Assembly (NCBI GenBank): GCA_937952315.1
Contig: CALFZX010000010.1
Span: 5,047 to 69,046 of the forward strand
Direction: 5' to 3'
DNA length: 64,000 nucleotides
From: an uncultured bacterium
Lineage (GTDB): Bacteria; Patescibacteriota; Minisyncoccia; CAIUEV01
Shown here: piece after piece, positions 1 through 64,000 of the stretch
How the letters are laid out: every line of letters begins with the position of its first letter
Numbering within the stretch: the first letter of the stretch is position 1
Made by a program: the position numbers and the translations under genes
Notes under the pieces: generated by a model
Database searches by the model: none
The model's input: only the letters and a program-made list of their open reading frames with translations
What the model was told of the DNA's origin: nothing

Positions 1-2
1 AT

Positions 3-1388
<1,386 letters not shown>

Positions 1389-1393
1389 AAAAC

Positions 1394-1660
1394 ATGAAAT
1401 CATCCCTGAAAGTTATCGTTAGAAAAAAAGATAAATTACTTTTTTCCGATATTGCAGAAAGCGTCAGCTCAATCAACGATGTCGGTCCGTTTGATGTTTT
1501 ACCCTATCACAAAAATTTTGTTTGCATAATTAAAAGCAATGTCGAGATTAAACAATCTGGGGGAGGGATTTTTTCTATACCTGTCAACAGAGGAATTTTC
1601 CAAGCAAGAAATAATTGCGTTGAGATCTATTTATTTCAATCAGATAAAATTAGTGATTAA
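1394..1660 (+). CDS. atpC: ATP synthase epsilon subunit, short form (88 aa)
   Basis: It sits immediately after atpD, and its size and beta-sandwich-like N-terminal sequence fit epsilon. It lacks the C-terminal helical hairpin of ~135-aa epsilon subunits. Confidence 0.55.
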   Translation: MKSSLKVIVRKKDKLLFSDIAESVSSINDVGPFDVLPYHKNFVCIIKSNVEIKQSGGGIFSIPVNRGIFQARNNCVEIYLFQSDKISD

Positions 1661-1666
1661 GCCCTC

Positions 1667-3850
1667 TTATGCCCCGATCTGAAATTGACTGAACTTAACT
1701 CCTCGGAATAACTCATAATTATCGACCGGGTTGCCTTTTTCGTCTCTTATTTTTATTTCCAAACGATGTTCTCCCGGCGTCAACATATTCAGAACCAGAT
1801 TGTAATCTCCCTTGAAATCTTCTAGCTTAATTTTTTTCACAGAGACACCGTCCAACAAAAATTCGATTTCCCTCAGATATTTAATGCCCGCCTTGAAATC
1901 TATTTTTACATTAGTCGGAGAAATCCCCAAATTAACAACTTTCATTACGGCTCCATCTTTGGCAAAACGCGCCCGGCTCTTTCCCGTTCCCTCCTTTTCT
2001 CCCCAGGCATCGGAAGTGCCAGTTTCTAAAGCCAAGAGAACCCCCGAACGATTATTCTTTTCCACTTCGAAAACTGTTAATAAATCATCTTCGTAGGTTT
2101 TTTTTAAGCCCAGACTATTTTCCAGATAATCAATTGTATTTTGCCTTGCTTTATCGGTAAATTTTGCTCCGCCCTCTCGCTTACTCACCGTCACAAAACG
2201 AATATTATAAAAACTCAAGATGGACTGCCCGATCGAATCAAAATCGGTGATAATAATGTCACCATTAGGATTTTCCGGATTTTTTTCACCGCCGTCAGGG
2301 AAACTGTAAAGGATTTTTGAAATCACCGGCGTATTTTTTTGAAAAGTCCAACGGTCTTTTTCAGCCCGCGCAAAATCGATACCGTCAATCTTGTCTTTTA
2401 AATGTTTCTGAGCGGTATACATAGTGTAAGAACCGAAACTGTAGCTGGTCGAACCGGGCACTTCCAGCAAAAAGTAGTGCTCCTTATCTTGCCTTAGTTT
2501 GTCGTAGAATGAAGAATATTGCAAGTTCATTCGCGAAATCGGAAAAGAAAGATACTCCAAAAACAACGCCCCAAAGAAAATTCCAAAAACAATCAATTTA
2601 ATTTTTCTTTTTGGCTCAAAGTCAATTTTATTCAGTTTAATCGCTAAATATTTAGCGGAAAGCCCGACCAAAATCGACCAGGCAAAAAGAGCTATCATAA
2701 AAATTCGGCTGGTGGTACGAATATAATTCCAAAAAGGCAAATAATTATAAAGCCAAATATGAGGCATCCGCTCTTTGAAAAATTCCTGCCCGGCAACATG
2801 CAAGGTTGGTCCAAGGCTCAAAACAGTGAAAAGAATAAAAATTCCACCCCAAAAAATCAACCATTTTTTATCTACCGGCAACCGATTTTTTCTTTTTATT
2901 AGCGCCAGGGACAGCAAGCCCGCAAAAAGGAGAATGATAGCGGAAAAGCCCAAATAGAATGTTTGCCGACCCTCTTCGTTGGAAGCGGTATTCTCCCGAA
3001 AAACATTGAAATATTCACCCCAAAAAGGGTGAAATTCCGCCGGTAAAATAAAGTCGATTAAGTCAGCCGAGTAATTTTCCACTTGGCTAAAAGGAGGAAT
3101 CAAAAAATTATTTTCCGAATGAGCAATCTCCCAAATTTTATTGAATTGAATGGCACCAACCAAAAAAAGCAGTGCTAGACCGGTTAAAAGGATGGACCAG
3201 AAGCGCCAACTTTTTAGACAATCAGATCGCAGATAGACTACAAATGGGAAGTAAAAAACCAGAAAAAGCATAGAAAAAGCCAACAGCTGATGTTCCGTAG
3301 CAATGATTAAAATAGCAAAAACTGCCGTCCCCAAAGCCGATAACCAAGATTTTTCCTTAACAAATTTATAAAGAAACCAAGCTAGCCAAGGCAACCATTG
3401 ATAGTTCATAGCCCCAATATTAGTCGCCACTCCGTGAGCAAAATGGAAGGGAGCAAAAGCAAAGATCACCCCGGCCGTGTAAGCCGACAGCTTGGAGCGA
3501 GTAATTTCTCTTGTAAAAAGCCAGGTACCTAAAAAAGTTAAGAAAAATGAAGCCAACCAACAAAAATTATAGCCCCCCTTTTCTCCGAGAAAATATTGAA
3601 AATAACCGATAAAAGGAAGAATCCCCCAAAAATCACTGTTTCTCTGCCATTTCAAAGTAGCCAGCCAACCTTCAGTTTCTATTTTTTGAGCCGTCATCAG
3701 GGTTCGAGCCAACACTTGATAAGTATCCGGGCCCCGACCGGGCACCTCGGAAAAAAAATACGGAAAAACCGGCCATGTCAAAATAATAGTTAAAAACAGA
3801 CCCCAAAGAATCGCTTTTTTCAGTTCCCGTTTTTTTTCTTGTTTCTTCAT
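1667..3850 (-). CDS. Large polytopic membrane protein, GT-C/YfhO-like putative glycosyltransferase
   Basis: About 12 hydrophobic segments in the N-terminal ~420 aa, followed by a ~300-aa soluble C-terminal domain. The architecture matches YfhO/PMT-like membrane glycosyltransferases. The specific family is not resolved. Confidence 0.4.
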   Translation of the reverse strand: MKKQEKKRELKKAILWGLFLTIILTWPVFPYFFSEVPGRGPDTYQVLARTLMTAQKIETEGWLATLKWQRNSDFWGILPFIGYFQYFLGEKGGYNFCWLASFFLTFLGTWLFTREITRSKLSAYTAGVIFAFAPFHFAHGVATNIGAMNYQWLPWLAWFLYKFVKEKSWLSALGTAVFAILIIATEHQLLAFSMLFLVFYFPFVVYLRSDCLKSWRFWSILLTGLALLFLVGAIQFNKIWEIAHSENNFLIPPFSQVENYSADLIDFILPAEFHPFWGEYFNVFRENTASNEEGRQTFYLGFSAIILLFAGLLSLALIKRKNRLPVDKKWLIFWGGIFILFTVLSLGPTLHVAGQEFFKERMPHIWLYNYLPFWNYIRTTSRIFMIALFAWSILVGLSAKYLAIKLNKIDFEPKRKIKLIVFGIFFGALFLEYLSFPISRMNLQYSSFYDKLRQDKEHYFLLEVPGSTSYSFGSYTMYTAQKHLKDKIDGIDFARAEKDRWTFQKNTPVISKILYSFPDGGEKNPENPNGDIIITDFDSIGQSILSFYNIRFVTVSKREGGAKFTDKARQNTIDYLENSLGLKKTYEDDLLTVFEVEKNNRSGVLLALETGTSDAWGEKEGTGKSRARFAKDGAVMKVVNLGISPTNVKIDFKAGIKYLREIEFLLDGVSVKKIKLEDFKGDYNLVLNMLTPGEHRLEIKIRDEKGNPVDNYELFRGVKFSQFQIGA

Positions 3851-3859
3851 TTTTTGAGC

Positions 3860-4798
3860 TTATTCTAGGCCCTTCTCAATCATGGGCGCAATCTGTTTTT
3901 TACGAGAAACTACTCCTCGTAAAATTAAATTATTCTCCGAGATCACAATGTCGGAAAAAACTTTCATTATCAAGGCTTTCTCCCTTTCTCCAATCAGAAG
4001 CATTTCCGTTCGATTTTTTAAAATATCCACAATTCCCAGATAGATCAAATCTAAATTTTCTTCTTTCTTGATTTCCGCCAGCGCTTTTTTCAATTCCGGT
4101 TCCAAAAATTTAATTTTTTCCGGTTTAACCGTCTCCACCACCCCGATTCCCACTTTAGTTCCTCCAAAATCAAAATTTTTATAATCCAGTTTAACAATTT
4201 CTCGGGGAGAAAAATCGCTTAAATCAGATTTGGCCTCAAAAAGATTATCGGCTAACTTTGTCGTGTCAACTCCTGTCACTGCGGAGAGTCTCCTCAACCA
4301 AAGACTGTCTTCCTCTGTGGCGGTCGGAGAAGTTAAGTTAAGCGTGTCGGAAATAATCCCCGCCAGCATTAATTTAGCCACCCATTTTTCAATCTCGATT
4401 TCTTTTTCAAAATAAAGCTTAGCCACCAAAGTGGATGTCGATCCGATTGGCTCAATCCGAAAGAGGATCGGCTCTTCTGTTTTAAAATCTCCGCTTAGTT
4501 TATGGTGATCGATAAGCCCGATTAGCTTGTAATTTTCTCCTTTTATGGGGCTTTGAGCCTTTTCGTTAAAATCAACAAAAAAGACTTCTTCGCCTTTTAT
4601 CTCATCGTTTTTGATTGACTTTACTTTTTTAGTGGCTCCGGCGAACTCAAGCGCAAAGGCGGTTTCTTTATTGAGACTGCCTTTTCTCATCGCCACAGCT
4701 TTTTTGCCCTTCGCTTTTAGCAACTCCGCCATAGCAACTGCGGCACAAACGCTGTCTGTGTCGGAATTGTCATGACCGATTACGATAGTTTTCTTCAT
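3860..4798 (-). CDS. ppaC: Manganese-dependent inorganic pyrophosphatase (family II, DHH/DHHA2)
   Basis: N-terminal 'IGHDNSDTDSVCAAVAMA' and 'DHHK' motifs of DHH phosphoesterases. The 312-aa length is typical of PpaC. Confidence 0.75.
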   Translation of the reverse strand: MKKTIVIGHDNSDTDSVCAAVAMAELLKAKGKKAVAMRKGSLNKETAFALEFAGATKKVKSIKNDEIKGEEVFFVDFNEKAQSPIKGENYKLIGLIDHHKLSGDFKTEEPILFRIEPIGSTSTLVAKLYFEKEIEIEKWVAKLMLAGIISDTLNLTSPTATEEDSLWLRRLSAVTGVDTTKLADNLFEAKSDLSDFSPREIVKLDYKNFDFGGTKVGIGVVETVKPEKIKFLEPELKKALAEIKKEENLDLIYLGIVDILKNRTEMLLIGEREKALIMKVFSDIVISENNLILRGVVSRKKQIAPMIEKGLE

Positions 4799-4830
4799 GG
4801 CAAAAATTTTAAAAATTAGAAGTTTTAGAA

Positions 4831-5451
4831 TTATTTTTCCTCCTCGCCCGAAAGCACTAAAATTACATCTTTAATCCTTTCCGGGTGGGGGATACTTTTA
4901 AAAAGAAATCTCTCTCTTTTGCCGGCCGTCTGGACATAAAGATCTCCGAAATCAAACAAAGTCGAAATTATCCCACCTATCTCCGTGGTTAGGTCCTGGA
5001 CTTTCTCTAATCTTAGCTCGGAAATTTCTCTCTTGAAAAGTCCTTTTTGCTCAATATTGATTATCCTTTCGTTCGTTATCACCCAAACATCCAGATAGTA
5101 ATCGATAAAAATAAAAAATAAAAATGCCCAAAGAAAAAGACTGATAATTGAGGCTCCGAAACTCAACATAATTTCTCCACCGCCCAACGAACCAAAGTTG
5201 ATCAGTGAAAGATAGACTATTGTCACTAAAATCAAAAATATTGCCAACGGCCAAATTTGAAGAAACAAGTTTATCCAATGTCTTCTGAGAAAAATTACCA
5301 ATTTTTCTTCGCCCGCTCCTTCCGTCAAAAGTTTTGCCACAAAAACTCGAATCTCCGAAATTTTTCTCTTTCGACTAAGCAAAATTTTGCTTTTTGCAAT
5401 TTCTTTTTCCGTAATAATTTTTTCCAGATCTCTCAGCTTTTCTTGGCTCAT
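4831..5451 (-). CDS. Membrane protein with bacterial PH (YdbS/YdbT-like) domain
   Basis: Two transmembrane helices followed by a 'WVITNERII...' PH-like fold signature. Classified by architecture. Confidence 0.5.
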   Translation of the reverse strand: MSQEKLRDLEKIITEKEIAKSKILLSRKRKISEIRVFVAKLLTEGAGEEKLVIFLRRHWINLFLQIWPLAIFLILVTIVYLSLINFGSLGGGEIMLSFGASIISLFLWAFLFFIFIDYYLDVWVITNERIINIEQKGLFKREISELRLEKVQDLTTEIGGIISTLFDFGDLYVQTAGKRERFLFKSIPHPERIKDVILVLSGEEEK

Positions 5452-5459
5452 CGATTTTA

Positions 5460-6923
5460 CTAATTAAGTTCCTTAATTTTGACTTCAAATTGGTCGGCGT
5501 ATTTCAAAACTCGATCACCATACCAGCCAAATCGTTCCCAGTTTCCTCCGGCCAAATAGATAGAAGCGGCTTTATGCTCAGCCTTTTTTTCGTGATTGGT
5601 TACACCCGGCACCTTAGCTAACTTCAAGCCCATCGCCGTCAAAGCGTCTCTCAAATTCCAGGGGTCTGCCGGATTATGCCCATTGATTCTGGCAATTTCG
5701 TCTTTATATCCCATCCAGGTGCTTGGCATAAATTGAGCCGGCCCCATCGCCCCGCCCCAACCGCTACAATTTCCGGAAGAGTCACGATAACAAGGCTTGC
5801 GCGAGACCGGTCGATCGTCGGGATCATAGCCAAGCGATGCGCAAATTGACTTAAAACGGTCCCACTGAGCCGGATTCATATCCGTTTTGTAACGACCGCC
5901 ACCTACATTATTTCCCATATTTGATTCCACTCTTAGCACCCCAAGCAAAAAGGCCGTTCTCACTCCGGTTAAACGAGCCACATCTTGTGCATCACTTAAG
6001 GCTTGGCCGAAATCTATTTTTTCACCCAAGCTTTGCATCGAGGTCAACTCTGCCGAAAGGCGATTAGCCACTTCTTGTTGTTTATTGATAGCGTTATCCA
6101 GCTTGTACTGCTCAGTTTGGGTTTCCGCCAAAAGGCTTCCTCGATCTCTCCGATTTTTTTCCAGAGTTATTCGTTGATCTTCCTGCATCGCATAGAGCGA
6201 AGCCTGTTCATTTTGCTGATCTTCAAGATTTTCTTTTTCTTTAATTAACTCGGTTTTTTTATCTTTTAAACCGTCCAGCATCTCTTTAATCCGACTTTCA
6301 AAGGCAACGATGCTTTCGATTTCTCTAAAATATTCCGACAATTGCGGTTTTTCCAAAATAACTTCCAAAAACGACTTTTTATCCATCAAATTAAGCTTTC
6401 TGACATATTCCATTAAGATTTTTTTTCGCTCCACGATCTCAAACTCCTTAATGGAAACTTCCTGTTTTTTCTGATTGACCGAAGCGGTAATTTCGTTCAA
6501 CAAAATACTGGTTTTTTCCAGTGAGGCTTCCGCTTCCGATATTTCATCGTCTAAAGCTTTGAGAATTTGCTCAATTGTATCCGTTTTTTTCTCCAGCAAA
6601 TCAGATTTTTCTTCAAAACGATCGATTTGCCTTCGAACCGAATTTAGCTGTTCCTTTTTTTTGGCAATTTCTTCCTGTTTTTTAGCCAAATCGGCCGGTG
6701 GCGGAGCCGCCGGAGCGCTCGGACCGGCGTTTGAATTTGGAGAAGCTGTGTTTGTGTTGTTGTTATTATTATCGTCAGCTGGGGTTGTGCCAATATTATT
6801 ATTTTGATTGGCGCTAAAAACGAAATTGAAAGAAACAAAAAAACCGAGCAAAACCGCTCCGGTTAGCCAATTTAAGCCTTTTAGGCTGTCTTGGTTTTTA
6901 AAAATTTTCGGCAGATGATTCAT
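5460..6923 (-). CDS. Membrane-anchored coiled-coil protein with C-terminal lytic murein transglycosylase (SLT_2/MltB-like) domain
   Basis: N-terminal transmembrane segment, then an Asn/Thr/Pro-rich low-complexity tract, then ~250 aa of heptad-like coiled coil. The C-terminus carries 'RVESNMG...GAMGPAQFMPSTW', which matches the MltB-family catalytic region. Confidence 0.6.
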   Translation of the reverse strand: MNHLPKIFKNQDSLKGLNWLTGAVLLGFFVSFNFVFSANQNNNIGTTPADDNNNNNTNTASPNSNAGPSAPAAPPPADLAKKQEEIAKKKEQLNSVRRQIDRFEEKSDLLEKKTDTIEQILKALDDEISEAEASLEKTSILLNEITASVNQKKQEVSIKEFEIVERKKILMEYVRKLNLMDKKSFLEVILEKPQLSEYFREIESIVAFESRIKEMLDGLKDKKTELIKEKENLEDQQNEQASLYAMQEDQRITLEKNRRDRGSLLAETQTEQYKLDNAINKQQEVANRLSAELTSMQSLGEKIDFGQALSDAQDVARLTGVRTAFLLGVLRVESNMGNNVGGGRYKTDMNPAQWDRFKSICASLGYDPDDRPVSRKPCYRDSSGNCSGWGGAMGPAQFMPSTWMGYKDEIARINGHNPADPWNLRDALTAMGLKLAKVPGVTNHEKKAEHKAASIYLAGGNWERFGWYGDRVLKYADQFEVKIKELN

Positions 6924-6933
6924 CTTCGATTTT

Positions 6934-8769
6934 TTATTTTTCCTTCTTTTTAAGATCTTCGAGAATTTTTCTTAAGTCATTTTTCAATTTCTCTCTTGCT
7001 TCATTCGAAACCGCCCCTTTCGGATGGTTATTTTTTTGAACGGAGTTCGTCGATCCATGGATAATAGCCGCTTTGTGACTACGAATTTCTCTTAGACATT
7101 CTTTGCAAAAAACATCTCTGCCCTCTTGAGGAACAAAGGGCACTTTAGTTTTTTGACCGCAACGATCGCAAACCGCTTCATTCCAAACCGCTTTTTTTTC
7201 AACTTCTTGAGCTGACTCCGATGATATTTTCTCTTTTTTCATTTCAACCGTGCTAATATTCTTTTCTTCTTGAGTCGGTATGAATTCGCTTATTTTTTCC
7301 TGCATTTTTTTCTCCACTTCAACTGTTCTCAAATCCGGCCCCCCGATAATTTGAGAAGGCGACATAAATTTTTCCCGATCTGAATTTTCTTTTTTCACTT
7401 CTAACGATTTTTTAGCTAAAGGCTTGGAAACGTTCTCTTTTTTTCTGTCTTCCTTTTTTCTATTCTCCCGATCAGCTACAAATCTTTTTTGAAGCCATTT
7501 TAAAATCTTGGCCTCCACCTCCTCACGCGGTCGTCCATATCTTTCTCGTGAATGTTGAATCGCTTTATCCATGCAAGAAACAGCCGGTAACGGGAAGGGC
7601 GGAAGACCTTTGGCACTGAAAGCGTCACCGGAGACTCCGTCGATCATTAACTTTAAATAAATATTGTATTTCGGTAAGTTAATTATGTCGTTCATTTTAA
7701 CTGTCGGTTCAAATTCTTTTTCTAAAAATTCCGCGTCGGAAGCCCCGACTCGAAAAGATACCAAGGTGCCGACATTCCCAAAAACAGAGTCTCTTACCGG
7801 TTCAGTCAACTGCGCTACATACTGGTGAGCCACAATTAAGCTCAAGCGGTATTTTCTGGCTTCTGACAAAATACTGGCAAAAGATTCGGTGGCGAAATTT
7901 TGAAACTCGTCCACAAAAAGAAAAAAATCTTTTCTTTCTTTTTCCGCCTGATCAACCCTTTCCATCGCGGCTAAATAGAGTCGAGTGACCACCATTCCAC
8001 CGAGCAAAGCCATTGCCTCTTCGCCGATTCGTCCCTTTGAGAGATTCACAATCAAAATCTTTTGCTGATCCATAATTTCTCGCATATTGATTGTTGATTT
8101 TGTTTGACCGACAATGTGTCGAACGATCGGCGTTGACACGAATTGTCCCACCTTATTTTGGATGGCGGCCGTTGCCTCTCGCGCAAACCGTTGATCCCAC
8201 TTGCCAAATTCCTCCAGCCAAAAAGATCGGACGATTGGATCTTTGACTCTCTCTATCACCTGATCTCTAAATTCCTTTTCGGCCATCATTCGGTTAATCC
8301 CAAGCATCGTGCTTCCCGGATAGTCCAGAAGGGCTAAAATTGTATTGTTGAGGATATATTCCATTCGCGGGGACCAGACATCCGGCCAGATTTTCTTAAA
8401 GACTCCCATCATTCCCGAGGCGATCAGGTGCTTATGATCTTCATCGACTGCTTCAAGAATATTAAAGGCTACCGGATTTTCCAAATCGGAAGGATTGAAA
8501 TAGACCAAATCGTTCACTCGACTCTTGGGAATAAATCTCAACACTTCCTCAGCGCTGTCTCCGTGAGGATCGACAAAGGCCACACCGTTCCCCTTAAGAA
8601 TATCCTGAATCACTAGATTTTTGAGCAACACAGACTTTCCCATTCCCGTTTTTCCGATAATATACATATGCCTTCTCCGATCATCCAATTTGATGCCGAA
8701 GGTTTTCTCCTCACCTCTAAAATTAGTCTTTCCAAAAACGGTAATATCTTCCTCCTTAAGAAAAGCCAT
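6934..8769 (-). CDS. TraD/TraG/VirD4-like P-loop ATPase (type IV coupling-protein-like) with C-terminal zinc ribbon
   Basis: Walker A 'IIGKTGMGKS' and Walker B 'FFLFVDEFQNF', as in T4SS coupling proteins and HerA-like ATPases. The C-terminus contains 'CDRCGQ...CKEC', a CxxC-x17-CxxC ribbon. Confidence 0.55.
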   Translation of the reverse strand: MAFLKEEDITVFGKTNFRGEEKTFGIKLDDRRRHMYIIGKTGMGKSVLLKNLVIQDILKGNGVAFVDPHGDSAEEVLRFIPKSRVNDLVYFNPSDLENPVAFNILEAVDEDHKHLIASGMMGVFKKIWPDVWSPRMEYILNNTILALLDYPGSTMLGINRMMAEKEFRDQVIERVKDPIVRSFWLEEFGKWDQRFAREATAAIQNKVGQFVSTPIVRHIVGQTKSTINMREIMDQQKILIVNLSKGRIGEEAMALLGGMVVTRLYLAAMERVDQAEKERKDFFLFVDEFQNFATESFASILSEARKYRLSLIVAHQYVAQLTEPVRDSVFGNVGTLVSFRVGASDAEFLEKEFEPTVKMNDIINLPKYNIYLKLMIDGVSGDAFSAKGLPPFPLPAVSCMDKAIQHSRERYGRPREEVEAKILKWLQKRFVADRENRKKEDRKKENVSKPLAKKSLEVKKENSDREKFMSPSQIIGGPDLRTVEVEKKMQEKISEFIPTQEEKNISTVEMKKEKISSESAQEVEKKAVWNEAVCDRCGQKTKVPFVPQEGRDVFCKECLREIRSHKAAIIHGSTNSVQKNNHPKGAVSNEAREKLKNDLRKILEDLKKKEK

Positions 8770-8812
8770 TTTTTTATTTTAAAAATCTCGACTGAATTCC
8801 TCAGTCAACTTG

Positions 8813-8897
8813 TACCGAAGGTGGGACTCGAACCCACACAAGGGGATACCTTAAGGGATTTTAAGTCCCTCGCGTCTACCAATTCCGCCACTCCGGC
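8813..8897 (-). tRNA. tRNA-Leu (anticodon TAA), type II with long variable arm
   Basis: Reverse complement folds as a cloverleaf: acceptor GCCGGAG/CTTCGGT, D-arm GCGG..CGC, anticodon loop CTTAAAA, long variable arm, T-arm GTGGGTTCGAGTCCCAC, discriminator A. Confidence 0.8.
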
Positions 8898-9096
8898 CTG
8901 TTTTGTTAAACCCAACTTAGCGTAAAAATAAAGTTTAGTCCAAAAATCCGAGTTTCGAAAAAAATTTATTAATCGGACCCAAGACTGATTTTGCTTTTGA
9001 CTAAACACTAAATCTGCTCAATATTATTAACAGTTATTGACTTTTTATAAAATCTCTGCGATAAAAAAGTAATTCAAAATCTAATTTCAAATCACC

Positions 9097-10419
9097 ATGG
9101 CTGAAATAAAAGCGCCCAATGTTGAAACTTTCGCCAGAATAAAAGTCGTAGGAGTCGGAGGGAGCGGTGGCAATGTCATTGCTCGAATGAAAGAAGTCGG
9201 TTTACGAGGTGTTGAATTGGTAGCAATAAACACCGATGCTCAAGCCTTGCATCAAAGCGGTGCGGAGGAAAAGATCCACATTGGCAAAAATTTAACCAAA
9301 GGTCTCGGAGCCGGTATGAACCCCGAAGTTGGCCGACAAGCGGCCGAAGAAAATCGAGACGAAATTCAAGATGTTCTCAAGGATGCGGATATGATTTTTA
9401 TTGCCTGCGGGATGGGTGGAGGAACCGGAACGGGCGCCTCACCGGTTGTTGCTGAAGTGGCAAAAGAATCCGGCGCTTTAACTGTAGCTGTTGTCACCAA
9501 ACCTTTCAGCTTTGAAGGAATGCAAAGATCTATGATCGCAGAGGAAGGCTTGGAGCAACTGAAAGATCGTGTTGACGCTCTGGTTGTCATTCCCAACGAT
9601 CGACTACTACAAATAATTGACAAAAAAATCAGCCTGATAAACGCTTTTAAAATCGTTGACGATGTTTTGAGACAGGGCGTGCAAGGTATTTCCGATTTAA
9701 TTACTATTCCGGGAGTCGTCAATGTTGACTTTGCCGATGTTAAAGCTATTATGCAAGATACCGGCCCCGCCTTGATGGGTATCGGTCGCGCTTCCGGCGA
9801 GAATAGGGCAAGCGAAGCGGCCAGACAAGCTATCAATTCGCCGTTGCTTGAAATGTCTATCGAGGGAGCCAAAGGAGTTCTTTTCAATGTCACCGGCGGA
9901 GATGATTTGAGTATGCTGGAAATAAACGAAGCGGCTAACACCATTACCGAGACAATTGATCCGAACGCAAAAGTTATTTTCGGTGCCGTCAGTTCCATCG
10001 CCGACAATGACTTAAAGAAGGGAGAAATTAAAATAACCGTCATCGCCACCGGCTTTGAAGACGCCGAACTTGGCAATCAGAATTTTAATCAAAGAGAATC
10101 GATCGCGGTGCCTCAAGAAGGCCAAAAAGAGGCAGACGAACCGAAGAGAAGTTTTCAAAAAGCCGAGCCGATTGTCGATGAAGGTGTTTCTGACAGTTAC
10201 TACTCAGACAACGCTCTTTTTAGACGAGAGGAAAAGCCTCTAATTAAGTCTGAGAGAAGAGACTATGATTCTTACGATTATGGATATGATGGGCTAGACA
10301 ATCCCAATATTTCTCCCGCTTCCCCCGTTGAGACCAAAGAAGAGGAAAGCGAGCCGGAGGAAGATTTGGATATCCCCGCCTTTATTCGTAGAAAAATGCA
10401 GGATCGGGAGCGAGAATAA
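9097..10419 (+). CDS. ftsZ: Cell division protein FtsZ
   Basis: Tubulin signature 'GGGTGTG', plus '[11 protein letters not shown]' and 'VVIPNDRLL' blocks. The C-terminal linker is long and acidic. Confidence 0.95.
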
Positions 10420-10464
10420 TTATCTTGTCTCTTGAGTTTTAATTTTATTTATTTATTAAAAATT

Positions 10465-10785
10465 ATGTGGGCAATTATTGAGACCGGAGGCAAACAGTAT
10501 CGTGTCGAACCGGAGGAAAAAATAGAAGTAGAAAAAATCAAAGCGGAAAAAGATTCAGTCATTAAACTGGATAAAGTTCTTTTTATTAGCAAAGATGACG
10601 AAGGCAAAGACATTATAATCGGCCAACCTTATATCGAGAAGGCGGAAGTTGAGGCTTTGGTCTTGGACGAAATCAAAGGCGACAAAGTCACTATTTTCAA
10701 ATACAAACCAAAAAAACGCTATCGAGTAAAAAAAGGCCACCGACAAACTTACACTCGACTGCAAATCAAAAAAATTATTGGCTAG
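10465..10785 (+). CDS. rplU: 50S ribosomal protein L21
   Basis: 'MWAIIETGGKQYRV' N-terminus and 'KKGHRQTYTRLQI' C-terminus are typical of L21. The ORF-track start at 10432 is probably an upstream alternative. Confidence 0.85.
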   Translation: MWAIIETGGKQYRVEPEEKIEVEKIKAEKDSVIKLDKVLFISKDDEGKDIIIGQPYIEKAEVEALVLDEIKGDKVTIFKYKPKKRYRVKKGHRQTYTRLQIKKIIG

Positions 10786-10825
10786 TTTTACTGTTCTTTT
10801 TAAATAAATTTAAAATAAAAATACA

Positions 10826-11965
10826 ATGAGAGTTTTGCTTACCGGCGGAGGAACCGGCGGACATCTTTCTCCTCTTTTAGCCATAGCTAAAGCCCTCCAG
10901 AAGGAGGCCGATCTGAAAAAAGAACCCTTAAAAATACTCTACTTAGGCCCCTGCAACAATCTCTCCGATCTTATCTTAAAATCGGCCGGTATTGAGACTC
11001 GCAATGTTATGGCCGGAAAGTGGCGTCGCTATTTTTCTTTTATGAATTTCGTTGATATTTTTAGAGGGTTTTTTGGACTTTTACAGGCCCTGGTTAAGGT
11101 TTTGATTTTTATGCCCGATGTCGTTTTCTCAAAAGGAGGCTACGGCAGTGTTCCCGTCGTTCTCGCCGCTCGTCTTTTTTTGATTCCTATTATAATTCAT
11201 GAGTCGGACGCCGTTCCGGGCAAAGCTAATCGCATTATGCAACACTTTGCCGATGTGATAGCCGTTTCTTATGAAATGACTAAAGGATTTTCCGATCCGA
11301 CCAAAACTTATTTCACCGGCAGTCCGGTGCGAGAAAATTTATTGGGAGGAGATCCCGCTCGGGCAAAAAGCATGCTTGGCATAAGAACGGAGAAGCCGAT
11401 TTTGTTGATTCTGGGAGGTAGCCAAGGAGCGAAAAAAATCAACGAAGTCATCGGTCAAATCTTAAATCGACTTGTTGAAACTTACGAAATAATCCATCAA
11501 TGCGGCGAGAAAAATTTCGATGAGACCAAAGACTTGGCCGGAAAAGCGGGCATAAAAATCAATAGAGAAAATTATCATCTCTACCCCTTTATGCGCGACG
11601 AAAAGGAAGAATTAAAAAACGCCCTCGCCTGTGCCGACTTAGTATTAAGCCGAGCCGGCGCCAGCTCTATCGCTGAAATCGCCGCTTACGGCAAACCCAG
11701 TATTTTGGTTCCTTTGCACGGATCGGCCAACGATCATCAAATTCACAACGCCTTTGAAGTGGCTAAAGCGGGAGCCGCCATTGCTCTGCGGGAGGAGAAT
11801 CTTACTCCCGAGCTACTTCTCGGGAAAATTGATATTTTAATGAATGATTTACCTCTCCGTCAGATGATGGGAGAAAAAGCTAAACTTTTTTATCATCATG
11901 AGTCAGCTACTACTATCGCCGATATCGTTCTAAAGCTAGGCAATAAAGAGAAATTAAAAGACTAA
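10826..11965 (+). CDS. murG: Undecaprenyldiphospho-muramoylpentapeptide beta-N-acetylglucosaminyltransferase
   Basis: N-terminal 'LLTGGGTGGHLSP' G-loop and C-terminal GT28 'GGSQGA' block. Confidence 0.9.
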   Translation: MRVLLTGGGTGGHLSPLLAIAKALQKEADLKKEPLKILYLGPCNNLSDLILKSAGIETRNVMAGKWRRYFSFMNFVDIFRGFFGLLQALVKVLIFMPDVVFSKGGYGSVPVVLAARLFLIPIIIHESDAVPGKANRIMQHFADVIAVSYEMTKGFSDPTKTYFTGSPVRENLLGGDPARAKSMLGIRTEKPILLILGGSQGAKKINEVIGQILNRLVETYEIIHQCGEKNFDETKDLAGKAGIKINRENYHLYPFMRDEKEELKNALACADLVLSRAGASSIAEIAAYGKPSILVPLHGSANDHQIHNAFEVAKAGAAIALREENLTPELLLGKIDILMNDLPLRQMMGEKAKLFYHHESATTIADIVLKLGNKEKLKD

Positions 11966-11967
11966 AA

Positions 11968-12408
11968 ATGAAAATCGATTTTCACAAAAAACTGAATCGT
12001 CCTAAATTTTTTGAAATTACTCTTATCGTCACCACCGTTTTAGCCGGCTTTATTCTCTATTGGCAGGAAAAAGTCAATCACAATCTCGATAGTCAAAAAA
12101 GTTGGCTCAATTTCTATTTCGTTGATCCGATCGAACCGCAGAAGGGTGTTGAGTTCAATAACCATCTTGGTTATGAAACCGAATTTCGACTTTGTCTGAT
12201 ACCCGACAGCGATGATTTGATGGAACCGAAAGATATCTCTTGCAATCTGGAAACCGTTCTGTCGGCGGAAAGAAAAAAAGTCGCCCCTACCGAAAAATTT
12301 TCTTGGCAATGGCCGAATCAAGATCGAGCAGGGAAATACTGGGTGTTGCTTCAATATGTAACCAAAGACGGCCAAGAGAATAAAAGAAGCTTGTCTTTTG
12401 TGAAATAA
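11968..12408 (+). CDS. Hypothetical small membrane-anchored protein
   Basis: Single N-terminal transmembrane helix. It lies 2 nt after the murG stop. No recognisable motif. Confidence 0.4.
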   Translation: MKIDFHKKLNRPKFFEITLIVTTVLAGFILYWQEKVNHNLDSQKSWLNFYFVDPIEPQKGVEFNNHLGYETEFRLCLIPDSDDLMEPKDISCNLETVLSAERKKVAPTEKFSWQWPNQDRAGKYWVLLQYVTKDGQENKRSLSFVK

Positions 12409-12411
12409 TTG

Positions 12412-15400
12412 CTATATTTTTTTCAATTCTATTTTTATTTTACCGCCATCCAGCTTAGCCTCAAAAGAGTAGTTAGAACTGCTCAAAGCCCCACTTTTTA
12501 TTTCATCAGCTAGCACTTCGGCGGCAATTTGTTTTTTGAATTTTTCAAAAATTTCATTTTTGCCATTATAGCCAACGATAATCCGATCCTCAATCTCAAA
12601 ACCCGCTTTTTTACGAGCTTCTTGAATCTGTCGAACCAGTTCTCTCATCTCGCCCTCCACTTTGAGCTCCTCTGTAATAGAGATATCCAGAACAACGGCG
12701 TTACCCTCTTTGTCCACTAAACCCTGGCTTTTTTCCGTTATTTTTCCGCTTTCTATTAGCTCCTTGAGATTCTCTTTATTTTTAATTTCCTTGACATTCA
12801 GCTCCTCTTTGACTAAGGCCCAAAGATTTTCCTCAATTTCATCTTTCCCTTGAACAAAAAGAGTTTTCAGCGGTTGCCTAACTTTAATGCCTTTTTTCGC
12901 TCGGCAAGAAAGACCGAGCGTCACAATCTGTCTGATTTTCTCCATATCGGCATTTAATTTTTCGTTAATAAGCATCAGATTCGGCTGAGGAAAGTCGGTT
13001 AAGTGAACGGACATTTGTTTAAAAAAATCATGAGTTTTTTCTTCCGTGTTCAGCTCTTCCTCCTCGATACGATTCAAATTCTGAAAAATTTCCTCCGTCA
13101 TAAAGGGCATAAAGGGGGCGGCCAATTGGTTAAATTTAGTAAGAACTTCATACAGAGTTTGATACGCTTCGTTTTTATCACCATCATTTTCCGTCTTCCA
13201 AAAGCGTTTGCGACTGCGACGAATATACCAATTGGAAAGCTTGTCGATGAATTCGGGCAGTAAACGAGAAGCTTTCGCAATTTCGTAGCTATCCATCAAT
13301 TCATTCATTTGTTTAATCAAAATATGCAGTTCCGAAAAGATCCAAGCATCCAAAACCGACATTGGCTTGCCTACCCAAGCTTCTTTGAAAGATTGAGGAT
13401 CACTCCACTGAAAGGGCTTCTCCCTGTTCGGTAGCCAGTTATCTATTTTGGCATAGGTGGTAAAGAAAAAATAGCTGTTCCACCAAGCGCGTAAAAATCC
13501 TTTTTGAATTTCCGCCATTTTTTCTTCGGAAAAATTGACATTTTCCGCTTCCATAATGGGGGAACTCATTAAATAAAAACGCAAAGCATCGGCCGAATAT
13601 TTATCCAGAACAATGTTCGGATCGGGGTAGTTGCCTAAAGATTTTGACATTTTTCGACCGTCCGTACCGGCAATTACCCCCGTTGTCACTACATTTTTAT
13701 AAGCCGGTCGCCCGAAAAGAGCTACTGAGAGAACATGAATGACATAAAACCAGGCTCGAGTTTGCCCGACATATTCGGAAATGAAATCGGCGGGGAACTT
13801 CTGATTAAAATCCTCTTGATTTTCAAAAGGATAGTGTCTTTCCGCAAAGGGCATAGAACCCGATTCGACCCAACAATCAAGCACTTCCGGCACCCTATGC
13901 GCCGTGCCTTCACATTCGGAACACTTGAAAGTTATATTGTCGATAAACGGCCGATGGTAATTATCTAATCTTTGACCGGACAATTTAAACAGTTCTTCGT
14001 AAGAACCGACCACCTCTCTTTTACCACATTGATCACACTCCCAAACCGGAATAGCCGTTCCCCAATAGCGATTCCGTGAAATATTCCAATCGGGAGCACT
14101 CTCCAAATTCTTCAAAAACCGACCGCGTTTTAAGTTTTCCGGATGCCAGACGATGTCTTCATTGGCCGAGATTAGCTTATCTTTGATGGTTGCCACACTG
14201 ATAAACCAAGCCGGTTGAACCTTATAAATCAACTTGGTGTGACAACGGTGACAGAAAGGATAACTATGCTCAATTTTTTCCGAATCGAGCACCAGACCTT
14301 TTTCCTTTAGATCCATCAAGATATCCGAATTGGCTTCCCAGACATTTCGATTTTTGTATTTTCCTTCGCAAAATTTACCTTCCTCATCGATATTCAACAG
14401 TATTGGTAAATTTTCCGACTTGGCCGTTCGATAATCATCTTCGCCGAAAGCCGGCGCCAAATGGACAATTCCACTGCCTTCAATATCGGTTACAAATTCC
14501 CCCGATACGACTCTCCAACCCTGTGTCGCTTCCTCTTCCGTTAGTGTCTCAGCGTTCTCCTCTAAATTTAATTTTTCATAGTGCAGACCGAGCAACTCTT
14601 CTCCCTTTATTTTTTTGATCGCTTTGCCTTTCCAGCCTTTTTCTTTCTTTAATCGCTTAAATTTCACCGAGCTTAAGATAAAGTAAAACTCTTCATCTTT
14701 TTTGCCCTTTGAAGCAACAACGGAATACTCATTATTGGGATTAACGGCTAAAGCGCTATTGGCCGGTAAAGTCCACGGAGTGGTTGTCCAAGCGACAAAA
14801 TAAGCTTCCAACTCAAGAGGTAAGCCTAGTGCGGTTTTCGCCGTATGGTGAAGATCAAACTTAACAAAAACCGCTTCATCGGTTACATCTTGATAGCTAT
14901 TATCCATTGCGATTTCAAAATTAGACAACGGCGTAGCGCACCTCGGACAGTAAAGAGAAATACGACTATCTTTATAAATCAGACCTTTATTGTACAATTC
15001 TTTGAAAGCCCACCAGACGGATTCCATATAGTCGGAGTCCATGGTTTTGTAAGAATTTTTGAAATCGACAAATCGTCCTATACGGTCAATAATATTTTCC
15101 CACTCTCCGGCTATTTTCGAAGTAGCAATAAAACATTCGTTGACGAATTTTTCGATCCCTATCTTATTTTCAATATCTTTTTTGCTTTTCGATCCCAATT
15201 TCTTTTCCACCAAATTCTCCGCCGGCAGACCGTGACAATCCCAACCCCAACGACGATCGACTCGAAAACCCTTCATCGTAAAATAACGGGGCACCACATC
15301 TTTGGCCACAGAAGATAAAATCGTTCCGAAATGAGGCACGCCGGTAATAAAAGGCGGGCCGTCAAAAAAACTGTAACTTTTTGCTTCTCTTCGATTTTCA

Positions 15401-15495
15401 ATAGTTTTTTCGAATATTTGATTTTCTTTCCAGAATTTGATCACTTCCTTTTCTCTCTCCGCGGGAGTCTTCTTGGGGTCGATCGATTTAAACAT
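12412..15495 (-). CDS. ileS: Isoleucine--tRNA ligase, type 2 (eukaryote/archaeal-like)
   Basis: 'PPFITGVPHFGT' HIGH region, 'RRWGWDCHGLP' (type-2 hallmark), 'KMSKS', and a zinc-binding CxxC pair. The 1027-aa length fits IleRS2. Confidence 0.9.
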   Translation of the reverse strand: MFKSIDPKKTPAEREKEVIKFWKENQIFEKTIENRREAKSYSFFDGPPFITGVPHFGTILSSVAKDVVPRYFTMKGFRVDRRWGWDCHGLPAENLVEKKLGSKSKKDIENKIGIEKFVNECFIATSKIAGEWENIIDRIGRFVDFKNSYKTMDSDYMESVWWAFKELYNKGLIYKDSRISLYCPRCATPLSNFEIAMDNSYQDVTDEAVFVKFDLHHTAKTALGLPLELEAYFVAWTTTPWTLPANSALAVNPNNEYSVVASKGKKDEEFYFILSSVKFKRLKKEKGWKGKAIKKIKGEELLGLHYEKLNLEENAETLTEEEATQGWRVVSGEFVTDIEGSGIVHLAPAFGEDDYRTAKSENLPILLNIDEEGKFCEGKYKNRNVWEANSDILMDLKEKGLVLDSEKIEHSYPFCHRCHTKLIYKVQPAWFISVATIKDKLISANEDIVWHPENLKRGRFLKNLESAPDWNISRNRYWGTAIPVWECDQCGKREVVGSYEELFKLSGQRLDNYHRPFIDNITFKCSECEGTAHRVPEVLDCWVESGSMPFAERHYPFENQEDFNQKFPADFISEYVGQTRAWFYVIHVLSVALFGRPAYKNVVTTGVIAGTDGRKMSKSLGNYPDPNIVLDKYSADALRFYLMSSPIMEAENVNFSEEKMAEIQKGFLRAWWNSYFFFTTYAKIDNWLPNREKPFQWSDPQSFKEAWVGKPMSVLDAWIFSELHILIKQMNELMDSYEIAKASRLLPEFIDKLSNWYIRRSRKRFWKTENDGDKNEAYQTLYEVLTKFNQLAAPFMPFMTEEIFQNLNRIEEEELNTEEKTHDFFKQMSVHLTDFPQPNLMLINEKLNADMEKIRQIVTLGLSCRAKKGIKVRQPLKTLFVQGKDEIEENLWALVKEELNVKEIKNKENLKELIESGKITEKSQGLVDKEGNAVVLDISITEELKVEGEMRELVRQIQEARKKAGFEIEDRIIVGYNGKNEIFEKFKKQIAAEVLADEIKSGALSSSNYSFEAKLDGGKIKIELKKI

Positions 15496-15567
15496 TTTAA
15501 TATATTAAAACTCGAAACAAGTTATTATAAAGGCACTTTTTTGTTTTAAGCAATGGGGAAAATCACC

Positions 15568-17049
15568 TTATTCTTTCCTATTTTTTCTCAAAGGGAAAAG
15601 AATTACATCGCGAACATTTTTTTGATCCAAAAGTAGCACCAACAGGCGATCGATTCCCATTCCCCAACCGGCCGTCGGCGGCATACCGTAACTCAAAGCT
15701 TCAAGATAATCATCATCGATGGAGTGGGCTTCGCCGTCTCCTTTTTTACGGGCCAATTCCTGCTCCTTGAATCGCAACCTCTGCTCTTCCGGATCGTTTA
15801 ACTCGTTGTAAGCTTTGATAATTTCCCAACCGTTAATTACCAATTGAAACGAGGCGATTTTTTCAGGATCTCCCTCTTTAGCTTTAGCGAGCGGAATAAG
15901 ACTTTTTGGATAGTCAAGCAAAAAAACCGGTCCTTTCAGCTTCGGCCGAATAGTTTTTTTATAAACTTCGTCAAGGATTTTAGACTCGGAAAGATTTTTT
16001 CCACCTTTTTCAAGCTCTATTTCATGTTTTTTTGCCAAGGCAAGCAGAGCGGTTCGGTCAAGTTTTTCTATTTCGACCCCCAGTTCTTTTTTGATTAAAT
16101 CAGAGAAATAAACTCTTTTAAAAGGCGGATTTAAGTCAAACTTTTTATCCTGATAAAAAATCGTTAGCGAACCGCAGATCTTCGGCACCGTTTCTTTGAG
16201 CATTTCTTCCGTAAATTTCATCAATTTTTCATAGTCGGCATAAGCCCAATAGAATTCAAGCATCGTGAAGTCGGGATTGTGCTGCGGGCTGATTCCTTCA
16301 TTGCGAAAATTGCGAGCAATTTCAAAGACCCGTTCAAACCCACCCACAATCAATCTTTTTAGGTAAAGCTCGGGAGCGATTCTCAAATAATACTCTTGAC
16401 CGAGAGCGTTATGTTTTGTCTTAAAAGGTTTGGCACTGGCACCGCCGGCTATCGGTTGAAGGATCGGCGTTTCGAATTCCGTAAAATTATGCTTGAGTAA
16501 AAAATCCCGTAAGCTTTTGACAAAAAGACTTCTTTTTTTAAATTTTTCCCTCGATTCTCGACTGGTAATTAAGTCCAAATAGCGTTTTCGATATTTTAAT
16601 TCTTCATTCTTAAGTCCCGCCCATTTTTCCGGCAGAGGACGAGTCGCTTTGGCTAACAATTTAATTTTTTTGACTTCCAGCGTCTTTTCTCTCGCTTTGG
16701 TTAAAAAAAGCTGACCTGACGCCTCGACAAAATCTCCTCTCTCAATAAGATCGCGGAATGTTTCAAACTCCTCAACTCTTAAATTATTCTTTTTAATCGC
16801 CAATTGAATCTTGTCGCTCTCGTCCTCTAAATCGGCAAAAATCAAGCCTCCGTGACCTCGTCTTCCCGTGATTCTACCGGCCAAAAAAATTTTTTGATCC
16901 GTTAATTTATCAAATTTAGCCTTAGCTTCAGCATTACTGAGAGTTTTTCTAGCGGAAGAAGGGTAGGGATTGATTGCTTTTTCTCTGATTAAATTAAGTT
17001 TTTTAGCTCGATCTTCAATTAATTGTTTCAGCGTTTGATTATGAGACAT
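15568..17049 (-). CDS. lysS: Lysine--tRNA ligase, class II
   Basis: OB-fold N-terminus, motif 2 'FEIARNFRNEG', 'GGASAKPF', and motif 3 'GMGIDRL'. Confidence 0.9.
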   Translation of the reverse strand: MSHNQTLKQLIEDRAKKLNLIREKAINPYPSSARKTLSNAEAKAKFDKLTDQKIFLAGRITGRRGHGGLIFADLEDESDKIQLAIKKNNLRVEEFETFRDLIERGDFVEASGQLFLTKAREKTLEVKKIKLLAKATRPLPEKWAGLKNEELKYRKRYLDLITSRESREKFKKRSLFVKSLRDFLLKHNFTEFETPILQPIAGGASAKPFKTKHNALGQEYYLRIAPELYLKRLIVGGFERVFEIARNFRNEGISPQHNPDFTMLEFYWAYADYEKLMKFTEEMLKETVPKICGSLTIFYQDKKFDLNPPFKRVYFSDLIKKELGVEIEKLDRTALLALAKKHEIELEKGGKNLSESKILDEVYKKTIRPKLKGPVFLLDYPKSLIPLAKAKEGDPEKIASFQLVINGWEIIKAYNELNDPEEQRLRFKEQELARKKGDGEAHSIDDDYLEALSYGMPPTAGWGMGIDRLLVLLLDQKNVRDVILFPLRKNRKE

Positions 17050-17053
17050 TGAT

Positions 17054-17932
17054 TTAACTGCGATTAAAGTTTAATTTATCAATAAAATTTTTCAATTCCG
17101 ATCGTAAATCCGGTCGATCAAAAGCGTAAGCCAAAGTCGCTTTCAAATAATTAAGCGGATCGCCGGTTGTCATCCATTCGCCATCTTCCACCTCTTTAGC
17201 CAAAAAAACACCTCCGTTTTTGACATAGGCGCGAATAGCGTCCACAATCCAAAGTTCGTTATCTTTACCCAAAGCGGTCTCGCGAAGAATATCAATGATA
17301 TCCTGATCTAGAATCATCCGGCCGAAATCGGCTAACTGGGAAGGGGCATCCTCCAAACTCGGTTTCTCAATTATATCCTCTATTTCCCGAGTTCCCTCTC
17401 GAAGTTTTACAATCCCGTAGCGATTAACCACTTCCGGCGCCACTTTCTGAACTCCAATCATCAATTTGCCATTTTTTTCGTAGTCTTCTACCATGGCTCG
17501 AGTGAAAGATTTTTTGGACTTGACCAGATCATCTCCCCAAACAAAAACAAAAGGCTCGTCATCAACCAGACTGGACGCGGATAAAACGGGAGTGCCATTT
17601 CCGTAAGGACCTTTCTGTCTGACATAAACAAAATTAGCGCTTTCGGAAACTCTTTTTATTTCTTCAAGCTTGTCGTTTTTGCCATTTTTTTCCAATTCGT
17701 ATTCCAGAGCCCAACTACGATCAAAATGATCCTCCAGCGGTTTTTTGTCCCATTTGGTTACTAAAATAATATCTTCGATTCCCGCTTCAACCAGCTCTTC
17801 AATCACCAACTGAATGATCGGTTTATCAACAATCGGCAACATTTCTTTCGGCATTGATTTGGTCGCCGGAAGCAAACGAGTGCCACTCCCGGCCACAGCC
17901 ACAACGGCTTTTTTTATTTTTTTCATCACCAA
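17054..17932 (-). CDS. galU: UTP--glucose-1-phosphate uridylyltransferase
   Basis: 'KAVVAVAGSGTRLLPATKSMPKEMLP' nucleotidyltransferase G-loop, typical of GalU. Confidence 0.85.
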   Translation of the reverse strand: MVMKKIKKAVVAVAGSGTRLLPATKSMPKEMLPIVDKPIIQLVIEELVEAGIEDIILVTKWDKKPLEDHFDRSWALEYELEKNGKNDKLEEIKRVSESANFVYVRQKGPYGNGTPVLSASSLVDDEPFVFVWGDDLVKSKKSFTRAMVEDYEKNGKLMIGVQKVAPEVVNRYGIVKLREGTREIEDIIEKPSLEDAPSQLADFGRMILDQDIIDILRETALGKDNELWIVDAIRAYVKNGGVFLAKEVEDGEWMTTGDPLNYLKATLAYAFDRPDLRSELKNFIDKLNFNRS

Positions 17933-18060
17933 AATATTAAAGCTAAAAGGCTTTTCTCCCTTAATTATTAAGCCAAATTAACGAGTCGGTCAAAGATAGC
18001 TTTCATTTACTTAATTTATTTTTCCAGTTAAAATAAAGATGATTAAAACAAAAAAATAAA

Positions 18061-19371
18061 ATGAACATCCAATCTTCAGATACTTTAAGTTTGCCCAAAA
18101 ATGAAATATATCGCCAAAGAGACTCTTGGGGCAACTTGATTCGCAAACTGATTTCATTGTTTATCGTCGTTTTTCCTTGGGTTATTTTTCCTTTCAGCGA
18201 GGGGCCTCTTGAAGCTTTAAGGGGGAAGACTTTGTTTGTTTCCATGATTTTTCTGACAGTCCTTTGGCTCCTTCGAAGCTTGGAACAAAAAAAATTTGAA
18301 TGGCGCAAGACTCGAATCAATTGGCTTTTTTTCTCCGGACTGGCCGTTCTTTTTTTATTTTTTCTTTACGCGCCCAGCTTGAGATACGCTTGGAACGGCT
18401 ATACGGGTAGCGAGACCGGCGGATTCAGCGAACACTTAGCTTTTGTTCTCTTCTTTTTTTTAGCTGTTCAGCTTTTTGATGTACCGACTTGGGAAAAGAA
18501 TATTCGTTTTTTTCTAGCTTCCGGTTTGCTCACTTTATTAGCTTCTATTTTGGCGGCTATCTTTTTTCAGGATAACAATTTGTTGACTCTCAACTTTGCC
18601 AAAACCCCCACGCTTTTCACCGCTTTCTGCGGAGTAACTGCCTTCTCTTTTTGGTGGCTAAAGAAAAAATCGGAACCGCTCCTAAAGGGAAGGATTTTTT
18701 TAGTTTCTCTGCTTTTGCTTTTCATTGCTTCGTTACTCGATTTTTATTTGGCTTGGTGGATGTGGTTCGCTGGAATTTTCACCCTTCTAATCTTGGATTT
18801 AATTGTAAAAATTGAAAAATATTTGAAAGATCGTGAATCAAGCTACCTGAATCTAAAGGGAAGCGGTAGGGCCGATTTCTTGAGTGAACTTTTCCGAGGC
18901 GATTTCAAATATCTCTCCTTGATTCTGCTTTTTACTTTTTCTCGAGCCGTTTCACCGGTTTTTTTGGGTCAAAAGGAGCTTGTCGTTATGCCTTTTTCGG
19001 CTTATTTGGAAAAATTCTCCGTCTTCGGCCAAAGAGTCTATTTTTATCTCATTTTGAACGGAATTATTTTCTTACTTGGTCTTTACCATTTTTTCAAACT
19101 AAAGAAAGAAAGACAGGCTATCGGTATTGTTCTTAGCGGTTTAGTATGTATTTCCGTCGGTCACTTGCTTTATTTTTCGGAAAGCACCTTGCTCTTTTTC
19201 TTGAATTGGATCTTGATTATTTTTGGCGGATTAACCTTTCTGCGTAAACCGCCGGAAAGAGATTTTATGTATCTGTTGGAGGGGGGCTCTCGCAAAAAAG
19301 TTTTTATTTTTATAGTTTCTGTGCTTACCATTGCATTAACTGGAATGGTTTATCTAAAATTGTTAATTTAA
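18061..19371 (+). CDS. Polytopic integral membrane protein (possibly Wzy/O-antigen-ligase-like)
   Basis: At least 10 hydrophobic helices. Divergent from galU. Function not resolved. Confidence 0.45.
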   Translation: MNIQSSDTLSLPKNEIYRQRDSWGNLIRKLISLFIVVFPWVIFPFSEGPLEALRGKTLFVSMIFLTVLWLLRSLEQKKFEWRKTRINWLFFSGLAVLFLFFLYAPSLRYAWNGYTGSETGGFSEHLAFVLFFFLAVQLFDVPTWEKNIRFFLASGLLTLLASILAAIFFQDNNLLTLNFAKTPTLFTAFCGVTAFSFWWLKKKSEPLLKGRIFLVSLLLLFIASLLDFYLAWWMWFAGIFTLLILDLIVKIEKYLKDRESSYLNLKGSGRADFLSELFRGDFKYLSLILLFTFSRAVSPVFLGQKELVVMPFSAYLEKFSVFGQRVYFYLILNGIIFLLGLYHFFKLKKERQAIGIVLSGLVCISVGHLLYFSESTLLFFLNWILIIFGGLTFLRKPPERDFMYLLEGGSRKKVFIFIVSVLTIALTGMVYLKLLI

Positions 19372-19375
19372 AGCG

Positions 19376-19645
19376 ATGAAAAAAACTGCTAAATTGGGCG
19401 GGATAGTGGACCGAGGAGGTAACAGCCTAGAGAATAAAACGGGCGCTTGGGCTTCAAAAATAGCTTTTATTGATCAAGAAAAATGTATTAAGTGCCAGCA
19501 ATGTATCCTTTTTTGTCCGGAAGGATGCATCGATCTCGGCCCGGACGGAAAGAAAGTGCAAGTTGACGGGAATTACTGCAAAGGTTGCTCCGTCTGCGCC
19601 ACCGAATGCCCCGTCAAAGCGATCTCAATGAAACCCAAAAAATAA
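19376..19645 (+). CDS. porD: Pyruvate/2-oxoacid:ferredoxin oxidoreductase delta subunit (2x[4Fe-4S] ferredoxin)
   Basis: Two CxxCxxCxxxCP motifs ('CIKCQQCILFCP' and 'CKGCSVCATECP') and a 'KTGAW' N-terminus, as in PorD. Confidence 0.8.
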   Translation: MKKTAKLGGIVDRGGNSLENKTGAWASKIAFIDQEKCIKCQQCILFCPEGCIDLGPDGKKVQVDGNYCKGCSVCATECPVKAISMKPKK

Positions 19646-19659
19646 TTTAAATCACCCCT

Positions 19660-20847
19660 ATGGCCTATTTTAAACAGAAAATTAAATATGAAGCATTAAC
19701 CGGCGGTGAAGCGGTTGCCGAGGCGATGAGACAAATTGAACCGGGAGTTGTGCCTATTTATCCGATTACACCGCAAACTCCGATTGTGGAAAAGTTCGCC
19801 TCATTCGTAGCTTCCGGCAAGATTGACAGCGAAATCATCACCGCCGAGTCGGAACATTCTGTTATGAGCATGGCCATCGGAGCGGCCTCTTCGGGCGTTC
19901 GTTCGATGACGGCCACTTCCTCCGTCGGACTTGCCTATATGTTTGAAATGCTAAATATCGCATCGGGAATGAGAATGCCAATCGTTCTCAATGTTGCCAG
20001 TCGTGCGATTTCCGCCCCGATCAATATTCATTGCGATCACTCAGATGTAATGGGAGTAAGAGATAGCGGTTTTATCCAACTGTGGAGCGAAACCGCCCAA
20101 GAGGCTTATGACAATACAATTTTAGCAGTAAGGCTGGCGGAGCAAGAAGATATTCGCCTGCCCGTTATGGTTATTCAGGATGGATTTGAAACTTCTCATA
20201 CTTTGGAAAAAGTGGAAAAAATCGAGGACGAAAAAGTAAAAAAATTCATTGGACCGTATCGTTATCCATATTCATTGCTTAAAAGTAAAACTCAAAAAAC
20301 TTTCGGCCCGCTGGTCTTACCGAATAAATATTTAGAAATCAAAACCGACCAATGGCAAGCCTTTGCCAAAGCAGAACAAGCGCACGATCAAATCGGAGCC
20401 GAATTTAAGAAAATTACCGGACGCAACTATCCAAGCATCGAGCTTTTCGGAGTCGATAACGAAACAGATGCGGTAGTCATCCTTTTGGGTGCTAGCGCAG
20501 GTACCGCGAAAAATACCGCCAAGCAATTAAAGGCGAATGGCTATAATGTCGGCGTAGTCAAAATTAAGCTCTTCCGACCATTCCCGTTTGCACAATTGGC
20601 GAAACTATTAAGCCATATCGATAAAATAGCAGTGCTGGACAGAGTTTTCAGCTTAGGTAGCCAGCCTCCTCTTTTCACGGAAGTTCGCGAGGCCCTTTGG
20701 AATAAAAGAGGAAAAACAAATATTCAAAGTTTTGTCTTCGGCCTTGGCGGTCGTTCCCTCAAAGAAAGTCAGGTCGAGGAAGTCTTTGCCGATCTGTTAA
20801 GCAATAATTTTCAAGAAGGTACAAAAATTATCGGTTTGGAAAAGTAA
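19660..20847 (+). CDS. porA: Pyruvate/2-oxoacid:ferredoxin oxidoreductase alpha subunit
   Basis: 'LTGGEAVAEA...YPITPQTPI' N-terminus. The 395-aa length matches PorA/VorA. Confidence 0.8.
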   Translation: MAYFKQKIKYEALTGGEAVAEAMRQIEPGVVPIYPITPQTPIVEKFASFVASGKIDSEIITAESEHSVMSMAIGAASSGVRSMTATSSVGLAYMFEMLNIASGMRMPIVLNVASRAISAPINIHCDHSDVMGVRDSGFIQLWSETAQEAYDNTILAVRLAEQEDIRLPVMVIQDGFETSHTLEKVEKIEDEKVKKFIGPYRYPYSLLKSKTQKTFGPLVLPNKYLEIKTDQWQAFAKAEQAHDQIGAEFKKITGRNYPSIELFGVDNETDAVVILLGASAGTAKNTAKQLKANGYNVGVVKIKLFRPFPFAQLAKLLSHIDKIAVLDRVFSLGSQPPLFTEVREALWNKRGKTNIQSFVFGLGGRSLKESQVEEVFADLLSNNFQEGTKIIGLEK

Positions 20848-20855
20848 TTGCTTTA

Positions 20856-23800
20856 TTAAACTTTGATTTTTAATCTTTCTCTTTTTTCCTCCTCTTCACC
20901 GATTAATGTCGCAAAAAGTACCGGCACGATCATCAGAGTAAAAAATGAAGACAAGCTCAAGCCGAAAATAATTGTTCCGCCAAGCGCTTTCCAGAGTTCG
21001 TTGGAAAGAGTGATCGGAATGATACCGAAAATTGTGCAGATTGAGGTGATAAAGATAGCCTCCAACCTTGATTTCCCGGCATCAACAATAGCTTCTTGAA
21101 AAGGAATATTGCTCCCCAAATTCAAATTTATTTTATCAATTAAAATAATCGCATTTTTGACCACAATCCCGAATAGAGCCAAAATTCCGATCAAACCGGG
21201 AAAACTTAAATTGATTCGAAAAATCGCTAAACCGATGAAAACCCCGATTAGCGCTAGAGGGAAAGTAGCCAGAACGATTAAGGCTTTTTTGAAGGAGTTA
21301 AATTGAATAATCATTGTTGAAAAGATCAAAAGACCGGCCACAATCATAGCTTTAAGAATTGATATCACCGACTCCGCATTCTGTTCGTTCTCTCCTCCGT
21401 AAACAATCTCGTAACCGGTCGGTAAAGTGTACTGCTCCTTCAGTTTTTTCTGAAAATCGGCTAGAACTTGATTCGGTCGCGTTTTCCCGCTGACTCCGGC
21501 CGTTAGGGAAACGGTTCGTTTCTGATCGGTTCGGGTGATGGTCTCTACCGAAGGCTTAAGCTCTACTTTCGCTATATCCTTTAGAAAAATTGCTGTTCCG
21601 GTCGGGCTTAAAATTTGCAAATTTTGCAAAGACTCCAAATCGGGCACCGCTCTTTTGTCAAAACGAGCCACGATTTTTATCTCCTTGTTATCTCTGATTA
21701 TTTTGCTCACTTCCATCTCTGAGACGGCCATTCGCAAAAAAGAAGAAACGGCCGGAATACTCAAGCCGGAGACCTTCAGTCTTTCTCGATCAATCAAAAA
21801 AGTATATTCAGCCGGTGCTTCTTTCAAGGAAATATCTTCGTTGATAACCCCGTCAATTTGGCTGAGAATTCTCTTTAGATCATTTGCCACCTTGTCTAAG
21901 ACTTGAAGATCTTCACCCTCGATTCTCGCCTCAAAAGCCGAGCCGGAAGGTGGCCCACCGCTCGGAGATTCGACTGTTATTTCCGCGTTTTTAATGCTTT
22001 TTAAATCGTTTCGAATCTTATCCGCCAAATCGTAAGAAGTAATCTCGCGACTGTTTTTATCAATTAAATTCATTGTCACAGAAGCTAAATTGGAGGAGGA
22101 GCTTCCCATTCCATCCCCTCCGCCTTGGCCGACCAAAGTTGAAAATTTTTCTATTTCCGGATATTTTAACAATTGAGCCTCAACTTTTTCCACGATTTTA
22201 TTGGTTTCTTCCAGTTTCAAGCCGGACGGCGCTTCGAGATTAAGATAGAGGCTGTCCTCGTCGGAGACGGAAAAAAATTCGGTTGCCACAATGCCGGACG
22301 CCGGCAAAGAGGCTGAGCCGAGAAAGAGGAGCAGAGTTCCGATCAAAGCTCCCCAGCGCCTTTTTCTCGTGGCTAAGATATAGCGAAGTTGCTTTTCATA
22401 GAGCGGTAAAATTATATTTATATTTGTAATTCCGGAGAAAATTCTTTGCCAAAAAGTTTTTTTTCTTCCTTCCGCCCGATCGGCTAATTTTTCTTTGATC
22501 ATTTCCGGATTTTCCCACTCGAGATTGACTAATTTTTCACTAGCCATCGCTCTTTTTCTTCCTTCCGCCAGATACCATCTCAAAAAGACTACCGCTACTG
22601 TCAGAGCGATAAAACCGATTGAGAAGCCGGCAGTATTCCGCATTAAAACAGCCGTAGCGGTGCCCCCCAAAATAATTATCGAAAAAATTCCGAAGAAAAA
22701 GCTACGAGTAAATCTTATGCGCTCCAAGATAGCAGCCATCGGATGATTTATCATTAAAGCGATCAACAGAGAGGCGGTCAATGTCACCGAGACAGTAATC
22801 GGGATCGATTTAATAAATTCTCCGATGATACCGGTTGCTAAGAGTAGGGGCAAAAAGGCCCAAACTGTTGTCAAAGTGGTCGTTACTAAAACCCATTTGA
22901 AGTCGCGCAACACTAAAATTACCGCCTGCTCCGGTGTAAATTTACCGGTTTTCAAATATTGTTTAGTCGCCGAAACAACAACAATAGCGTCATCAACGAG
23001 CAAGCCGAGCGATAACAGCAATGAAAAAATCGAAAGGAAATTTAAGCTTATCCCCGCCAATTCCATCACTCCAAAACTAATAAAAAAAGTCAGGGGAATG
23101 GCCATACCGGCCACAAAAGCCTCCTTGACACCAACCAATAGAATAAGCACCAACGAGACTAAAAATAAAGTTAGAAAAAAGTCGTGTGTCAGCTGATCGA
23201 AATCTTCTTTAATCATTTCAGACATGTCGGTCGTATAGGCGTATTCCATGCCTTCCGGAAAATTACCGCTCATCGTCTCGATTTTTTGTTTAGCCTCATC
23301 AATCGTTTTGAGAATCGATCCGCCGGTTTTTTTTATTAAGCTGATAGAAACCGCGTTTTTCGGATCTTCTCCTCCGGTGGAGAATCGTGAATAGACTGTC
23401 TTTTCAATCGCTTTTTCGCGGACATCCGCCAAGTCTTTCAAATAAACAATTGCCCCGTTTTCCGTTGAAATAATCGGTAAATTCTTGATCTGATCGGCAT
23501 TCACAAGCCGAGCATCGGATTTAATGGCATAATTATATTTTTCACCGGAAAAACTACCGGCCGGCATAAGTAAATTACCGGAAGCGATTATTTGATTAAC
23601 CTGTTCGGCGGAGATTTTGAAACTTTCCAGCTTTTCCGGATTATAAGCGACTTCGATCTCTCTTTCCTCCCCGCCTGAAACTTTAACTTCCCGCACGCCA
23701 GCAATCTTTTCCAGTTCATCTTGAAGTTCTTCAGCTTTTTGTCTCAGCGTAAAACCATCATATCTACCGGCCAATTCGATATTGAAAATCGGACGATCGT

Positions 23801-24308
23801 CAAAAGAAATCTCGTTCACCGACGAATCCCCCGCCTCTTCCGGTAATTCTCGTTGAATCGAGTCAACCTCGTCTTTCAGTCGCCTGATCGAGTCTTCAAG
23901 GTCCTCTCCCGCTTCAAACTCAACTACCAACGAGGATGTTGAGTTGGAAGAATAGGATGTGATCTTGTCGATACCTTTAAGACCGGAAACGGCCGTTTCT
24001 ATTTTTTTAGTGATTAGCTCTTCTACATCGGAAGGAGATGCTCCCGGAAGCACGGTAAAAACAGTAGCGATCGGTATTTTTACTTCCGGGTTAGATTCTC
24101 TAGGCAAACTGATAAAGGAATAGATTCCCCAGAGAGCGGAAAGCATTATCAGCAGCATTACTACTCGAAAATTGGACACAAAAAAACTCAACCAAGACTT
24201 TTTCAGTTCCGGATCCCATTTCAATTTTTGTAAATAAAGCAAATCTGAAGATTCAAAATCTTTACTATTGGGACTTTTTTTGCCAAAAATTCTATCTTTC
24301 CAGCTCAT
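20856..24308 (-). CDS. Efflux RND transporter permease (AcrB/HAE-like)
   Basis: 1150 aa with 12 transmembrane helices in a 1+5/1+5 layout and two large extracytoplasmic loops. Confidence 0.85.
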   Translation of the reverse strand: MSWKDRIFGKKSPNSKDFESSDLLYLQKLKWDPELKKSWLSFFVSNFRVVMLLIMLSALWGIYSFISLPRESNPEVKIPIATVFTVLPGASPSDVEELITKKIETAVSGLKGIDKITSYSSNSTSSLVVEFEAGEDLEDSIRRLKDEVDSIQRELPEEAGDSSVNEISFDDRPIFNIELAGRYDGFTLRQKAEELQDELEKIAGVREVKVSGGEEREIEVAYNPEKLESFKISAEQVNQIIASGNLLMPAGSFSGEKYNYAIKSDARLVNADQIKNLPIISTENGAIVYLKDLADVREKAIEKTVYSRFSTGGEDPKNAVSISLIKKTGGSILKTIDEAKQKIETMSGNFPEGMEYAYTTDMSEMIKEDFDQLTHDFFLTLFLVSLVLILLVGVKEAFVAGMAIPLTFFISFGVMELAGISLNFLSIFSLLLSLGLLVDDAIVVVSATKQYLKTGKFTPEQAVILVLRDFKWVLVTTTLTTVWAFLPLLLATGIIGEFIKSIPITVSVTLTASLLIALMINHPMAAILERIRFTRSFFFGIFSIIILGGTATAVLMRNTAGFSIGFIALTVAVVFLRWYLAEGRKRAMASEKLVNLEWENPEMIKEKLADRAEGRKKTFWQRIFSGITNINIILPLYEKQLRYILATRKRRWGALIGTLLLFLGSASLPASGIVATEFFSVSDEDSLYLNLEAPSGLKLEETNKIVEKVEAQLLKYPEIEKFSTLVGQGGGDGMGSSSSNLASVTMNLIDKNSREITSYDLADKIRNDLKSIKNAEITVESPSGGPPSGSAFEARIEGEDLQVLDKVANDLKRILSQIDGVINEDISLKEAPAEYTFLIDRERLKVSGLSIPAVSSFLRMAVSEMEVSKIIRDNKEIKIVARFDKRAVPDLESLQNLQILSPTGTAIFLKDIAKVELKPSVETITRTDQKRTVSLTAGVSGKTRPNQVLADFQKKLKEQYTLPTGYEIVYGGENEQNAESVISILKAMIVAGLLIFSTMIIQFNSFKKALIVLATFPLALIGVFIGLAIFRINLSFPGLIGILALFGIVVKNAIILIDKINLNLGSNIPFQEAIVDAGKSRLEAIFITSICTIFGIIPITLSNELWKALGGTIIFGLSLSSFFTLMIVPVLFATLIGEEEEKRERLKIKV

Positions 24309-25539
24309 CTCCTTCGTTTAAATATTTATTACCTTCCACCACCACTTCTCTATCCTCCGGCAAATCAATTTTTACTCGAGCTTTTTCTCCTTCAATTTCT
24401 TCTATTTCGACAACGATTTTTTTTGCTTTACCGTCTTCAGCAATGAAGATATAATTTTCGTTTTGATCGACCGTAATAACAGAAAGAGGAATAAGGAAGA
24501 TGTTTTTCTCCTGAATAATTTCTTTTTTTGGCACTTTTATATTTACTAAAGTGCCGGGAATCAATTCTGAATAACCCTTTGGGATTTCCGCTTCCACCAA
24601 AAACCGACGAGAGGCATCGTCTGCAGAAGGAGCAACGGCACTGATTTGCCCCTCCAAATCACGATTTTGATTTGTTTTAACCGTAATTTTTGTTCCTTTG
24701 TTTAGATGATTCAGCTCATCTTCACTCACAAAAAAAGTAATTTTTATGGTTTCTCGATCGGCGATGGTCAGCAAAGCTTGCCCGGGAGAAACATATTCTT
24801 TTTCTTCAACCATTTTAGCTGTCACTACTCCGTCGAATGTCGCGACCGGAGAAGCGCTTTCCTTTAGGCTCTTTAGCGTAAGACCGGCACTTTTTTCCTG
24901 CAATTGAGCCACTTCTTTTTGCATTTTACCCGCTTTAAGTTGAGAATTTAGATTTTTTTCCAAACTTTTGATTTGTTGATTCAATAATTCAACTTTATCC
25001 GCCTCACCGTCTGCCTCGGCCTGCTTTTTGGAGAGCTTCAAATATTTTAAATCGCTTTCCGTTGATTTTTTAAGATTTTTGTACGCTCGTTCCGCCGATT
25101 CGGTTGCCTGCTTAGCTTGTTCCAGACCCAATTCGGCCTGCTTGATGGATGTTGAATCAATGCCCTCGCCATAAGCACCTCTGTCTCTAACTTCTTCGAT
25201 TTGTAAAAGCTTGTCCCCGACAGAAACTTCGTCGCCCAAATCGAAATTAAGCTCCGTAATCGTGCCATTTGTGGACGCAACTATATTAGTTTCCGATTCG
25301 GCTACCACTTGCCCCAAATAATTGATTTCCGAAGCGGAGGATTTAAAATCGATTAGTTTTTTTAATTCGGCTTTTTTTGGAATGACTTCTTCCGCCTGCA
25401 CCGGTGTTTTTGATCCAAGCCATTGTTTTATTGTCGGCGCCAAAAAGCTGGACAAGCTGAATATTAAGGCCAGAAAAGCTCCCACGACCAAAAACTTATC
25501 CGTGGCTCTGAACGATCTTTTTCCTTTTCTAGATTGCAT
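24292..25539 (-). CDS. Efflux RND periplasmic adaptor (membrane fusion protein, HlyD-like)
   Basis: N-terminal transmembrane helix, long coiled-coil hairpin, beta-barrel C-terminus. Overlaps the RND gene by 17 nt. Confidence 0.75.
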   Translation of the reverse strand: MQSRKGKRSFRATDKFLVVGAFLALIFSLSSFLAPTIKQWLGSKTPVQAEEVIPKKAELKKLIDFKSSASEINYLGQVVAESETNIVASTNGTITELNFDLGDEVSVGDKLLQIEEVRDRGAYGEGIDSTSIKQAELGLEQAKQATESAERAYKNLKKSTESDLKYLKLSKKQAEADGEADKVELLNQQIKSLEKNLNSQLKAGKMQKEVAQLQEKSAGLTLKSLKESASPVATFDGVVTAKMVEEKEYVSPGQALLTIADRETIKITFFVSEDELNHLNKGTKITVKTNQNRDLEGQISAVAPSADDASRRFLVEAEIPKGYSELIPGTLVNIKVPKKEIIQEKNIFLIPLSVITVDQNENYIFIAEDGKAKKIVVEIEEIEGEKARVKIDLPEDREVVVEGNKYLNEGDELER

Positions 25540-25810
25540 AATCTTAATTGTCTTTAGTTCTTAATCCTGAACAACGATTTTACACACTGTTTTTTAGTTA
25601 AAGCAAGAGAAGGGGGCCGATTTCCAATTTTGGAATTTATCAGAAAAGCAATACTTTTTGTCTTCTCCAAAAATTCTGTTTCTTTCTTACTTCTTCATAT
25701 TTAAAATAAAAAATATCGATGAAAAATCCGAGTAAAAAGCGGAAAAGCAGACAGAAAACCGAGCCGTTTTGGTCGGGCGCTTTGGCACTTTAAAGAATCG
25801 GCTTGGAAAA

Positions 25811-25842
25811 GTAAAAAGTCCCGAGATCTCGAGACTTTTTAC
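25811..25842 (-). terminator. 32-bp near-perfect palindrome, putative nusA terminator
   Basis: Sequence 'gtaaaaagtcccgagatctcgagactttttac' has 2 mismatches to its own reverse complement and lies 28 nt after the nusA stop. Confidence 0.5.
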
Positions 25843-25869
25843 TTGATACTACTCAAAAAATAACTAATT

Positions 25870-27228
25870 CTATTTCTTCTCTTCAGCTTTTTCTTCTTCC
25901 TTCTCTCCCTCAACAATTTCCTCTTGTGGCATTTCCGTCAAAACTTCCTCCTGTTTTTCAGTGGTCGGCTCAGTCTTCTCCTCTGCGACCAGAGGCTTTT
26001 TCTCCTCCGTTTCTTCACCGTTCCAGACCTCGATATCGATCTCCCAGCCGGTAATACGGGACGCCAAACGAACATTTTGCCCACTGCGACCGATAGCAAT
26101 ACTTTGCTGATCTTTATCAACAAAAACTCGAACGCGTCGATTCTCCTCGTCCGTTACCATGATTTTTCTAACTTTGGCCGGCGAAAGAGCTCGCTCTAGA
26201 AAAATCATCGAATCTTCACTGTAGTTGATCAAATCGATTCTTTCTCCTCGGAGTTCATCCGTCACCGCTTGAACACGCGTACCTCGTTGGCCGATACAAG
26301 ATCCGACAGAATCAATGCTGGGATCTTCACTCCAAACAGCCACTTTGGCTCTTTGACCGGGCTCTCGTACCACTTTGTGAATTTTCACCACACCGGCAAA
26401 AATTTCCGGCACCTCCAATTTTAAGAGTCCTTCCACAAGGGCAGGATGGGTGCGAGACACAATTACCATAGTGTTCCTTGACTCGGAATCAACGCGTAAA
26501 ATATAGACTTTCAAACGCTGACCTTGTTCATAACGCTCTCCGACAACTTGTTCCTTGCGTGGCAAGAGGGCGATAGTTTTACCCAAATCAATATGAGCTT
26601 GAAAACCTTCAACTCGTTGAACGGTGCCGGGCAGAACCTCACCGACCCTTTCAGCATATTCATTATAGATAATATTTTTTTCAGTTTCTTTGATTTTTTG
26701 TAAAATCACTTGTTTGGCCGTTTGAGCGGCAATACGACCAAAATCTTTTGGGGCGGAAACGGGAATGGCCAAATACTGGCCTTTCTTTATCTTAGGCAGT
26801 AATTTTTTCGCTTCTTCAATTAAAATTTCTCGTTCCGGCCTAAAGAAAAGCTTTTTTTCTTCATCTTCCGGCGTGTTCGCGTCCTCTCGATCTTCAAGGT
26901 TTTCCTCTTTCCAAATTTTTATTTTGCGTTTTTTGTCCGGAGCGGGCAATTCAAAATTTTCTTCTTTTTCGGCAAATTCGCGGTCTTTCTTGTCAACAAC
27001 TTGATAAATTTCAAAGAAACTTCCGGCGCCTGATTGATCGTTAAAGTCTGCGCGAACGATTCGGCCTTTTCGACCGGTTTCCTTTTTGTAAGCAGCGGAA
27101 AGAGCGCTTTCAATCACTTCGATAATTACTTCTTGATCGATACCTTTTTCCTCGCAAATCTGGGCGATAGCTGCACCCCATTCGCTAAGGTGACCGGTTT
27201 GACTGTCGGAATAAAAACTTTTATCCAT
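25870..27228 (-). CDS. nusA: Transcription termination/antitermination factor NusA
   Basis: NusA N-terminal domain, S1 domain and two KH blocks, plus an acidic C-terminal tail. Confidence 0.9.
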   Translation of the reverse strand: MDKSFYSDSQTGHLSEWGAAIAQICEEKGIDQEVIIEVIESALSAAYKKETGRKGRIVRADFNDQSGAGSFFEIYQVVDKKDREFAEKEENFELPAPDKKRKIKIWKEENLEDREDANTPEDEEKKLFFRPEREILIEEAKKLLPKIKKGQYLAIPVSAPKDFGRIAAQTAKQVILQKIKETEKNIIYNEYAERVGEVLPGTVQRVEGFQAHIDLGKTIALLPRKEQVVGERYEQGQRLKVYILRVDSESRNTMVIVSRTHPALVEGLLKLEVPEIFAGVVKIHKVVREPGQRAKVAVWSEDPSIDSVGSCIGQRGTRVQAVTDELRGERIDLINYSEDSMIFLERALSPAKVRKIMVTDEENRRVRVFVDKDQQSIAIGRSGQNVRLASRITGWEIDIEVWNGEETEEKKPLVAEEKTEPTTEKQEEVLTEMPQEEIVEGEKEEEKAEEKK

Positions 27229-27351
27229 AGTTTTGGTTGATTAATAATTATTTTCGACGATTGCTTATCTTTATAAAAAATGGCCCGCCGAGGCGGACCG
27301 TCCAGATAAGTACCATCATTTTTCCTGACTAAACTAAAACACGGTTTTTTA

Positions 27352-27392
27352 TTTGAAGCAAAAAATAAAAAAGACAGGTTTGAACCTGTCTT
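27352..27392 (-). terminator. Rho-independent terminator
   Basis: On the minus strand, an 8-bp stem 'aagacagg/cctgtctt' with a 6-nt loop is followed by a U-tract. It lies 10 nt after the stop of the 73-aa ORF. Confidence 0.6.
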
Positions 27393-27402
27393 GGGTTTGT
27401 AA

Positions 27403-27624
27403 TTATAATTTTCTGTAAAAAACGAAATAACCGATTGGAGGATGACTGCAATTGATCTCCAAAATATCCAGGAGTGTGACGCCTTCACCTCCCTTGAACT
27501 CTCGGGAAACAAAAATTCCCGAAGCCCCCTTTACGGAGATTTCATCGAGCCCCAAATCTTCCATTCGATTTATTGCTTGCAAAGCGAGCTCTCGAAGGTG
27601 ATCGGAAATCTTAATCTCAACCAT
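27403..27624 (-). CDS. Small protein, possible truncated RimP-like N-terminal domain
   Basis: It sits upstream of nusA, where rimP normally is. It is 73 aa against ~150 aa for RimP, with weak resemblance in the 'DLGLDEISVKGASGIFV...GVTLLD' block. It ends at its own terminator. Confidence 0.3.
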   Translation of the reverse strand: MVEIKISDHLRELALQAINRMEDLGLDEISVKGASGIFVSREFKGGEGVTLLDILEINCSHPPIGYFVFYRKL

Positions 27625-27766
27625 AGGAAACTCCTTTCAATTTGAATGCGGACGATTTTCTTAAAAAGTACTTGGTTGTTACAATTAAAGGTCTTAAAAG
27701 AACAACTGGCTTATTTAGCACACTATTTTCAGTCTGTAAATGCCTGTTGTTAAAAAAGTTCAAATG

Positions 27767-27837
27767 AGCGGGTAACGGGAGTCGAACCCGTCTTTTAGCC
27801 TTGGGAAGGCTGCGTAATACCGATATACCATACCCGC
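27767..27837 (-). tRNA. tRNA-Gly (anticodon CCC)
   Basis: Reverse complement gives acceptor GCGGGTA/TACCCGC, anticodon loop TTCCCAA and T-arm ACGGGTTCGACTCCCGT. About 71 nt. Confidence 0.75.
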
Positions 27838-27921
27838 TTGTCTAATTTTTGCAAATTGGATTATTTAATTAAATCTATGCTAAAATAAAAAAAATAACAA
27901 CCGATTAGGTAAAAAATAAAT

Positions 27922-30900
27922 ATGGCTTTTTCAAAAAAAATCAGCTCGACAGGAAGAGAAGAATTCCAGGAGATCACTCTTAGAGACACAACCAGACGGT
28001 TAAGTCGCATTTCCGAGGAGGAGCAAGCGGCCATCAAAGCGGCCGGTTTGGGTTTACCCTATCTTGATTTGAATATTTTTCCCGTAGGCACTGAAACTAT
28101 TAGCACTTTGCCGGAGGAAGTTTCGCGCTTCGGACAGTTGGTTGTTATTCAAAAAGCGGGACGAGACTTAAAAGTCGGCGTCGTTGAACCGAAAGATCCA
28201 AAAACACAGGAAGTGCTCGAAAAAATGGAAAAAGATGAAGGCTACAATTCTAGAATTTACATTATTTCTAAAACTAGCCTAGAAAGAGCTTTGGATCGCT
28301 ACAAACAGGCGAATCTCTCGACTTCGCTTGAAGAAATGATGCTAACGCTGTCCGGTAAAGACTTGGAAAAATTTGAAAACGACATTAAAGAACTGGTTGA
28401 CCTCAAAAAAAGAATTCGAGAGTTACCCACCACGGAAGTTTTGAATGTAATTATCGCCGGCGCTATCAAATTGGAAGCGAGCGATGTTCACACAGAACCG
28501 CAAAAGGAAGATGTTCGAATCCGCTATCGTTTAGACGGTGTGCTTCACGATATTGTCCACATTCCCTATAATTTCTATCCCTATGTCCTTTCTCGCGTTA
28601 AGATGCTTTCCGGCTTGAAATTAAATATTCGAGACCGAGCTCAGGATGGTCGTTTTACTATTAAAACTAATTCTTCCGAAATTGATGTAAGAGTTTCCAT
28701 CCTGCCGGGTAATTATGGTGAAAATGTGGTGATGAGGTTGCTTAATCAAGATTCAGTTGGCTTAAAATTGGAGGATTTGGGTTTGCGAGGTCGCGCCTTT
28801 GATCAGTTGATTAGCCAGCTAAACAAGCCCAATGGTATGATCCTAAATACCGGACCGACCGGATCGGGAAAAACAACAACGCTTTATGCCTGCCTTATGC
28901 GCATTAACAGTCCGGATACGAAAATTATTACGATTGAAGACCCGATCGAGTACCGTCTGCCCGGTATCTCGCAAACACAGGTGCACAAAGAAAAAGGCTA
29001 TGATTTTTCTAACGGTTTGCGCTCAATTGTCCGTCAAGACCCGGACGCTATTCTGGTGGGAGAAATCCGAGATGAGGAAACGGGGGATATTGCGGTTCAC
29101 GCCGCTCTGACCGGTCATTTGGTTTTTTCCACTTTGCACACGAATTCAGCTTCCGGCGCTGTTCCTCGTTTGATTGACTTGGGTATTCGACCGACCTTGA
29201 TTGCTCCTTCCGTTAATTGTGTCATTGCTCAAAGATTGGTGCGAAAACTATGCCCTTATTGCAAAGAAGAGTATGTACCCGCCAAAGAAACACTGGAAAG
29301 TATGGGTCGTTTTCTCTCGATTATTTCGCCTAAGGCGGGAGTGGAAATTCCTAAAAATATTACTACTCTTTTTCGAGCCAAAGGTTGTCCTCGCTGTAAG
29401 GGTATCGGTTATAAAGGACAAATGGGCATTTTTGAAGTTTTTGAGATCAACAAGGAAACGGAAAAATTAGTTTTGGAGATGGCGCCGGCCACCGATCTCC
29501 TGGCGGCGGCGATGGAATCCGGTATGATTACCATGCTTCAAGACGGAATTTTAAAAGCCTCGGAAGGCATCACTTCAATGGACGAAGTGGAAAGAACGAC
29601 GGGCGCCGGCCAGTATCTGCAGGAGGTTTATGAGAAAATCATGACCCAACTTCTCTCCTTGCAATTGAAAATAGACAAAAAACAGATCGGGGAAACGCTT
29701 GAATGCGGTTTTGACGCTCAAAAAATGGCATCACTGATCCAAAAGGCGAGCAATAAGGAAATCCTCAATTATGTGGTCGCGGGCGGATTGGCCTTCGATG
29801 CGGGCGACATTCATATGGAACCGCAGGGAGATCTGATCAAAATTCGTTATCGTATTGACGGTATTTTGGAGGACATAACGGATATTAAGGCTCAGGACTA
29901 TTTACCAATTTTATCGCAGATCAAGCTACTTTCAGGTTTTAAAACCGATTCTCACGAGGCGGTCCAGGACAGTCGTTTCGGCATCGCTTTAGAAATGCAA
30001 ATCAACGACATTGCCGACACTAAAATCGATGTCAGAGTTTCAATCATTACGGGCGGTTACGGAGAGACGGTAGTGTTGAGATTGCTTCATAAATCGGCTC
30101 GCGCTTTAGAGGTGGAGAAAATCGGTTTCAGACCGCAATTATTGGAGAAATTATTGCGAGAAATTGAAAAACCGAACGGCATTATTCTGAATACCGGACC
30201 GACCGGATCGGGAAAAACAACGACGCTATATTCCTTGCTTAATCGTCTGAACAAACCGGAAGTTAAAATTATCACCGTAGAAGATCCGATAGAATATCGT
30301 TTGGCGGGGATTCTCCAGACCCAAGTTTCCACGGAGGAAGGTTATGATTTCGCCAACGCTTTAAAGGCACTTCTGCGTCAAAATCCGGATATAATGATGA
30401 TTGGAGAAATTCGCGATGAGGAAACGGCTAAAATAGCCATTCAAGCTTCTCTAACCGGGCATTTGGTGCTTTCCACTTTGCACACTAACAGCGCGGTAGC
30501 TTCTATTCAAAGGTTGATCAATATGAATATTGATCCTACCGATATCGCCACTTCCACTAACGCTATGATGGCGCAGAGACTGCTCCGAAAGCTTTGCCCT
30601 CATTGTCGAAAAGAGGTGTTACCGAGTGATCAAGACAAACGCAAACTTGAGGAGGTGCTAGCCACCGTCAGCAAATCTTCCGGCGTCGAAGTGCCTTCAA
30701 AAATTGAAAAATTGTTTGAGCCGGTCGGTTGCGAAAAATGTAAGAATCTCGGCTATTCCGGTCGAATCGCTGTGGCGGAGATAATGGCAATGAGTCCGAC
30801 ACTTGAAGAGATGGTCTCCCGTTTTATGATCACTTCGGAGATAGAACGACAGGCGATTAGTGAAGGGATGCTGACGATGACTCAAGATGCGGCGATTCGC

Positions 30901-30954
30901 GTGGTGAACGGCGAAACAAGTATCGCCGAAGCGGCTCGATCGACGGAGCTTTAA
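27922..30954 (+). CDS. Tandem-fused double PilB/GspE-type secretion ATPase (two complete T2SS/T4P ATPase modules in one 1010-aa polypeptide)
   Basis: Each half carries Walker A 'LNTGPTGSGKTTTLY', Asp box, Walker B 'GEIRDEET', His box 'TGHLV(F/L)STLHTNSA' and a tetracysteine zinc motif (CPYC...CPRC in the first half, CPHC...CEKC in the second). Confidence 0.85.
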   Translation: MAFSKKISSTGREEFQEITLRDTTRRLSRISEEEQAAIKAAGLGLPYLDLNIFPVGTETISTLPEEVSRFGQLVVIQKAGRDLKVGVVEPKDPKTQEVLEKMEKDEGYNSRIYIISKTSLERALDRYKQANLSTSLEEMMLTLSGKDLEKFENDIKELVDLKKRIRELPTTEVLNVIIAGAIKLEASDVHTEPQKEDVRIRYRLDGVLHDIVHIPYNFYPYVLSRVKMLSGLKLNIRDRAQDGRFTIKTNSSEIDVRVSILPGNYGENVVMRLLNQDSVGLKLEDLGLRGRAFDQLISQLNKPNGMILNTGPTGSGKTTTLYACLMRINSPDTKIITIEDPIEYRLPGISQTQVHKEKGYDFSNGLRSIVRQDPDAILVGEIRDEETGDIAVHAALTGHLVFSTLHTNSASGAVPRLIDLGIRPTLIAPSVNCVIAQRLVRKLCPYCKEEYVPAKETLESMGRFLSIISPKAGVEIPKNITTLFRAKGCPRCKGIGYKGQMGIFEVFEINKETEKLVLEMAPATDLLAAAMESGMITMLQDGILKASEGITSMDEVERTTGAGQYLQEVYEKIMTQLLSLQLKIDKKQIGETLECGFDAQKMASLIQKASNKEILNYVVAGGLAFDAGDIHMEPQGDLIKIRYRIDGILEDITDIKAQDYLPILSQIKLLSGFKTDSHEAVQDSRFGIALEMQINDIADTKIDVRVSIITGGYGETVVLRLLHKSARALEVEKIGFRPQLLEKLLREIEKPNGIILNTGPTGSGKTTTLYSLLNRLNKPEVKIITVEDPIEYRLAGILQTQVSTEEGYDFANALKALLRQNPDIMMIGEIRDEETAKIAIQASLTGHLVLSTLHTNSAVASIQRLINMNIDPTDIATSTNAMMAQRLLRKLCPHCRKEVLPSDQDKRKLEEVLATVSKSSGVEVPSKIEKLFEPVGCEKCKNLGYSGRIAVAEIMAMSPTLEEMVSRFMITSEIERQAISEGMLTMTQDAAIRVVNGETSIAEAARSTEL

Positions 30955-30996
30955 ATCAAAATATTACGGAAAATAAAAATTAATTCCTTTCCCCCT

Positions 30997-32781
30997 ATGT
31001 TTATCAGCGACAAACAATTAAAAGGATTTTTACTGGAATCGGAAATCGTTCCCGCTTCTTTGTTGGAGGAAGCTTCTCTGGAGGCGGAAGATACCAAAAT
31101 AAAACTCGGCACCGTTCTGATGGAAAAAGGTCTGATTCAGGAAGAGCAGCTAAGAAAAACTTATGCTTACTTGCTGGGGATACCCTTTGTCAATCTTGAA
31201 AATCAGTATGTTCCCAAGGAAGTTTTGACAATTATTCCCGAGCCTATTGCTCGCAAACACAACATTGTAGCTTTCGAAAAAGAAGGAACAAAAATTAAAG
31301 TGGCAATGCTTGATCCGGAAGATCTTCAAACGATTGATTTTATTCGCAAGAAGACCCAAAGCAAAATTCTTCCCTGTCTGACTTCGGAAAAATCAATTAA
31401 ACATATTCTGACCCAATATCAAAAGTCTCTCAAAGCCGAATTTGGCGAAATAATCAACGAAAATGTCAAGTTTGCTTCAATCGCCGACAGGGCGAAAAAT
31501 CCGGTTAGGGACGATAAAAATTCGATCGGCAAAGAGATTGATCTTCTCAAAAAAAGAGCGGAGGAACTACCGGTAATCAAAATTGTCGATGTTCTGTTGA
31601 AGCACGCAATTTTACAGCAGGCCAGCGATATTCACATTGAACCGGAGGAAAAAGAAGTAGTGGTGCGTTATCGCATTGACGGTCTTCTGCACGATGTTAT
31701 GTTTTTGCCCAAAGAGGTTTTACCGGCCATCATCGCTCGAATAAAGGTTTTGGCCAATTTAAAACTAGATGAACATCGATTACCTCAAGATGGTCGTTTT
31801 AAGATCGAGAATAGCGATTATAAGTTCTCTTTTCGTGTTTCAATTTTGCCCATAATGGACGGAGAAAAAATCGTGATGAGATTGCTTAATGAATCGTCCA
31901 AGGGGCTAACTTTGGAACAGTTAGGCTTTAGAAATCGAGCTTTGGAGGCACTCCAAAAAAGTGTGCATAAATCGCACGGAATGATTTTAGTGACCGGACC
32001 AACCGGATCGGGAAAAACGACTACTCTTTACACGGTAATGGACATTCTCAATACCAACCAAGTCAATATTAGCACTGTCGAAGATCCGATTGAATATCGA
32101 ATGCCCCGAATCAATCAAACTCAAATTAATGCCAAGATAGGGCTAACTTTTGCAGCCGGTTTAAGGGCCCTTCTGCGTCAAGATCCGGATATTATCATGG
32201 TAGGAGAAATTCGAGATGAAGAGACAATGCATATTGCCATTAATGCCGCTATGACCGGGCATTTGGTGCTTTCAACCTTGCACACCAACAGTGCCTCCGC
32301 TACAATGCCTCGCTTGTTGGATATGGGGGCGGAACCTTTCTTGTTGGCATCGACTCTCAATATCGTTATTGCTCAAAGATTGGTACGCAAGATTTGTTCG
32401 GAGTGCAAAGTGGAATATCGTCTCAAGAAGGAAGAAATTGAGGAGTTGGGACGAAAAGTCGACTTAGCGGACCTCTTGGAAGCAATGAAACGGGAGAAAA
32501 TAATTCGACCCGAAGTGGCAAGCTGGGAGGAAATTATTTTCTATCGCGGTCAAGGGTGCAAGCGATGTGCCGAATCAGGCTATAAGGGCCGAATGGGTAT
32601 TTACGAAGTAATAGAAATGGACGATGATATCAGGGCGCTGGTTTCGAAGCGAGCTGATGCGGCCGAAATTGAGGCTGTAGCCATTGAGAAAGGCGTTCTA
32701 ACTATGCTTCAGGACGGATTCATCAAGTCGGCGGAGGGTCTGACTACCATTGAGGAAGTGCTGAGGGTAACTCAGGAATAA
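30997..32781 (+). CDS. pilB: Type IV pilus assembly / type II secretion ATPase PilB/GspE
   Basis: GSPII_E N-terminal domain, Walker A 'GPTGSGKTTTLY', 'GEIRDEET', 'TGHLVLSTLHTNSA', and tetracysteine 'CSEC...CKRC'. 594 aa. Confidence 0.88.
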   Translation: MFISDKQLKGFLLESEIVPASLLEEASLEAEDTKIKLGTVLMEKGLIQEEQLRKTYAYLLGIPFVNLENQYVPKEVLTIIPEPIARKHNIVAFEKEGTKIKVAMLDPEDLQTIDFIRKKTQSKILPCLTSEKSIKHILTQYQKSLKAEFGEIINENVKFASIADRAKNPVRDDKNSIGKEIDLLKKRAEELPVIKIVDVLLKHAILQQASDIHIEPEEKEVVVRYRIDGLLHDVMFLPKEVLPAIIARIKVLANLKLDEHRLPQDGRFKIENSDYKFSFRVSILPIMDGEKIVMRLLNESSKGLTLEQLGFRNRALEALQKSVHKSHGMILVTGPTGSGKTTTLYTVMDILNTNQVNISTVEDPIEYRMPRINQTQINAKIGLTFAAGLRALLRQDPDIIMVGEIRDEETMHIAINAAMTGHLVLSTLHTNSASATMPRLLDMGAEPFLLASTLNIVIAQRLVRKICSECKVEYRLKKEEIEELGRKVDLADLLEAMKREKIIRPEVASWEEIIFYRGQGCKRCAESGYKGRMGIYEVIEMDDDIRALVSKRADAAEIEAVAIEKGVLTMLQDGFIKSAEGLTTIEEVLRVTQE

Positions 32782-32783
32782 TT

Positions 32784-33890
32784 ATGGTTAATCTGATCGC
32801 ACTCAAAAGATGGTTTATGACTCAACAGTGGGTGCTTTGGGTGACCGCTGGAATGACGATTATTTTGGGCCTGAGCACGCTTTATAGTCTTTTTTATAAC
32901 TCGCCGGAAATTCGTATTTTTTATCATCAGCTTACTTACATTTTTTTGGGCTTGATTATTGCTTTTGTAATCGGTCATCAGGATTATCGTATTTTTAAGA
33001 AATTAATCGGCTATCTTTTTGCGGTTACCCTCGGTTTTATGGTGTTTGTGCTGATTGGCGGAGTTGAAATTCGCGGAACAACCGGTTGGATCGACTTTAA
33101 ATTTTTCAATTTTCAACCGGTCGAATTAGCCAAGCTAACGACTATCGTTGCTCTTTCTCTTTTTTTCGCCAAATACCACAATCTAGTCTACTCTTTCAAA
33201 GTGTTGTTAGTCTCTTTTCTTATCCCTCTACCTTTTGCGGTTTTGACTTATATGCAACCGGATATGGGCTCCACACTGGCTCTATTGGGCATTTGGCTTG
33301 GTTTTATTCTCGCGTCGAATCTGAGCTTTTATCGAAAAATAGCTATAGTTTTAGTTGGAGTGGCCATTGCTTCTTCCGGTTGGTTTTTCTTTCTGAAAGA
33401 CTACCAAAAGGCGCGTCTCAGCACTTTTTTACATCCGGAAACAGATGCACGCGGAGTGGGCTACAACACTCTTCAATCGATCACGGCTATCGGCTCCGGC
33501 GGTTTTTTGGGTAAAGGACTGGGCTACGGTTCTCAGAGCCAATTGAATTTTCTGCCGGAAGCTCATAGTGACTTTATTTTTGCCGTTTTTGCGGAAGAAG
33601 CCGGCTGGGTCGGTTCTCTGATTTTTCTTTTTATCTCAGGCTTTTTTCTTTTTTCGGTTATTTCTACCGCTTCAATCAGTCGCGACAATTTCGGTTATTT
33701 TTTGTCAATCGGCATTTTTTGGTTTTTTCTCATTCATTTTTTGGTCAATATGGGAATGAATTTGGGTATAATGCCGGTAATCGGGTTGCCCCTACCCTTC
33801 TTGAGCGCCGGCGGGACAAATTTATTTATTTCCTTTACGCTATTGGGGATTTTACAGTCAATTGCCAAATTTGGCATTCGAAAAATTTAA
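32784..33890 (+). CDS. SEDS-family peptidoglycan glycosyltransferase (RodA/FtsW)
   Basis: 10 transmembrane helices. 'FLPEAHSDFIF' and 'GLPLPFLSAGGT' blocks are characteristic of FtsW/RodA. Confidence 0.85.
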   Translation: MVNLIALKRWFMTQQWVLWVTAGMTIILGLSTLYSLFYNSPEIRIFYHQLTYIFLGLIIAFVIGHQDYRIFKKLIGYLFAVTLGFMVFVLIGGVEIRGTTGWIDFKFFNFQPVELAKLTTIVALSLFFAKYHNLVYSFKVLLVSFLIPLPFAVLTYMQPDMGSTLALLGIWLGFILASNLSFYRKIAIVLVGVAIASSGWFFFLKDYQKARLSTFLHPETDARGVGYNTLQSITAIGSGGFLGKGLGYGSQSQLNFLPEAHSDFIFAVFAEEAGWVGSLIFLFISGFFLFSVISTASISRDNFGYFLSIGIFWFFLIHFLVNMGMNLGIMPVIGLPLPFLSAGGTNLFISFTLLGILQSIAKFGIRKI

Positions 33891-33899
33891 ATTTTAGCT

Positions 33900-34613
33900 A
33901 TGTCGGGACACAGCCATTGGTCCGGGATTAAAAGAAAAAAAGCCCTGCTAGATTCAAAAAAGGCCAAAATTTTCACCAGATTGGGTCGCGCCATTGTAGT
34001 CGCCTCACGGTTGGGCGGTTCCAATCCGGATTTTAATCCAGCGTTACGGTTGGCTATTCAGAAAGCCAAAGAAGCAAACATGCCGAAAGATCGGGTGGAT
34101 AATTTGGTCAAAAAGGCAGGCGATCGCGAAAATGCTGAATTGGAAGAAATCGTCTATGAAGCGGTTGGTCCTTTCGGAACGATGTTGATGATTCTGGCTA
34201 TAACGGACAAACGAAATCGGACAGTTAGCGAGCTTCGAAAAATTTTGGAAGATCGAGGGGGAAAGATGGCGGACGGGGGAGTCGGTTGGAATTTCAGACG
34301 CGCCGGTTTTATTGACATGGAAATAGAATTCGAAAAAAAGGAGGAATGGTTGGAAAAAATCATGGAACTGGGTGTTGATGATTTTGAGGAAAGAACAAAA
34401 AATCGGTTAAGATTGTTAGTCGATCTTAATTTTTTGTTTAAAGTCAGAAACTCACTTCCAGAGGATGTAATTGACAATTTCGGCGTCGGCTACTTTCCAA
34501 AAACCCGCATAAAATTGACACCGGAAGAAAAAAAGCTTTACAATGGTCTAATCGAGGAGTTAAAAGAAAATCCGGATATTCAGGAAGTGTTCGATAATGT
34601 AGTCTGGATTTAA
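33900..34613 (+). CDS. YebC/PmpR-family DNA-binding transcriptional regulator
   Basis: 'MSGHSHWSGIKRKKA...KIFTRLGRAI' is a canonical YebC N-terminus. Confidence 0.85.
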   Translation: MSGHSHWSGIKRKKALLDSKKAKIFTRLGRAIVVASRLGGSNPDFNPALRLAIQKAKEANMPKDRVDNLVKKAGDRENAELEEIVYEAVGPFGTMLMILAITDKRNRTVSELRKILEDRGGKMADGGVGWNFRRAGFIDMEIEFEKKEEWLEKIMELGVDDFEERTKNRLRLLVDLNFLFKVRNSLPEDVIDNFGVGYFPKTRIKLTPEEKKLYNGLIEELKENPDIQEVFDNVVWI

Positions 34614-34758
34614 AAAAACTCGTCGCGGTCGATTTGACATATTATTAAGCTGTGGTATTTGGTAATAGTAAGCTTTATTAAGCGACGATACCACCTAAAA
34701 GAGCAAAAAGAAAAATGATTTTATCGATGTACAAAAGAGAGGAAGGAGGTGACAGAAA

Positions 34759-35031
34759 ATGAATAAAGAAGAATTGGTTGTTGCCGTGGCTAAAAAAGCC
34801 AGTCTCTCAAAGAAAGACGCCGAAGCCGCTATTAAAGCTGCTTTGGAGACTATCAAAGAGGCCTTGAAAAAAGGCAGTAAAGTAACTTTGACCGGATTCG
34901 GAACCTTCTTGGTGGCTAAAAGAGCTGCTCGAAAAGGTGTCAATCCTCAAACTGGAGCTGAGATTAAAATCCCGGCCCGAACCGTACCCCGATTCAAAGC
35001 CGGCAAAGGCTTGAAAGATGCGGTCAAATAG
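34759..35031 (+). CDS. hup: DNA-binding protein HU
   Basis: 'GFGTF...RAARKGVNPQTGAEIKIPAR...FKAGK' is an HU/IHF fold signature. 90 aa. A strong Shine-Dalgarno 'ggaaggaggtg' precedes it. Confidence 0.9.
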   Translation: MNKEELVVAVAKKASLSKKDAEAAIKAALETIKEALKKGSKVTLTGFGTFLVAKRAARKGVNPQTGAEIKIPARTVPRFKAGKGLKDAVK

Positions 35032-35067
35032 ACCTCATTAACGGATACGAAAGAAATTAAATAAGCA

Positions 35068-35099
35068 GTGAGAGGGGTTTATCCCCTCTCGTTGTTTTT
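35068..35099 (+). terminator. Rho-independent terminator after the HU gene
   Basis: Stem 'gagagggg/cccctctc' with a 4-nt loop, followed by 'ttgtttttt'. Confidence 0.7.
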
Positions 35100-35107
35100 T
35101 AGACTCA

Positions 35108-36280
35108 ATGATTATGCGTATTGGCATTGATGTTCGCGCTCTTTCGGGCGGAAAAAACACTGGGGTGGAGGAATATATTCGCAGTCTGTTGCCGGAGTTG
35201 TTTGTGTTGGGATCCAATCACCAATTCGTACTTTTTTTTAATAGTTTTAGCGGTCATTGTCCGCCGGAGCTGATCAGTTGGTCTTACTTGCCCAATGTCT
35301 CTCTTGTGAAACGATCTTGGCCCAATAAACTACTTAATGGTCTCTTTTGGTTCTTCGGCCAACCGTCTGTGGAATATTTTACCGGGCCGGTTGATCTGTT
35401 TTTTTTCCCCAACATGAATTTTTTTGCTCTCAAAGATAAAACTCCGTTTATAATAACATTTCACGATCTTTCTTTCGAACATTTTCCTCACTTTTTCAAC
35501 AGAAAAAGAAGAATTTGGCATTTTCTCATCAATCCTAAAAAAAAGGCGTTGGAATCGAAAAAAATAATTACGGTTTCCGCTTTCACCGCTTACGATTTGA
35601 GAAAAACCTACCGTCTTTCGAAGAACAAAATAGAAGCTATCCATTTGGGGTTGGATCAAAAATTTTTTTCAGTTGAGCGACCGGTGACTCAAATAAAGCG
35701 TAAAAAATTGATTAAAAAGTATAAATTACCCAAGAAACCTTTTTTCCTTTTTTTGGGCACTATCGAGCCACGAAAAAATTTAGCCTTTTTAATCAAGGTT
35801 TTCAATTTGTTTAAATTGAAAACCGGAAGTGATCGAGCCTTGGTTATCGCTGGTAGTGTCGGCTGGTCTTCCACTAAAGTTTTCGATGAATATGCTAAAT
35901 CACCCTTTAAAAAAGATATTTTTTTCATCGGTTCAGTCGAGGAGGCGGATCGCCCTAATCTTTATGCTTTAGCGGAAATTTTCCTTTTCCCCTCTCTTTT
36001 CGAAGGCTTTGGTTTGCCACCGTTAGAAGCGATGGCCACCGGTGTTCCCGTGCTTGCATCCGCATCTTCTTCCATGATAGAAATACTGGGGGATAAAGCT
36101 TTACTTTCGAACCCTTATGATGTGGCCGAATTCACGCGAGCGCTGGAAAAAATGTTGGAAGATCCCCTTTTTAGAGCCAACCTTTCCGTTGAAGGGAAAA
36201 AATATACCCAGAAATTTACTTGGCGAAAAACGGCGGAAAAAACTTTGGAAGTCTTCGATTCAATCGAAAAAATGAGCTAA
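35108..36280 (+). CDS. Glycosyltransferase family 4 (GT-B, group 1)
   Basis: C-terminal 'FPSLFEGFGLPPLEAMATGVPVLAS' EX7E motif. Confidence 0.8.
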   Translation: MIMRIGIDVRALSGGKNTGVEEYIRSLLPELFVLGSNHQFVLFFNSFSGHCPPELISWSYLPNVSLVKRSWPNKLLNGLFWFFGQPSVEYFTGPVDLFFFPNMNFFALKDKTPFIITFHDLSFEHFPHFFNRKRRIWHFLINPKKKALESKKIITVSAFTAYDLRKTYRLSKNKIEAIHLGLDQKFFSVERPVTQIKRKKLIKKYKLPKKPFFLFLGTIEPRKNLAFLIKVFNLFKLKTGSDRALVIAGSVGWSSTKVFDEYAKSPFKKDIFFIGSVEEADRPNLYALAEIFLFPSLFEGFGLPPLEAMATGVPVLASASSSMIEILGDKALLSNPYDVAEFTRALEKMLEDPLFRANLSVEGKKYTQKFTWRKTAEKTLEVFDSIEKMS

Positions 36281-36349
36281 AATGACGAAAACTTTTAAAC
36301 TACTCAATCGTTTCAAATGATAAGTAAAATAAAAAAATAATTTTCAATC

Positions 36350-36931
36350 TTGAGTTTATCAGTTAACTGCGAAGGAAAAACCGATTCGGAGGTGGTGGAA
36401 CTGGCAAAAAAGAACCCGGATTATTTGGCGTGCCTGATGGAACGATACGAAGAGAAACTTTTTTACTATGTTCGACGAATTTCTTTCTTCTCCAAAGAAG
36501 ATATCGAAGATATTCTTCAGGAAGTTTTCATTAAGGTATATAAAAATTTGAACGACTACGAAGACTCCCTCAAGTTTTCCAGCTGGATTTATCGTATTAC
36601 CCATAATCATACTGTTGATGAAATTCGTAAAAGAGGGGGCAAAAAAACGACTATTTCTCTAGATAAGGACGATCTTTTTAAGTTCATTAAATCGAGTGCT
36701 AATCTGGAGAAAGAAGTCGCAGTTAGAGAAAAAATGCGCGCGGTACGAAAGACTATAGATAAGATGCCGTTGAAATACCGAGAACCCATGGTTCTAAGAT
36801 TTTTGGAAGAAAAAAGCTACGAAGAAATTATGGATATTCTAAAAAAACCGAAAGGAACGGTAGCCACACTTATTAAAAGAGGCAAAAAAATGCTTTTATC
36901 TCAATTTGATAGAAGAATTCTTAGTCTTTAA
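36350..36931 (+). CDS. ECF-type RNA polymerase sigma-70 family factor
   Basis: Region 2 'DILQEVFIKVY...WIYRITHNHTVDEIRKR' and a region 4 HTH 'SYEEIMDILKKPKGTVATLIKRGKKML'. Confidence 0.8.
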   Translation: MSLSVNCEGKTDSEVVELAKKNPDYLACLMERYEEKLFYYVRRISFFSKEDIEDILQEVFIKVYKNLNDYEDSLKFSSWIYRITHNHTVDEIRKRGGKKTTISLDKDDLFKFIKSSANLEKEVAVREKMRAVRKTIDKMPLKYREPMVLRFLEEKSYEEIMDILKKPKGTVATLIKRGKKMLLSQFDRRILSL

Positions 36932-36946
36932 TTTTTTTCATAAACC

Positions 36947-37690
36947 ATGAAGAAGCAAGTAATCGAGGAAACTCTCAAGAAAATTAAACGGGAAAAAATA
37001 GAGCCGACTCCCAAATGGCAATTTGAATTGAAGAATTTTTCAGTTTGGGCGATCGTAGCGATTTTAATTGTCTCGGGCGGAGTGGCTTCGGGGCTTTTGA
37101 TTTATTTTTCTTTAGGTATGAGCCAAGAATTTTTCAGTTTGGGTGAAGGCCGACGCTGGATTTTTCTTTGGCATTTTTTTCCTCGTTTTTGGTTACTGAT
37201 TCTTTCAATTTTCTTTTTTTTGGCTTTCTTGGTCTTTCGCCAAACCAAACATGGCTATCGTTACGGTACTTGGTTGATTTCAGCCGGATTAATTTCTCTG
37301 GTGATTTTCATAGGCAGTGCACTTTATTTTTCTAACAAAAGCGAATGGACCCACGAATGTTTTTGTAATAGCGTTCCCTACTATAAGGAGCTCTCTTTCG
37401 ACAGAGAGAAAGTTTGGAGCCGTCCGGACATCGGTTTTTTGGGAGGCAAGGTGTTAACAGTGGAAGAAAATAATTTAAATTTAGAAGATTTGGTCGGGAC
37501 TGTTTGGTATGTAAAACTTGACGACGGGGTGTATATCAGTCGAAGAATCAATTTAATGCCGGAAATGATGATTAAAATAATGGGAGTCAAGGAAGCGGAA
37601 AACATTTTTCGGGCGGAGGAAATTAAACCTTGGAGCGGGCGAGGAAAGAGAAAGAGTCCGTCAACAATTTGTCCGCAAATTTCCTTTTGA
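36947..37690 (+). CDS. Membrane protein, putative anti-sigma factor (by context)
   Basis: It lies immediately downstream of the ECF sigma gene. A cytoplasmic N-terminus is followed by several transmembrane helices. No motif-level support. Confidence 0.35.
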   Translation: MKKQVIEETLKKIKREKIEPTPKWQFELKNFSVWAIVAILIVSGGVASGLLIYFSLGMSQEFFSLGEGRRWIFLWHFFPRFWLLILSIFFFLAFLVFRQTKHGYRYGTWLISAGLISLVIFIGSALYFSNKSEWTHECFCNSVPYYKELSFDREKVWSRPDIGFLGGKVLTVEENNLNLEDLVGTVWYVKLDDGVYISRRINLMPEMMIKIMGVKEAENIFRAEEIKPWSGRGKRKSPSTICPQISF

Positions 37691-37762
37691 AACTTTTTTT
37701 CCCTTCGTTCGTTATAGGTTAGTGCGTACGCAACTGTTCACTAATAAACCTAATTTAAAAAG

Positions 37763-38197
37763 ATGAAAAAGTATAATCGTAATCTAAATAGTTATCTTCT
37801 GGCCGGCGCTCTTTGCACTGCCGGAGTCGCCTCGGCGGCCATGATCGCCATCCCTACTTTCGCTTATCGTGGAGACGCTTCCCAAACAGGACCGAATTAC
37901 ACTCCGGAGCGACACGAAGCGATGGAGAAAGCTTTCGAAAATAAGGACTATGCAGCTTGGAAAAACCTTATGGCGGGCAAGGGCAGAGTAACGGAAGTCA
38001 TTAATCAAGATAATTTTGCCAAATTTGCCGAAATGCACAAGTTAAGAAAAGAGGGAAAGATTGACGAAGCTAACAAAATTCGCGCCGAACTCGGTTTAGG
38101 CCAAGGCCGAATGGGCAAAGCTGACGGGCAAAAGGGCAAGGGCATGGGCAAAGGTATGCGCAACTGCGACTGCCAAACCCAAACCGCTACTCAATAG
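37763..38197 (+). CDS. Secreted or membrane-anchored small protein with Lys/Gly-rich tail
   Basis: N-terminal signal or transmembrane segment. The C-terminus is low complexity: 'GQGRMGKADGQKGKGMGKGMRNCDCQ'. Confidence 0.45.
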   Translation: MKKYNRNLNSYLLAGALCTAGVASAAMIAIPTFAYRGDASQTGPNYTPERHEAMEKAFENKDYAAWKNLMAGKGRVTEVINQDNFAKFAEMHKLRKEGKIDEANKIRAELGLGQGRMGKADGQKGKGMGKGMRNCDCQTQTATQ

Positions 38198-38225
38198 TTA
38201 GTTTGCCGAAATTTTTAATAACCAA

Positions 38226-38252
38226 CGAGAGGTGCTTAGGCACCTCTTTTTG
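38226..38252 (+). terminator. Rho-independent terminator
   Basis: 'agaggtgc-ttag-gcacctct' followed by 'ttttgg', 30 nt after the stop of the preceding gene. Confidence 0.65.
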
Positions 38253-38345
38253 GTATATCTCCGTCTGGACAATAACCTTTAATAAAGATATATTGATTCC
38301 CAATCCATGCTCCTTGCCAAAATATTTTATCGATAGGAGAAAAAA

Positions 38346-38621
38346 ATGGTTCCGACTGTCGCCGATATGGAAAGAAGCGCCAGATATCATCTGCTTGCTT
38401 CAGTTTTCTCAGTCATCGTTTTCCCAATTTTGTTAATCGGCTCAGTTGTTATTTTCAGCTTGAGTTGGATTAGCCCGACGGTTTTTTGGTGTGCTCGGTT
38501 AGCAATGGCCGTCTTGGCGACGGGTATTGCCTTTGCCTATTTCAAAGCGGGCAATAAGTCGAAAGTTCCTCGTTGGTCGGTTGTCTCTTTGGTCATAGTT
38601 GCAACTCTTGTCATAAAATAA
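38346..38621 (+). CDS. Hypothetical small 3-transmembrane membrane protein
   Basis: 91 aa, preceded by 'aggagaaaaaaatg'. Three hydrophobic helices. Its GC content is higher than its surroundings. Confidence 0.35.
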   Translation: MVPTVADMERSARYHLLASVFSVIVFPILLIGSVVIFSLSWISPTVFWCARLAMAVLATGIAFAYFKAGNKSKVPRWSVVSLVIVATLVIK

Positions 38622-38750
38622 AAAAAACATTATTCTGTAAATGCACATCAGCACCTTCCAAAAAATTTAACAAGCACATTCCAACAAAACAACTCAACCA
38701 GCACATTCCCTCAACCCAGACCCTTTCTCAATCCCTCATCACAACCCCAA

Positions 38751-38786
38751 CCCCTCGCCGCGCGCCAGGGGTTTTTCTTTTTTTGG
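38751..38786 (+). terminator. GC-rich hairpin plus T-tract (terminator-like)
   Basis: 'cccctcgccgcgcgccagggg' followed by 'tttttcttttttt'. It follows a ~110-nt C/A-rich tract. Confidence 0.45.
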
Positions 38787-38807
38787 AGTCTTTATTTCTG
38801 ATCAATC

Positions 38808-38862
38808 TCCAAATCTACCTGCCTGCCGCCTGCCTGCCGGTAGGCAGGGTAAGCAGGTATTT
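38808..38862. repeat. GC-rich imperfect palindrome
   Basis: 'tacctgcctgccgcctgcctgcc|ggtaggcagggtaagcaggta' contains direct 'cctgcc' repeats and inverted arms. Its GC content is far above the local background. Confidence 0.5.
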
Positions 38863-38972
38863 AGGTTAAGCCCTCTCTTCCCCCATTTTTTGTTTGGGAG
38901 TAGAGTGAGAGTGAAATGCAAAACAAGAGTGATTGTTAGCTTTATCTTCTAAAAACTTTTTAGGAATAAAAG

Positions 38973-41900
38973 ATGAAAAATTTCATTACCAACAGTGGGG
39001 CGGATAATCTTAAAGATCGCTTGCTGGAACTAATAAAAAGCAGCGAGGAGTTAAAATTTTTGGTTGGATTCTTCTATTTCTCTGGGATTAGAGAGCTTTA
39101 CGAAGGATTAAAAAAGAAGCCAGATACCGTCATTAAAGTTCTTGTTGGCCTAAATGTTGATCAATCCAATTTTGGCTTAATTGAATTTTCAGAGAAAGAA
39201 CAGTTATCTGATGAGGAAAAAACTTATAAATTCTTTGAATCGATAAAAAAATCTTTAAACAACGAAAGTCTTGATAACCAAGAATTTTATGAACAGGTAA
39301 GATTTTTTATTAAGCTTATTCAAAAAGACAAATTAATTATCCGTAAAACTTTTAAGCCTAATCACTCCAAACTTTATCTTTTTAAGTTGGATGAAAGTCA
39401 AGTAGGTCAAAGAAATTTATTTATTACAGGATCGAGTAATTTAACTAGTGCCGGTCTTTCTACCCAAAATGAATTCAATGTAGAAATAGGCGATTATGGT
39501 TTTGGGGATGCCGAGCAGTATTTTGAAGATCTTTGGCAAGAAGCAGTGAAGATTACCGAATTTGATGATCTTAAAAAGAAACTCGTTCAAGTTATTGAAG
39601 CAGAAACATTAGTAAAAGATATTTCACCATTTGAAGCTTTTTGTTTAGTTTTAAAAACATATCTTGATTCGTTCGAGCAAAAAGAAATTAGCGATTCTTT
39701 GATTAAAATTCTAGAAAAAAATAATTATAAGCCGTATCAATATCAGCTAGATGCGGTTAGGCAAGCATTGGCCATAATAGAAAAAAATAACGGAGTTATT
39801 GTAGCTGATGTAGTCGGTTTGGGAAAAACAATTATTGCCTGTGCCATAGCGAAACAGCTGAAAAAACGCGGGCTGATTGTTTGTCCCCCGGGTCTTATAG
39901 GTGATAGTAACAAAAATTCTGGCTGGAAAAAATATACGGAAGAATTTAGCCTTTATGATTGGGAAGTTCGTTCATCGGGTGATCTGGGGAAAATATTGGA
40001 GTTCGTTAAAAAGGCTACGGACATTGAAGTTATAATAGTTGATGAAGCTCACAGTTTTAGGAATCAAGACACGAAAAACTATGAGCTTCTGAAAAATATT
40101 TGTCGTGGAAAACAAGTGATTTTATTGACTGCCACCCCTTTTAACAACCGTCCAGCGGATATTTTAGCTCTTTTAAAACTTTTTATAACTCCTAAAAAAT
40201 CCTCGATTACATTAGAAAACAATTTGGTTGATCAATTCAAGGGTTTCAAAGGTATGTTTGAGAAGCTTGGGCATATTAGTAAATATTGGAGTTCCACTGA
40301 CGAATCTAAAAGAAATCAAGCTATAAATTATTATAAAGCATTATTCGAAGAAGAAACCGTTGATTTGAAAAAAGTCGCCGTAAGAGCCCGCTATCTTTCT
40401 AAGCAAATTAGAAATGTTATTGAGCCGGTAACAATAAGGCGTAATCGACTTGATTTGCAGAATAATCCTTATTACAAAAATGAAGTCAAAAATCTTGCAA
40501 AAGTGGAAGATCCCATAGAGTGGCCTTTCTATTTAACAGTTGAACAGTCCAGATTTTATGATGAAGTCATAAAAAATTATTTTGGCGAGCCAGAGGAGGG
40601 GGGAAGGTTTAAAGGCTCAATTTACAGACCCTTTGAATACGAAAAAGTTGTTGAGGACAAGATGGGTAAAGATGATAATCGTCAATTTATTCAGCAAAGA
40701 AATTTGTTTGACTTCATGAGACGATTGATCGTGAAACGATTTGAAAGTTCTTTTGGGTCATTTGCGCAAAGCATCAAAAACTTCAAGAAAATTACGGAAA
40801 GTAGTCGAGATTTTATTAAAAAAACCGGAGAGTATATTCTAGATAGAGCACTTTTGGAAAAAATCTATGAATTAGAGGCTGAAGATATTGAAAAATATCT
40901 CTTAGAGTATGAGGAAAAAATAAAAAAAGGTGAATACCCCAAAAACCACAAACGATATAAATTAAGTGCATTTAAGCACAAAAATGCTTTTCTTCGGGAC
41001 ATTGATTCGGATCTAAAATTGTTTGACGAAATATTATCAGAGCTAAACAGAATGAGTCTTATTAAAAATGATCCGAAAACCGCTTGCTTGTTGAAGCACC
41101 TGAAAGAAGAATTAAACAAAAAGCCACAAAAGGATGAGCCAAAAAGAAAAATTATTATTTTTTCTGAATATATTGATACTGTTAAGTATCTTGAAAAAGC
41201 ATTAGAGAAAACATTTGAAGACAGAATTTTAGTAGTAGACGGTGGCTTGTCAGTAGCAAAAATCAATCAAATCAACAAAAATTTTGACGCCTCATACAAT
41301 AGTAAAGAAAATAATTTTGATATTTTATTGACATCCGACAAAATTTCAGAGGGTTTTAACTTGAACAGAGCGGGAATGGTCATTAATTATGACATTCCAT
41401 GGAATCCGGTTCGGGTTATTCAGCGGCTTGGTCGTATCAATCGTATTAGTAAAAAAGTTTTTAATGAGCTTTATATTGTAAACTTCTTTCCGACTGAACA
41501 AGGTGCGACACTGGTTCAATCGCGTGAAATTGCTGCCAACAAAATGTTTTTAATCCACAATACTTTGGGCGAGGATTCAAAAATTTTTAATATCGACGAA
41601 GAACCAACCCCCGCAGGACTTTTTAACCGAATTCAACGAAATCCAGATCAGCAAGAAAAAGAAGGATTTTACACTAAAGCGTTAAACCACTATTTAAAAA
41701 TAAAGAAAGATAATCCGGAGTTGATTGCTGGCTTGAAGAAATATCCTCCAAGAATCAAGGTAGCAAAAATTTACACAGAAAATGAGCTTTTGGTTTTTTT
41801 CAAAAAGGGGAGACTCTATGTCAGTGGAGCAAAAACCGACACGGAAAAGATTGAAATATTTCAAGCAAGCCTTGAAGATGTCTTTGAAAAAATTGTTTGC

Positions 41901-42293
41901 CAATCGAACGAAAAAGCACAAAACTGGAACACAGATCAATTTTGGAAAGCATACGATTCTATCCAAACATACAAAAACTTTCGTTTAGGTTCCGTTAGCG
42001 AACAAAGTCTTGAGTCAAAAGCTCTTAATAGCCTCGATTCTCTTATTTTAAGCAACACAGAAAGTCTTATCCCCCACAAGGATTTTCTGAGAATGTTGAA
42101 AGAAGATATTTTATCATACGGTACATTGGCCGATTATACTTTGCGTCGAATTATCGGATTGAAAGAAAACTCTGTCAAAGAAATTAGGGCATTAAAAAAA
42201 GAATTAGGAGAGGACTATCTAGCCAAAGAAAAGGATCGCCAGAAAGAGCAGAAAAAAGAAGTTATTATCGCTATTAATAATCTTAAAAAATGA
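38973..42293 (+). CDS. SNF2-family helicase with N-terminal PLD-like nuclease domain
   Basis: N-terminal '...NHSKLYLFKLD...ITGSSNLT' matches the HxK...D...GSxN phospholipase-D motif. Helicase motifs: I 'VADVVGLGKTIIA', II 'IVDEAHSFRN', III 'LLTATPFNN', V/VI 'DIPWNPVRVIQRLGRINRIS'. Confidence 0.85.
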   Translation: MKNFITNSGADNLKDRLLELIKSSEELKFLVGFFYFSGIRELYEGLKKKPDTVIKVLVGLNVDQSNFGLIEFSEKEQLSDEEKTYKFFESIKKSLNNESLDNQEFYEQVRFFIKLIQKDKLIIRKTFKPNHSKLYLFKLDESQVGQRNLFITGSSNLTSAGLSTQNEFNVEIGDYGFGDAEQYFEDLWQEAVKITEFDDLKKKLVQVIEAETLVKDISPFEAFCLVLKTYLDSFEQKEISDSLIKILEKNNYKPYQYQLDAVRQALAIIEKNNGVIVADVVGLGKTIIACAIAKQLKKRGLIVCPPGLIGDSNKNSGWKKYTEEFSLYDWEVRSSGDLGKILEFVKKATDIEVIIVDEAHSFRNQDTKNYELLKNICRGKQVILLTATPFNNRPADILALLKLFITPKKSSITLENNLVDQFKGFKGMFEKLGHISKYWSSTDESKRNQAINYYKALFEEETVDLKKVAVRARYLSKQIRNVIEPVTIRRNRLDLQNNPYYKNEVKNLAKVEDPIEWPFYLTVEQSRFYDEVIKNYFGEPEEGGRFKGSIYRPFEYEKVVEDKMGKDDNRQFIQQRNLFDFMRRLIVKRFESSFGSFAQSIKNFKKITESSRDFIKKTGEYILDRALLEKIYELEAEDIEKYLLEYEEKIKKGEYPKNHKRYKLSAFKHKNAFLRDIDSDLKLFDEILSELNRMSLIKNDPKTACLLKHLKEELNKKPQKDEPKRKIIIFSEYIDTVKYLEKALEKTFEDRILVVDGGLSVAKINQINKNFDASYNSKENNFDILLTSDKISEGFNLNRAGMVINYDIPWNPVRVIQRLGRINRISKKVFNELYIVNFFPTEQGATLVQSREIAANKMFLIHNTLGEDSKIFNIDEEPTPAGLFNRIQRNPDQQEKEGFYTKALNHYLKIKKDNPELIAGLKKYPPRIKVAKIYTENELLVFFKKGRLYVSGAKTDTEKIEIFQASLEDVFEKIVCQSNEKAQNWNTDQFWKAYDSIQTYKNFRLGSVSEQSLESKALNSLDSLILSNTESLIPHKDFLRMLKEDILSYGTLADYTLRRIIGLKENSVKEIRALKKELGEDYLAKEKDRQKEQKKEVIIAINNLKK

Positions 42294-43972
42294 TTATTGA
42301 GGATTTAATGAAGATTTTAGCTCAACCTTCTGAAAATGAGAATGTTGAGTTTAAAGAAGCAAAGAATAGTTTTTCAGTACTAGGAAGGGACAATAAACGA
42401 GGTAAAAAAAATCGTAAGTCGATTTATGGCTATTCTGTTGCCATCGGCAACGAAGGTGGCGGACACTTAATCTTAGGAGTTAAGGACAAAATAAATAAAA
42501 AAACCGGTAGACGAGATATCGTTGGCACAAAGGCCATTCAAAACATAACCCAAACCAAAGAAAAATTGTACGAGGCTTTAGGAAGAAGAGTCGAAATTCA
42601 AACCCTAAAGACCCCGGAGGGGACTGTTCAGGTGATAGAAATACCAGCACATCCGGTAGGGGGAACTTTTAAATTTTACAATGTTCCATTGATGAGAAAT
42701 GGTGAAAATCTAGTTCCTATGGATGACGAGACTCTCAAAAAAATATTAACTGAAAATAGAGAAGACTTTTCTGCAAAATTAAATCTCTCAGCAAATTTTG
42801 ATGATTTAGACCCAAAATTACTTAGAATTTTAAAGGACAAGTATATCCTAAAATCGGGGAACAAGGAGCTAAAAGAAGTTTCTCATAAAGATATTTTGCA
42901 AAAATTACTTTTAGTAAGAAAAGATAAAATAACAAATGCTTGTTTGTTGTTAGTAGGAAAAGAAGATTCTTTGGCTAGATTAATTCCCAACCATGAAATA
43001 TTTTTAGAATGGCGTTCAGATGAGCACAAACTTGAATTTGAAAATCGCTACACAACAAGAAAAGCCTATCTATCAGTCGAAGCTGAAATATGGAAATATG
43101 TTAACGCTCGTAATGTTCGCGTTCCTTTTAAACAGGGCTTTTTTGAGATGGATATTTGGGCATACGATAAAAATAGCGTAAGAGAATCGGTTTTGAATGC
43201 TTTTGCTCACAGAGAATATGATAATCGGACAGAGCCTGTCTATGTGCGCTTGTCTCCGAGCAATTTGTCCATAAAAAGTCCCGGAGGTTTTGTCTCCGGT
43301 GTGTCAGTAGAAAATATTTTAGATGTTGAAGGAAAGTGGAGAAATCCATTTTTGATGGATGTACTGAGCCGCATAGGTTTAGTGGAAAGGGCTGGAATCG
43401 GACTGGATCGAATTTACAAAAAAACTATTTCTGATGGAAAGGGTTTGCCGAATTTTGACGGGACTGACAATGATCAAGTTATTTTAAATATTCCCGCCAT
43501 TGTTAAAGATCCCGGCTTTATTTATTATTTAGAAAAAATTAATCAAAAAAACCAGCTTTTTTCATCAACAAAGGATTTTATCGAGTTGGAAAAAATAAGA
43601 GGAACCGGAATCCCTGAGGATAAGAATAGACTAAAATATTTTCTGAAAAACAATATTATAGAGAAAATTAATCATGGCAGGGGTACCAGGTATATCCTAG
43701 CAAAGAATTTTTATGAATTTATTGAGGGTAAAGGCGAATACACAAGAAAAAAATGGCTTAGCAAAGAACAGCAGAAAGAAGTGCTTTTAAATTATTTTAT
43801 TCAGCATAAAGAAGGCAGAATGTCGGACTTCAAGGAGCTTTTTGAGGATAAGTTGAATAAAATTCAAATTAATATTTTACTAAACAAACTCAGAGACGAA
43901 GAAATGATTTATTTCGACGGTAAGGAGAGATCAAGCAAAGCATACTGGCGCTTAAGGAAAAATACAGAGTAA
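42290..43972 (+). CDS. AlbA_2/Schlafen-like putative DNA-binding ATP-binding protein (divergent-AAA / HATPase_c_4-type regulator)
   Basis: N-terminal 'ENVEFKEAK...YSVAIGNEGGGHLILGVKD' matches the AlbA_2 signature. Its start overlaps the upstream stop as ATGA. Confidence 0.6.
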   Translation: MIIEDLMKILAQPSENENVEFKEAKNSFSVLGRDNKRGKKNRKSIYGYSVAIGNEGGGHLILGVKDKINKKTGRRDIVGTKAIQNITQTKEKLYEALGRRVEIQTLKTPEGTVQVIEIPAHPVGGTFKFYNVPLMRNGENLVPMDDETLKKILTENREDFSAKLNLSANFDDLDPKLLRILKDKYILKSGNKELKEVSHKDILQKLLLVRKDKITNACLLLVGKEDSLARLIPNHEIFLEWRSDEHKLEFENRYTTRKAYLSVEAEIWKYVNARNVRVPFKQGFFEMDIWAYDKNSVRESVLNAFAHREYDNRTEPVYVRLSPSNLSIKSPGGFVSGVSVENILDVEGKWRNPFLMDVLSRIGLVERAGIGLDRIYKKTISDGKGLPNFDGTDNDQVILNIPAIVKDPGFIYYLEKINQKNQLFSSTKDFIELEKIRGTGIPEDKNRLKYFLKNNIIEKINHGRGTRYILAKNFYEFIEGKGEYTRKKWLSKEQQKEVLLNYFIQHKEGRMSDFKELFEDKLNKIQINILLNKLRDEEMIYFDGKERSSKAYWRLRKNTE

Positions 43973-44075
43973 CTGTGTTTTTTCGAATAATTTTAATTAT
44001 TTTGGCTTAATAAAGCCAAATGATCAATAACCTAAAATACAGACCAAATACAGTTTTAAAATTAATTAAGAATCA

Positions 44076-47000
44076 ATGAGCGAATCCAGGCAAATTCTAG
44101 AAACTATAATTAATGATTTTTCCGTTGATAAATTTAGCCGGTTTTTTCGGGAAAAAAATCGCAATTTTGTTGTGCGAGAAGAAAATTACACTCGTTACGA
44201 TGATGATAATTTTAAGGATGGATTGAAAATCGGAGAAATAAATTTTTCTGAAATTGAGAAAATTATTGTTTGCTCTTTTAAAGTCAAAAATAGTTTATCT
44301 GAACGATCGGGCAAAAGAGCCCAATATGAAAAAGCTAAAAACATATTAAAATCAAACGAAAATCGCATCTTTTCTGCCGGTATTTTTATTTTTTATGATA
44401 AAGATGGCCACTTCCGCTTTTCTCTTGTCTATCCTGAGAGCATAGGCACAAAAAGACAGTGGAGTCACTTTAAGCGATTTACATATTTTGTTAATAAGGA
44501 ACTAACCAACAAAACTTTTTTGAAGCAGATTGGGGAGAAAAAGATTGAATCCGTTGATGAAATCAAAGAAGCTTTCTCAATCTCCGCGGTTACAAACTTG
44601 TTCTATGATGATTTTTTCAAGATATACGATACGATTATTCAGGAAACAAAAAAAATCAATGATATAGATGACGACAACTTATCGAGAGAATTCGTTCTTC
44701 TTTTTGCCATAAGAACTATTTTTCTCGGCTTTATCCAAAAGAGAAAATGGCTAGGTGGTGACGAAAAATTTATTGAAAATTTTTATAGAGAGTATTCAAG
44801 CTCAAACAAAAAGAACGAATTTTATTCAAACTGGCTCTGTCCTTTATTTTTTGAAGCGCTGAATTCAAGTCCCGGTCATAAAGTTGAGTACGGAAAAAAC
44901 AATTTTTCAAAAGAAACCGAACTGAAATTGCAAATGGCTCCTTTTTTGAATGGCGGGCTTTTTAAGGAAAAAAGAGGCTATGACAATAACGGTTGGATTA
45001 TTCCGGACGAACAGATAAAATCTTTTTTTGAATTTCTTTTTTCGCACAGCTTTACGATAGAAGAAAATGCTCTTGACGATGAGGATCTACAGCTTAATCC
45101 GGAGTTCTTGGGAATTATTTTTGAAAGACTTGTCAACAAAGCTGATGGAGCAGTCTATACACAAAGAATGGAAGTTGATATAATGTGTCGATGGAGCCTA
45201 ATCAAATGGTTAGAAAAAAATCTCGATTCATCCATTAGCAAAAAAAATCTTTATGAACTTTTTTTTAGGGAAAGCGGGGAGGATGAAGATGAGAAAAAAG
45301 GAAGTTTCTCAAAAAAGGAGGCGATGATGATTCTTGAAAAACTGGAGCAACTTTCTATTTGTGATCCGGCGGCGGGATCGGGAGCTTTTCTGGTTGGAAT
45401 GATGCAAGTTTTAGATGAAGTCGAACAATCTTTAAAGGAGCGTTACGGATTAAATGGGAGAAATGTTTTTGAAAGAAAAAAACAAATTATTAAAAACTCT
45501 CTTTACGGTGTCGAAGCCAAAGAATGGGCGGTTTGGATCTGCCAACTAAGGCTTTGGCTTTCTTTGTTTATCGATACGCCCGAAGAAATGAAAAATTCAA
45601 TGGAAGCAATTTTGCCGAGTTTAGATTTCAAGGTTCGAAGAGGCGATTCTTTGGTTCAAAGAGTCGGTTCAAAGAGCTTTCCGGTCGCGGGTAGAAATTT
45701 AAGTTTGAGCACGAATAACAAAATAAAAATAACAAAACTCAGAAAATATAAAATCGATTATTTCGACAATAAAATCAAGCTGCTAAAAAATGATTTCGAT
45801 GTCTGCGCTCACCGCGAATTATCAATCTATGAAAGTATTATTGATGAAGAAATCAAGACAAAAAAAGATGAAATTAAAAAAGAGAAAAATATAAAAATAT
45901 CTGAGACAATGACGCTGCTGCCCTCTTTAGGCTATCTGCAAGAACAACAACAAGCCACTCTTCAATTGGATAATAAAGAAAAAATAGAAAGATTAGAAAA
46001 GGAAATTAAAGACTTACTAGAACAAAAAGAATTATTAAAAAAAGGCAAACCATTGGTTTGGAACATAGAATTCGCTGATATTTTTTGGGGCGATAAGAAA
46101 GGCTTTGATATTGTTATCGGGAACCCTCCCTATGTTCGTCAGGAATCAATTGAAGATCCGATGGGAAAAGTTAAAGATAAAAAAGAGTATAAAAAATATC
46201 TTCAAGAGATGGTACGGCTTGATTTCCCCAATGATTTTCCACCAAAAAAGAAAATCAACGCCCAATCGGATCTTTATACTTATTTTTATATTCGCGGATT
46301 AAAAATTCTTAATTCTCAGGGAGTTCACGCCTTCATCTGCTCCAATTCTTGGTTGGATGTCGGCTACGGAACTTGGCTTCAAGAGTTCTTGCTTAAACGC
46401 TGCCCAGTTGATTTAATTATAGACAATCACGCCAAGCGTAGTTTTGGTGCCGCCGATGTGAACACAATTATTTCGATTATCCATGCTCCTCAAAAAAAAG
46501 TGGATGAAAATCATTTGGTAAAGTTCACGGCCTTCAAAAAACCTTTTGAAAAGGTTATTTTTACGAATAATCTTTTAGAAATAGAAGAGGCTAAGCAAGT
46601 CTTGAACAACGAAAATTTTCGAGTCTATCCGATTTCAATCAAAGATTTGAAGGAGGCGGGAACGGAATATGAAGATAAAACATTGGTTAAGACGGGAAAA
46701 TACGTCGGCGACAAATGGGGCGGTAAATATCTCCGCGCCCCTGATATTTTCTTTACGATTTTGGAAAAAGGAAAGGATAAATTAGTAAAATTAAGGGATG
46801 TGGCGGACGTTCGTTTTGGCATTAAGACTGGTGCCAATGATTTTTTTTATTTGACGAAATCCAAAGCTAAAGAATGGGGAATTGAGGAGGAATTTTTAAA
46901 GCCGGTCATCAAGAGTCCGAGAGAGTGCAAAAGTATTTTAGTCAATCCGAAGGATTTGAAATATAAAATTTTTATGTGTAACAAAAGCAAAGAAGAGCTC

Positions 47001-47594
47001 AAAGGAACAAACGCTTTGAAGTATATTGAGTGGGGAGAGGTGAAGGGCTTTGATGAGCGTCCAAGCTGTGGAAGTAGACGAATGTGGTGGAATTTAGGAC
47101 TGGTTGATTCTAAAATTGTGTACCCATCGACATATAATCCTGTATTTAAAATTTTTTTTAATACAGAAAAATATCCAGTTGATAAAGTATTCTACGGCAT
47201 TGAGTCAAATAAACCAGAGAACTTAATTGTTTCAGTTGTCAGCTATTTATTTACTTTACAAACAGAAGTTTATGGATATGCACTAGTCGGTGGCGGAGGA
47301 TTATTTATGACAGTAGAAAATCTTGGTCGCATCCTTGTTTTTTATGACAAAAAAATAAAAAACGATCCTTCAGTGTATAGTAAGATTCGGAAATCAATCT
47401 TTGAAGAATGTGGAATCGACCCGAAGTCTGAGATTCCGATTGAGGAGCAGGAGCCGAATCCGTTACCTGATCGGGCGGAGTTGGATAAAATTGTTTTTGA
47501 TGCGCTGGGATTAACCACAGAAGAACGCAAAGAAGTTTATCGGGCTGTTTGCCGGTTGGTTTGGAACCGCATCAGTAAGGCGAAGAGTGTATAA
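44076..47594 (+). CDS. Type IIG/Eco57I-family N6-adenine DNA methyltransferase, possibly with N-terminal PD-(D/E)xK endonuclease
   Basis: Motif I 'DPAAGSGAFLVG', 'LYGVEAKEWAVWICQLRLWLSL' (Eco57I/PglX-type), and motif IV 'GNPPYVRQ'. About 500 aa of C-terminal target-recognition-like region. The N-terminal 'DDD...EIEKIIVCSFKVK' may be a nuclease core. Confidence 0.85.
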   Translation: MSESRQILETIINDFSVDKFSRFFREKNRNFVVREENYTRYDDDNFKDGLKIGEINFSEIEKIIVCSFKVKNSLSERSGKRAQYEKAKNILKSNENRIFSAGIFIFYDKDGHFRFSLVYPESIGTKRQWSHFKRFTYFVNKELTNKTFLKQIGEKKIESVDEIKEAFSISAVTNLFYDDFFKIYDTIIQETKKINDIDDDNLSREFVLLFAIRTIFLGFIQKRKWLGGDEKFIENFYREYSSSNKKNEFYSNWLCPLFFEALNSSPGHKVEYGKNNFSKETELKLQMAPFLNGGLFKEKRGYDNNGWIIPDEQIKSFFEFLFSHSFTIEENALDDEDLQLNPEFLGIIFERLVNKADGAVYTQRMEVDIMCRWSLIKWLEKNLDSSISKKNLYELFFRESGEDEDEKKGSFSKKEAMMILEKLEQLSICDPAAGSGAFLVGMMQVLDEVEQSLKERYGLNGRNVFERKKQIIKNSLYGVEAKEWAVWICQLRLWLSLFIDTPEEMKNSMEAILPSLDFKVRRGDSLVQRVGSKSFPVAGRNLSLSTNNKIKITKLRKYKIDYFDNKIKLLKNDFDVCAHRELSIYESIIDEEIKTKKDEIKKEKNIKISETMTLLPSLGYLQEQQQATLQLDNKEKIERLEKEIKDLLEQKELLKKGKPLVWNIEFADIFWGDKKGFDIVIGNPPYVRQESIEDPMGKVKDKKEYKKYLQEMVRLDFPNDFPPKKKINAQSDLYTYFYIRGLKILNSQGVHAFICSNSWLDVGYGTWLQEFLLKRCPVDLIIDNHAKRSFGAADVNTIISIIHAPQKKVDENHLVKFTAFKKPFEKVIFTNNLLEIEEAKQVLNNENFRVYPISIKDLKEAGTEYEDKTLVKTGKYVGDKWGGKYLRAPDIFFTILEKGKDKLVKLRDVADVRFGIKTGANDFFYLTKSKAKEWGIEEEFLKPVIKSPRECKSILVNPKDLKYKIFMCNKSKEELKGTNALKYIEWGEVKGFDERPSCGSRRMWWNLGLVDSKIVYPSTYNPVFKIFFNTEKYPVDKVFYGIESNKPENLIVSVVSYLFTLQTEVYGYALVGGGGLFMTVENLGRILVFYDKKIKNDPSVYSKIRKSIFEECGIDPKSEIPIEEQEPNPLPDRAELDKIVFDALGLTTEERKEVYRAVCRLVWNRISKAKSV

Positions 47595-47740
47595 GATTTG
47601 ATTATCTAATATAATTATCGATTTCAGAGGAATTTAAATTGAATTTGTGAGCTTTAAATTAAAAATAAGATATTGTGTAAAGATCACAAGATTTTTTGTA
47701 AAAACACTTTAGAAAACATTAAACATCTTCTCATGATTCG

Positions 47741-47959
47741 GTGATGCTGAAGTCGGCCGATGTTTTGAGCAATGTGACGGAAATGATCGACGACTACGCG
47801 CGCTATCAGGATGAAGTTTTCGATCGCTTCAGAGGAACCAAAAAAGAGACGATTGCCCATTATTTAAGAGTAATTGAGGCGCTCAATTCGCGGTGGCCGG
47901 GAAATCCGTTGCGTAAAGATTTGGAGCGCGCTACCCGCGAGCTAAGCAGAATCAACTAG
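47741..47959 (+). CDS. Orphan GC-rich small ORF (72 aa), possible gene remnant
   Basis: GC content is roughly 50% by eye, against an AT-rich surrounding. No Shine-Dalgarno or motif. Coding status uncertain. Confidence 0.2.
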   Translation: MMLKSADVLSNVTEMIDDYARYQDEVFDRFRGTKKETIAHYLRVIEALNSRWPGNPLRKDLERATRELSRIN

Positions 47960-48198
47960 AGACCGCAAGAAATCAAGGAAGGAATTGCAAAGCTATGAAA
48001 GAATGCTTTTGTAGGTCTTTCAACCTTCCCAAATCTTTTCTTTGAAGCTAGAAAAACATAAAAACCTCAGGGAATCCAATGTATAATTGGTCAACAGACA
48101 CTCGAAAGCTCAAAAAAAATTACCTTCAATTCCTCCTATGGGAAAATAAGGGGGAAGTATTTTGAGTCAAAAAAGATTATTCATTAAGTTTACTCAAT

Positions 48199-48232
48199 AA
48201 AAAAACCTCTCCGGACCGGGGTCGGGAGAGGC
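48199..48232 (-). terminator. Rho-independent terminator
   Basis: On the minus strand, hairpin 'cctctcccgaccccggtccggagagg' followed by 'ttttttt', 30 nt after the stop of the 163-aa gene. Confidence 0.65.
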
Positions 48233-48264
48233 GAGTAATTGTAGGAAGTCCACGATATTTAATT

Positions 48265-48756
48265 TTAGATGGATCTTTCGCCGATTCTGGTCAAAATTTC
48301 CAGCCTTTCTTCCAATAATGAAACTCTTTTTTCTCCCTCGTAAACAAGATCTTCGAGACTCATAATCAGCAGACCAAAATGCGGAGCAAAGATCCAGCTA
48401 TCGTATCCGGGAGGAAAAACTTCAAGAGAAGAATCGATTTTATCTTTAGCAAATAATCGAACAAAGTTTCCAGCTTCGTCCAAATACAATTTTCCATCCG
48501 GCAAATCAACCAAAAAAATACCCCCCGAGCCAGCAGGTTTTCGATCCAAAAATTGATATCGATCGATAAAGATATTCGGGTTGCCGTGCAGATGAAAAAG
48601 AAAATCAAGGTGGGGCTTGATCCTATCAATCAACAAATCGACGGTCACTTTGCATTGTTTTGCAAGCTTAAGACTCGAATCGTCCGGAAGAAACCTCAAT
48701 AAATTTAAAACTCGAAAATTTAAAGTATTTAAATCAGACAAACTGATACCTGTCAT
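48265..48756 (-). CDS. Hypothetical protein, possibly a degenerate metallophosphoesterase-like fold
   Basis: 'HLHGNPNIF...KPAGSGGIFLVDL' loosely resembles the C-terminal GHTH...NPGS region of YfcE/MJ0936-type phosphodiesterases. The N-terminal DxH/GD metal motifs are absent. Confidence 0.3.
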   Translation of the reverse strand: MTGISLSDLNTLNFRVLNLLRFLPDDSSLKLAKQCKVTVDLLIDRIKPHLDFLFHLHGNPNIFIDRYQFLDRKPAGSGGIFLVDLPDGKLYLDEAGNFVRLFAKDKIDSSLEVFPPGYDSWIFAPHFGLLIMSLEDLVYEGEKRVSLLEERLEILTRIGERSI

Positions 48757-48915
48757 TGCCTAACTCCTCTTTTAATATTTTCCCTTCAAAATTTTTGAAG
48801 GTTGAAGATGACTTAAATCAATTATTTTTTCGTGGCTTCCAACAATCAATTAAAGAACTTTTTATTGAGGCCAACATTATAGCAAGTTTTGTAGCAAGTC
48901 AAGAATTTTTTAGGC

Positions 48916-50001
48916 CTAGCGAGTTATTTCAAAGGTCTCCACTTCTTCCTTCAGTTTTCTGGCCTTATCGTTTTGGCGAAAATATTCACGCACGGGCTCA
49001 ATTATTTCATCGAGATAGGTAACTAAATTATTTTTGAGATCCAGCGGGTAAATCTCACCCGATTGGTAAAGTTTTTCCAGCTCGGCGTAAGAGTTGACTG
49101 TTATGTTGCCGCCGAATTTTTCTTCGCGATGGACAACCACCTGTGAATGCTTGAGGAAAACAATGTAGCGGAAATATTCCAGAACGGGGTTTAGCTCGAT
49201 TTCATTGGGCGGACAATAAGCTTTTCCGATTTTTTCGGCAATCTCCTCGCGAGTATCCGTCATAAAGACGGCTGAATCGGGTTTTGATTTTGACATTTTG
49301 AGAGCAATCGTCTGCTCGATTTTATCTTCTCCCTCCTTCAACTGATCCACCGGTGGCTTTAAGCTGATTAACATGTGATGATGAACGGCCGCCGGTTTTT
49401 CGAGTCCCAAAGCGGGAGCGATTTGACGGGCCAGCATGTTGACTTTTCGTTGATCCATGCCCAGTTGAGCGATATCAACGCCTAGAAAAAAAATATCGGC
49501 CGCCTGCATGGCCGGATAAAAAATTTGCGCAGCCGTTAAATTATCTGACTCTTTTCGTCCCATAATTTGAGAGCAACGAATAATGCGCTTTAGTGTGGTC
49601 TCTTTGGCAATTTTCAGAACGCTAAACCAATAGCCCGGTTTTTCCACTAGATCGGAAGCCCAAATGAATTCAATGCCTTTGGTGTCAAGACCGCACGCCT
49701 TCCAAACTTCAATGAAATAGCGACCGGTTTGCTGAATTTTTTTCAGATCCCCGCCCAGTTTGTTATTGGCGTAGGCATGCCAGTCGGCAATCAAAACTTT
49801 AAAGTGGATGCCGGCCTTAATAAGTTTTTGAATTGTCATAGCGCGAACAAAACCTTGAGCGACATGAATCCGACCGGAGGGCTCAAAACCGTCGTACGCA
49901 ACAAGTTTTTTCCCCTGTTTTATTTTCTCTTCAATCTCCGAGAGACCAATTATCTCCTCGCCCACTTCCTGAATCAGTTTTATTTTTTCTTCGGTAGTCA
50001 T
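48916..50001 (-). CDS. tyrS: Tyrosine--tRNA ligase, archaeal/eukaryotic type
   Basis: 'YDGFEPSGRIH', 'LIADWHAYANNKLGG', 'KMSKS', and 'KIGKAYCP...EKFGGNITVNSYAELEKL' align closely with Methanocaldococcus-type TyrRS blocks. 361 aa. Confidence 0.85.
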   Translation of the reverse strand: MTTEEKIKLIQEVGEEIIGLSEIEEKIKQGKKLVAYDGFEPSGRIHVAQGFVRAMTIQKLIKAGIHFKVLIADWHAYANNKLGGDLKKIQQTGRYFIEVWKACGLDTKGIEFIWASDLVEKPGYWFSVLKIAKETTLKRIIRCSQIMGRKESDNLTAAQIFYPAMQAADIFFLGVDIAQLGMDQRKVNMLARQIAPALGLEKPAAVHHHMLISLKPPVDQLKEGEDKIEQTIALKMSKSKPDSAVFMTDTREEIAEKIGKAYCPPNEIELNPVLEYFRYIVFLKHSQVVVHREEKFGGNITVNSYAELEKLYQSGEIYPLDLKNNLVTYLDEIIEPVREYFRQNDKARKLKEEVETFEITR

Positions 50002-50101
50002 AGTTTAGATTAAAAGCTATCTTCAAGCTATAATAATTTAATAATCTTGGAAAATAAAAAACCTCGACTGTAATAAGCCGAGGCTTGGTTAAAAGAACGA
50101 T

Positions 50102-51442
50102 TTAGGGTTTTATTACTAAGGTCCAACGCATTTCCGGAACAACCCAACAAGCTAACTCGGAAAGCTCTTTCAAGTTTACTGAACTGATTTCTCTTTCCCA
50201 CTCATGATAAGTGGGAATCTTCCCGGTAGCGGCCATATGGTCCGCCGCCTGTTCACAAAGATCAACACCGGAAATGTCAATCAATTTCAGCTTTTGAAGG
50301 ACTTTTTTCTTCATTTGTTCAAACAAATCAGTATTATTTTGGATTTGGTTGAAACAACGAATGACTGTGGTTTCAATTTCATCAATGGCGTTAAGTGAAA
50401 GAGCGGGACATTCGACAACCAACTCTTGGACATCGCTTAAATAGTAGTTCCGAGCTGACATGGAATAAGTCCAAGATTTTTTCTCACGGACTTCTTGATG
50501 GAGAAGCTTGCCAATCATTTCTTTCAAAAAATAGACCGACCAACGCTTGGTTTTCCCGGGAAAACGGGCAACACTTCGGTATCCTCCGCTGTTGGTCAGA
50601 CTTTCCTCCGCTGATTCGTAGTATTTTGATAAGCTGAAAAGATGAAAATTTTCTTTGGGCTTCTTAAACTCTTCCAGAGCAACGGGGAGAAGGTTTCTAT
50701 TTCCGGATTTTTCCTGAGCCAAATTGCTTCGAAAAAGAAGATCCATCAGCTCGTAAATTTTCAGTCCGCCGGTTGAAACAATGCTGATATTTTTCGGTAC
50801 ATAATTTCGATCGTAAAAATCTTTCAACTTTTCCTTATTTATTTCTTTAACCGATTCACGAAGACCCAAAGGAGAAACTGAACGAGAACGGAAGTATTCG
50901 GGATAAAGGCTTTGTCTCTCAAGAAGGGCGAGGTGATACTTGTGTTCCATGCTAAAGTAACGATCAAATTCGGCAAGAACAATTTGACGATTGCTTTCCA
51001 AGTCGGCGTCGAGCGCGTTTTCAAAAATCATTCTGCCGAAAAGATTAAAACTATCGATCATAAATTTTTGATTGGTCGGGCCAAAAAAACTGTAAATCGT
51101 TGCCGCATAGCTGGTTCTACCCAAATTTACCGAGCCCCCGAAATAATCAAATTTTTTTTCAATCTCCTTTCGATTAAAACCGGAACTTTCCGAAATCAGG
51201 TGTTCCACGAAATGAGCCGTTCCCTCGGCGCCAAACGGATCGGCGTCGCTACCGCTGTGCACTACCAAAAAAACCATTTGCCAGGGCCGATTCGGCCAGT
51301 AAGCTGAATGAAGCTCCAGACCGTTTGGAAAAATTGCATGGCTAAATTCACTCAACGGATCCCACATAAAAATGCCTCCTTTTAACTCCTTTTTAAAGTA
51401 CTGTTTCCGGCCGATGATAGGGCATCTAGACTTTTTTGTCAA
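50102..51442 (-). CDS. M16-family (pitrilysin/insulinase-like) zinc peptidase
   Basis: Inverted zinc motif 'HFVEH' with a downstream Glu. The true start is probably the internal Met 'MWDPL' at about 51367. Confidence 0.75.
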   Translation of the reverse strand: MTKKSRCPIIGRKQYFKKELKGGIFMWDPLSEFSHAIFPNGLELHSAYWPNRPWQMVFLVVHSGSDADPFGAEGTAHFVEHLISESSGFNRKEIEKKFDYFGGSVNLGRTSYAATIYSFFGPTNQKFMIDSFNLFGRMIFENALDADLESNRQIVLAEFDRYFSMEHKYHLALLERQSLYPEYFRSRSVSPLGLRESVKEINKEKLKDFYDRNYVPKNISIVSTGGLKIYELMDLLFRSNLAQEKSGNRNLLPVALEEFKKPKENFHLFSLSKYYESAEESLTNSGGYRSVARFPGKTKRWSVYFLKEMIGKLLHQEVREKKSWTYSMSARNYYLSDVQELVVECPALSLNAIDEIETTVIRCFNQIQNNTDLFEQMKKKVLQKLKLIDISGVDLCEQAADHMAATGKIPTYHEWEREISSVNLKELSELACWVVPEMRWTLVIKP

Positions 51443-51508
51443 AAAAAAATTAAGCTTTTTTTAAAAAATGAATTAAAATAAAAGCGTAAAAAGGTAAAAT
51501 AAAAATTT

Positions 51509-52807
51509 ATGCCCCAAAAAAAGAAGTATGTTATTTGGTCGGTTGTTGCCGTCCTGTTTTTGTCGTTTATCGGCCTGATTTTCTATTCTTTAACTGAAGA
51601 AAAGGCGCCGGAATATACTTTGGCGACGGTTGAAAGAGGCGATATTGTCCAGACCGTTTCTGTGACGGGCAGTTTGGTCGATCAGCAGGAGATTTATGCT
51701 GATTTTGAGACAGGCGGTCGAGTTGAGGAAGTTTTTTTCAAAGAGGGCCAGCGAATCGTCAGAGGGGAAATTTTGGCGACGCTTGATGACGAGAATCTTG
51801 CCTTATTGCGTGATCAGGCGGAGGCAAATTTTAAGAAAGCTAAAGCGGAAAACGAGGGAAACGATGAAAATCTACGAGAGCTGGAAGATGAATCGGATCG
51901 AGCGGAAGAACTCTTGGATCAGACAAAAGAATTGAATGATCAAAAGCTGGAGGAGGCGGAAAAAACTATTAAAAATGCGGAAGAGTATTATGATGCGGTC
52001 AAAGATTATTATGAAGAAAACAAGACGGCTCAAAACAAAATAACGCTGACTTCGGCAGAGAATAGCCTAAGATCAGCCAAGGAAGCGAAAAAAACTTTAG
52101 AAAAACAGTCGGAGTTGAATGAAATTTCGGCGGAAAACAATTTGAAAGCTATCAAATCAAAAATTGAAACTTTCGAGTCAGACTCTTCTGACGCTTCCCG
52201 AGACGCTTTTCTGGAAAGTGCCAAAAAAAATTTAGAATTGGCGGAAAACAATTTGAAAAAATCCGCCCTTGTTTCACCGGTAAATGGAACAGTGGCCACA
52301 ATTAATTTCAAGAAGGGAGAAGTCTGGGGAGCGACGGCCGGTCATTTTGCTAAAATAATCGGAAGCGAATTGATGATAGAAGCTCAGATTCCTGAGTCGG
52401 ATGTTCCGAAATTGAAGAAAGGCGCCGAAGCGGAATTTTCGCTCGACGCTCTGTCCGAAAATGAAAAATTCAAAGCTCGCCTGGTGGAAGTTAACCCGGC
52501 CGGAACAAGTATTCAAGATGTAGTTTCATACAAAACAACTTTCGTCACGGAAAGCTCGGACGACCGTTTCAAGCCTGACATGACGGTCAATCTTGATATT
52601 CTAACGGATAAAAAAATTGACGCACTGAGAATTCCTCTGCGAGCGGTCAAAATGGATGGGGATTTGAAATATGTTGAAATTTTAAATTCGGAAAATCGAC
52701 CTGAAAAACGGGAAGTTGTGACTGGTCTGGAAGGCGATGAGGGCTTGGTGGAAATTAAATCCGGTCTGAATGAAGGCGAAAAAGTCATAACTCTTAAGAA
52801 AGAATAA
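51509..52807 (+). CDS. MacA/HlyD-like periplasmic adaptor of an ABC efflux system
   Basis: N-terminal transmembrane helix, ~200 aa of coiled coil, C-terminal beta-barrel. It precedes the ABC ATPase by 1 nt. Confidence 0.7.
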   Translation: MPQKKKYVIWSVVAVLFLSFIGLIFYSLTEEKAPEYTLATVERGDIVQTVSVTGSLVDQQEIYADFETGGRVEEVFFKEGQRIVRGEILATLDDENLALLRDQAEANFKKAKAENEGNDENLRELEDESDRAEELLDQTKELNDQKLEEAEKTIKNAEEYYDAVKDYYEENKTAQNKITLTSAENSLRSAKEAKKTLEKQSELNEISAENNLKAIKSKIETFESDSSDASRDAFLESAKKNLELAENNLKKSALVSPVNGTVATINFKKGEVWGATAGHFAKIIGSELMIEAQIPESDVPKLKKGAEAEFSLDALSENEKFKARLVEVNPAGTSIQDVVSYKTTFVTESSDDRFKPDMTVNLDILTDKKIDALRIPLRAVKMDGDLKYVEILNSENRPEKREVVTGLEGDEGLVEIKSGLNEGEKVITLKKE

Positions 52808-52808
52808 G

Positions 52809-53546
52809 TTGATGAAAGAACCGTTAATTCGCACGGAAAATCTTTGTAAAACATATGAGAACGAAGGGTCTAAAACTATAGCCGTCTGCGGTGTCTCCTT
52901 TGCGATTGAGAAGGGAGAGTTTATTTCTATTATGGGGCCGAGCGGATCCGGAAAATCAACTCTGATGCATCTTTTGGGTTTATTAGACCGACCGACGGCC
53001 GGAAAATATTATCTTTTTGGTCGAGATATCTCCCTGCTTTCAGAGGATGAGTTGGCTCATTTGAGAAATGAAAAAATCGGATTTATTTTTCAGGCTTTCA
53101 ACCTGTTGCCAAAATTGACAGTTTATGAAAATATCGAACTACCCTTAATTTACGGAGCTAATTTGGGAACGCGCGAAAGAAAGGACAGAGTGACGCAAGC
53201 GCTCGAAAGTGTTTCCATCGAACACCGCAAAGATTACTACCCGAATCAACTTTCCGGCGGAGAAAAACAACGAGTGGCGATTGCCAGAGCGTTGGTGAAC
53301 CAACCGGAAATTATTTTTGCCGACGAGCCAACGGGAAATTTGGATTCTAAATCAGGCAGTCAGGTGATGAAAATTCTTGAAGAGCTGAACGAACAGGGAC
53401 ACACCGTTATTTTGGTGACACATGAAACTGTCACCGCTAACTACGCCAAGCGGATTCTTAAGGTTTTTGACGGAAAAATAGTTGACGACTACGAGGTTTC
53501 GGAGGAAAAACGAAGGCGAGCGGAGAAAAGAAAAAGGATTAAATAA
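52809..53546 (+). CDS. ABC transporter ATP-binding protein (MacB/LolD-type)
   Basis: Walker A 'GPSGSGKST', signature '[15 protein letters not shown]', Walker B 'IIFADEPT', H-loop. Confidence 0.9.
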
Positions 53547-53561
53547 AAAGTTTTAATTATC

Positions 53562-54806
53562 ATGCGTTTTTTTATTGATGCGATAAAAATTTCCTATTTA
53601 AATTTGACCGCCTCCAAATTTCGCTCCTTCTTGACGACACTGGGCGTGATTATCGGTGTTTCTTCCGTAATTATTGTAATTTCTATCGGCAATAGCGCTC
53701 AGGCTTTGATCATCGACCAAATCAAAAAAAACGGCTCCAACTTGATAGCTGTTCTGCCGGGAGCTTCCGAAGAAAAAGGTCCACCGGCGGTAGCTTTCGG
53801 TATTATTACTACTTCGTTGAAAAATCGAGATGCAAAGGCAATCGAGAATAGCGGTATTTCCGATGTTGAAGCAGTGACTGCTTATGTGACCGGCTCGGTA
53901 TTGATTAAGAATAGAGAAACGGCCATACAGAGCGATTTTCAGGGAGTAAGTTCCAATTTATTACAAGTTGAGAACAATGTTGAAGTGGCAGATGGACGAT
54001 TTTTCAGTCAGGCTGAAGATGAAAGCTTGGCTCGTTCAGTGGTTTTGGGCAGTGAAAGAGCGAAAGAGTTTTTCCCCGATCAAAACCCGATCGGAAAAAC
54101 CCTCACGGTAAAAAATTTAAAATTCAGTGTTGTCGGGGTGCTTAAAGAGCGAGGACAATCCGGATTTTCAAATTCAGATAAAAGTGTTTATTTCCCTCTT
54201 CTGACAGCTCAAAAGTTAATTGCGGGCGTCGACTATCTAAATGCTATTCGCATTAAAATTCGGAGCGAAGAAAATTTAACGACGGTTATGGAAGAAATTC
54301 GAATGATAATTAGAGAAAAACACGGTATAGATGATCCGGCAGAGGACGATTTTTCCGTAAGAAGTATAACACAGGCACTAAATATTCTTTCCTCGGTGAC
54401 AGATGTGCTTAAATATTTTTTAGTTTCTATCTCCGCTATCTCACTTCTGGTCGGCGGAGTTGGCATTATGAACATTATGTTGATTTCCGTGAAGCAGAGA
54501 ATTTGGGAGATTGGCCTGAGAAAAGCGATCGGAGCGCAGAAAAAAAATATCTTATTTCAATTTTTAACGGAGTCTATCTTTTTGACTTTGTTCGGTGGCG
54601 TAACCGGTATCCTAATCGGGGTGGGACTGAGCTACCTGATTTCTTTGATCGTAATATCCCTGGGTTATGAATGGCGCTTTATTGTAACGACCGGCTCCGT
54701 GCTTCTTTCCTTTAGTATTTCCCTTTTGGTCGGTCTTGTTTTTGGTATGTATCCCGCCTACAAGGCGGGTAAAGTCTCGCCGATGGAAGCTCTTCGTTAT
54801 GAATAA
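53562..54806 (+). CDS. ABC transporter permease, FtsX/MacB-type
   Basis: Transmembrane helix 1, a ~230-aa periplasmic domain, then 3 transmembrane helices ending in a 'GLVFGMYPAYKA' FtsX-like C-terminus. Confidence 0.8.
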   Translation: MRFFIDAIKISYLNLTASKFRSFLTTLGVIIGVSSVIIVISIGNSAQALIIDQIKKNGSNLIAVLPGASEEKGPPAVAFGIITTSLKNRDAKAIENSGISDVEAVTAYVTGSVLIKNRETAIQSDFQGVSSNLLQVENNVEVADGRFFSQAEDESLARSVVLGSERAKEFFPDQNPIGKTLTVKNLKFSVVGVLKERGQSGFSNSDKSVYFPLLTAQKLIAGVDYLNAIRIKIRSEENLTTVMEEIRMIIREKHGIDDPAEDDFSVRSITQALNILSSVTDVLKYFLVSISAISLLVGGVGIMNIMLISVKQRIWEIGLRKAIGAQKKNILFQFLTESIFLTLFGGVTGILIGVGLSYLISLIVISLGYEWRFIVTTGSVLLSFSISLLVGLVFGMYPAYKAGKVSPMEALRYE

Positions 54807-54817
54807 TTAAACTAAAA

Positions 54818-56059
54818 ATGAAATTACTCCTTCCCCTAAAATTTGCTTTGAAGAATCTTTCCGCCAATAAAGCGCGAACGGCTTTAACTTTGGTGGGGAT
54901 TGTTATCGGAATTACTTCCGTTATCTTAATTTCGGCCAGCGGTCAAGGAGTAAAACAATTTGTTCTTGGCCAAGTAGAAAGTTTTGGCTCCGATTCGATT
55001 CAAGTTGAGCCGAAAGTGCCAACCAGCAAGACAGGCGATGTGGGAGCGACAGCCAACAATGTTCAGATTACCACCCTTAAAATTGAAGATGCGGAAGCAA
55101 CTTTAAAATTGCCGAATGTTAAAAGTTTTTATGCCGGTTCGATCGGCCAGGCGTTAGGTAGTTACGGAAATACCAATAAAAAAATAATGCTCTTCGGCGC
55201 CAGTGAAGGAGCACCGACCATCGACTCGGGGTTAAAAATTCGAGATGGTCGTTTTTATTCCGAGTCAGAAAACGATAGTTTGGCCCAAGTGACAGTCATT
55301 GGGCAAGAGGTGGAAGATATTTTTTTCGGACGGGGAGAGGGCGTCGGAAAAGAAATTCGTATTAAGGGTAAAAAATTTAGAGTGATCGGGGTGCTGGAAG
55401 AAAGAGGCACGGTTGGCTTTATCAGTTTTGACTCGATGGCCTATGTTCCCATTAAAACTTTGCAAAAGAAGATTTTAGGTGTCGACCATATTCTATTTTT
55501 TACGGTTAAAATGAAAGATGCCTCATTAACGGACGATACGGTTAACGAAATCCGATTTTTACTTCGTGATCGACACAATATCGAGGATGAAGAAAAAGAA
55601 GATTTTGCCGTAGTCTCAATGAAGGAGGCGGCGGAAATGATCAAAGATATTTTTAACTCAATAAATATATTATTGCTTGCTCTGACCTCGGTTTCTTTGA
55701 TTGTCGGCGGAGTGGGCATTATGAATGTTATGTATGTTTCAGTGGTGGAGCGAACTTTTGAGATCGGCCTGAGAAAAGCGCTAGGTGCCAGTTCGAGCAG
55801 TATTTTAAGACAATTTCTGGTAGAAGCTGTCATTATCACTTTTTTGGGAGGTCTAATCGGAATTCTTTTGGGTTTTTTACTGTCCGCTTCCGCCTCCTAC
55901 TTATTCAGTCTGCTAGGCTATAACCTTGAGTTTGAAGTAACTTGGGACGGAGTGCTTTTGGCAACCGGTTTCTCTGTTTTGGTCGGAGTAATATTTGGCT
56001 TTTATCCCGCCTACAAAGCTTCAAAGCTTAGTCCGATGGAGGCGATTAGAAGAAATTAA
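54818..56059 (+). CDS. ABC transporter permease, FtsX/MacB-type (paralog)
   Basis: Same architecture as the previous permease. C-terminus 'GVIFGFYPAYKASKLSPMEAIR'. Confidence 0.8.
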   Translation: MKLLLPLKFALKNLSANKARTALTLVGIVIGITSVILISASGQGVKQFVLGQVESFGSDSIQVEPKVPTSKTGDVGATANNVQITTLKIEDAEATLKLPNVKSFYAGSIGQALGSYGNTNKKIMLFGASEGAPTIDSGLKIRDGRFYSESENDSLAQVTVIGQEVEDIFFGRGEGVGKEIRIKGKKFRVIGVLEERGTVGFISFDSMAYVPIKTLQKKILGVDHILFFTVKMKDASLTDDTVNEIRFLLRDRHNIEDEEKEDFAVVSMKEAAEMIKDIFNSINILLLALTSVSLIVGGVGIMNVMYVSVVERTFEIGLRKALGASSSSILRQFLVEAVIITFLGGLIGILLGFLLSASASYLFSLLGYNLEFEVTWDGVLLATGFSVLVGVIFGFYPAYKASKLSPMEAIRRN

Positions 56060-56109
56060 AAAGAAGTTTTAAAATTCACTTTAATCAGTTATAAATATTA
56101 AAATCAAAA

Positions 56110-58038
56110 ATGGATTTTTTGACGGAAAGAAAAATTGAAGCTTCTGGCTGGGTGATAAAGGCTCGTTGGTTTTATATGATAGGCATCCTGATTATCGGTT
56201 TTCTAACCAAAACCCTGAGCGAGTCGAATCTCAGCTTTTCCTATGTTGAAATGGTTTCAATCGTAATAATTTTTTCCGGAGTTAATATCTTTTTTATTCT
56301 TCTGCTCAAGAAAATAAAAAAAGAGCTGGAATTAACGGGAAAAGTGAACACTTTTTGGCTGGGTTTTTTGAATAAAACCCAAATCGTAGTTGAACTGATA
56401 ACTTTTACTTTTGTGATGCATAAAGCCGGTGGAGTAGAGAGTATTTCCTCCGTTTTCTTCTTTCTGCCGATAGTTTCGTCCGCCTTGATTTGCGAGGCCT
56501 ATGCCTCGATCGTGGTGGCTATCATCGCCGGTTTGCTCATAAACGCTCTGGTGCTCGGCGAATATGTCGGTTTTATTCCTCATATAGACCGATACATGGA
56601 ACCAACTTTGGATTATACTTCGCTTTCCGTCGGTCTCACCAAAACCATCACGACAGCCGTTTTCTATGTTGTTATCGGAATTTTTTCCACTTTCAGCTCT
56701 CGTTTGATTTTAAAAAGAGAGGCGTTATTGAGAGCGCAAAAGGAAGAACTGGATAAAGAGGGGGTGGTTCGAATCAATCAATTGGAACAAATTGAAAAAA
56801 CTACCAAACTGTTGGTTTCGCGGGATCGAGAGCTTTCAAAGATGAATAAAGAACTCGACAAGAAAATAAGAGAATTGGAATACTCAAAAACTTCCTTGAC
56901 TCAAGCGCTTGATGATTTAAATAAAAATAAGAAAATTATCGAGGAAGAAAAGAATAAAACCGCTTCCATCATCGCTAATTTTTCGGATCCGATTTTAGTT
57001 TTAAACAAAGAAAACAGACTCTCGCTTTTTAATGAACCGGCTAAAAAAATTCTCGGCTTGACGGACGCTGATTTGAATAAAGAAATTTCCAATAAAGACG
57101 AATTCAGCCTGGACAATTTCCGGGAAGTTATTCGTAAACGATTTGATTTTAAAAAATTGAGAAAACCGGAACGAGAAGAAATAGATTTGCTCGAAGAACT
57201 GAATTTAACCGCCACCCAAGAAGAAGACGAAAAGACTTTTAAAGTTATCACTGTCAAGATAACCGATAGCAAAAAAGAATATCGTGGAACGATGAAAATG
57301 TTTTACGATGTGACGCGCGAAAAAAATATCGACAAAATGAAATCCGACTTTATCTCAATTGCGGCGCACCAATTGAGAACTCCGCTTTCCGCCATCAAGT
57401 GGTCGGCCGGGATGCTCCTAAAGGGAGATATCGGCGAAATAACGCCGGAACAGGCTAATTTACTTCAAAAAAGCTACGACAGCAACGAAAGAATGATCAA
57501 TTTGGTTAACGATTTGCTCAATGTTTCTCGTATTGAGGAGGGCCGATTCGGCTATCATTTTGAGAATATTGAACTTTCAGAAATAGTCAAAATCATTTTG
57601 GAAACGGCTCGACCGATGACGGAAAAATCGGGAATAGAAATTGTGGTTGATGAAAAGATTGCCAAACTAAAAATTTGTGCCGACAAAGAAAAACTACTTC
57701 TAGCTTTGCAGAATTTGGTCGATAACGCTGTTAAATATACGCCAAACGGCGGGAAAGTTGAAATTAAAGTTAAAGATCAAAAAGAAGATTTCCTGATTCT
57801 TTCAATCAAAGATAACGGCGTCGGGATTCCGAAAAAAGATTTGCCGAAATTGTTTTCGAAATTTTTCCGCGCCTCCAATGTGATTTTAATGCAAACGGAC
57901 GGCACCGGTTTAGGTCTATTTATCGTCCGAAGTATCATTGAAAAACACGGCGGTAAGATTGAAGCTCAAAGCGAGGAGAATAAAGGCACGGAATTTATCT
58001 TGACCTTGCCGACGATCTGCAAGAAGGAGAGTGACTAA
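56110..58038 (+). CDS. Sensor histidine kinase
   Basis: Six or more N-terminal transmembrane helices, a coiled coil, HisKA H-box 'SIAAHQLRTPLSAI', and HATPase_c 'GTGLGLFIVRSIIEKHGG'. No adjacent response regulator. Confidence 0.85.
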   Translation: MDFLTERKIEASGWVIKARWFYMIGILIIGFLTKTLSESNLSFSYVEMVSIVIIFSGVNIFFILLLKKIKKELELTGKVNTFWLGFLNKTQIVVELITFTFVMHKAGGVESISSVFFFLPIVSSALICEAYASIVVAIIAGLLINALVLGEYVGFIPHIDRYMEPTLDYTSLSVGLTKTITTAVFYVVIGIFSTFSSRLILKREALLRAQKEELDKEGVVRINQLEQIEKTTKLLVSRDRELSKMNKELDKKIRELEYSKTSLTQALDDLNKNKKIIEEEKNKTASIIANFSDPILVLNKENRLSLFNEPAKKILGLTDADLNKEISNKDEFSLDNFREVIRKRFDFKKLRKPEREEIDLLEELNLTATQEEDEKTFKVITVKITDSKKEYRGTMKMFYDVTREKNIDKMKSDFISIAAHQLRTPLSAIKWSAGMLLKGDIGEITPEQANLLQKSYDSNERMINLVNDLLNVSRIEEGRFGYHFENIELSEIVKIILETARPMTEKSGIEIVVDEKIAKLKICADKEKLLLALQNLVDNAVKYTPNGGKVEIKVKDQKEDFLILSIKDNGVGIPKKDLPKLFSKFFRASNVILMQTDGTGLGLFIVRSIIEKHGGKIEAQSEENKGTEFILTLPTICKKESD

Positions 58039-58131
58039 AAATAGCGGACAGATAATGACAGGCGAGCAGACCGTTTCCATTTGCCTCTATCGTTTAGTTC
58101 GATTATTCTGTGCTTGATTAAGCAAACTTTT

Positions 58132-59763
58132 ATGGCACAGAAGAAGAGAAATATCTATATCGGTTCCGCTTGGCCTTACGCTAACGGTTCTTTGCATCTC
58201 GGTCATATAGCTGGTCTGCTCGGGGCGGATTTTTTGGCGCGTTATTATCGAGCCAACGGGGATAATGTCCTTTTTGTCTCCGGCAGTGACTGCCACGGAA
58301 CGCCGATTGAAGTTAAAGCGGAGCAATTGGGGATAAAGCCGGAGGAGGTTGTGGCGGAGTTTGATGCGGAATTTCGTCACAATCTCGTTGATCAGATGGG
58401 ATTTTCTTACGATTTATTCTATCGAACGGCCGATCCGTTTCACTACGAAAAAGTGCAAAAAATGTTTTTAGATCTCTACAACAAGGGCTTAATTTACGAA
58501 AAAGTGCAAAGTTTGCCTTTCTGCGAGAGTTGCAATCGCTTTTTACCCGATCGTTACATCGAAGGCGAGTGTCCGAAATGTCACTTTTCACCGGCTCGAG
58601 GAGATCAGTGCGACGAATGCGGTTCGATTTTGGACGCCAAAGATCTTATCAATCCGAAATGTAAGAGTTGCGGCAAAAAACCGATCTGGAAAGACTCCGC
58701 TCATTTTTTTCTGAAACTGAGCGCCTTTGAAAAGGAATTGAGAAGGTGGACAAAAAAGGCGCAAGGTTGGCGACCGAATGCCCTTAATTTTACTTTAAAA
58801 TTTTTAGAAAAAGGATTGATCGATCGAGCGATTACTCGAGACTCCAAATGGGGAGTACCCGTTCCGATCAAAGGATTTGAAGAAAAAACCATTTATGTTT
58901 GGTTTGAGGCGGTTAGTGGCTATTTAACGGCCAGCCAAAAACATTCGGTTGATATCGATCGGCCGGAATTATGGAAAGATTTTTGGCAGAACGAAAAGGC
59001 TCTTCACTACTATGTCCACGGCAAAGACAATATTCCATTCCATACCGTTATTTGGCCCGCCATTTTAATGGGTTTGGGCGATTTGAAGCTGGCTGACAGG
59101 ATTATCTCCTCCGAATATTTAAGTTTTGAAGGTAAGCAATTTTCCAAGAGTCGCAATTGGGGTGTCTGGCTACCGGAATTTCTGGAAAAACGAGATCCGG
59201 AAACCTTGCGTTACTACCTCGGAATTAACGGTCCGGAAAGTGCCGATAGCGATTTCTCCTGGAAGGAATACCAAGTAAAAGTGAATACGGAATTGATTGG
59301 CAAGATTGGCAATTTTGTGAATCGAGTCTTGAGCTTCACTAAAAATAATTTTGCAAGCCAAGTGCCGGAGATTATCAGTCCGAATGCCGAAGACAAAATG
59401 ATTTTGGCTGAATCGGAAACGATTTTCATCAGAGTAGGACAATTAATTGAAGCGGGCGGTTTTCATGAGGCTTTAAAAACTATTTTAGCGTTTGCGGAGG
59501 AGTGCAATCGATATATTGATAAAAAAGAACCTTGGAAAAAAATCAAGGAAGATAGGCCGTTAGCCGGAAATGCAATCAATGTCAGTCTGCAGGCCGTTTC
59601 AGCTTTATCCGGATTGCTAAATCCGTTTCTGCCCGTTACGGCTAAAAAAATGAGAGAGCAACTTAATCTTTCGCCACAAAACAATTGGCAATATACCGCT
59701 TTAGCGACCAACCATCCGATCGGAGAACCAAAACCGTTATTTGAGCGAGTGGATATTCCATAG
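58132..59763 (+). CDS. metG: Methionine--tRNA ligase
   Basis: 'PYANGSLHLGHIAG', zinc knuckles 'CESC...CPKC...CDEC...CKSC', and 'KFSKSRN'. The ATG start at 58132 is preferred over the upstream TTG at 58081. Confidence 0.9.
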   Translation: MAQKKRNIYIGSAWPYANGSLHLGHIAGLLGADFLARYYRANGDNVLFVSGSDCHGTPIEVKAEQLGIKPEEVVAEFDAEFRHNLVDQMGFSYDLFYRTADPFHYEKVQKMFLDLYNKGLIYEKVQSLPFCESCNRFLPDRYIEGECPKCHFSPARGDQCDECGSILDAKDLINPKCKSCGKKPIWKDSAHFFLKLSAFEKELRRWTKKAQGWRPNALNFTLKFLEKGLIDRAITRDSKWGVPVPIKGFEEKTIYVWFEAVSGYLTASQKHSVDIDRPELWKDFWQNEKALHYYVHGKDNIPFHTVIWPAILMGLGDLKLADRIISSEYLSFEGKQFSKSRNWGVWLPEFLEKRDPETLRYYLGINGPESADSDFSWKEYQVKVNTELIGKIGNFVNRVLSFTKNNFASQVPEIISPNAEDKMILAESETIFIRVGQLIEAGGFHEALKTILAFAEECNRYIDKKEPWKKIKEDRPLAGNAINVSLQAVSALSGLLNPFLPVTAKKMREQLNLSPQNNWQYTALATNHPIGEPKPLFERVDIP

Positions 59764-59783
59764 TTTATTTTTTTAATTTATAT

Positions 59784-60098
59784 ATGAAAGATGCGCTATT
59801 TATAAATATAAAGGAGGGGGAAATTCAATTGACGAATTTTGACAAACAAGGCACGGCTGGATTGACAAAAAAGCTTGAAGGTTCCGGGGCCGGACAATTT
59901 CTCCAAATGCTTGACAAAATTAATAAATGTAATAAACATAAGAATATCTGTCTTTTTAATTTAAAATCGGTGACTGGACGCAAGCCGAAAAAAGTTGTAT
60001 TTAAAAGCGATGAGGGGCATTCGACCGCTTATCGGATTGTGCTTGTCAGTTTGAAAGCTTTGGCCTGGTCGGGCGCGATTCAACTAAGTGAACTATAA
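59784..60098 (+). CDS. Hypothetical protein
   Basis: 104-aa ORF between metG and rpoB. No motif. Confidence 0.3.
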   Translation: MKDALFINIKEGEIQLTNFDKQGTAGLTKKLEGSGAGQFLQMLDKINKCNKHKNICLFNLKSVTGRKPKKVVFKSDEGHSTAYRIVLVSLKALAWSGAIQLSEL

Positions 60099-60210
60099 TT
60101 TTAGCATATATAATTGTGCTTTTATCAATGGGTAATCCAATAACTAACTAAGAAAATAAACCGGTTAGCTTTCGTTTTATTTCGAAGGGTGGCTTGGTTA
60201 TTGCTTTTCT

Positions 60211-63200
60211 ATGTCTAAAGAAAAAAGTTCCAACTCAAACAAGAGCAAATCAGCTCTCAACCTGAAAGGTAAGTTCTCCGCTAAATCCAGTTTGGCGAAG
60301 AGAAAATTCTTCTACGATCTGGGCAAAATGGTCTCTCTGCCTAACCTAATAGAAGCTCAGAAAAAATCATACGATTGGTTTTTCGAGAAAGGGCTTAAAG
60401 AACTATTAGAAGAAGTATCCCCGATTGAAGATTACACTAAAAAGAATTTTTCCGTTTCTTTTCTTGATTTTCGTCAAGAAGAACCAAAAATTGACGAGCA
60501 AACGGCTAAATACAAGAACGCTTCCTATGAAATACCCTTGAAGGTTCAGGCCAGACTTTTGATTAAGGAAACGGGTGAAATTCGTGAACAGGAAATTTAT
60601 TTCTCTGACATTCCGGCGATGACTCCGCGAGGTACTTTTGTTATTAACGGAGTGGAGCGAGTGGTGGTGAACCAATTGATGCGTTCTCCGGGCGTTTTTT
60701 TCACAATGAATCATCTAAAAGGCCGAAAACTGTTCGGTGCTAAAATTATTCCGGGTCGTGGGGCTTGGCTGGAAATAGAAACTGATATTAATAATGTTAT
60801 CAATGTTAAAATCGATCGTAAGCGAAAAGTACCGGTAACTTCACTACTGAGAGCTTTTGGTTATGGATCGGACAAGCAAATAACCGATCTTTTCAAAGAT
60901 GTTGACACCGATAAGGATAATCAATTTATCGTGGAAACGATTAAAAAAGATATCGCTAAAACTCAAGGAGAAGGATATCGGGAAGTTTATAAGAGAATCA
61001 GACCGGGCGATCTGGCAACGGAAGAAAACGCCAAACAGTTGGTGGATAATATGTTTTTCTCCATTGACCGTTACGATTCCTCCGAAGTGGGCCGTCATCG
61101 TTTAGATATGCGACTCGGTCTCTCAACACCAAAGGATAAAGAACATAGAATTTTCCAAATCAACGATTTGGTTGCCATTATCAAAGAGATTATTCGTTTG
61201 AATAATGATCCCCAAGCTAAACCGGATGACATTGACCATTTGGGCAATCGACGAGTGCGTGGGGTTGGCGAGCTGTTGCAAATGAAAATGCGCGTGGCTT
61301 TTTCCCGTCTAGAACGCAATATTAAGGATAGAATGAGTACTTGTGATCCGAAAGTGGTCACACCCGCTCAATTAATCAATACTCGACCGATTACAACCTC
61401 AATCAAGGAATTTTTTTCCAGCTCACCGCTTTCTCAATATATGGATCATGTTAATCCGCTGGCTGAGTTGGAGCACAAAAGAAGGCTATCGGCGATGGGG
61501 CCGGGTGGTTTAAGCCGAGAAAGAGCGGGTATGGAAGTTCGCGATGTCCACCCAAGTCATTACGGAAGAATCTGTCCGATTCAGACACCGGAAGGAGCTA
61601 ATATCGGTTTGGTCTCTCATCTCTCTTGTTATGCTCGCGTCAACGATTTCGGTTTTATCGAAACTCCCTACCGAAAAGTAATAAGAGAAAAGGGGAAATC
61701 AAAAATTTCCGGAGAAGTGGTCTTTATGGATGCTTTAGAGGAGGAAAAATACAAAATCGCTCAGGCGAATGTTAAAATCGACAAGGACGGCTTTTTCTTG
61801 GACGCGACAGTTCAAGGCCGAGTGAACGGTGAGCCGAGCATGATTAAAGTTTCGGAAGTTGATTATATTGATGTTTCTCCCAAACAGGCGGTTAGTATCG
61901 CCGCTTCACTGATTCCCTTTTTGGAGCACGACGACGCCAACCGTTCTTTGATGGGATCGAACATGCAACGACAGGCTGTTTCTTGCATCAAACCGGAGTC
62001 TCCGATCGTCGGCACGGGCGTAGAAGACAAAGCGGCAGCCGATTCCGGACAGTTGGTTTTCGCTTCCGAAGCCGGTAAAGTGGTGGAGGTTGACTCCGAT
62101 CATATTGTGATAGAAGAATCGGTAACCGAGGGAAAGGAAACATTTAAAAGACGAAAGGAGTATCTTTTACACTCATTTTTGAAGTCAAATGCCTTTACCG
62201 CTATCAACCAGACGCCTTTGGTTAAAAAAGGAGATTGGGTTGAAAAGGGCCAAATTTTAGCCGATGGCGCCTCGACGGACAACGGAGAATTGGCTCTGGG
62301 CCAGAATTTAACGGTAGCTTTTATGTCTTGGAGGGGCTATAACTTTGAAGACGCTATTATTCTTTCTCAACGATTGGTTAAGGACGACCGTTTTAGTTCA
62401 ATTCACATCGAGGACTATAGTCTGGATGTTCGAGACACCAAACTCGGCCCCGAATTAGTGACTCGAGATATTCCGAATATTGGAGAAGATCGCCTCAGAA
62501 ATCTTAACGAAGACGGTATCGTCCAAGTTGGAGCGGAGGTTAAATCGGGTGATATCCTGGTCGGTAAAATTACTCCGCGAGGTGAAGGCGAATTGACGGC
62601 GGAAGAGAGATTGCTTCGCGCAATTTTTGGTGAGAAATCAAGAGAAGTGAAGGACAGTTCTCTTTATTTGCCACACGGCGAAAGAGGAAAAGTGATTGAA
62701 ATTAAGATTTTCTCTCGCGACAAAGGTGATAAATTACCTAGCGGAGTCATCAAGCAAGTTCAAGTGCGAGTAGCTCAATTTAGAAAAATATCCGTTGGGG
62801 ACAAATTGGCCGGGAGACATGGAAATAAAGGTGTTATTTCCCGTATTTTACCGGAAGAAGATATGCCATTCTTGCCCGACGGCACTCCGGTTGATATTAT
62901 TTTAAACACCTTAGGAGTCGCCTCTCGTATGAACATCGGGCAATTGTTGGAAACCCATTTAGGCTGGGCGGCACAAAAACTTGGTTATAAAGCGGCTAGC
63001 CCCGTTTTAGCGGGCGTCCGCGAAGATCAAATTCGTGAAGAGCTGAAGAAGGCCGGCTTACCGGAAAACAGTAAAATGAGACTCAGAGATGGTCTGAACA
63101 GCGAAAATTTTGATAACGAAACCGCTTTGGGCGTTATTTACATTATGAAATTGCACCACCTGGTTGAAGACAAGATTCATATGCGATCGGTTGGTCCGTA

Positions 63201-63507
63201 TTCCTTGATTACGCAACAGCCATTGGGCGGAAAGGCTCAATTTGGAGGACAGAGATTCGGAGAAATGGAAGTCTGGGCTTTACAAGGCTACGGAGCGGCG
63301 CATTCTTTGCAAGAAATTTTGACTATAAAATCAGATGATGTTATCGGTCGATCCCGAGCTTACGAATCCATTATTAAGGGTGAAGAAATTCGCAGTCCGA
63401 ATATTCCCGCAGCTTTAAATGTGTTGGTTCGTGAGTTAAAAGCGCTCTGTTTGAATGTGAAATTGGAACAATCGGCGGAAGAAGGAACGCGAGAAAAGAG
63501 AAAATAA
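60211..63507 (+). CDS. rpoB: DNA-directed RNA polymerase subunit beta
   Basis: Conserved blocks 'RRLSAMGPGGL', 'GDKLAGRHGNKGVIS' and 'QRFGEMEVWAL'. 1098 aa. Confidence 0.95.
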   Translation: MSKEKSSNSNKSKSALNLKGKFSAKSSLAKRKFFYDLGKMVSLPNLIEAQKKSYDWFFEKGLKELLEEVSPIEDYTKKNFSVSFLDFRQEEPKIDEQTAKYKNASYEIPLKVQARLLIKETGEIREQEIYFSDIPAMTPRGTFVINGVERVVVNQLMRSPGVFFTMNHLKGRKLFGAKIIPGRGAWLEIETDINNVINVKIDRKRKVPVTSLLRAFGYGSDKQITDLFKDVDTDKDNQFIVETIKKDIAKTQGEGYREVYKRIRPGDLATEENAKQLVDNMFFSIDRYDSSEVGRHRLDMRLGLSTPKDKEHRIFQINDLVAIIKEIIRLNNDPQAKPDDIDHLGNRRVRGVGELLQMKMRVAFSRLERNIKDRMSTCDPKVVTPAQLINTRPITTSIKEFFSSSPLSQYMDHVNPLAELEHKRRLSAMGPGGLSRERAGMEVRDVHPSHYGRICPIQTPEGANIGLVSHLSCYARVNDFGFIETPYRKVIREKGKSKISGEVVFMDALEEEKYKIAQANVKIDKDGFFLDATVQGRVNGEPSMIKVSEVDYIDVSPKQAVSIAASLIPFLEHDDANRSLMGSNMQRQAVSCIKPESPIVGTGVEDKAAADSGQLVFASEAGKVVEVDSDHIVIEESVTEGKETFKRRKEYLLHSFLKSNAFTAINQTPLVKKGDWVEKGQILADGASTDNGELALGQNLTVAFMSWRGYNFEDAIILSQRLVKDDRFSSIHIEDYSLDVRDTKLGPELVTRDIPNIGEDRLRNLNEDGIVQVGAEVKSGDILVGKITPRGEGELTAEERLLRAIFGEKSREVKDSSLYLPHGERGKVIEIKIFSRDKGDKLPSGVIKQVQVRVAQFRKISVGDKLAGRHGNKGVISRILPEEDMPFLPDGTPVDIILNTLGVASRMNIGQLLETHLGWAAQKLGYKAASPVLAGVREDQIREELKKAGLPENSKMRLRDGLNSENFDNETALGVIYIMKLHHLVEDKIHMRSVGPYSLITQQPLGGKAQFGGQRFGEMEVWALQGYGAAHSLQEILTIKSDDVIGRSRAYESIIKGEEIRSPNIPAALNVLVRELKALCLNVKLEQSAEEGTREKRK

Positions 63508-63543
63508 AATTACCATTCTTTAATTTTTTTCAATTTCAAAACT

Positions 63544-64000
63544 ATGACATCGGAAAATGTAAACAATTTTGAGGCCATTCGATTGAGGCTGGCTAGTCCG
63601 GAGGAGATTCTGGAGTGGTCCAACGGTGAAGTAACCAAACCGGAAACTATCAACTACCGAACGCAGAGATACGAAATGGACGGACTTTTCTGCGAAAGAA
63701 TTTTTGGTCCCAGTAAAGACTGGGAGTGCTATTGTGGAAAATACCGTCGAATTCGTTATAAGGGAATCGTCTGCGACAAATGTGGCGTCGAGGTGACTCG
63801 CTCTTCCGTCAGAAGAGAGCGAATGGGGCACATTCGATTATCCGCTCCGGTAGCACATATTTGGTTCACTCGCGGTAGCTCCAGTCGGATTGGAATTATT
63901 TTAGATTTAACCGTGAAACAAGTAGAAAAGATTGTTTATTTTTCCGGATATATTATTACGCAAGTCGATGAAGACAAAAAGGAAGAATTTAGAAAGATTT
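63544..64000 (+). CDS. rpoC: DNA-directed RNA polymerase subunit beta' (5' partial, continues beyond the window)
   Basis: '[30 protein letters not shown]' zinc-binding N-terminus. The ORF is open to the window end. Confidence 0.9.

Follow-up and report, generated by a model that had tools for sequence, protein, structure and literature searches.

Organization of the locus

The locus lies in a 64-kb window (the whole stretch of Patescibacterial DNA that was analyzed, to which all positions refer) and comprises a run of genes on the minus strand in the order ATPase, lytic transglycosylase (LT), bPH protein, ppaC and 727-aa membrane protein. The run and its flank contain the following features:

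1667..3850, minus strand: polytopic membrane protein, 727 aa, with multiple hydrophobic segments
3860..4798, minus strand: ppaC, Mn-dependent inorganic pyrophosphatase (NF003877, 321 bits; DHH and DHHA2 domains)
4831..5451, minus strand: bPH_2-domain membrane protein, 206 aa (Pfam bPH_2, 29.4 bits; hydrophobic peaks at aa 66-84, 89-107 and 98-116)
5460..6923, minus strand: secreted or anchored protein, 487 aa, with a coiled coil and an MltB-type LT domain
6934..8769, minus strand: VirD4/TraD-type P-loop ATPase, similar to type IV coupling proteins (T4CPs), 611 aa, with a C-terminal zinc ribbon
8788-8808: terminator-like hairpin between tRNA-Leu and the ATPase gene (terminator scan)
8812..8897, minus strand: tRNA-Leu(UAA), directly upstream of the ATPase gene (ARAGORN and Rfam)
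9097..10419, plus strand: ftsZ, divergent from the ATPase run (Pfam Tubulin and FtsZ_C)
10432-10785 and 10826-11965: rplU and then murG, following ftsZ

According to the ORF coordinates, the successive genes of the run are separated by 10 nt (ATPase-LT), 8 nt (LT-bPH), 32 nt (bPH-ppaC) and 9 nt (ppaC-membrane protein). The ORFs and spacers of the ATPase-LT pair, as well as the bPH protein and ppaC downstream, thus agree with a preliminary description of this DNA, which had also called the 727-aa protein GT-C-like. A Pfam search with the latter gave no match; since its ortholog in locus L083 matches PF19830 (DUF6311), the GT-C-like assignment is plausible on sequence grounds. Within the sub-clade described below, the bPH gene is not a constant part of the run (present in L001, L083 and L088, missing in L081). 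The divergent ftsZ context with rplU and murG is kept in L001, L081, L083 and L088, and in L081 a cysS gene lies between ftsZ and the ATPase gene. The window also carries a defence island, located at 38973-47594, away from the ATPase-LT pair.

As had been noted earlier, there are no VirB4, VirB6 or VirB8-B11 genes near the pair; no other type IV secretion system (T4SS) genes were found in ~74 kb, comprising the 64-kb window and ~10 kb of additional flank from the same assembly.

Domain structure of the ATPase

The ATPase gene (minus strand) encodes the following elements:

7480..8769: nucleotide-binding domain containing an all-alpha insertion, aa 1-430 (TrwB_AAD_bind aligns with aa 29-323)
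8632..8655: Walker A, GKTGMGKS, aa 39-46 (G39, K40, T41, G42, G44 and K45 invariant in alignment A3)
7903..7920: Walker B region, LFVDEF, aa 284-289 (D287 and E288 invariant)
7180..7479: K/E-rich linker, aa 431-530, predicted to be disordered
7342..7371: linker motif KFMSPSQIIG, aa 467-476
7084..7179: CxxC-x17-CxxC treble-clef zinc ribbon, aa 531-562 (C534, C537, C555 and C558)

The ATPase passed the Pfam gathering cut-offs (GA) for TrwB_AAD_bind (34.6 bits, GA 20.5), TraG-D_C (25.1 bits, GA 22) and DUF87 (25.7 bits, GA 23.2), and the HMM of the VirD4-like CD1115 family, known from C. difficile CTn2, matched aa 28-346; its scores were far under the NCBIfam cut-offs for TraD and VirD4. No FtsK_SpoIIIE match was revealed in the HMM searches, and in contrast to VirB4 (TrwK) the protein scored as VirD4/TraD-type, VirB4 HMMs reaching only 15-20 bits. 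Its sequence matches in the PDB were TrwB and DotL only. In Foldseek comparisons of the AF2 model TrwB came first (E 1.6e-10; TM-score normalised to target 0.51-0.54), with HerA close behind as the second-best fold match; Cag-beta and DotL were also matched, and no TrwK chain appeared among the top 50. Classification by HMM and fold therefore places the ATPase with VirD4, TraD and TrwB and not with FtsK, as proposed in the preliminary description.

The nucleotide-binding domain is near-invariant among 53 homologs. The model has a pLDDT of 80-94 in the core and of 55-74 (moderate confidence) in the helical insert, whose helices span aa ~110-235 according to the AF2 secondary structure. No hydrophobic or transmembrane segment was detected in the protein (maximum Kyte-Doolittle 19-residue mean 1.35). 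The linker, rich in charged residues (19 K and 17 E per 100 residues), falls below pLDDT 50 at aa 447-478 and 497-526 and cannot be aligned among homologs. In alignment A1 the KFMSPSQIIG motif is present in the window protein, P0005 and P0012, while the other 11 sequences have a gap; it was seen only in orthologs from the sub-clade without DUF8128 in cis (see below). The C-terminal ribbon, likewise recognized earlier, matched Pfam zf_Tbcl_2 (PF23477; 49.6 bits, GA 27, aa 531-561) and NCBIfam TIGR04272 (CxxC-x17-CxxC; 50.5 bits); all four cysteines are invariant in the alignments, and the ribbon is modelled with pLDDT ~90. Domains of this PF23477/TIGR04272 type bind zinc in small proteins of M. 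mazei (PMC12704099).

The lytic transglycosylase

The 487-aa protein (minus strand) consists of three parts:

6810..6923: N-terminal hydrophobic segment, aa 1-38, signal peptide or signal anchor
6024..6689: coiled-coil module of the EnvC/PcsB/CwlO type, aa ~79-300
5463..6008: family-3 (MltB/Slt35-like) LT domain, aa 306-487, with the catalytic E333 at nt 5925-5927

The single N-terminal hydrophobic segment (Kyte-Doolittle peak at aa 17-38, ending ...VFSA|NQ) fits the earlier statement that the protein is membrane-anchored, but in the LT homologs such segments have AxA-like ends, and judging by sequence it may be a cleavable signal peptide instead of an anchor.

Profile A5 of the LT matched EnvC chains in the PDB (8hd0_E with E 6.5e-9, 6tpi_A, 8tzk_E and 8i6o_E) over ~210 columns, in biased coiled-coil sequence (38 bits with a bias of 33). 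A weak EnvC match was also obtained with NCBIfam, and LT homologs carry the JGI label 'CwlO-like'. In characterised systems coiled coils of the EnvC/CwlO/PcsB type are FtsX-docking modules; no FtsE/FtsX genes were found in the window. SLT_2 (27.8 bits, GA 24.3) was the only LT-family Pfam match. In the hhalign comparison with E. coli MltB (94.9% probability, E 4.7e-8) E333 aligns with the catalytic E162, and both E333-S334 and GWGGAMGPxQFxPxTW are invariant in LT homologs. In the distant relatives L085, L086 and L091 the LT gene follows ftsW/rodA and rplY. The ancestral context of the LT is thus ftsW/rodA-rplY and not a T4SS.

Distribution of the ATPase family and its DUF8128 partner

The ATPase belongs to a family found throughout Patescibacteria, whose usual partner is DUF8128. 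A saturated search collected over 8000 homologs (55-87% identity); at least 517 species-level loci were confirmed, and 6,616 representatives of sequence clusters pass E<=1e-30. It is single-copy, chromosomal, phylum-wide and set among housekeeping genes, and its identity among CPR lineages (55-70%) is far higher than is typical of T4SS parts. These data can be set beside a published survey, in which 5,713 T4CP homologs were found in 2,918 of 3,035 Patescibacteria genomes and only 148 of them lay near virB4 (PMC12102498).

Outside one sub-clade, a DUF8128 gene lies directly upstream of the ATPase gene in all 79 species-level loci (median gap 29 nt), usually just preceded by a gene for a DNA-binding protein with sigma-region-4 and HARE-HTH domains (65 of these loci). 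The DUF8128 protein has ~420 aa and an N-terminal hydrophobic (TM) segment. Its domain models as a fold like the VirB4 N-terminal domain and T7SS EccE, a likeness that comes from the model, with no sequence-level similarity to any PDB chain. Of the 150 cluster representatives nearest to the window ATPase, 63 are DUF8128-ATPase fusions, and two of these were supported by hhalign (E 2.6e-64 and 5.6e-50). The 883-aa 'DUF87' protein of the Shouchella clausii (Bacillota) plasmid NZ_CP012476 is a fusion of this kind (hhalign 98.4%). It adjoins a replication-relaxation protein and conjugal transfer proteins; an 'ATP-binding protein' cut at the edge of this locus is taken to be putatively VirB4-like. 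Neither the DUF8128 gene nor the HTH gene is present in the window or in any of the sub-clade loci examined.

The ATPase and LT genes are neighbours only in this sub-clade (L001, L081-L084, L088 and shared ~5 kb contigs). There the spacer of 10-11 nt is kept despite divergence to ~61% identity in the ATPase and ~55% in the LT. In the 79 loci outside it the partner of the ATPase is never the LT, and the two orthologs are unlinked; in one 1.2-Mb genome they are ~265 kb apart.

Comparison with known systems

Like the T4CPs VirD4, TrwB of R388, TraD of F and DotL, the window ATPase contains a nucleotide-binding domain of the FtsK/HerA superfamily in which both Walker motifs are present and an all-alpha domain is inserted, and as in TraD and DotL its C-terminal tail is variable. 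Unlike them, it has no N-terminal TM domain, its tail ends in a zinc ribbon, and it is chromosomal, phylum-wide, unusually conserved and not encoded beside a relaxase or VirB4/VirB6. Its ATPase domain is homologous to that of the DUF8128-ATPase proteins of monoderm elements (26.6% identity across 96% of its length), and its relatives share the DUF8128 module with them, fused or immediately upstream. In contrast to these proteins, the window lacks the DUF8128 half in cis, as well as relaxase and conjugal-transfer genes, while the zinc ribbon is missing from the plasmid proteins. By logic alone, a soluble coupling ATPase relying on a separately encoded membrane protein would resemble TraJ of pIP501, a T4CP without a membrane domain, for which the small two-TM protein TraI is the proposed anchor (PMC12857230). 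The anchor in the relatives of the window ATPase, however, would be a ~420-aa protein with a VirB4-NTD/EccE-like domain.

The LT resembles E. coli EnvC, S. pneumoniae PcsB and B. subtilis CwlO in that it is exported and combines a long coiled coil (best match EnvC) with a C-terminal wall-cleaving domain, but this domain is an LT instead of LytM, CHAP or NlpC/P60, and the LT gene here has no linked FtsE/FtsX gene. With MltB/Slt35 it shares the catalytic Glu-Ser and a GAMGxxQFMPST motif aligned with the E162 region; it differs in its shorter LT domain (~100 columns align), three invariant cysteines, the absence of a lipobox and the coiled-coil fusion. VirB1 proteins are of the SLT family-1 (PF01464) type. 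The window LT appears to be, like VirB1-type T4SS transglycosylases, a glycan-strand cleaving enzyme encoded beside a T4SS-family ATPase; unlike VirB1, it lies outside any T4SS cluster.

Possible functions of the ATPase and LT

We consider it fairly probable (about 0.6) that the ATPase and the LT are two independent genes, widely conserved in the ultra-small Patescibacteria, which came to lie side by side in one sub-lineage, and not a minimal T4SS. The persistence of the pair within the sub-clade outlasts what random neighbours usually show and counts against this explanation.

Among the alternatives, a division module specific to the sub-clade is unlikely, though it fares best. Here the ATPase would act on septal DNA, in FtsK/HerA-like clearance or segregation, and be co-expressed with a septum-splitting CwlO-type LT. 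The divergent murG-rplU-ftsZ cluster in four sub-clade loci, the LT coiled coil, of a kind usual in division hydrolases under FtsEX control, and the place of the ATPase in the FtsK/HerA superfamily, with HerA second in the fold comparison, are consistent with this, as is locus L090, where ftsK, an HTH gene and recA closely precede the ATPase ortholog. However, the ftsZ link is restricted to the sub-clade, a tRNA gene and a hairpin (in L081 also cysS) separate ftsZ from the ATPase gene, and a septal localisation of the ATPase is hypothetical. Moreover, relatives also encode a canonical FtsK, either full-length and separate beside the ATPase ortholog (L090) or as ftsK of TM7x (PMC10768705).

The preliminary description had regarded the pair as a minimal device for DNA uptake or export. 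In such a device the wall would be opened by the LT, in the manner of VirB1, and DNA would be pumped by the ATPase without VirB4, VirB6 and VirB8-B11. This now seems improbable. Co-directional genes with a 10-nt spacer kept within the sub-clade, and the absence in cis of the usual DUF8128 partner, speak for it, and contacts between a T4CP and a VirB1 protein (TraJ with TraG of pIP501) have been reported, as cited in PMC12857230. The adjacency is nevertheless confined to one sub-clade, with unlinked orthologs in 79 of 79 loci elsewhere, and the LT is a family-3 enzyme on an EnvC/CwlO-type scaffold with ftsW/rodA-rplY as its ancestral gene context, instead of a VirB1. Since the LT is extracytoplasmic and the ATPase soluble and cytoplasmic, their joint action would require a membrane component; none, such as a VirB6 channel, is evident. 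Furthermore, the smallest set described for a Gram-positive T4SS still requires VirB4 and VirB6 (PMC3464263). VirD4 plus VirB1-like pairs were said to have been proposed as minimal devices; our literature search found no paper proposing devices of these two proteins only.

A role of the ATPase in anti-phage defence, as a MADS mad8-like or HerA-type effector ATPase, is very improbable: the PADLOC mad8 match (73 bits, E 5.9e-21, aa 10-371; HerA matches weak) comes from MADS HMMs built from HHpred alignments and thus probably broad (bioRxiv 10.1101/2023.03.30.534895), no other mad gene, SIR2, DUF4297 or nuclease partner adjoins the gene, the real defence island of the window lies elsewhere, and the single-copy, highly conserved housekeeping setting of the family is the opposite of defence-island behaviour.

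Under the preferred reading of two independent genes, the LT would be an extracytoplasmic cell-wall enzyme and, with its catalytic Glu intact in the alignment with MltB, most likely cuts glycan strands in growth or division, possibly controlled by an FtsEX-like transporter. Both genes would have been relocated beside ftsZ in the sub-clade, where they may at most be co-expressed. The ATPase, with its nucleotide-binding domain of the VirD4/TraD/TrwB type, would be the catalytic partner in a two-part motor of the coupling type and, by analogy with these proteins, should form an ATP-driven hexameric ring at the membrane that handles DNA or nucleoprotein. In nearly all relatives DUF8128 would provide the membrane link of the TM-less ATPase, which would dock on it; given the absence of DUF8128 in cis, such docking would depend in this organism on a gene not seen here. 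The disordered linker and zinc ribbon would form a lineage-variable tail, most likely recruiting a substrate or adaptor.

The presence of a fused DUF8128-ATPase protein beside relaxase-like and conjugal-transfer genes on a Bacillota plasmid suggests that the family represents a monoderm-type coupling protein. It may serve a Patescibacterial T4SS encoded elsewhere or have been exapted from it. Epibiotic growth of Southlakia is reported to require the T4SS but not the T4CP homolog (PMC12102498), which argues for a role of the ATPase other than feeding a T4SS.

Organization of the ATPase gene run

The gene of the VirD4/TraD-type ATPase opens a run of five head-to-tail ORFs on the minus strand, separated in order by spacers of 10, 8, 32 and 9 nt. 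Both the coordinates and the gene order in the preliminary description were right. The run and its nearest neighbors are as follows:

9097–10419, plus strand: ftsZ, divergent from the ATPase run
8812–8897, minus strand: tRNA-Leu(UAA), just upstream of the ATPase gene and followed by a terminator-like hairpin
8769–6934, minus strand: ATPase (611 aa)
6923–5460, minus strand: lytic transglycosylase, LT (487 aa)
5451–4831, minus strand: membrane protein with a bPH_2 domain, bPH (206 aa)
4798–3860, minus strand: ppaC (312 aa)
3850–1667, minus strand: membrane protein (727 aa)

The genes rplU and murG run in the same direction as ftsZ. The hairpin (8788–8808, minus strand) has a T-run and lies approximately 19 nt upstream of the ATG of the ATPase gene, so the ATPase run may need read-through or an unrecognized promoter. 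On the plus strand, an ORF for a 146-aa protein without Pfam match (11968–12408) adjoins murG in the window's relatives with the same gene pair (L001, L081, L083).

The ATPase is of the VirD4/TraD type

The ATPase matched the Pfam families TrwB_AAD_bind (PF10412; aa 29–323, 34.6 bits, GA 20.5), TraG-D_C (PF12696; 25.1 bits, GA 22) and DUF87 (25.7 bits, GA 23.2), as well as a treble-clef zinc finger, zf_Tbcl_2, at aa 531–561 (49.6 bits). NCBIfam revealed a match to TIGR04272, the CxxC-x17-CxxC domain, which binds zinc in small proteins of M. mazei (PMC12704099). The TraD/VirD4-like matches of NCBIfam were sub-threshold (SXT_TraD, 49.7 vs. a cut-off of 366; the CTn2 CD1115 family, covering aa 28–346, 41.9 vs. 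250), and VirB4 models scored only 15–20 bits. Neither Pfam nor NCBIfam gave an FtsK match, and the FtsK_SpoIIIE motor, 4TM and gamma domains were not found. Sequence matches in the PDB were restricted to TrwB and DotL.

The AF2 model (mean pLDDT 72.5, 80–94 in the core) has a RecA-like core with a helical, all-alpha insert of moderate confidence (pLDDT 55–74) at approximately aa 110–235 of the nucleotide-binding domain, and a disordered K/E-rich linker at aa 431–530. The C-terminal zinc ribbon noticed earlier was predicted confidently, together with a terminal helix. In a Foldseek search TrwB was the top match (E 1.6e-10) and HerA a close second; Cag-beta and DotL were also among the matches. 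The Walker A and B motifs are intact and invariant across homologs. The N-terminal transmembrane domain of type IV coupling proteins (T4CPs) is absent: the protein has no hydrophobic segment (maximum Kyte-Doolittle mean 1.35), and Walker A begins at aa 39.

The domain, PDB and fold matches, with T4CP profiles above GA, thus assign the ATPase to the VirD4/TraD type, as had been proposed, and not to the FtsK paralogs. A role as an FtsK substitute was likewise rejected, since a related 1.2-Mb genome (L090) keeps a separate full FtsK; the presence of ftsK in TM7x (PMC10768705) also counts against it.

Within the otherwise non-conserved disordered linker we noticed the motif KFMSPSQIIG (aa 467–476; 7342–7371, minus strand). 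It is common to the orthologs P0005 and P0012 from the sub-clade with the ATPase-LT adjacency and is absent from the orthologs outside this sub-clade in the alignment of ATPase homologs. It may be a lineage-specific interaction motif.

The ATPase usually follows a DUF8128 membrane protein

Homologs of the ATPase are abundant (at least 8000), and the named matches all belong to Patescibacteria, with 55–87% identity and the same zinc ribbon; among the matches listed, more than 100 share this identity range and contain PF10412 and PF23477 in the same domain order. A scan of one genome per species confirmed at least 517 loci of the family, and an exhaustive search of representatives yielded relatives in 6,616 clusters at E ≤ 1e-30. 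[quoted passage not shown]

To characterize the gene neighborhood, genes were called in 80 fetched loci and clustered. The order ATPase-LT-bPH-ppaC was found in only one of them, the close relative L001. In all the others (79/79) a gene for DUF8128, a membrane protein of approximately 420 aa, lies upstream of the ATPase gene (median gap, 29 nt), and in 65 of 81 loci a Sigma70_r4 + HARE-HTH gene stands before DUF8128. On the 1.2-Mb Patescibacteria contig L090 (1890–9893) the order is ftsK – HTH – recA – DUF8128 – ATPase, with the full FtsK two genes upstream of DUF8128 and the latter directly before the ATPase ortholog. The DUF8128 call there is divided between two ORFs (231 and 130 aa), pointing to a frameshift or an additional split.

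In its AF2 model (pTM 0.72), DUF8128 has a TM segment at the N-terminus, besides an alpha/beta domain. With this model Foldseek gave significant matches to 14 chains of TrwK/VirB4 from R388 and to no other target; a profile search of the PDB revealed no sequence match. Among the 150 best of the 6,616 representatives, DUF8128 is fused N-terminally to the ATPase in 63, as checked by hhalign for two of them (E 2.6e-64 and 5.6e-50). A plasmid of Shouchella clausii also encodes a DUF8128-ATPase fusion (hhalign, 98.4%). Its neighbors there are genes for conjugal-transfer proteins, one for a replication-relaxation protein and one for an “ATP-binding protein” taken to be a putative VirB4-like one. The upstream position of DUF8128, the fusions and the Shouchella plasmid argue that the ATPase is the catalytic half of a bipartite coupling ATPase of monoderm type. 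Since the zinc ribbon occurs in only 13 of the same 150 representatives and in none of the fused ones, it is a lineage-variable appendage, like the variable C-terminal tails of TraD and DotL.

Among plasmid genes, the one closest to the ATPase domain (42.6% identity; L093:5986–7173) was found in the Sulfitobacter plasmid NZ_CP081110.1. It is a lone 395-aa gene amid transposase and recombinase genes, without DUF8128 or T4SS neighbors. A haloarchaeal plasmid relative (pHTS138) contains no DUF8128 region.

In the window itself, neither DUF8128 nor the Sigma70_r4 + HARE-HTH partner was detected by tblastn with more than 140 queries or by hmmsearch of all ORFs of at least 50 aa, and about 10 kb of additional sequence flanking it in the assembly likewise contained neither. 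Both partners were also absent from the other sub-clade loci examined. A 436-aa polytopic membrane protein without Pfam match is encoded at 18061–19371 (plus strand); as a candidate for a hidden DUF8128 it was rejected (hhalign probability 0.1%).

The transglycosylase combines an EnvC-type coiled coil with an MltB-type domain

The LT was described initially as a membrane-anchored coiled-coil protein with an MltB-type domain. One hydrophobic segment indeed lies at the N-terminus (aa 17–38), but it has an AxA-like end and so may be a cleavable signal peptide instead of an anchor. A profile of 36 homologs, compared with the whole PDB, retrieved EnvC first (8hd0_E, E 6.5e-9; 6tpi_A; 8tzk_E; 8i6o_E); the match covers approximately 210 columns, including the characteristic loop between the coiled-coil hairpins, and given the high compositional bias of coiled coils we regard it as moderate evidence. 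A PDB search with the single sequence gave no match. Homologs are named “CwlO-like” by JGI, and like the EnvC/PcsB/CwlO proteins the LT is exported, its EnvC-type coiled coil being placed before a domain that cleaves the wall.

The C-terminal domain scored above the Pfam cut-off for SLT_2. In an hhalign comparison with E. coli MltB (94.9% probability, about 100 columns) E333 coincides with the catalytic E162, and GAMGPAQFMPST with the MltB motif GAMGxxQFMPST; E333 and the residues of the GAMGPAQFMPST motif are invariant in the 36 homologs. A full-length MltB domain was not recovered with NCBIfam, whose MltB models reached 17–18 bits vs. cut-offs of 248–449. Taken together, SLT_2, the MltB alignment and the invariant residues bear out the MltB-type assignment, and the coiled coil is of EnvC type.

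In contrast to VirB1 transglycosylases, which belong to T4SS clusters, the LT has no such cluster around it, and SLT_2 (MltB type) is its sole LT-family Pfam match. Its scaffold is that of FtsEX-regulated wall hydrolases and not of VirB1. No FtsE/FtsX pair was found in the window, which contains only a MacB-type ABC system (51509–56059).

The ATPase-LT adjacency is restricted to one sub-clade

Outside the window, LT homologs (55–89% identity) share contigs, some of about 5 kb, with ATPase homologs (61–87% identity). In the related loci L081 and L083, murG-rplU-ftsZ is divergent from (cysS)-ATPase-LT. These shared contigs and gene orders indicate that the pair is a derived yet stable feature of one sub-clade; bPH-ppaC-DUF6311 follows LT in only some of its members. 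In Moranbacteria, LT homologs (41–51% identity) are located after ftsW/rodA and rplY with no ATPase nearby, and ftsW/rodA-rplY is the ancestral LT context. The LT lies approximately 265 kb from the DUF8128-ATPase pair in one 1.2-Mb genome, with canonical ftsK and recA on the ATPase side.

Other secretion, efflux and defence genes in the window

As stated in the preliminary description, the window has no other T4SS parts: none was revealed by a Pfam scan of every sizeable ORF, and the 64 kb and their flanks contain no relaxase, VirB4 or VirB6 gene. A second T4CP or VirB4-like ATPase was sought in the window by phmmer and with the family HMM, and none was found. Nor did the family profile match a second ATPase up to 10 kb from the ortholog in any of 80 related loci, a search that a divergent VirB4 could escape.

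The only secretion-type ATPases in the window are PilB-like (27922–32781, plus strand): a protein of 1010 aa in which two T2SSE (PilB-type) ATPase domains stand in tandem, then a 594-aa PilB-like ATPase, directly followed by ftsW (32784–33890). An AcrB-type RND pump of 1150 aa accompanied by a HlyD-type adaptor (20856–25539, minus strand), and a separate set of HlyD adaptor, ABC ATPase and two permeases of MacB type, after which comes a histidine kinase (51509–56059, plus strand), represent tripartite-style efflux parts in a host presumed to be single-membrane.

A low-GC region (38973–47594, plus strand; 0.34 vs. ~0.41 elsewhere) contains three large genes. The first (1106 aa) encodes a fusion of HKD/PLD nuclease and SNF2 helicase (PADLOC DrmD, “HKD+Snf2”), the second (560 aa, its start overlapping the first by 4 nt) a Schlafen/AlbA_2 + HATPase_c_4 protein, and the third (1172 aa) an Eco57I/MmeI-like type IIG or DrmMI-like methyltransferase. 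The region resembles a defence island, either DISARM-like or of type IIG.

Possible roles of the ATPase and the transglycosylase

We consider it probable (roughly 60%) that two independent conserved genes have been juxtaposed beside ftsZ in one lineage, one for an ATPase motor docked via DUF8128 and the other for an LT under FtsEX-like control. The ATPase would most likely be a hexameric motor for DNA or nucleoprotein, docked at the membrane through DUF8128, with a tail that would recruit a substrate or adaptor. It may act for a Patescibacterial T4SS encoded at some distance, or have been exapted from it; the T4CP copy of Southlakia is dispensable for epibiotic growth and may likewise be exapted (PMC12102498). 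The LT would most likely remodel the wall in growth or division under FtsEX-like control. Of this account, the domains, folds, gene orders and fusions were observed directly, and the oligomeric state, substrate, docking and regulation are deduced from them.

A division module specific for the sub-clade would fit both the ftsZ neighborhood and the stability of the ATPase-LT pair, but it has no direct support, and we regard it as doubtful. The minimal DNA-uptake or export device of VirD4 and VirB1 suggested initially is quite improbable: it lacks any channel component, would pair a cytoplasmic ATPase with an exported LT, is contradicted by the ancestral contexts and has no precedent that we could find in the literature, where the smallest described Gram-positive T4SS set consists of VirB1, VirB4, VirB6 and VirD4 (PMC3464263). 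A defence role of the ATPase (MADS mad8 or HerA) was rejected on gene context as barely credible, since the PADLOC mad8 HMM that scored 73 bits is probably broad and the neighbors are tRNA, ftsZ, LT, bPH and ppaC and not mad1–mad7. The HerA features are mixed: DUF87 scored above GA and HerA was the second fold match, but there is no N-terminal barrel region (P-loop at aa 39) and no NurA, SIR2 or DUF4297 partner gene nearby.

Beyond the juxtaposition of two independent genes, a bolder proposal, to which we give little credence, is that DUF8128 and the ATPase, usually with sigma4/HARE-HTH, form a nearly universal, undescribed Patescibacteria membrane motor, a hybrid of VirB4-like N-terminal and VirD4-like parts independent of T4SS clusters. 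The sub-clade ATPase would then have lost DUF8128, been rewired and, carrying the linker motif KFMSPSQIIG, come to be encoded with a CwlO-type transglycosylase beside ftsZ; if so, the handling of DNA would be linked to cleavage of the septal wall.

Significance

A large part of the uncultured bacterial diversity belongs to Patescibacteria, and to our knowledge no role has been assigned to most of the genes that they conserve. The ATPase gene is already annotated in databases, and orphan Patescibacteria T4CPs have been published. We found no literature on the form that lacks a TM segment and carries the zinc ribbon, on the resemblance of DUF8128 to VirB4-NTD/EccE, on the widespread fusions or on the uncoupled sub-clade arrangement; DUF8128 (PF26449) was not mentioned in the literature searched, nor VirD4/T4CP in the main text of Wang et al. 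(2023). The value of the window itself is mostly corrective: the idea of a minimal T4SS stems from the gene order in one sub-lineage. The LT adds a new catalytic flavor, transglycosylase, to the regulated hydrolases of EnvC/CwlO type.

The orphan “T4CP” in turn gains an anatomy. The soluble VirD4-type ATPase forms the second half of a protein that occurs either split or fused and whose first half, DUF8128, is modeled as a VirB4-NTD/EccE-like membrane module, and the same architecture is the apparent coupling protein on a conjugative-type plasmid of Bacillota. This anatomy opens the way to experiments on DUF8128-ATPase docking, on DNA binding by the zinc ribbon and on phenotypes in the genetically tractable Southlakia.

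Follow-up and report, generated by a model that had tools for sequence, protein, structure and literature searches.

The open reading frame at positions 27922-30954 of the 64-kb stretch of DNA analysed here (the window) is a real, strongly conserved gene carried by uncultivated Moranbacteria/Parcubacteria, and its product joins two PilB-type ATPase modules in one chain. This protein is probably a lineage-specific form of the type IV pilus extension ATPase PilB with two modules, and its likeliest assembly would be a trimer in which six modules alternate around a single ring.

Architecture of the tandem protein

The gene begins with ATG and is read through without an internal stop, and Pfam T2SSE (PF00437) matches its product twice (summed E = 1e-224), as expected from the initial annotation, which had seen here an in-frame fusion of two PilB-type units. 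The order of domains is N1, N2D-1, CTD-1, tether, N2D-2 and CTD-2, and the features referred to below are as follows:

27922-30954, + strand: two-module PilB-type ATPase, whole gene (1010 aa)
27922-28314, + strand: N-terminal region, aa 1-131, containing the only N1 (MshEN/GSPII-N) domain (Pfam, AF2)
28315-28413, + strand: flexible N1-N2 linker, aa 132-164 (pLDDT <50 at 132-162)
28414-28785, + strand: N2D-1, aa 165-288, of canonical sequence (RYRxDG, SRxK and QDGRF motifs)
28786-29607, + strand: CTD-1, ATPase core 1, aa 289-562 (motifs, Foldseek)
28852-28875, + strand: Walker A of module 1, GPTGSGKT from aa 311, with Lys317 (motif scan, relatives)
29062-29064, + strand: Walker B catalytic Glu381 (GEIRD) of module 1, invariant
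29251-29397, + strand: tetracysteine zinc motif of module 1 (C444, C447, C489, C492)
29608-29754, + strand: inter-module tether, aa 563-611 (length conservation, selection)
29755-30129, + strand: N2D-2, aa 612-736, a diverged yet conserved second N2D
30130-30951, + strand: CTD-2, ATPase core 2, aa 737-1010 (motifs, Foldseek)
30196-30219, + strand: Walker A of module 2, GPTGSGKT from aa 759, with Lys765 (motif scan, relatives)
30406-30408, + strand: Walker B catalytic Glu829 (GEIRD) of module 2, invariant
30595-30741, + strand: tetracysteine zinc motif of module 2 (C892, C895, C937, C940)
30997-32781, + strand: single-module pilB, 594 aa, a cluster-type paralogue that is not part of the fusion

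The N1 domain (MshEN PF05157 match at aa 43-130, E = 2.8e-7 in Pfam; an alpha/beta domain at aa 57-125 in the AF2 model) occurs once per chain, ahead of module 1, while module 2 is preceded by the tether. The earlier description of two complete PilB/GspE proteins therefore stands as far as two ATPase units with full motif sets are concerned but is overstated for the second unit, which consists of N2D and CTD and has no N1. The two halves align with each other along their full length (403-407 positions, 47% identity, E = 4e-141). Either half is ~43% identical to the product of the neighbouring pilB. Near the junction, neither Met574 nor Met602 has a convincing ribosome-binding site at the proper spacing for an internal start.

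Both halves had been credited with tetracysteines and a Walker B glutamate, and this proved true well beyond the one sequence: K317/K765, E381/E829, the His boxes (aa 395-409 in module 1 and 843-857 in module 2) and all eight cysteines are invariant across 74 relatives. The Asp box is present in both modules as well. Relatives at 40-47% identity retain the Walker A lysine, the Walker B glutamate and the His box in both halves, and a few distant relatives have lost some of the zinc cysteines. With the catalytic motifs kept in both modules, no clade supports a degenerate pseudo-ATPase half, and both modules are predicted from their motifs to hydrolyse ATP.

The fold points the same way. Each module superposes on the solved PilB/PilF cores of T. 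thermophilus PilF and Geobacter PilB (TM 0.9, Foldseek), and the bilobed N2D + CTD fold is modelled by AF2 at pLDDT 80.6, with Foldseek TM 0.87-0.91 to chains of 5IT5, 5OIU and 5TSH. PilB/GspE models (TIGR02538, TIGR02533) score the tandem protein at 883-892 bits, against 339 bits, summed over two modules, for pilT_fam (TIGR01420). All of its best families and structures are of the PilB/GspE/PilF/PilT/VirB11 type, and it departs from the canonical pattern of one ATPase core per chain, each tandem chain having two. We also considered a fusion of PilB with PilT, that is, of extension with retraction, which is ruled out by the module 2 tetracysteine and by identity at the PilB level: PilT and PilU are ~350-aa N2D + CTD proteins with neither tetracysteine nor N1, whereas both tandem modules carry the tetracysteine.

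At the same time, the two modules are not equivalent. When canonical columns are taken as those with conservation of 90% or more among stand-alone PilBs (n = 76), module 1 keeps 76 of 76 and module 2 is changed at six, five of them in N2D-2, which bears out the suggestion that the fused halves could specialise. The changes in N2D-2 are S to G628, R to Q666, G to S684 and P to T710, along with an insertion of 7-9 aa at about aa 690-700; in CTD-2, RQDPD has become RQNPD (N821), adjoining Walker B. N2D-2 is 38% identical to the single-module PilBs found in the same genomic slot (described below), compared with 47% for N2D-1, and its conservation inside the tandem family is 61%. Module 2 also evolves slightly faster than module 1. 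By these comparisons module 1 has stayed canonical, and module 2, chiefly N2D-2, has moved to a different but conserved consensus.

Recurrence, selection and origin

We collected 244 full-length two-module relatives (40-97% identity) from NCBI, ENA, JGI and Logan assemblies, some of them on contigs of 1.2-1.27 Mb. The search for fused versus split versions, proposed at the outset, returned these fused proteins together with single-module PilBs in the equivalent slot of other Patescibacteria. The identical 1010-aa protein is found on at least three contigs, and a 97% relative on eight contigs of matching gene order. All 74 relatives compared have a tether of exactly 50 aa, and 201 of 209 have 317-318 aa between the module 1 Walker A and the N2D-2 motif; within the tether, a conserved helix (564-578) is followed by ~17 unconserved residues. 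A scan of GTDB genomes with the generic patterns GPTGSGKTT and ITxEDPxEY yielded outgroups and synteny loci; tandem proteins were 1/80 among the matches listed, a figure that is no gauge of prevalence.

Comparison with the 97% relative gives pN 0.023 versus pS 0.70 over the whole gene (dN/dS ~0.012), with dN/dS of 0.005-0.013 in four regions where synonymous sites are unsaturated and of ~0.01 in N2D-1, N2D-2 and CTD-1. Synonymous sites are saturated in both linkers and CTD-2 (pS >0.77), with pN of at most 0.09; for CTD-2 pN is 0.029, and for the tether pN is 0.030 versus pS 0.87, indicating purifying selection. Could a chimeric contig, a frameshift or the loss of a stop codon have made one gene out of two adjacent pilB genes? 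The chance of such an assembly or annotation artefact is, in our judgement, negligible: the same junction, with its fixed tether length, recurs in all 244 proteins of independent assemblies, the identical protein was assembled more than once, and purifying selection runs across the junction. Repeat collapse of the tandem halves is impossible because they are only 47% identical. In practice the recurrence in independent assemblies settles the question against mis-assembly.

Judging from sequence and synteny, the tandem gene arose by internal tandem duplication of the N2D + CTD unit in an orphan PilB lineage. Most tandem family members occupy a TsaE-(DHH)-ATPase-RuvB slot, adjoining ruvB and not pilus genes, and ~12 other patescibacterial lineages among the matches listed have a single-module PilB in the corresponding TsaE-(DHH)-X-RuvB slot; it is the presence of a single-module PilB in the same slot that points to an internal duplication of that orphan PilB. 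These slot PilBs are also, among the matches listed, the monomers most similar to module 1. Identities by type are 69% for N-N, 65% for C-C, 50% for N-C, 45% for N-monomer and 42% for C-monomer, and the N half is closer than the C half for 92 of 94 stand-alone PilBs. Because bootstrap support in a neighbour-joining tree of the modules is weak (monophyly of C halves 62%, of N halves 23%), the argument for this origin is built on the identity patterns and the synteny. The same TsaE-(DHH)-X-RuvB slot also holds the three-module protein P0011 and P0128; a search with P0011 found no second three-module protein, which leaves it a singleton on one contig.

The single-module pilB next door begins downstream after a gap of 43 nt with no terminator-like site, an adjacency found in close relatives only. 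Its own closest relatives lie in PilB-PilC...pilin...PilM clusters, and no pilC (T2SSF), pilM or pilin (N_methyl) gene is present within the 64-kb window. Derivation of the second half from this neighbouring lineage was rejected, since module 2 shares 50% identity with module 1 and only 46% with the neighbour, and it is also countered by the neighbour's membership of the PilC/PilM-cluster group of PilBs.

Possible assembly of the motor

In the assembly that we favour, three tandem chains would close into a single ring of six modules, types 1 and 2 alternating, to give a covalent trimer-of-dimers with three N1 domains in all. We favour it because the tether has a fixed length, because an N2D is kept in both modules, and because of a 6:3 ATPase:platform model: in the trimeric model of PulF, Cyto1 and Cyto2 form an alternating ring and each binds one N2D of the ATPase hexamer (PMC10790770). 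TadB/TadC has likewise been proposed to be a trimer of heterodimers (PMC10790770). More speculatively, N2D-1 and N2D-2 might each engage one of the Cyto1 and Cyto2 domains alternating round a trimeric PilC, and motor and platform would then pair 3:3 instead of 6:3. Against the alternating ring it can be said that the cycle of PilB hexamers is believed to be C2-symmetric; unlike modules would face each other across the ring, so that a simple C2 cycle would need both types to behave equivalently. Nor does the 64-kb window encode a PilC that could be the platform partner. The stronger version of this proposal, a natural, covalently locked three-fold motor with each N2D type tuned to one PilC cytoplasmic domain, is tentative, and we think it rather less likely to be right than wrong. 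If it is right, P0011 and P0128, the latter a putative independent re-duplication, would mean that Patescibacteria have repeatedly tried dividing the hexamer covalently as 2x3 and 3x2, and the family would serve, as it stands, for mutating defined positions of the ring and for directly testing how C2 or C3 ATPase cycles turn the platform, which at present is approached through models alone.

The main competitor of the alternating ring is a stacked double ring, in which six chains would form a hexameric ring of module 1 with a ring of module 2 on top, one driving the platform and the other serving to regulate or to add power. Stacking is the usual result of tandem duplication in P-loop ring ATPases (KaiC, p97/Cdc48, ClpB, EccC), and it would agree with full catalytic motifs in both modules and with AF2 models that show no confident in-plane docking (the full-length model has pTM 0.45, and a CTD-1-tether-N2D-2 sub-construct, modelled with 17 sequences, reached pTM 0.43 and pLDDT 67, a low confidence at which no intramolecular docking of N2D-2 on CTD-1 can be called confident). 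However, in PilB-family hexamers N2D contacts the neighbouring CTD and the platform protein (PMC10790770), and the N2Ds of a second ring would be out of the platform's reach, yet N2D-2 is under strong purifying selection. There is, moreover, only one N1 per chain, and the three-module P0011 (2 x 3 = 6), although known from one contig only, suits an in-plane ring better, all of which makes stacking unlikely in our view. Less likely again is an alternating ring in which just one module is catalytic, the other being regulatory or structural with little turnover, as for the alpha subunit of F1-ATPase. Replacement of the conserved N2D arginine (R225 equivalent) by E/N/Q in module 2 of the main family, the RQNPD change beside the module 2 Walker B and the slightly faster evolution of module 2 would all fit such a division, but the Walker A lysine, Walker B glutamate, Asp box and His box are present in both modules in every clade examined, and the low dN/dS of both N2Ds and CTD-1, with the low pN of CTD-2, also speaks against it.

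We give still less weight to mixed hexamers that would combine the tandem protein with the single-module PilB next door, say two monomers with two tandem chains, which seem very improbable. In favour of them, the two genes are 39-43 nt apart here and in the 97% relative, with no terminator-like site between them, but a 79% relative lacks the adjacency, as do all members farther removed, in which ruvB follows, and the neighbour comes from a different PilB lineage, normally encoded with pilC, pilM and pilins.

A tandem PilB amounts to a natural 'linked dimer', whereas the motor is normally a ring of six separate subunits. How PilB/GspE motors couple ATP hydrolysis to the platform is debated (platform dimer versus trimer, motor C2 versus C3), and with identical subunits a mutation at a single ring position needs engineered linked constructs. 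The tandem family has been retained over a long evolutionary time, with both engines intact by sequence, a fixed tether and a specifically altered N2D-2; a natural linked dimer of this kind would give mutational and structural studies a ring of defined, alternating positions, and it predicts the 3:3 motor:platform pairing. The lifestyle of Parcubacteria-group Patescibacteria is thought to be pilus-dependent, and these bacteria carry here a modified form of an orphan PilB paralogue that is itself widely conserved. In databases the tandem proteins are labelled only 'GspE/PulE family protein', and the architecture has consequently been overlooked.

Comparison with known systems

We found no member of the PilT/VirB11/GspE family with a tandem layout in the PDB, NCBIfam or the openly searchable literature, and no PDB chain spans both modules (best query-normalised TM-score, TMq, 0.36). 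Taken singly, the modules have the same N2D + CTD fold as Geobacter metallireducens PilB (5TSH/6OLJ), Vibrio GspE (4KSS) and Myxococcus PilB (3JC8), with ~41% identity to solved PilBs, and they share with canonical PilB/GspE the catalytic motifs and the tetracysteine; an N-terminal N1 of MshEN type heads the chain. Where these proteins have one ATPase module, the tandem chain has two, linked by a fixed 50-aa tether and served by a single N1, and its N2D-2 departs from the usual consensus and carries an insertion of 7-9 aa.

Other genomes, too, encode multiple PilB-type ATPases. Two separate extension motors are reported for Acinetobacter baylyi (PilB and TfpB) and for Saccharibacteria, with two T4P systems (PMC8213720, PMC12206443). 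There, as here with a cluster-type PilB and the tandem protein, a genome has more than one such ATPase, but those motors are separate single-module proteins, whereas the tandem modules are covalently joined and of one lineage.

Duplication within a chain also has precedents. KaiC, p97/Cdc48, ClpB/Hsp104 and EccC likewise acquired two to three P-loop modules per chain by duplication, often dividing the labour between them; however, KaiC (RecA-like), p97/ClpB (AAA+) and EccC (FtsK-like) belong to other branches and form stacked rings, and the best matches of the tandem protein lie outside those clades. In PilC/GspF, an internally duplicated trimer, and in the proposed TadB/TadC trimer of heterodimers, a duplicated unit likewise gives a 3 x 2 alternating ring of non-identical parts, but these are membrane proteins and the tandem protein is an ATPase. 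Thermus thermophilus PilF (6F8L, a 'long' PilB of ~900 aa) is among the best sequence and fold matches of the tandem protein and is also a PilB motor enlarged by internal duplication: PilF has multiplied the N-terminal GSPII/N1 domains and has one ATPase core, while the tandem protein has duplicated N2D + CTD and has a single N1.

Architecture of the tandem ATPase

The tandem gene is a single uninterrupted reading frame, free of internal stops and frameshifts as the initial annotation had stated, and Pfam finds two T2SSE stretches in its product (PF00437, summed E = 1e-224) with a single MshEN/N1 match at aa 43-130.

Elements of the tandem gene (amino acids of its protein) and the gene after it
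27922-30954, + strand: tandem ATPase ORF, 1010 codons
aa 311 and 759: Walker A GPTGSGKT, one per module
aa 381 and 829: Walker B Glu, within GEIRD
aa 395-409 and 843-857: His boxes
aa 444/489 and 892/937: CxxC pairs, one set per module
aa 563-611: tether, a conserved helix (FLEExYEKIMxQLL), then ~17 unconserved residues
30997-32781, + strand: single-module pilB, 43 nt downstream

The zinc CxxC motifs and Walker B Glu reported earlier for each half are indeed present, and the proposed alignment covers the halves from end to end, with 47% identity and E = 4e-141; each half is ~43% identical to pilB 30997-32781. The earlier description of two complete PilBs in one chain holds for the doubled motif sets and the matching halves but not for the second unit as a whole, which lacks N1 and consists of N2D+CTD alone after a 50-residue tether. 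The layout is N1 - N2D - CTD - tether - N2D' - CTD'.

Relatives, origin and gene neighbourhoods

The identical protein occurs on three or more contigs (e.g. ENA ERZ724098), and a 97% relative occurs on eight that come from other samples, in an unchanged NusA - tandem - pilB - FtsW - YebC order. Word-indexed searches (two) and an exhaustive HMMER search extended this to 244 full-length two-module proteins (40-97% identity) in independent assemblies of NCBI, ENA, JGI and Logan, in some cases on contigs as long as 1.2-1.27 Mb, so the fused form is indeed found in related genomes, where the initial annotation had suggested looking. Source names for the main group are Candidatus Moranbacteria/Moraniibacteriota, and for the 40-47% relatives Parcubacteria group or Candidatus Paceibacterota. 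The architecture is rare: among 15,799 representatives of 50%-identity clusters matching at E <= 1e-30, just 13 contain two modules at full length (740-1154 bits), and single-module PilBs all score below them, at 570 bits or less.

Against the 97% relative, pS is 0.70 (synonymous sites near saturation), pN 0.023 and whole-gene dN/dS ~0.012, with values of 0.005-0.013 for the N1 region, N2D-1, CTD-1 and N2D-2; the two linkers and CTD-2 have saturated synonymous sites and a pN of at most 0.09. The recurrence on these contigs, the 244 relatives and the dN/dS rule out an assembly artefact and show the gene to be real. Such protein identity at this pS (window 27922-30951 against positions 5001-8030 of the relative's locus, L089) points to exceptionally strong constraint, or to deep divergence of the two populations.

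N2D+CTD core, mean identity
among module 1s: 69%
among module 2s: 65%
between modules 1 and 2: 50%
module 1 to stand-alone PilBs: 45%
module 2 to stand-alone PilBs: 42%

In every main-family member each module is nearer to same-numbered modules elsewhere than to its own partner, which shows that the duplication is older than the divergence of the family; 92 of 94 stand-alone PilBs are nearer to module 1 than to module 2. Most tandem genes examined occupy a TsaE(-) - (DHH) - ATPase(+) - RuvB(+) slot, whole or its adjoining part; the relatives P0102, P0015 and P0023 and the locus L001 lie in or against it, as do the three-module P0011 and the variant P0128. In some twelve further lineages of Patescibacteria, including Paceibacterota and Doudna-, Nealson-, Staskawicz- and Wildermuthbacteria, this slot is filled by a single-module PilB, and these slot monomers are the stand-alone PilBs nearest module 1 (50-55%). 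The shared synteny and this proximity show the tandem gene to be orthologous to an orphan 'ruvB-slot' PilB and to have arisen by internal duplication of its N2D+CTD unit. In the window and close relatives it has been relocated, lying between nusA (before) and a second pilB (after); its neighbours differ again in a 79% relative.

That second pilB (30997-32781) is of a separate lineage, its nearest relatives (59-66% identity) standing in PilB - PilC ... pilin ... PilM clusters; here it is detached from the pilC, pilins and pilM of those clusters, and ftsW/rodA and yebC follow. No pilC, pilM or pilin genes were found anywhere within the 64-kb window, and the tandem gene is encoded apart from pilus genes. 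An AcrB-type RND transporter is also encoded, in a lineage thought to be without an outer membrane, as is a three-gene island that looks DISARM-like or type IIG-like. The minus-strand genes at 1667-8769 may belong to the type IV secretion/conjugation-like system that PMC12102498 describes for Patescibacteria.

Other features of the window
1667-3850, - strand: 727-aa ORF, no Pfam match
3860-4798, - strand: DHH/DHHA2 protein
4831-5451, - strand: bacterial-PH-domain (bPH_2) protein
5460-6923, - strand: SLT transglycosylase-domain protein
6934-8769, - strand: TrwB/VirD4-like coupling ATPase with treble-clef zinc finger
20856-25539, - strand: AcrB-type RND transporter (1150 aa) and HlyD-type adaptor
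38973-47594, + strand: defence-like island of an HKD/PLD + SNF2 helicase (PADLOC DrmD and 'HKD+Snf2', E ~1e-37), a Schlafen/AlbA_2 + HATPase_c_4 protein and a type IIG restriction-methylase / DrmMI-like protein (1172 aa)
51509-52807: second HlyD-like adaptor
52809-53546: ABC ATPase
53562-56059: two MacB/FtsX-type permeases

Module asymmetry and assembly

The modules are asymmetric: of the 76 columns in which stand-alone PilBs are at least 90% conserved, module 1 retains all, while module 2 has replaced six.

Replacements in module 2, and identity to slot monomers
S187 to G628, N2D-2
R225 to E/N/Q666, N2D-2
Q241 to K682, N2D-2
G243 to S684, N2D-2
P262 to L/T710, N2D-2
D373 to N821, CTD-2 (RQDPD to RQNPD)
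N2D-1 47%; N2D-2 38%; CTD-1 53%; CTD-2 49%

N2D-2 has thus diverged from the monomers and yet is 61% conserved within the tandem family, with a length-conserved insertion of 7-9 residues, which is the pattern expected of a domain with a newly acquired, constrained role, as opposed to decay. The tether is exactly 50 aa long in 74/74 aligned relatives, and Walker A-1 lies 317-318 aa from the first N2D-2 motif in 201 of 209 proteins, whereas the N-terminal region varies from 284 to 365 aa; fixed length with variable sequence argues for a geometric constraint linking both modules.

The PilB-family motor is a ring of six N2D+CTD units, in which the N2D packs against the CTD of the neighbouring unit. 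Most economically, three tandem chains would build one such ring with modules 1 and 2 alternating, three N1 domains and both module types active, N2D-2 being specialised, possibly for one of two PilC cytoplasmic domains. We infer both this arrangement of the ring and its pairing with PilC, and a single alternating six-module ring is the probable form. In PMC10790770, the PulF/PilC platform is modelled as a trimer with a ring of alternating Cyto1/Cyto2 domains, each binding one ATPase N2D (6:3), and an equivalent trimer of heterodimers is proposed for TadB/TadC.

Motif integrity in the 74-relative alignment is complete. None of the eight Cys varies, and in each half the Lys of Walker A, the Glu of Walker B, the Asp-box residues and both His-box histidines are invariant; the remotest two-module clades still retain GKT, GE[IV]RD and the His box in each half. 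By these residues both modules look catalytically competent, and it is improbable that the second is largely regulatory. Superposed on solved cores (T. thermophilus PilF/PilB, Geobacter PilB), each module of the AF2 model (pLDDT 80.6) gives TM 0.87-0.91, and no PDB chain spans both (best query-normalised TM-score, TMq, 0.36). The pTM is 0.45 for the full-length model and 0.43 for a CTD1-tether-N2D2 sub-construct (pLDDT 67). A stacked double ring, as in KaiC or p97, seems unlikely, and there is little chance of mixed assemblies with the neighbouring PilB.

P0011 (1460 aa; JGI contig Ga0248662_100121, L081 8001-12383) carries three PilB ATPase modules in a TsaE-DHH slot, as for tandem genes, and as a dimer would again make six. 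Its first module resembles module 1 (best match 70%), its last module 2 (61%), and its middle module is nearest to its own third (58%). A dedicated search for P0011 relatives gave no second three-module protein, and this form therefore stays an anecdote. In P0128 (L084 3226-6213, in the PolA-TsaE...RuvB slot of the tandem genes) the halves are 74% identical mutually and at most 50% to any other tandem protein; in P0129 the figures are 55% and at most 48%. Both patterns suggest independent re-duplication or intragenic gene conversion.

Comparison with known families

No description of a two-module PilB was found in the non-subscription full-text literature searched, or by targeted reading of the TFF-superfamily survey, the PulF paper, a 2024 PilB review and the CPR protein-family study. 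PDB matches include no solved structure with two such modules, and no NCBIfam model for the architecture was found. It is only the summed score of two modules that takes the tandem protein past the NCBIfam equivalog cut-offs for GspE and PilB, and such proteins carry generic database labels ('GspE/PulE family protein' or 'PilB'). Its motifs, zinc site and fold place the tandem protein in the PilB/GspE family, but the family has one core per chain and this protein has two. A conserved natural linked dimer should be useful, and somewhat surprising, to pilus-motor specialists; the enzyme itself is nonetheless well known, this form being a variant of its architecture, and the organisms are uncultivated.

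What the first reader, a model, noticed from the sequence alone, without database searches (positions are those of the whole stretch)
38973..47594. Candidate uncharacterised defence island: PLD-SNF2 helicase + AlbA_2 protein + Type IIG methyltransferase
Three co-directional genes form one operon. The first and second overlap as ATGA, and 103 nt separate the second from the third. Together they provide a PLD nuclease, an SNF2 helicase, a Schlafen/AlbA_2 nucleic-acid-binding ATPase-like protein, and an Eco57I/PglX-type N6-adenine methyltransferase. This is the functional toolkit of DISARM (DrmC PLD, DrmD SNF2, DrmMI methylase) and partly of BREX (PglX), but DrmA/DrmB and BrxC/PglZ/BrxL are absent, and the PLD and SNF2 domains are fused in one protein. 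The block is visibly more AT-rich than the flanking housekeeping genes. It is bounded by unusual GC-rich hairpin DNA upstream (38640-38870) and a GC-rich orphan ORF plus ~650 nt of non-coding DNA downstream, which suggests horizontal acquisition.
Basis: partly seen in the sequence, partly recalled or inferred. Interest (0 to 1): 0.88.

Follow-up and report, generated by a model that had tools for sequence, protein, structure and literature searches.

The report
Two-gene restriction-like defence with embedded Schlafen
The block is a horizontally acquired anti-phage locus whose conserved core is two genes, a nuclease-helicase and a DNA methyltransferase, forming an unnamed variant of ATP-dependent restriction-modification, with an independent Schlafen-type defence gene inserted between them.

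Summary
Three co-directional ORFs sit at 38973-42293, 42290-43972 and 44076-47594 with the stated domains, and their G+C is about three standard deviations below the other genes.

The interpretation needs correcting, because the trio is not the conserved unit. Of 44 distinct related loci with enough downstream sequence, 34 have the PLD-SNF2 gene (A) directly abutting the Eco57I-type methyltransferase gene (C). Eight have one unrelated gene wedged between them, and two are degraded. The AlbA_2 gene (B) occupies that slot only in this lineage. Its closest relatives stand alone, or sit inside a Type III or next to a Type ISP-like system.

No partner needed for DISARM, BREX, ARMADA or MANTIS/Gao_RL is present, and no curated model reaches its cut-off.

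C has the Type IIG/PglX architecture, but its N-terminal nuclease-like domain lacks the acidic catalytic residue. That domain tracks A in sequence (Spearman 0.90), while the methyltransferase and specificity parts do not (0.04-0.12).

Best reading: C marks self DNA and supplies sequence specificity, and A is the ATP-driven PLD nuclease. B is an independent Schlafen back-up effector. This is a new variant of a known kind and of moderate interest. No function has been tested.

The parts
38973..42293 (+). Gene A: PLD (HKD) nuclease fused to an SNF2 helicase, the predicted motor-nuclease (restriction) subunit. PLD domain about 39027-39536, helicase core about 39726-41462, uncharacterised C-terminal region 41550-42290.
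   Evidence: Pfam PLDc_2, SNF2-rel_dom and Helicase_C. The full-length PADLOC match is to C3a139 'HKD+Snf2'. H131, K133, GSSN, Walker A, DEAH and motif VI are conserved in at least 95% of 52 unique homologues of 50-83% identity. The C-terminal 246 aa have no Pfam or PADLOC match.
42290..43972 (+). Gene B: Schlafen/AlbA_2 nuclease domain, HATPase_c_4 (histidine-kinase-like) domain and a C-terminal region. It is an embedded, independently mobile accessory defence gene. Schlafen domain about 42332-42721, HATPase_c_4 about 43235-43477.
   Evidence: Pfam. The E15-x4-E20-x-K22 motif is conserved in at least 110 of 118 sequences and matches the catalytic motif reported in bioRxiv 10.1101/2025.07.24.666596. 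Relatives of 60-66% identity stand alone (L109), sit next to a Type ISP-like methyltransferase (L110), or lie between Mod and Res of a Type III system (L112).
44076..47594 (+). Gene C: Type IIG/PglX-like gamma-class N6-adenine methyltransferase with its own target-recognition domain, the predicted modification and specificity subunit. N-domain 44076-44570, helical region 44571-45230, methyltransferase 45231-46535, target-recognition domain 46611-47591.
   Evidence: Pfam Eco57I, MmeI_Mtase and N6_Mtase; M_Eco57I_C. The model (pLDDT 75) aligns along its full length to BpuSI, PglX and MmeI, and best to the CamA and M.BseCI methyltransferases. Motif I and NPPY are present.
44076..44570 (+). N-terminal domain of C: restriction-endonuclease-like fold with a degenerate catalytic site. 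Proposed docking module for A.
43956..43984 (+). Hairpin followed by a T-run, spanning B's stop codon. It may act as a partial terminator between B and C.
   Evidence: -12 kcal/mol, z = -3.8, no shuffle folds as well. It was also listed by the terminator scan. Function not tested.

Best explanation
A and C form a self-contained, mobile, two-component ATP-dependent restriction-modification-like defence. B is a separate back-up effector lodged inside it.

Shown:
- The gene pair is conserved and its two genes abut.
- All catalytic motifs of A and C are intact.
- C carries its own TaqI/Eco57I-type target-recognition domain.
- C's N-terminal nuclease-like domain has lost the acidic catalytic residue in this window.
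- That domain stays with A while the rest of C is exchanged between lineages.

Inferred:
- C recognises a short, probably asymmetric, sequence and methylates adenine in host DNA.
- At unmethylated sites, C recruits A through its N-domain.
- A translocates along double-stranded DNA using ATP.
- Each A chain has only one HKD motif, so two chains must pair to form one PLD active site and cut. This could be a constitutive dimer, as in MtsD and SauUSI, or a collision of two complexes.
- B is a Schlafen-type nuclease controlled by its histidine-kinase-like and C-terminal domains. It probably cleaves tRNA or other RNA to abort infection when the primary system is bypassed.

B is translationally coupled to A through the ATGA overlap, but the A+C system does not require it.
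For: Linkage.
- Of 44 distinct A loci (at least 57% identity, at least 1.2 kb downstream), 34 have C within 110 nt, 8 have one inserted gene, and 2 are degraded.
- In the clade at about 50% identity, C is downstream in 2 loci and upstream in 5.
- The reverse check gave 3 of 3: loci chosen through C carry a PLD-SNF2 gene directly upstream.

Context.
- Flanking genes are unrelated housekeeping genes in each locus.
- Neighbours often include Gabija-like gene pairs, a reverse transcriptase, NYN and TIR genes.
- G+C of the block is about 3 sd below the host genes.

Motif conservation.

Architecture of C and its degenerate nuclease site.

N-domain covariation with A, 0.90 against 0.04-0.12 for the rest of C, and a sharp identity break at residues 150-175.

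Specificity region. The target-recognition region is the most variable part of C, with mean pairwise identity 0.19. This is expected for diversifying specificity.

Junction genes. The genes found in the A-C junction are all co-directional single genes wedged between the two system genes. This is the embedding pattern that bioRxiv 10.1101/2024.01.29.577857 reports for genes inside Hma, BREX, DISARM and Type I systems.

Analogous characterised systems.
- In MANTIS, a dimeric PLD-helicase (MtsD) acts downstream of a specificity-giving methyltransferase (bioRxiv 10.64898/2026.09.23.753747).
- B's motif and architecture match prokaryotic Schlafens, some of which protect against phage.
Against: - Nothing was tested experimentally. 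No methylation motif, cleavage activity or A-C contact has been shown.
- The N-domain covariation could reflect only physical linkage, because that domain is encoded right next to A's 3' end. The pairwise values are also not phylogenetically independent.
- About 8 of 44 diverse C homologues keep a full D...E-x-K triad. In those, C might cut on its own.
- In MANTIS the methyltransferase needs an AAA+ loader, and MtsD nuclease activity has not been reconstituted. The analogy is therefore incomplete.
- HATPase_c_4 genes recur next to this pair in at least four independent arrangements: the window, L006, L108 and L113. A functional tie with B-like proteins is therefore not excluded.
Confidence: 0.62

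Rival explanations
1. C is an autonomous Type IIG/IIL restriction-modification enzyme that cuts with its own N-terminal nuclease. A is an unrelated stand-alone helicase-nuclease defence, like SauUSI or Hna, that merely sits beside it.
For: PADLOC's best matches for C are Type IIG models (2.3e-42). C has the full-length BpuSI/MmeI architecture. Its N-domain has a restriction-endonuclease-like fold. A minority of homologues keep D...E-x-K.
Against: The window's C has K69 where the acidic residue should be, and the triad is not conserved across the family. A and C abut or overlap in 34 of 44 loci and are linked in both search directions. The N-domain tracks A rather than the rest of C. A has no recognisable target-recognition domain.
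Confidence: 0.1
2. A, B and C are one obligate three-component system, a DISARM/BREX-like hybrid in which the AlbA_2 protein is a core sensor.
For: The ATGA overlap couples A and B in this locus. HATPase_c_4-containing genes recur next to the pair in the window, L006, L108 and L113.
Against: B is absent from 34 of the 44 evaluable loci and is replaced by unrelated genes in others. The recurring B-like genes are only 22-28% identical to B and occupy different positions. B's closest relatives lie in unrelated contexts.
Confidence: 0.08
3. The pair works like BREX or DISARM, blocking phage DNA replication or entry without cutting it. On this view the PLD domain has a non-nucleolytic or regulatory role.
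For: A's helicase region is most similar to DrmD, BrxHI/BrxHII and DpdE. C resembles PglX and DrmMI in part. The SNF2 plus PglX-like methyltransferase pair is a shared module of DISARM class 1 and ARMADA.
Against: The HKD catalytic residues and the GSSN motif are conserved in at least 95% of homologues. None of the other BREX, DISARM or ARMADA components is present. PLD-helicase fusions characterised so far are nucleases (SauUSI) or predicted nucleases (MtsD).
Confidence: 0.12
4. The locus is not a defence system. It would instead be an epigenetic regulator or a DNA-repair or remodelling module.
For: SNF2 proteins and orphan methyltransferases can have housekeeping roles. No phenotype is known.
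Against: Distribution across phyla is patchy, with up to 83% identity between phyla. Composition is foreign to the host. Genomic contexts vary. Defence genes are embedded in it or lie next to it. The specificity domain is hypervariable.
Confidence: 0.05

Closest known systems
MANTIS (= Gao_RL, Type-2 'BREX-related' system): MtsA AAA+/DUF499, MtsB/DUF3780, MtsC methyltransferase, MtsD PLD-helicase
   Same: An N-terminal single-HKD PLD nuclease is fused to an SF2/Snf2-type helicase as effector, paired with an N6-adenine methyltransferase that gives specificity. It belongs to the methylation-based self/non-self logic.
   Different: No DUF499 AAA+ loader and no DUF3780 protein occur in the window or in related loci. 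No Gao_RL/MtsD model appears among the PADLOC matches shown for A, and A's best matches there cover mainly the helicase region. C is a Type IIG-like protein with its own N-domain and target-recognition domain.
DISARM class 1 (DrmD SNF2 + DrmMI) and ARMADA (ArmA + ArmB)
   Same: An SNF2 helicase gene is paired with a PglX-like adenine methyltransferase gene. DrmD is A's best helicase match.
   Different: No YprA/DUF1998 helicase (DrmA/DrmB, ArmC) and no UvrD-like ArmD are present. The PLD is fused to the SNF2 protein rather than being a separate DrmC. NCBIfam DrmD scores 164 bits against a cut-off of 610.
Type IIG/IIL restriction-modification enzymes (BpuSI, MmeI, DrdV, Eco57I)
   Same: C shares their order of domains: nuclease-like N-domain, helical region, gamma-class N6A methyltransferase, and target-recognition domain.
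   Different: The catalytic acid of the N-domain is missing in the window and is not conserved in the family. A dedicated ATP-dependent PLD-helicase gene is always attached.
Type ISP (LlaGI, LlaBIII) and Type III restriction-modification
   Same: They combine an ATP-driven SF2 motor, a nuclease, a methyltransferase and a single target-recognition domain, and probably recognise asymmetric sites. This is inferred from established knowledge of these classes, not tested here.
   Different: Here the functions are split into two polypeptides, unlike Type ISP. The nuclease is PLD rather than Mrr/PD-(D/E)xK, the motor is SNF2-type, and the methyltransferase is gamma-class with a C-terminal recognition domain rather than a Type III Mod.
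SauUSI (Type IV PLD-helicase restriction enzyme)
   Same: N-terminal PLD nuclease plus SF2 helicase in one chain. The active site is formed by dimerisation.
   Different: SauUSI carries its own recognition domain for methylated cytosine and has no methyltransferase partner. A showed no sequence match to it in the PDB search.
Prokaryotic Schlafens (pSlfn-HisKinase-HTH class)
   Same: B has the Schlafen/AlbA_2 domain with the E-x4-E-x-K motif plus a histidine-kinase-like HATPase_c_4 domain. This is the commonest bacterial Schlafen architecture and is often embedded in BREX and related loci.
   Different: The two members shown to protect (a DUF262-Slfn fusion and RorSlfn5) are different representatives; whether either has B's architecture was not established from the text read. 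B itself is untested. Its C-terminal winged-helix domain was not detected by Pfam.

Membership tests
DISARM class 1 | DrmA helicase and DrmB (DUF1998) core genes present | tested here: not met
   No such ORF in the window (Pfam of flanks and of all large ORFs) or in related loci.
DISARM class 1 | A reaches the curated DrmD model cut-off | tested here: not met
   NF038317 scores 164.3 bits against a cut-off of 610, and NF038318 scores 93 against 950.
BREX (any type) | PglZ phosphatase and BrxC/PglY ATPase present | tested here: not met
   Absent from the window and from related loci.
BREX (any type) | C reaches a curated PglX model cut-off | tested here: not met
   BREX-1 PglX scores 54.3 bits against 500, BREX-6 scores 43.6 against 900, and BREX-2 scores 31.1 against 400.
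MANTIS / Gao_RL / Type-2 BREX-related | DUF499 AAA+ ATPase (MtsA) and DUF3780 protein (MtsB) in the operon | tested here: not met
   Neither was found in the window or in any related locus examined.
MANTIS / Gao_RL / Type-2 BREX-related | N-terminal HKD nuclease fused to a Snf2-type helicase, plus an N6-methyltransferase | tested here: met
   Pfam and motifs.
ARMADA | YprA-like DUF1998 helicase-nuclease (ArmC) | tested here: not met
   Absent.
Type IIG/IIL restriction-modification enzyme | Single chain with nuclease-fold N-domain, gamma-class N6A methyltransferase and target-recognition domain | tested here: met
Type IIG/IIL restriction-modification enzyme | Intact PD-(D/E)xK catalytic residues in the N-domain | tested here: not met
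   The window has D43 and K69-V-K71. The E69 and K71 positions hold E in 20 of 44 and K in 15 of 44 diverse homologues. Assignment of the motif to strand beta-3 rests on a model, not on a solved structure.
Type III restriction-modification | Mod subunit of the N6_N4_Mtase type and Res subunit with a C-terminal PD-(D/E)xK nuclease | tested here: not met
   C is of the Eco57I/N6_Mtase type. A's nuclease is an N-terminal PLD.
Prokaryotic Schlafen (pSlfn-HisKinase class) | Schlafen/AlbA_2 domain with the E-x4-(E/D)-x-K motif fused to a histidine-kinase-like domain | tested here: met
   Pfam SLFN_AlbA_2 at 1.3e-08 and HATPase_c_4 at 6.1e-13. E15, E20 and K22 are conserved in at least 110 of 118 sequences. 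The motif is defined.
Prokaryotic Schlafen (pSlfn-HisKinase class) | Anti-phage activity or RNA cleavage | not testable with these tools
   Needs expression and phage challenge.
ATP-dependent restriction-modification in general | Sequence-specific methylation that protects against cleavage by the partner nuclease | not testable with these tools
   Needs methylome sequencing and cleavage assays.

The most novel reading that the evidence does not exclude
The A+C pair is an unnamed, widespread class of two-gene ATP-dependent restriction-modification. In it, a former Type IIG enzyme has lost its own nuclease activity and kept the dead nuclease domain as a docking adaptor for a PLD-SNF2 motor-nuclease. 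The [helicase + adaptor domain] module stays constant while methyltransferase-specificity bodies are swapped behind it, and the junction between the two genes serves as a landing pad for back-up defence genes. The N-domain family comprises 256 clusters at 50% identity, and A reaches up to 83% identity between phyla, many of them uncultivated lineages including Patescibacteria.
Probability: 0.4. Interest if true: 0.6.

Novelty: new variant of a known kind. Interest (0 to 1): 0.5.

Why it matters
If the model holds, this is the simplest member of the growing group of methylation-based, ATPase-driven defences: DISARM, ARMADA, BREX and MANTIS. It has one specificity/modification protein and one motor-nuclease, with no loader ATPase.

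That would make it a tractable system for three questions. How does a methyltransferase hand an unmethylated site to a PLD-helicase? How do dead nuclease domains become interaction modules? How do specificity modules get exchanged?

It also matters for annotation. Judging from the PADLOC model matches, tools of this kind would probably label C as 'Type IIG' and ignore A. The system is common in uncultivated lineages, where defence repertoires are poorly known.

B adds another natural example of a Schlafen effector embedded in a restriction-like system.

Tried and rejected
- Repeats. I looked for flanking direct or inverted repeats that could mark an integration site in 37600-49000. Only short, low-identity chance-like pairs appeared.
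- Rfam. A scan of 37500-49000 at E <= 0.1 found nothing, so the upstream hairpins and the C/A-rich tract match no described RNA family.
- Flanks. The flanking intergenic DNA and the small ORFs (91 aa, 72 aa, 163 aa) were compared with all fetched loci. They match only copies of the same contig, so no empty site or shared border could be defined.
- PDB sequence searches. C gave nothing. A matched only generic SNF2/DEAD helicase regions. B matched one uncharacterised protein, 3lmm.
- Hma. I considered Hma because PADLOC gave an HmaA match. I rejected it because Hma is the DUF499-centred system, and the match covers only the helicase C-terminal part.
- Type III CRISPR accessory. I considered this because PADLOC model C3a139 comes from that survey. 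No cas genes are present, and the association there was based on 4 loci.
- Sub-domain PADLOC searches. A's PLD region alone and its C-terminal 246 aa gave no informative match.
- Literature searches. A search for a named PLD-SNF2 plus Type IIG system returned nothing specific. This covers only the held library.


Full report
**1. What is in the sequence**

Three co-directional ORFs occupy 38973-42293 (A, 1106 aa), 42290-43972 (B, 560 aa) and 44076-47594 (C, 1172 aa). A's stop and B's start overlap as ATGA, and 103 nt separate B from C.

Pfam gives these domains:
- A: an N-terminal PLD domain (residues 19-188) followed by an SNF2/Helicase_C core.
- B: Schlafen/AlbA_2 plus HATPase_c_4.
- C: Eco57I, MmeI_Mtase and N6_Mtase. 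M_Eco57I_C is on record for the identical protein.

Catalytic motifs are all present:
- A: one HKD motif (H131, K133, GSSN), GLGKT, DEAH, TAT and QRLGRINR.
- C: DPAAGSG and NPPY.
- B: E15-x4-E20-x-K22.

G+C is 0.336-0.355 in the three genes, against 0.418 +/- 0.021 for 31 other genes of the window. The rest of the window is housekeeping: RpoB, several tRNA synthetases, pilus/secretion ATPases and efflux pumps. A near-identical partial copy of A is named from a Candidatus Moranbacteria bin, so the host is probably a Patescibacteria-type organism.

**2. No named system fits**

PADLOC's best matches for A are DrmD, the survey family C3a139 'HKD+Snf2', HmaA and BrxHI/BrxHII. For C they are Type IIG models, then DrmMI, and weakly PglX. 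Every NCBIfam match is far below its curated cut-off: DrmD 164 bits against 610, and PglX 54 against 500.

The partners that define each candidate system are absent from the window and from every related locus inspected (definitions):
- DISARM: DrmA and DrmB.
- BREX: PglZ and BrxC.
- ARMADA: a YprA-like helicase.
- MANTIS/Gao_RL/Hma-type systems: a DUF499 ATPase and DUF3780.

**3. The conserved unit is the pair A+C, not the trio**

Homologues of A are very well conserved, at 68-83% identity, in bins assigned to many phyla. These include Methylomirabilis, Saccharibacteria, Paceibacterota, Lentisphaerae, Omnitrophica, Brocadiaceae, Cloacimonadota and Ignavibacteria.

I fetched 22 loci from species-representative genomes and 76 from metagenomes and located relatives of A, B and C in them.
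- Of 44 distinct loci with A at 57% identity or more and at least 1.2 kb downstream, 34 have a C homologue starting within 110 nt of A's stop, usually 0-9 nt.
- Eight have exactly one extra gene in between.
- Two are degraded.
- In a deeper clade at about 50% identity, C is downstream in 2 loci and upstream in 5. Four could not be evaluated.
- Starting from C instead, 3 of 3 loci have the PLD-SNF2 gene directly upstream.

Flanking genes differ from locus to locus and are mostly housekeeping. This marks a mobile two-gene cassette.

**4. B is an embedded passenger**

B lies between A and C only in this lineage. Other loci carry other genes in the same slot:
- Bro-N
- DUF3800
- PDDEXK_3
- DUF1016/YhcG
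- RhuM-Fic
- NYN
- a DUF4062-HATPase_c_4-Fic-like_C protein
- in L006, a different AlbA_2-HATPase_c_4 gene with only 28% identity over 100 aligned residues

B's closest relatives (60-66% identity) lie elsewhere:
- alone among housekeeping genes (L109)
- next to a Type ISP-like methyltransferase (L110)
- between Mod and Res of a Type III system (L112)

This is the 'embedding' pattern described for Hma, BREX, DISARM and Type I systems, where embedded genes are usually independent defences. Schlafen-histidine-kinase-wHTH genes are listed as frequent back-up effectors in BREX-type loci.

B's Schlafen motif is conserved in at least 110 of 118 sequences. It matches the catalytic motif of prokaryotic Schlafens, some of which protect against phage.

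One caveat applies. HATPase_c_4-containing genes recur beside this pair in at least four independent arrangements: the window, L006, L113, and a Parabacteroides distasonis plasmid with the order B-like, A-like, C-like. Some functional affinity is therefore possible.

**5. Anatomy of C**

A full-length model (pLDDT 75) matches the CamA and M.BseCI adenine methyltransferases best. It aligns over its whole length to the Type IIG enzyme BpuSI, BREX PglX and the Type IIL enzyme MmeI.

On that fold, the expected catalytic positions are D43 and E69-x-K71. Some homologues read D...E-V-K. The positions are not conserved (E in 20 of 44, K in 15 of 44), and the window reads K69-V-K71. The domain is nevertheless the best conserved part of C, with invariant K80, Q83, Y84, D108, R114, S116, R134, T136 and Y137.

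A search of 1.84 billion representative proteins found the domain in 365 clusters, 256 of them at E <= 1e-10. In the full-length proteins of about 1000-1250 aa listed among the best 150 hits it is always at the N-terminus; the other listed hits are short fragments.

**6. The N-domain goes with A, and the rest of C does not**

I compared pairwise identities across 29 loci that have both genes.

| Region of C | Spearman correlation with identity of A |
|---|---|
| N-domain, residues 1-165 | 0.90 |
| residues 166-530 | 0.12 |
| residues 660-800 | 0.12 |
| target-recognition region, residues 850-1100 | 0.04 |

In about half of the loci, identity to the window's C falls from 0.6-0.84 to 0.1-0.5 at residues 150-175. 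At least two deeply divergent methyltransferase-specificity bodies therefore sit behind one constant N-domain.

The target-recognition region is the most variable part, with mean identity 0.19. The pairwise values are not phylogenetically independent, and the N-domain is encoded next to A, so linkage alone could produce the pattern. It is still what one expects if the N-domain is the contact to A.

**7. Mechanism proposed**

C gives sequence specificity and marks host DNA by adenine methylation. At unmethylated sites it recruits A through the dead nuclease domain. A uses its SNF2 motor to move along DNA.

A has a single HKD motif, so two copies must pair to build one PLD site. This is as shown structurally for MtsD and as known for SauUSI and BfiI. 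Cleavage then follows either in a constitutive dimer or on collision.

The gene linkage, the motifs, the fold and the covariation are shown. Methylation, recruitment, translocation and cleavage are inferred.

B is read as an independent abortive-infection effector. A hairpin with a T-run over B's stop codon (43956-43984, z = -3.8) may separate its transcript from C's.

**8. Comparison and novelty**

The nearest characterised logic is MANTIS/Gao_RL, which pairs a PLD-helicase effector with a specificity methyltransferase. This pair lacks the AAA+ loader and the co-regulator.

DISARM class 1 and ARMADA share the SNF2 plus PglX-like module, but they add YprA-type helicases. Type IIG/IIL enzymes share C's architecture but cut by themselves. 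Type ISP and Type III systems share the overall enzymology but use different nuclease and methyltransferase families.

I found no paper in the held library that names a PLD-SNF2 plus Type IIG-like two-gene system. That library is incomplete, and REBASE could not be consulted. The HKD+Snf2 protein family itself was noted in 2018, as C3a139.

I therefore rate it a new variant of a known kind. It is real, widespread and probably unnamed, but built from familiar parts.

**9. Borders**

They are a C/A-rich, G-poor tract, two hairpins, and a G+C-rich 72-aa ORF inside 670 nt of otherwise non-coding DNA. No flanking repeats or tRNA target were found. The insertion borders remain undefined.

Noticed in passing
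window 38630-38760: C/A-rich, almost G-free tract (51 C, 45 A, 27 T and 8 G in 131 nt) holding an imperfect 27-nt tandem repeat at 38660-38713. It lies between a small membrane-protein ORF and gene A. It has no Rfam match and is not found in other loci.
   Followed up: partly
window 38817-38858: Strong hairpin built from CCTGCC repeats (-29 kcal/mol, z = -3.5), about 115 nt upstream of A's start. Its function is unknown. It is specific to this contig.
   Followed up: partly
window 47741-47959: A 72-aa ORF with a GTG start and G+C 0.49, much higher than its surroundings. It has no Pfam match and no relative in any fetched locus. It may be a gene remnant.
   Followed up: partly
L113 3847-5373: At the same A-C junction, another lineage carries a DUF4062-HATPase_c_4-Fic-like_C gene that overlaps both neighbours. 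It has the same 'sensor' half as B-like proteins, with a different N-terminal domain in place of Schlafen.
   Followed up: no
L108 (P. distasonis plasmid NZ_OY725763) 5123-15478: A distant version of the set in a different order: HTH regulator, AlbA_2/HATPase_c_4 protein, PLD-SNF2 (34% identity to A), Eco57I-type methyltransferase, a hypothetical protein, and a TIR-domain protein.
   Followed up: partly
L005 13276-15898; L007 7319-10889; L008 10665-13433: Gabija-like pairs (OLD-family ATPase-TOPRIM plus a UvrD-like helicase) lie directly downstream of the methyltransferase in three separate lineages. In L005 and L008 the UvrD-like protein is unusually short, at 349-368 aa.
   Followed up: no
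L112 5011-11733: A 60%-identical relative of B is embedded between the Mod (N6_N4_Mtase) and Res (ResIII) genes of a Type III restriction-modification system.
   Followed up: no
L004, L018, L031-L033 versus the window: Protein A is 80-83% identical between bins assigned to different phyla (Methylomirabilis, Saccharibacteria and the window's host), while their methyltransferase bodies are only about 35% identical. This suggests very recent inter-phylum transfer of the helicase module together with partner swapping.
   Followed up: partly
window 27922-30954: A 1010-aa protein with two T2SSE (PilB/GspE-type) ATPase stretches in one chain. It is followed by a second, single-domain T2SSE gene at 30997-32781.
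   Followed up: no
window 1667-3850 (- strand): A 727-aa ORF with no Pfam match at E <= 1e-5.
   Followed up: no

Follow-up and report, generated by a model that had tools for sequence, protein, structure and literature searches.

Three genes on the forward (+) strand of the window (the whole 64,000-nucleotide stretch of DNA that was analysed) appear to form a horizontally acquired, ATP-dependent restriction-modification module with a two-gene core, a reading to which we assign a probability of roughly 0.6. The core is composed of R (38973..42293), encoding a PLD(HKD)-SNF2 nuclease-translocase of 1106 residues that was delineated from its open reading frame, translation, Pfam matches and AlphaFold2 model, and M (44076..47594), encoding an Eco57I/MmeI-type N6-adenine methyltransferase of 1172 residues that was assigned by Pfam and motifs; an accessory gene (42290..43972) lies between them. 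Because R stands beside a conserved methyltransferase of this type, we consider the pair a restriction-modification-like module, in which R is best interpreted as the DNA-cutting component of an ordinary ATP-dependent restriction-modification system.

Domain architecture of R

The fusion of a PLD nuclease domain to the N-terminal side of an SNF2 helicase, as claimed in the original prediction, is borne out by Pfam domains, the AlphaFold2 fold (full-length model pLDDT 84, pTM 0.77) and intact motifs. The PLD domain is of the single-HKD type and comprises residues 1-235 (38973..39677), as judged from Pfam, the fold match of its AlphaFold2 model and a family profile. The PLD-family match expected within residues 1-200 was obtained with PLDc_2 at residues 19-188 (E = 1.1e-6), a marginal hit of 28.9 bits against a cut-off of 27, and the PLD domain of RE_NgoFVII was matched by Pfam at residues 120-192. 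The sequence highlighted in the prediction corresponds to residues 130-158 (N130-H131-S-K133 ... G153-S-S-N156) and had been described as an HxK..D..GSxN motif. Its catalytic HxK (codons H131-S132-K133, 39363..39371) and its GSxN (codons G153-S154-S155-N156, 39429..39440) stood, with H131, K133, G153, S154 and N156 showing no variation across alignment A2 (33 sequences, reaching 23% identity). The same is true of E167 (codon at 39471..39473), a conserved Glu 11 residues past N156, at a spacing that we take to equal the Asn-to-Glu spacing in Nuc. The marked Asp did not stand: D140 is D, E, N, Q or K in relatives, and HxK(x)4D is incomplete in R, with Lys138 in place of its canonical Asp. In nuclease-type PLD members, the Asp of the HKD motif is not known to be needed for catalysis.

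An AlphaFold2 model of residues 1-245 (pLDDT 86.9, pTM 0.82) was compared with the PDB, and nearly all of the top 50 matches belonged to the PLD superfamily or to enzymes containing a PLD-like domain. SauUSI (7clg) led these fold matches (E = 1.6e-10), with an identity of just 19% over the PLD domain, and R.NgoAVII (4rct), Zucchini, Nuc (1byr), NucT and BfiI were further best matches. When PDB sequences were searched, profile A2 retrieved Zucchini (E = 0.001) and NucT, both weakly, and no match was found with the narrow PLD profile A1 or with R and M as single sequences. Together, the model and the invariant His and Lys confirm that the N-terminus of R carries a PLD fold with a conserved catalytic set. 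We see only a very small chance that this domain is something other than a DNA endonuclease, such as a TDP1-like phosphodiesterase for protein-DNA adducts or a structural dimerisation module. Such a role would agree with the missing canonical Asp, with the existence of non-nuclease enzymes in the PLD superfamily, also seen among the fold matches (phosphatidylserine synthase, PPK1 and FAM83), and with the proposed origin of TDP1 from SNF2-fused HKD domains (PMC3417536). The top fold matches listed above are, however, single-HKD DNA or RNA nucleases, a methyltransferase partner fits a nuclease, and the invariant His/Lys/Ser/Asn/Glu set points to catalysis and not to a scaffold.

The remainder of R carries SNF2 motifs, again as predicted. 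The ATPase core spans residues 252-860 (39726..41552; assigned by Pfam, motifs, Foldseek and a profile search of the PDB), with Pfam placing ResIII/SNF2-rel_dom at residues 252-522 (SNF2-rel_dom 50.2 bits vs 24.9) and Helicase_C at residues 708-825. Motifs I, II, III and VI are intact, and the Walker A GLGKT (residues 282-286, 39816..39830), DEAH (residues 357-360, 40041..40052), TATP (residues 386-389) and the motif VI sequence QRLGRINR (residues 817-824, 41421..41444) are invariant in alignment A3 (65 sequences). Structural matches of the R model in Foldseek were SMARCAD1, RapA, Chd1 and CSB, and the motor profile retrieved CHD4, RapA and SsoRad54 from the PDB. The database annotation of the R gene is 'helicase' or 'SNF2-related protein'. 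Past the motor, AlphaFold2 confidently modelled a C-terminal domain (residues 890-1106, 41640..42290; block pLDDT about 88-95) as a four-strand beta-sheet with helices; these ~220 residues have no Pfam or PADLOC match and may offer a contact surface for the methyltransferase. The strict conservation of both catalytic sets throughout the family supports the proposal, made in the original prediction, that R would act as a single nuclease-translocase effector.

The PLD-SNF2 family and its methyltransferase partner

At E<=1e-30 the PLD-SNF2 family comprises 987 clusters (50% identity) from many phyla, including CPR bacteria. The HxK...GSxN motif is kept in 112 of the 113 full-length cluster representatives, which span 28-71% identity, and no genuine split PLD/SNF2 orthologue was seen in the family survey. 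The candidate P0133 (901 aa, without PLD) was dismissed as frameshifted or miscalled, PLD-coding DNA being present just upstream in L029. Three representatives show W for the Gly of GSSN, most likely as a result of the wrong genetic code being applied to UGA-recoded lineages. The PADLOC model PDLC01075 ('C3a139: HKD+Snf2') gave one alignment with R (residues 12-877 vs model positions 11-778 of 948, E = 4.6e-37), which indicates that the fused architecture is already catalogued among defence-related proteins; its score of 126 bits makes R a distant relative rather than a member. HKD-SNF2 fusions have also been described in the comparative-genomics literature (PMC3417536, PMC7641849, PMC12839542). 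The fusion is the family norm, widespread and not unusual, and was predicted earlier as a restriction effector; its observation in itself adds little. What makes it useful is that it points to a two-gene module that is very widespread and tends to be mislabelled in databases.

The neighbouring methyltransferase is informative context that was absent from the original prediction. M matched Eco57I (E = 1.7e-28), MmeI_Mtase (E = 4.5e-12) and N6_Mtase in Pfam and contains motifs I (DPAAGSG, residues 430-436, 45363..45383) and IV (NPPY, residues 683-686, 46122..46133) of gamma-class N6-adenine methyltransferases. Among its homologues the N-terminal half is conserved and the C-terminal half is variable, and the latter presumably carries the target-recognition domain, in keeping with a variable specificity. 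M shares methyltransferase motifs with Type IIG/IIL (MmeI/Eco57I-like) enzymes but seems to lack the signature of their N-terminal PD-(D/E)xK endonuclease, since the first 160 residues contain no invariant Asp, Glu or Lys in an alignment of 15 homologues. The missing nuclease triad suggests, at the level of sequence motifs, that M is not a complete Type IIG enzyme. Large M partners may nevertheless easily be classed as stand-alone 'Type IIG' enzymes, as is HVO_A0079, a distant archaeal relative of M that adjoins a PLD-like helicase on Haloferax volcanii pHV4.

In 85 of 113 loci R is adjoined by an Eco57I/MmeI-type methyltransferase gene on the same strand, located downstream in 71 and upstream in 14, and for 22 of the 28 loci without it the sequence ends within 3 kb downstream of R. 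The two genes overlap by 4 nt in L001, L002, L004, L005, L010, L013, L019 and L020, which points to translational coupling, and the linkage persists down to 28-31% identity of R. L064 is the one locus in which R is complete, 8 kb is available on either side and no M is detectable, and it might be taken to mean that R works on its own as a modification-dependent, Type IV-like and ATP-dependent endonuclease similar to SauUSI and that M is an independent Type IIG/IIL-like or orphan enzyme merely co-travelling with it. SauUSI as the best fold match of the PLD domain points the same way, as does the alignment of the full-length R model to SauUSI over about 1100 columns. We nonetheless hold this to be highly improbable: the same-strand linkage, with its frequent 4-nt overlap and its persistence in divergent relatives, speaks against a stand-alone R, the lack of a conserved nuclease triad speaks against an independent M, and family-profile scans detected no modified-base reader domain (SRA, EVE or similar) in R.

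Homologues sharing 50-83% identity are found in Methylomirabilis, Smithella, Lentisphaerae, CPR phyla, Planctomycetota, Cloacimonadota, Ignavibacteria and Anaerolinea, and their islands often have as neighbours Gabija-type genes, an RloB gene accompanied by an AAA ATPase, or a gene for a reverse transcriptase. In the window, which probably comes from a genome of the candidate phyla radiation (CPR; Candidatus Moranbacteria-like), the three genes occupy a low-GC island (approximately 38900..47700) between housekeeping genes, the GC content being 0.34-0.38 at 38-48 kb vs 0.40-0.44 on both sides. The island is flanked by a sigma-70 family gene, two small genes without a Pfam match (36947..37690 and 37763..38197) and TrpRS; no flanking direct repeats and no tRNA were found at its edges, and the remaining scanned ORFs of the window are housekeeping or have no family match. 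The presence of homologues in distant phyla, the low GC content and the defence-gene neighbours suggest horizontal transfer of the module.

The accessory gene, whose start overlaps the R stop codon (ATGA), encodes a protein of 560 residues with AlbA_2 (Schlafen-like) and HATPase_c_4 domains in Pfam, presumably of the COG2865 type. A similar gene lies in the slot between R and M in L003, L038, L047, L049 and L074, and directly upstream in L031 (Parabacteroides distasonis) and L086. Given the overlap, this recurrence and the known linkage of GHKL ATPases to SF2 helicase-nuclease restriction-modification operons (PMC2292703), the protein might be a real third subunit, acting as sensor or regulator of the R-M pair like GHKL/MORC ATPases, which we regard as improbable. 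Most loci lack the gene (about eight of the 113, besides the window, have it within roughly 0.5 kb of R), the copies in the window and in L003 share just 28% identity over about 100 aa, and elsewhere the slot holds DUF3800, SIR2+HerA, AbiEii, IrrE-HTH, Macro-domain protein or YhcG genes. Such unrelated cargo in the same slot indicates an insertion hot spot, and for this reason the protein was downgraded as a core subunit; we consider its gene most likely to be accessory cargo embedded in the locus, or else a defence gene in its own right.

Proposed mode of action

According to the two-gene restriction-modification reading, methylation of host DNA would fall to M, which would recognise a short asymmetric site, and R, in physical complex with M, would supply the functions that M lacks. 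The SNF2 motor would hydrolyse ATP and translocate on double-stranded DNA from unmodified sites, and the single-HKD PLD domain would cut. A single HKD half-site represents an incomplete PLD active centre, so by analogy cleavage should need two paired PLD domains, and pairing of the kind seen in Nuc, BfiI and SauUSI could be achieved by a constitutive R dimer or upon the meeting of translocating complexes. The likely outcome would be breaks away from the site, or shredding of foreign DNA such as that of phage. This working model for R is drawn by analogy from the mode of action of SauUSI, for which dimerisation via the PLD domains, ATP-driven translocation, cleavage at a distance and DNA shredding are reported (PMC7913695).

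Several observations weigh against the proposal, namely Lys138 at the place of the canonical Asp, the PLDc_2 score barely over threshold, and the finding that methylation by HVO_A0079, the distant relative of M beside a PLD-like helicase, was not detectable (PMC5867850). No biochemical or phage-assay study of the PLD-SNF2 plus methyltransferase family was found in the literature searched. A characterised member would show whether an SNF2 motor with a single-HKD nuclease restricts by collision or by shredding, and would also help to interpret the SNF2 + PglX-like pairs of BREX type 3, DISARM class 1, ARMADA and Hma systems.

Comparison with known systems

DISARM, in whose terms the fusion had originally been framed, proved a poor fit. 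As in DISARM class 1 (DrmD + DrmMI + DrmA/DrmB/DrmC), an SNF2 helicase stands here beside a large N6-adenine methyltransferase, with a PLD nuclease in the system. R scored 164.3 bits with DISARM_DrmD NF038317 (cut-off 610) and 93 bits with NF038318 (cut-off 950) in NCBIfam, the isolated PLD domain matched DrmC models only at E = 0.029 and 0.068, and DrmA (helicase) and DrmB (DUF1998) are absent from the window; on these grounds DISARM membership was rejected. The PLD protein of DISARM is a separate and often dispensable component.

In architecture, R resembles the HKD-endoDNase + Swi2/Snf2 proteins of Type-2 BREX-related (Hma-like) systems, which have the same N-terminal HKD, SNF2 core and C-terminal extension (PMC12839542; also PMC7641849), are likewise paired with an N6-adenine methyltransferase and are predicted restriction effectors. 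These systems (Rakesh & Krishnan 2026) have a DUF499 AAA+ ATPase as their defining component and contain DUF3780 in 98% of cases (PMC12839542). No DUF499 gene was found in the window or among the intervening and flanking genes sampled at related loci, and DUF3780 had no match in Pfam scans of the window or the sampled related loci, for which reasons membership was rejected. The HmaA model matches only the helicase C-terminal part of R (E = 1.3e-30, PADLOC), and the methyltransferase of the DUF499 operon belongs to COG1743 (PMC7641849), whereas M is of the Eco57I/MmeI type.

Pairs of an SNF2 protein and a PglX-like protein recur in ARMADA II (ArmA+ArmB, PMC12458937), BREX type 3 and BREX-related systems (PMC12839542), and the module might thus be a minimal BREX/DISARM/ARMADA-like system that blocks phage replication non-classically or via host factors encoded elsewhere, with the PLD domain as a back-up or triggered effector, for example in abortive infection against the cell's own DNA. 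The helicase region of R indeed matches the DrmD, HmaA, BrxHII and DpdE models (E = 1e-37 to 1e-21, PADLOC), M matches DrmMI and PglX models, and other HKD-helicase fusions have been proposed to act in a suicide-type manner (PMC10853773). It also counts against the restriction-modification reading that SNF2 + PglX-like systems (BREX type 3, DISARM class 1, ARMADA II, Hma/BREX-related) need more components and that some show no obvious DNA degradation. We still judge a minimal system of this kind unlikely, as the scores with its models all lie far under the family cut-offs, neither the window nor the intervening and flanking genes sampled at related loci contain DrmA/B, BrxC/PglZ, DUF499, DUF3780 or a YprA-like helicase, and on paper the two core genes suffice by themselves, supplying recognition, modification, motor and nuclease.

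SauUSI (Type IV, PDB 7CLG) resembles R in having a single-HKD PLD domain at its N-terminus, followed by a fused SF2 ATPase motor. Its motor is reportedly not of the SNF2 family, and its own C-terminal domain is said to recognise methylated or hydroxymethylated cytosine; it reportedly has no cognate methyltransferase and cuts modified DNA. R differs from such Type IV enzymes in its methyltransferase linkage and in having no detected reader.

The Type ISP enzymes LlaGI and LlaBIII combine a nuclease, an SF2 translocase, a gamma-class N6-adenine methyltransferase and a target-recognition domain, the same four functions as R and M together. They recognise a site, translocate unidirectionally and cleave on collision, and the same logic would be expected for R and M. 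A Type ISP enzyme is one polypeptide whose nuclease is of the Mrr/PD-(D/E)xK type and whose motor is not an SNF2 motor, whereas R and M are two genes with a PLD nuclease and an SNF2 motor. As a tentative and rather doubtful extension, the HKD-SNF2 + Eco57I-like pair could constitute a distinct, self-sufficient ATP-dependent class, a split, PLD-armed analogue of Type ISP. Its SNF2 motor would bring along a nuclease with half an active site, cutting would require two motors to meet, and the R-M junction would serve as a docking slot for co-expressed accessory defence genes (AlbA_2/HATPase_c_4, DUF3800, SIR2-HerA, AbiE, YhcG, Macro-domain).

PLD and SNF2 domains of the fused protein

The PLD-SNF2 gene (R; 38973..42293, + strand) is an open reading frame of 1106 amino acids whose ends coincide exactly with those originally predicted. 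Pfam placed PLDc_2 at residues 19-188 (E 1.1e-6) with a marginal score, 28.9 bits against a cut-off of 27 bits, and the NgoFVII PLD domain at residues 120-192. Because the PLDc_2 score was marginal, the domain was subjected to three further tests. Across 33 aligned N-terminal domains, with identities as low as 23%, H131, K133, G153, S154, N156, and E167 were invariant. AlphaFold2 modelled residues 1-245 confidently (pLDDT 86.9, pTM 0.82), and the PDB matches of this model were almost without exception PLD-superfamily structures, first among them SauUSI (7clg, E 1.6e-10), a restriction enzyme, and then R.NgoAVII, Zucchini, Nuc, NucT, and BfiI. Compared with PDB sequences, the family profile matched Zucchini/mitoPLD (E 0.001), NucT, and R.NgoVII. 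The string on which the original prediction was based corresponds to N130-H131-S-K133 and G153-S-S-N156, and its HxK...GSxN elements stand, including the catalytic HxK; its Asp does not, since the canonical position in HxK(x)4D is Lys138 and the residue assigned to it, D140, shows no conservation. This departure bears on the rival reading that the PLD domain has a non-nuclease role, which we consider improbable given the invariant HxK.

The SNF2 identity of the core is unambiguous. ResIII/SNF2-rel_dom (residues 252-522) and Helicase_C (708-825) were assigned by Pfam, and the motifs GLGKT (282-286), DEAH (357-360), TATP (386-389), and QRLGRINR (817-824) showed no variation across 65 aligned sequences. 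The model of the entire protein (pLDDT 84, pTM 0.77) matched SMARCAD1, RapA, Chd1, CSB, and Mot1, as well as SauUSI and ZorD, and the sequence profile matched CHD4, RapA, and SsoRad54. Family searches gave no match for the confidently modelled C-terminal domain (approximately residues 890-1106).

The fusion of an N-terminal PLD domain to an SNF2 motor, as predicted, is therefore present, and it is the norm of the family within reach of our searches rather than an unusual arrangement. Among 8000 candidates scored, at least 6775 were relatives of R at E ≤ 1e-10; the best 120 were all 1103-1138 amino acids long and 68-82% identical, with PLDc_2, SNF2, and Helicase_C matches in nearly all and the HxK...GSxN motif in every one (120/120). 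An exhaustive search over representatives of 50%-identity clusters gave 987 clusters at E ≤ 1e-30; 113 of the best 150 representatives were full length, and 112 of these kept HxK...G(S/T)xN, with P0143 showing a degenerate site. Three of the 112 carry Trp at a family-invariant Gly (P0233, P0236, and P0242, with GSSN read as WSSN and GG as WW), likely reflecting database mistranslation, with a UGA=Trp code, of lineages in which UGA encodes Gly. The sole candidate for a split protein, P0133 (901 amino acids, lacking PLD), was rejected: DNA encoding the PLD domain immediately precedes it, so the gene is a fused one that is frameshifted or miscalled. At its locus (L029, 7319..10706) tblastn located PLD residues 4-119 just before the helicase call, in another frame. 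No genuine split orthologue was seen within reach of these searches. Homologues at 50-83% identity span a very wide range of phyla, a signature of horizontal transfer.

Genomic setting and linkage to a methyltransferase

R lies in a low-GC island (GC 0.34-0.38 versus 0.40-0.44 in the flanks), and its neighbours are housekeeping or ordinary cellular genes (sigma-70 family, TrpRS, IleRS, LysRS, MetRS, NusA, RpoB, and an AcrB-family transporter). Its 90%-identity cluster is represented by a partial sequence whose name refers to Candidatus Moranbacteria, and the host is therefore probably a candidate-phyla-radiation bacterium. Some 110 nt ahead of the R start codon, the spacer, otherwise AT-rich, contains a GC-rich imperfect palindrome, gcctgccgcctgcctgccggtaggcagggtaagcagg (38821..38860), which might act as a terminator or operator or represent a repeat element. 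Elsewhere in the window, a 1010-aa open reading frame (27922..30954, +) joins a GspE/PilB-like secretion ATPase (residues ~19-560) and a PilT-like ATPase module (~680-890) in what may be an unusual tandem fusion. Next comes another PilB-like gene (30997..32781, +), whose product has a weak N-terminal match to an MshE-related c-di-GMP-binding motif, scoring 24 bits against a cut-off of 38. A gene for a TrwB-type type IV coupling protein-like product with a treble-clef zinc finger (6934..8769, -) adjoins tRNA-Leu (8812..8897), and this region may be the remnant of an integrated mobile element.

Downstream of R, Pfam identified M (44076..47594, +), encoding a 1172-aa Eco57I/MmeI-type N6-adenine methyltransferase with motif I DPAAGSG at its residues 430-436 and motif IV NPPY at 683-686. 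The 113 related loci compared came from reference genomes, metagenomes, assemblies, and plasmids; in 85 an M homologue adjoins the PLD-SNF2 gene, always on the same strand (71 downstream, 14 upstream), and many show a 4-nt overlap between the pair. In 22 of the 28 loci without one, the sequence ends less than 3 kb downstream of R; a single locus (L064) combines a complete R gene and 8 kb on both sides with no M homologue. The linkage persists down to 28-31% helicase identity. M homologues are conserved in their N-terminal half and variable in their C-terminal half, a pattern that would follow from a C-terminal target-recognition domain. Their first 160 residues hold no invariant Asp, Glu, or Lys, and thus no Type IIG-like PD-(D/E)xK nuclease was seen.

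The interval between R and M is filled in the window by an AlbA_2 and HATPase_c_4 gene (42290..43972, +; Pfam) whose ATG overlaps the R stop codon. L003, L038, L047, L049, and L074 have a similar gene in this interval; in L086 and in L031 from Parabacteroides distasonis one lies immediately upstream. This recurrence would fit a true three-subunit system including the AlbA_2/HATPase_c_4 protein; in other loci, unrelated genes occupy the slot (DUF3800, SIR2 with HerA, AbiEii, an IrrE-HTH protein, a Macro-domain protein, and YhcG/DUF1016). We favour the two-gene reading; the AlbA_2/HATPase_c_4 gene lies outside the conserved core. The R-M junction, occupied in the window and in L003, L006, L038, L047, L049, L055, L074, L079, L083, and L108, seems to be a place where other defence genes are repeatedly inserted, resembling those embedded inside Type I restriction-modification operons. 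Defence-type genes also often follow the module, including Gabija-type GajA/GajB, RloB with an AAA ATPase, and reverse transcriptase. In three loci from different phyla, Gabija-like pairs (an AAA_15 and OLD-TOPRIM ATPase, then a UvrD-like helicase) stand immediately downstream (L002 13276..15898, L004 7319..10889, L005 10665..13433).

Proposed mechanism and comparison with known systems

The best-supported reading, at a probability of roughly 0.6, is a two-gene ATP-dependent restriction-modification module. What the domains are, that their catalytic residues are conserved, and that R and M are linked is established here; the R-M complex, translocation, cutting by paired nuclease domains, and a role in defence are inferred. 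M would recognise the site and methylate host DNA, and R would act as an SNF2 double-stranded-DNA translocase carrying a single-HKD nuclease. Since a PLD active site consists of two HKD halves, cleavage would require two R nuclease domains to pair, as in Nuc, BfiI, and SauUSI. SauUSI is described as a dimer held by its PLD domains, with ATP-driven translocation and shredding of the DNA between sites (PMC7913695).

Fusions of this kind have precedents. HKD-SWI2/SNF2 ATPase fusions in bacterial restriction-modification were mentioned by Aravind and colleagues, citing their own 2006 work (PMC3417536); DUF499 operons contain SWI2/SNF2 helicases fused to PD-(D/E)xK or PLD nucleases (PMC7641849), and Dnd-associated and Pbe systems also have HKD and SF2-helicase fusions (PMC10853773). 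A PADLOC model labelled 'HKD+Snf2' aligns to residues 12-877 of R (E 4.6e-37). The locus nevertheless belongs to none of DISARM, Type-2 BREX-related/Hma, Type IIG, or SauUSI. The original prediction had read R as a fused nuclease-translocase effector equivalent to the separate DISARM proteins DrmC and DrmD; the effector reading is retained and the DISARM framing falls, since R scores 164 bits against the DrmD cut-off of 610, matches DrmC only at E 0.03-0.07, and is accompanied by neither DrmA nor DrmB in the window. Type-2 BREX-related systems, defined in PMC12839542 by an HKD-endoDNase and Swi2/Snf2 effector, DUF499, DUF3780, and an N6-adenine methyltransferase, share the effector and methyltransferase; DUF499 and DUF3780 are absent from the window and the sampled loci. 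A non-classical mechanism like that of BREX, DISARM, or ARMADA is accordingly less favoured than classical restriction-modification. Type IIG was rejected for want of a nuclease signature in M. The locus differs from SauUSI in its cognate methyltransferase and in that no modified-base reader domain was found in R; both points, with the R-M linkage, weigh against a stand-alone Type IV enzyme beside an unrelated methyltransferase, a reading to which the structural match to SauUSI would lend itself.

Cultured relatives are plasmid-borne, in Allomeiothermus silvanus and Thermus oshimai (38-39% identity) and in Parabacteroides distasonis. In the first two (L030, pMESIL02; L033, pTHEOS02), a shorter methyltransferase (744-787 aa) is followed by a 327-412-aa hypothetical protein and then R, which suggests a variant in which target recognition may fall to a subunit of its own. 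On pHV4 of Haloferax volcanii, a distant relative adjoins HVO_A0079, a 'Type IIG' methyltransferase whose methylation was undetected (PMC5867850).

The main value of the locus lies in the apparent insertion slot at the R-M junction and in a very common two-gene module for which we found no biochemical characterisation in the literature. Functionally, the module would resemble a Type ISP enzyme split in two, its nuclease being of the PLD type and its motor SNF2.
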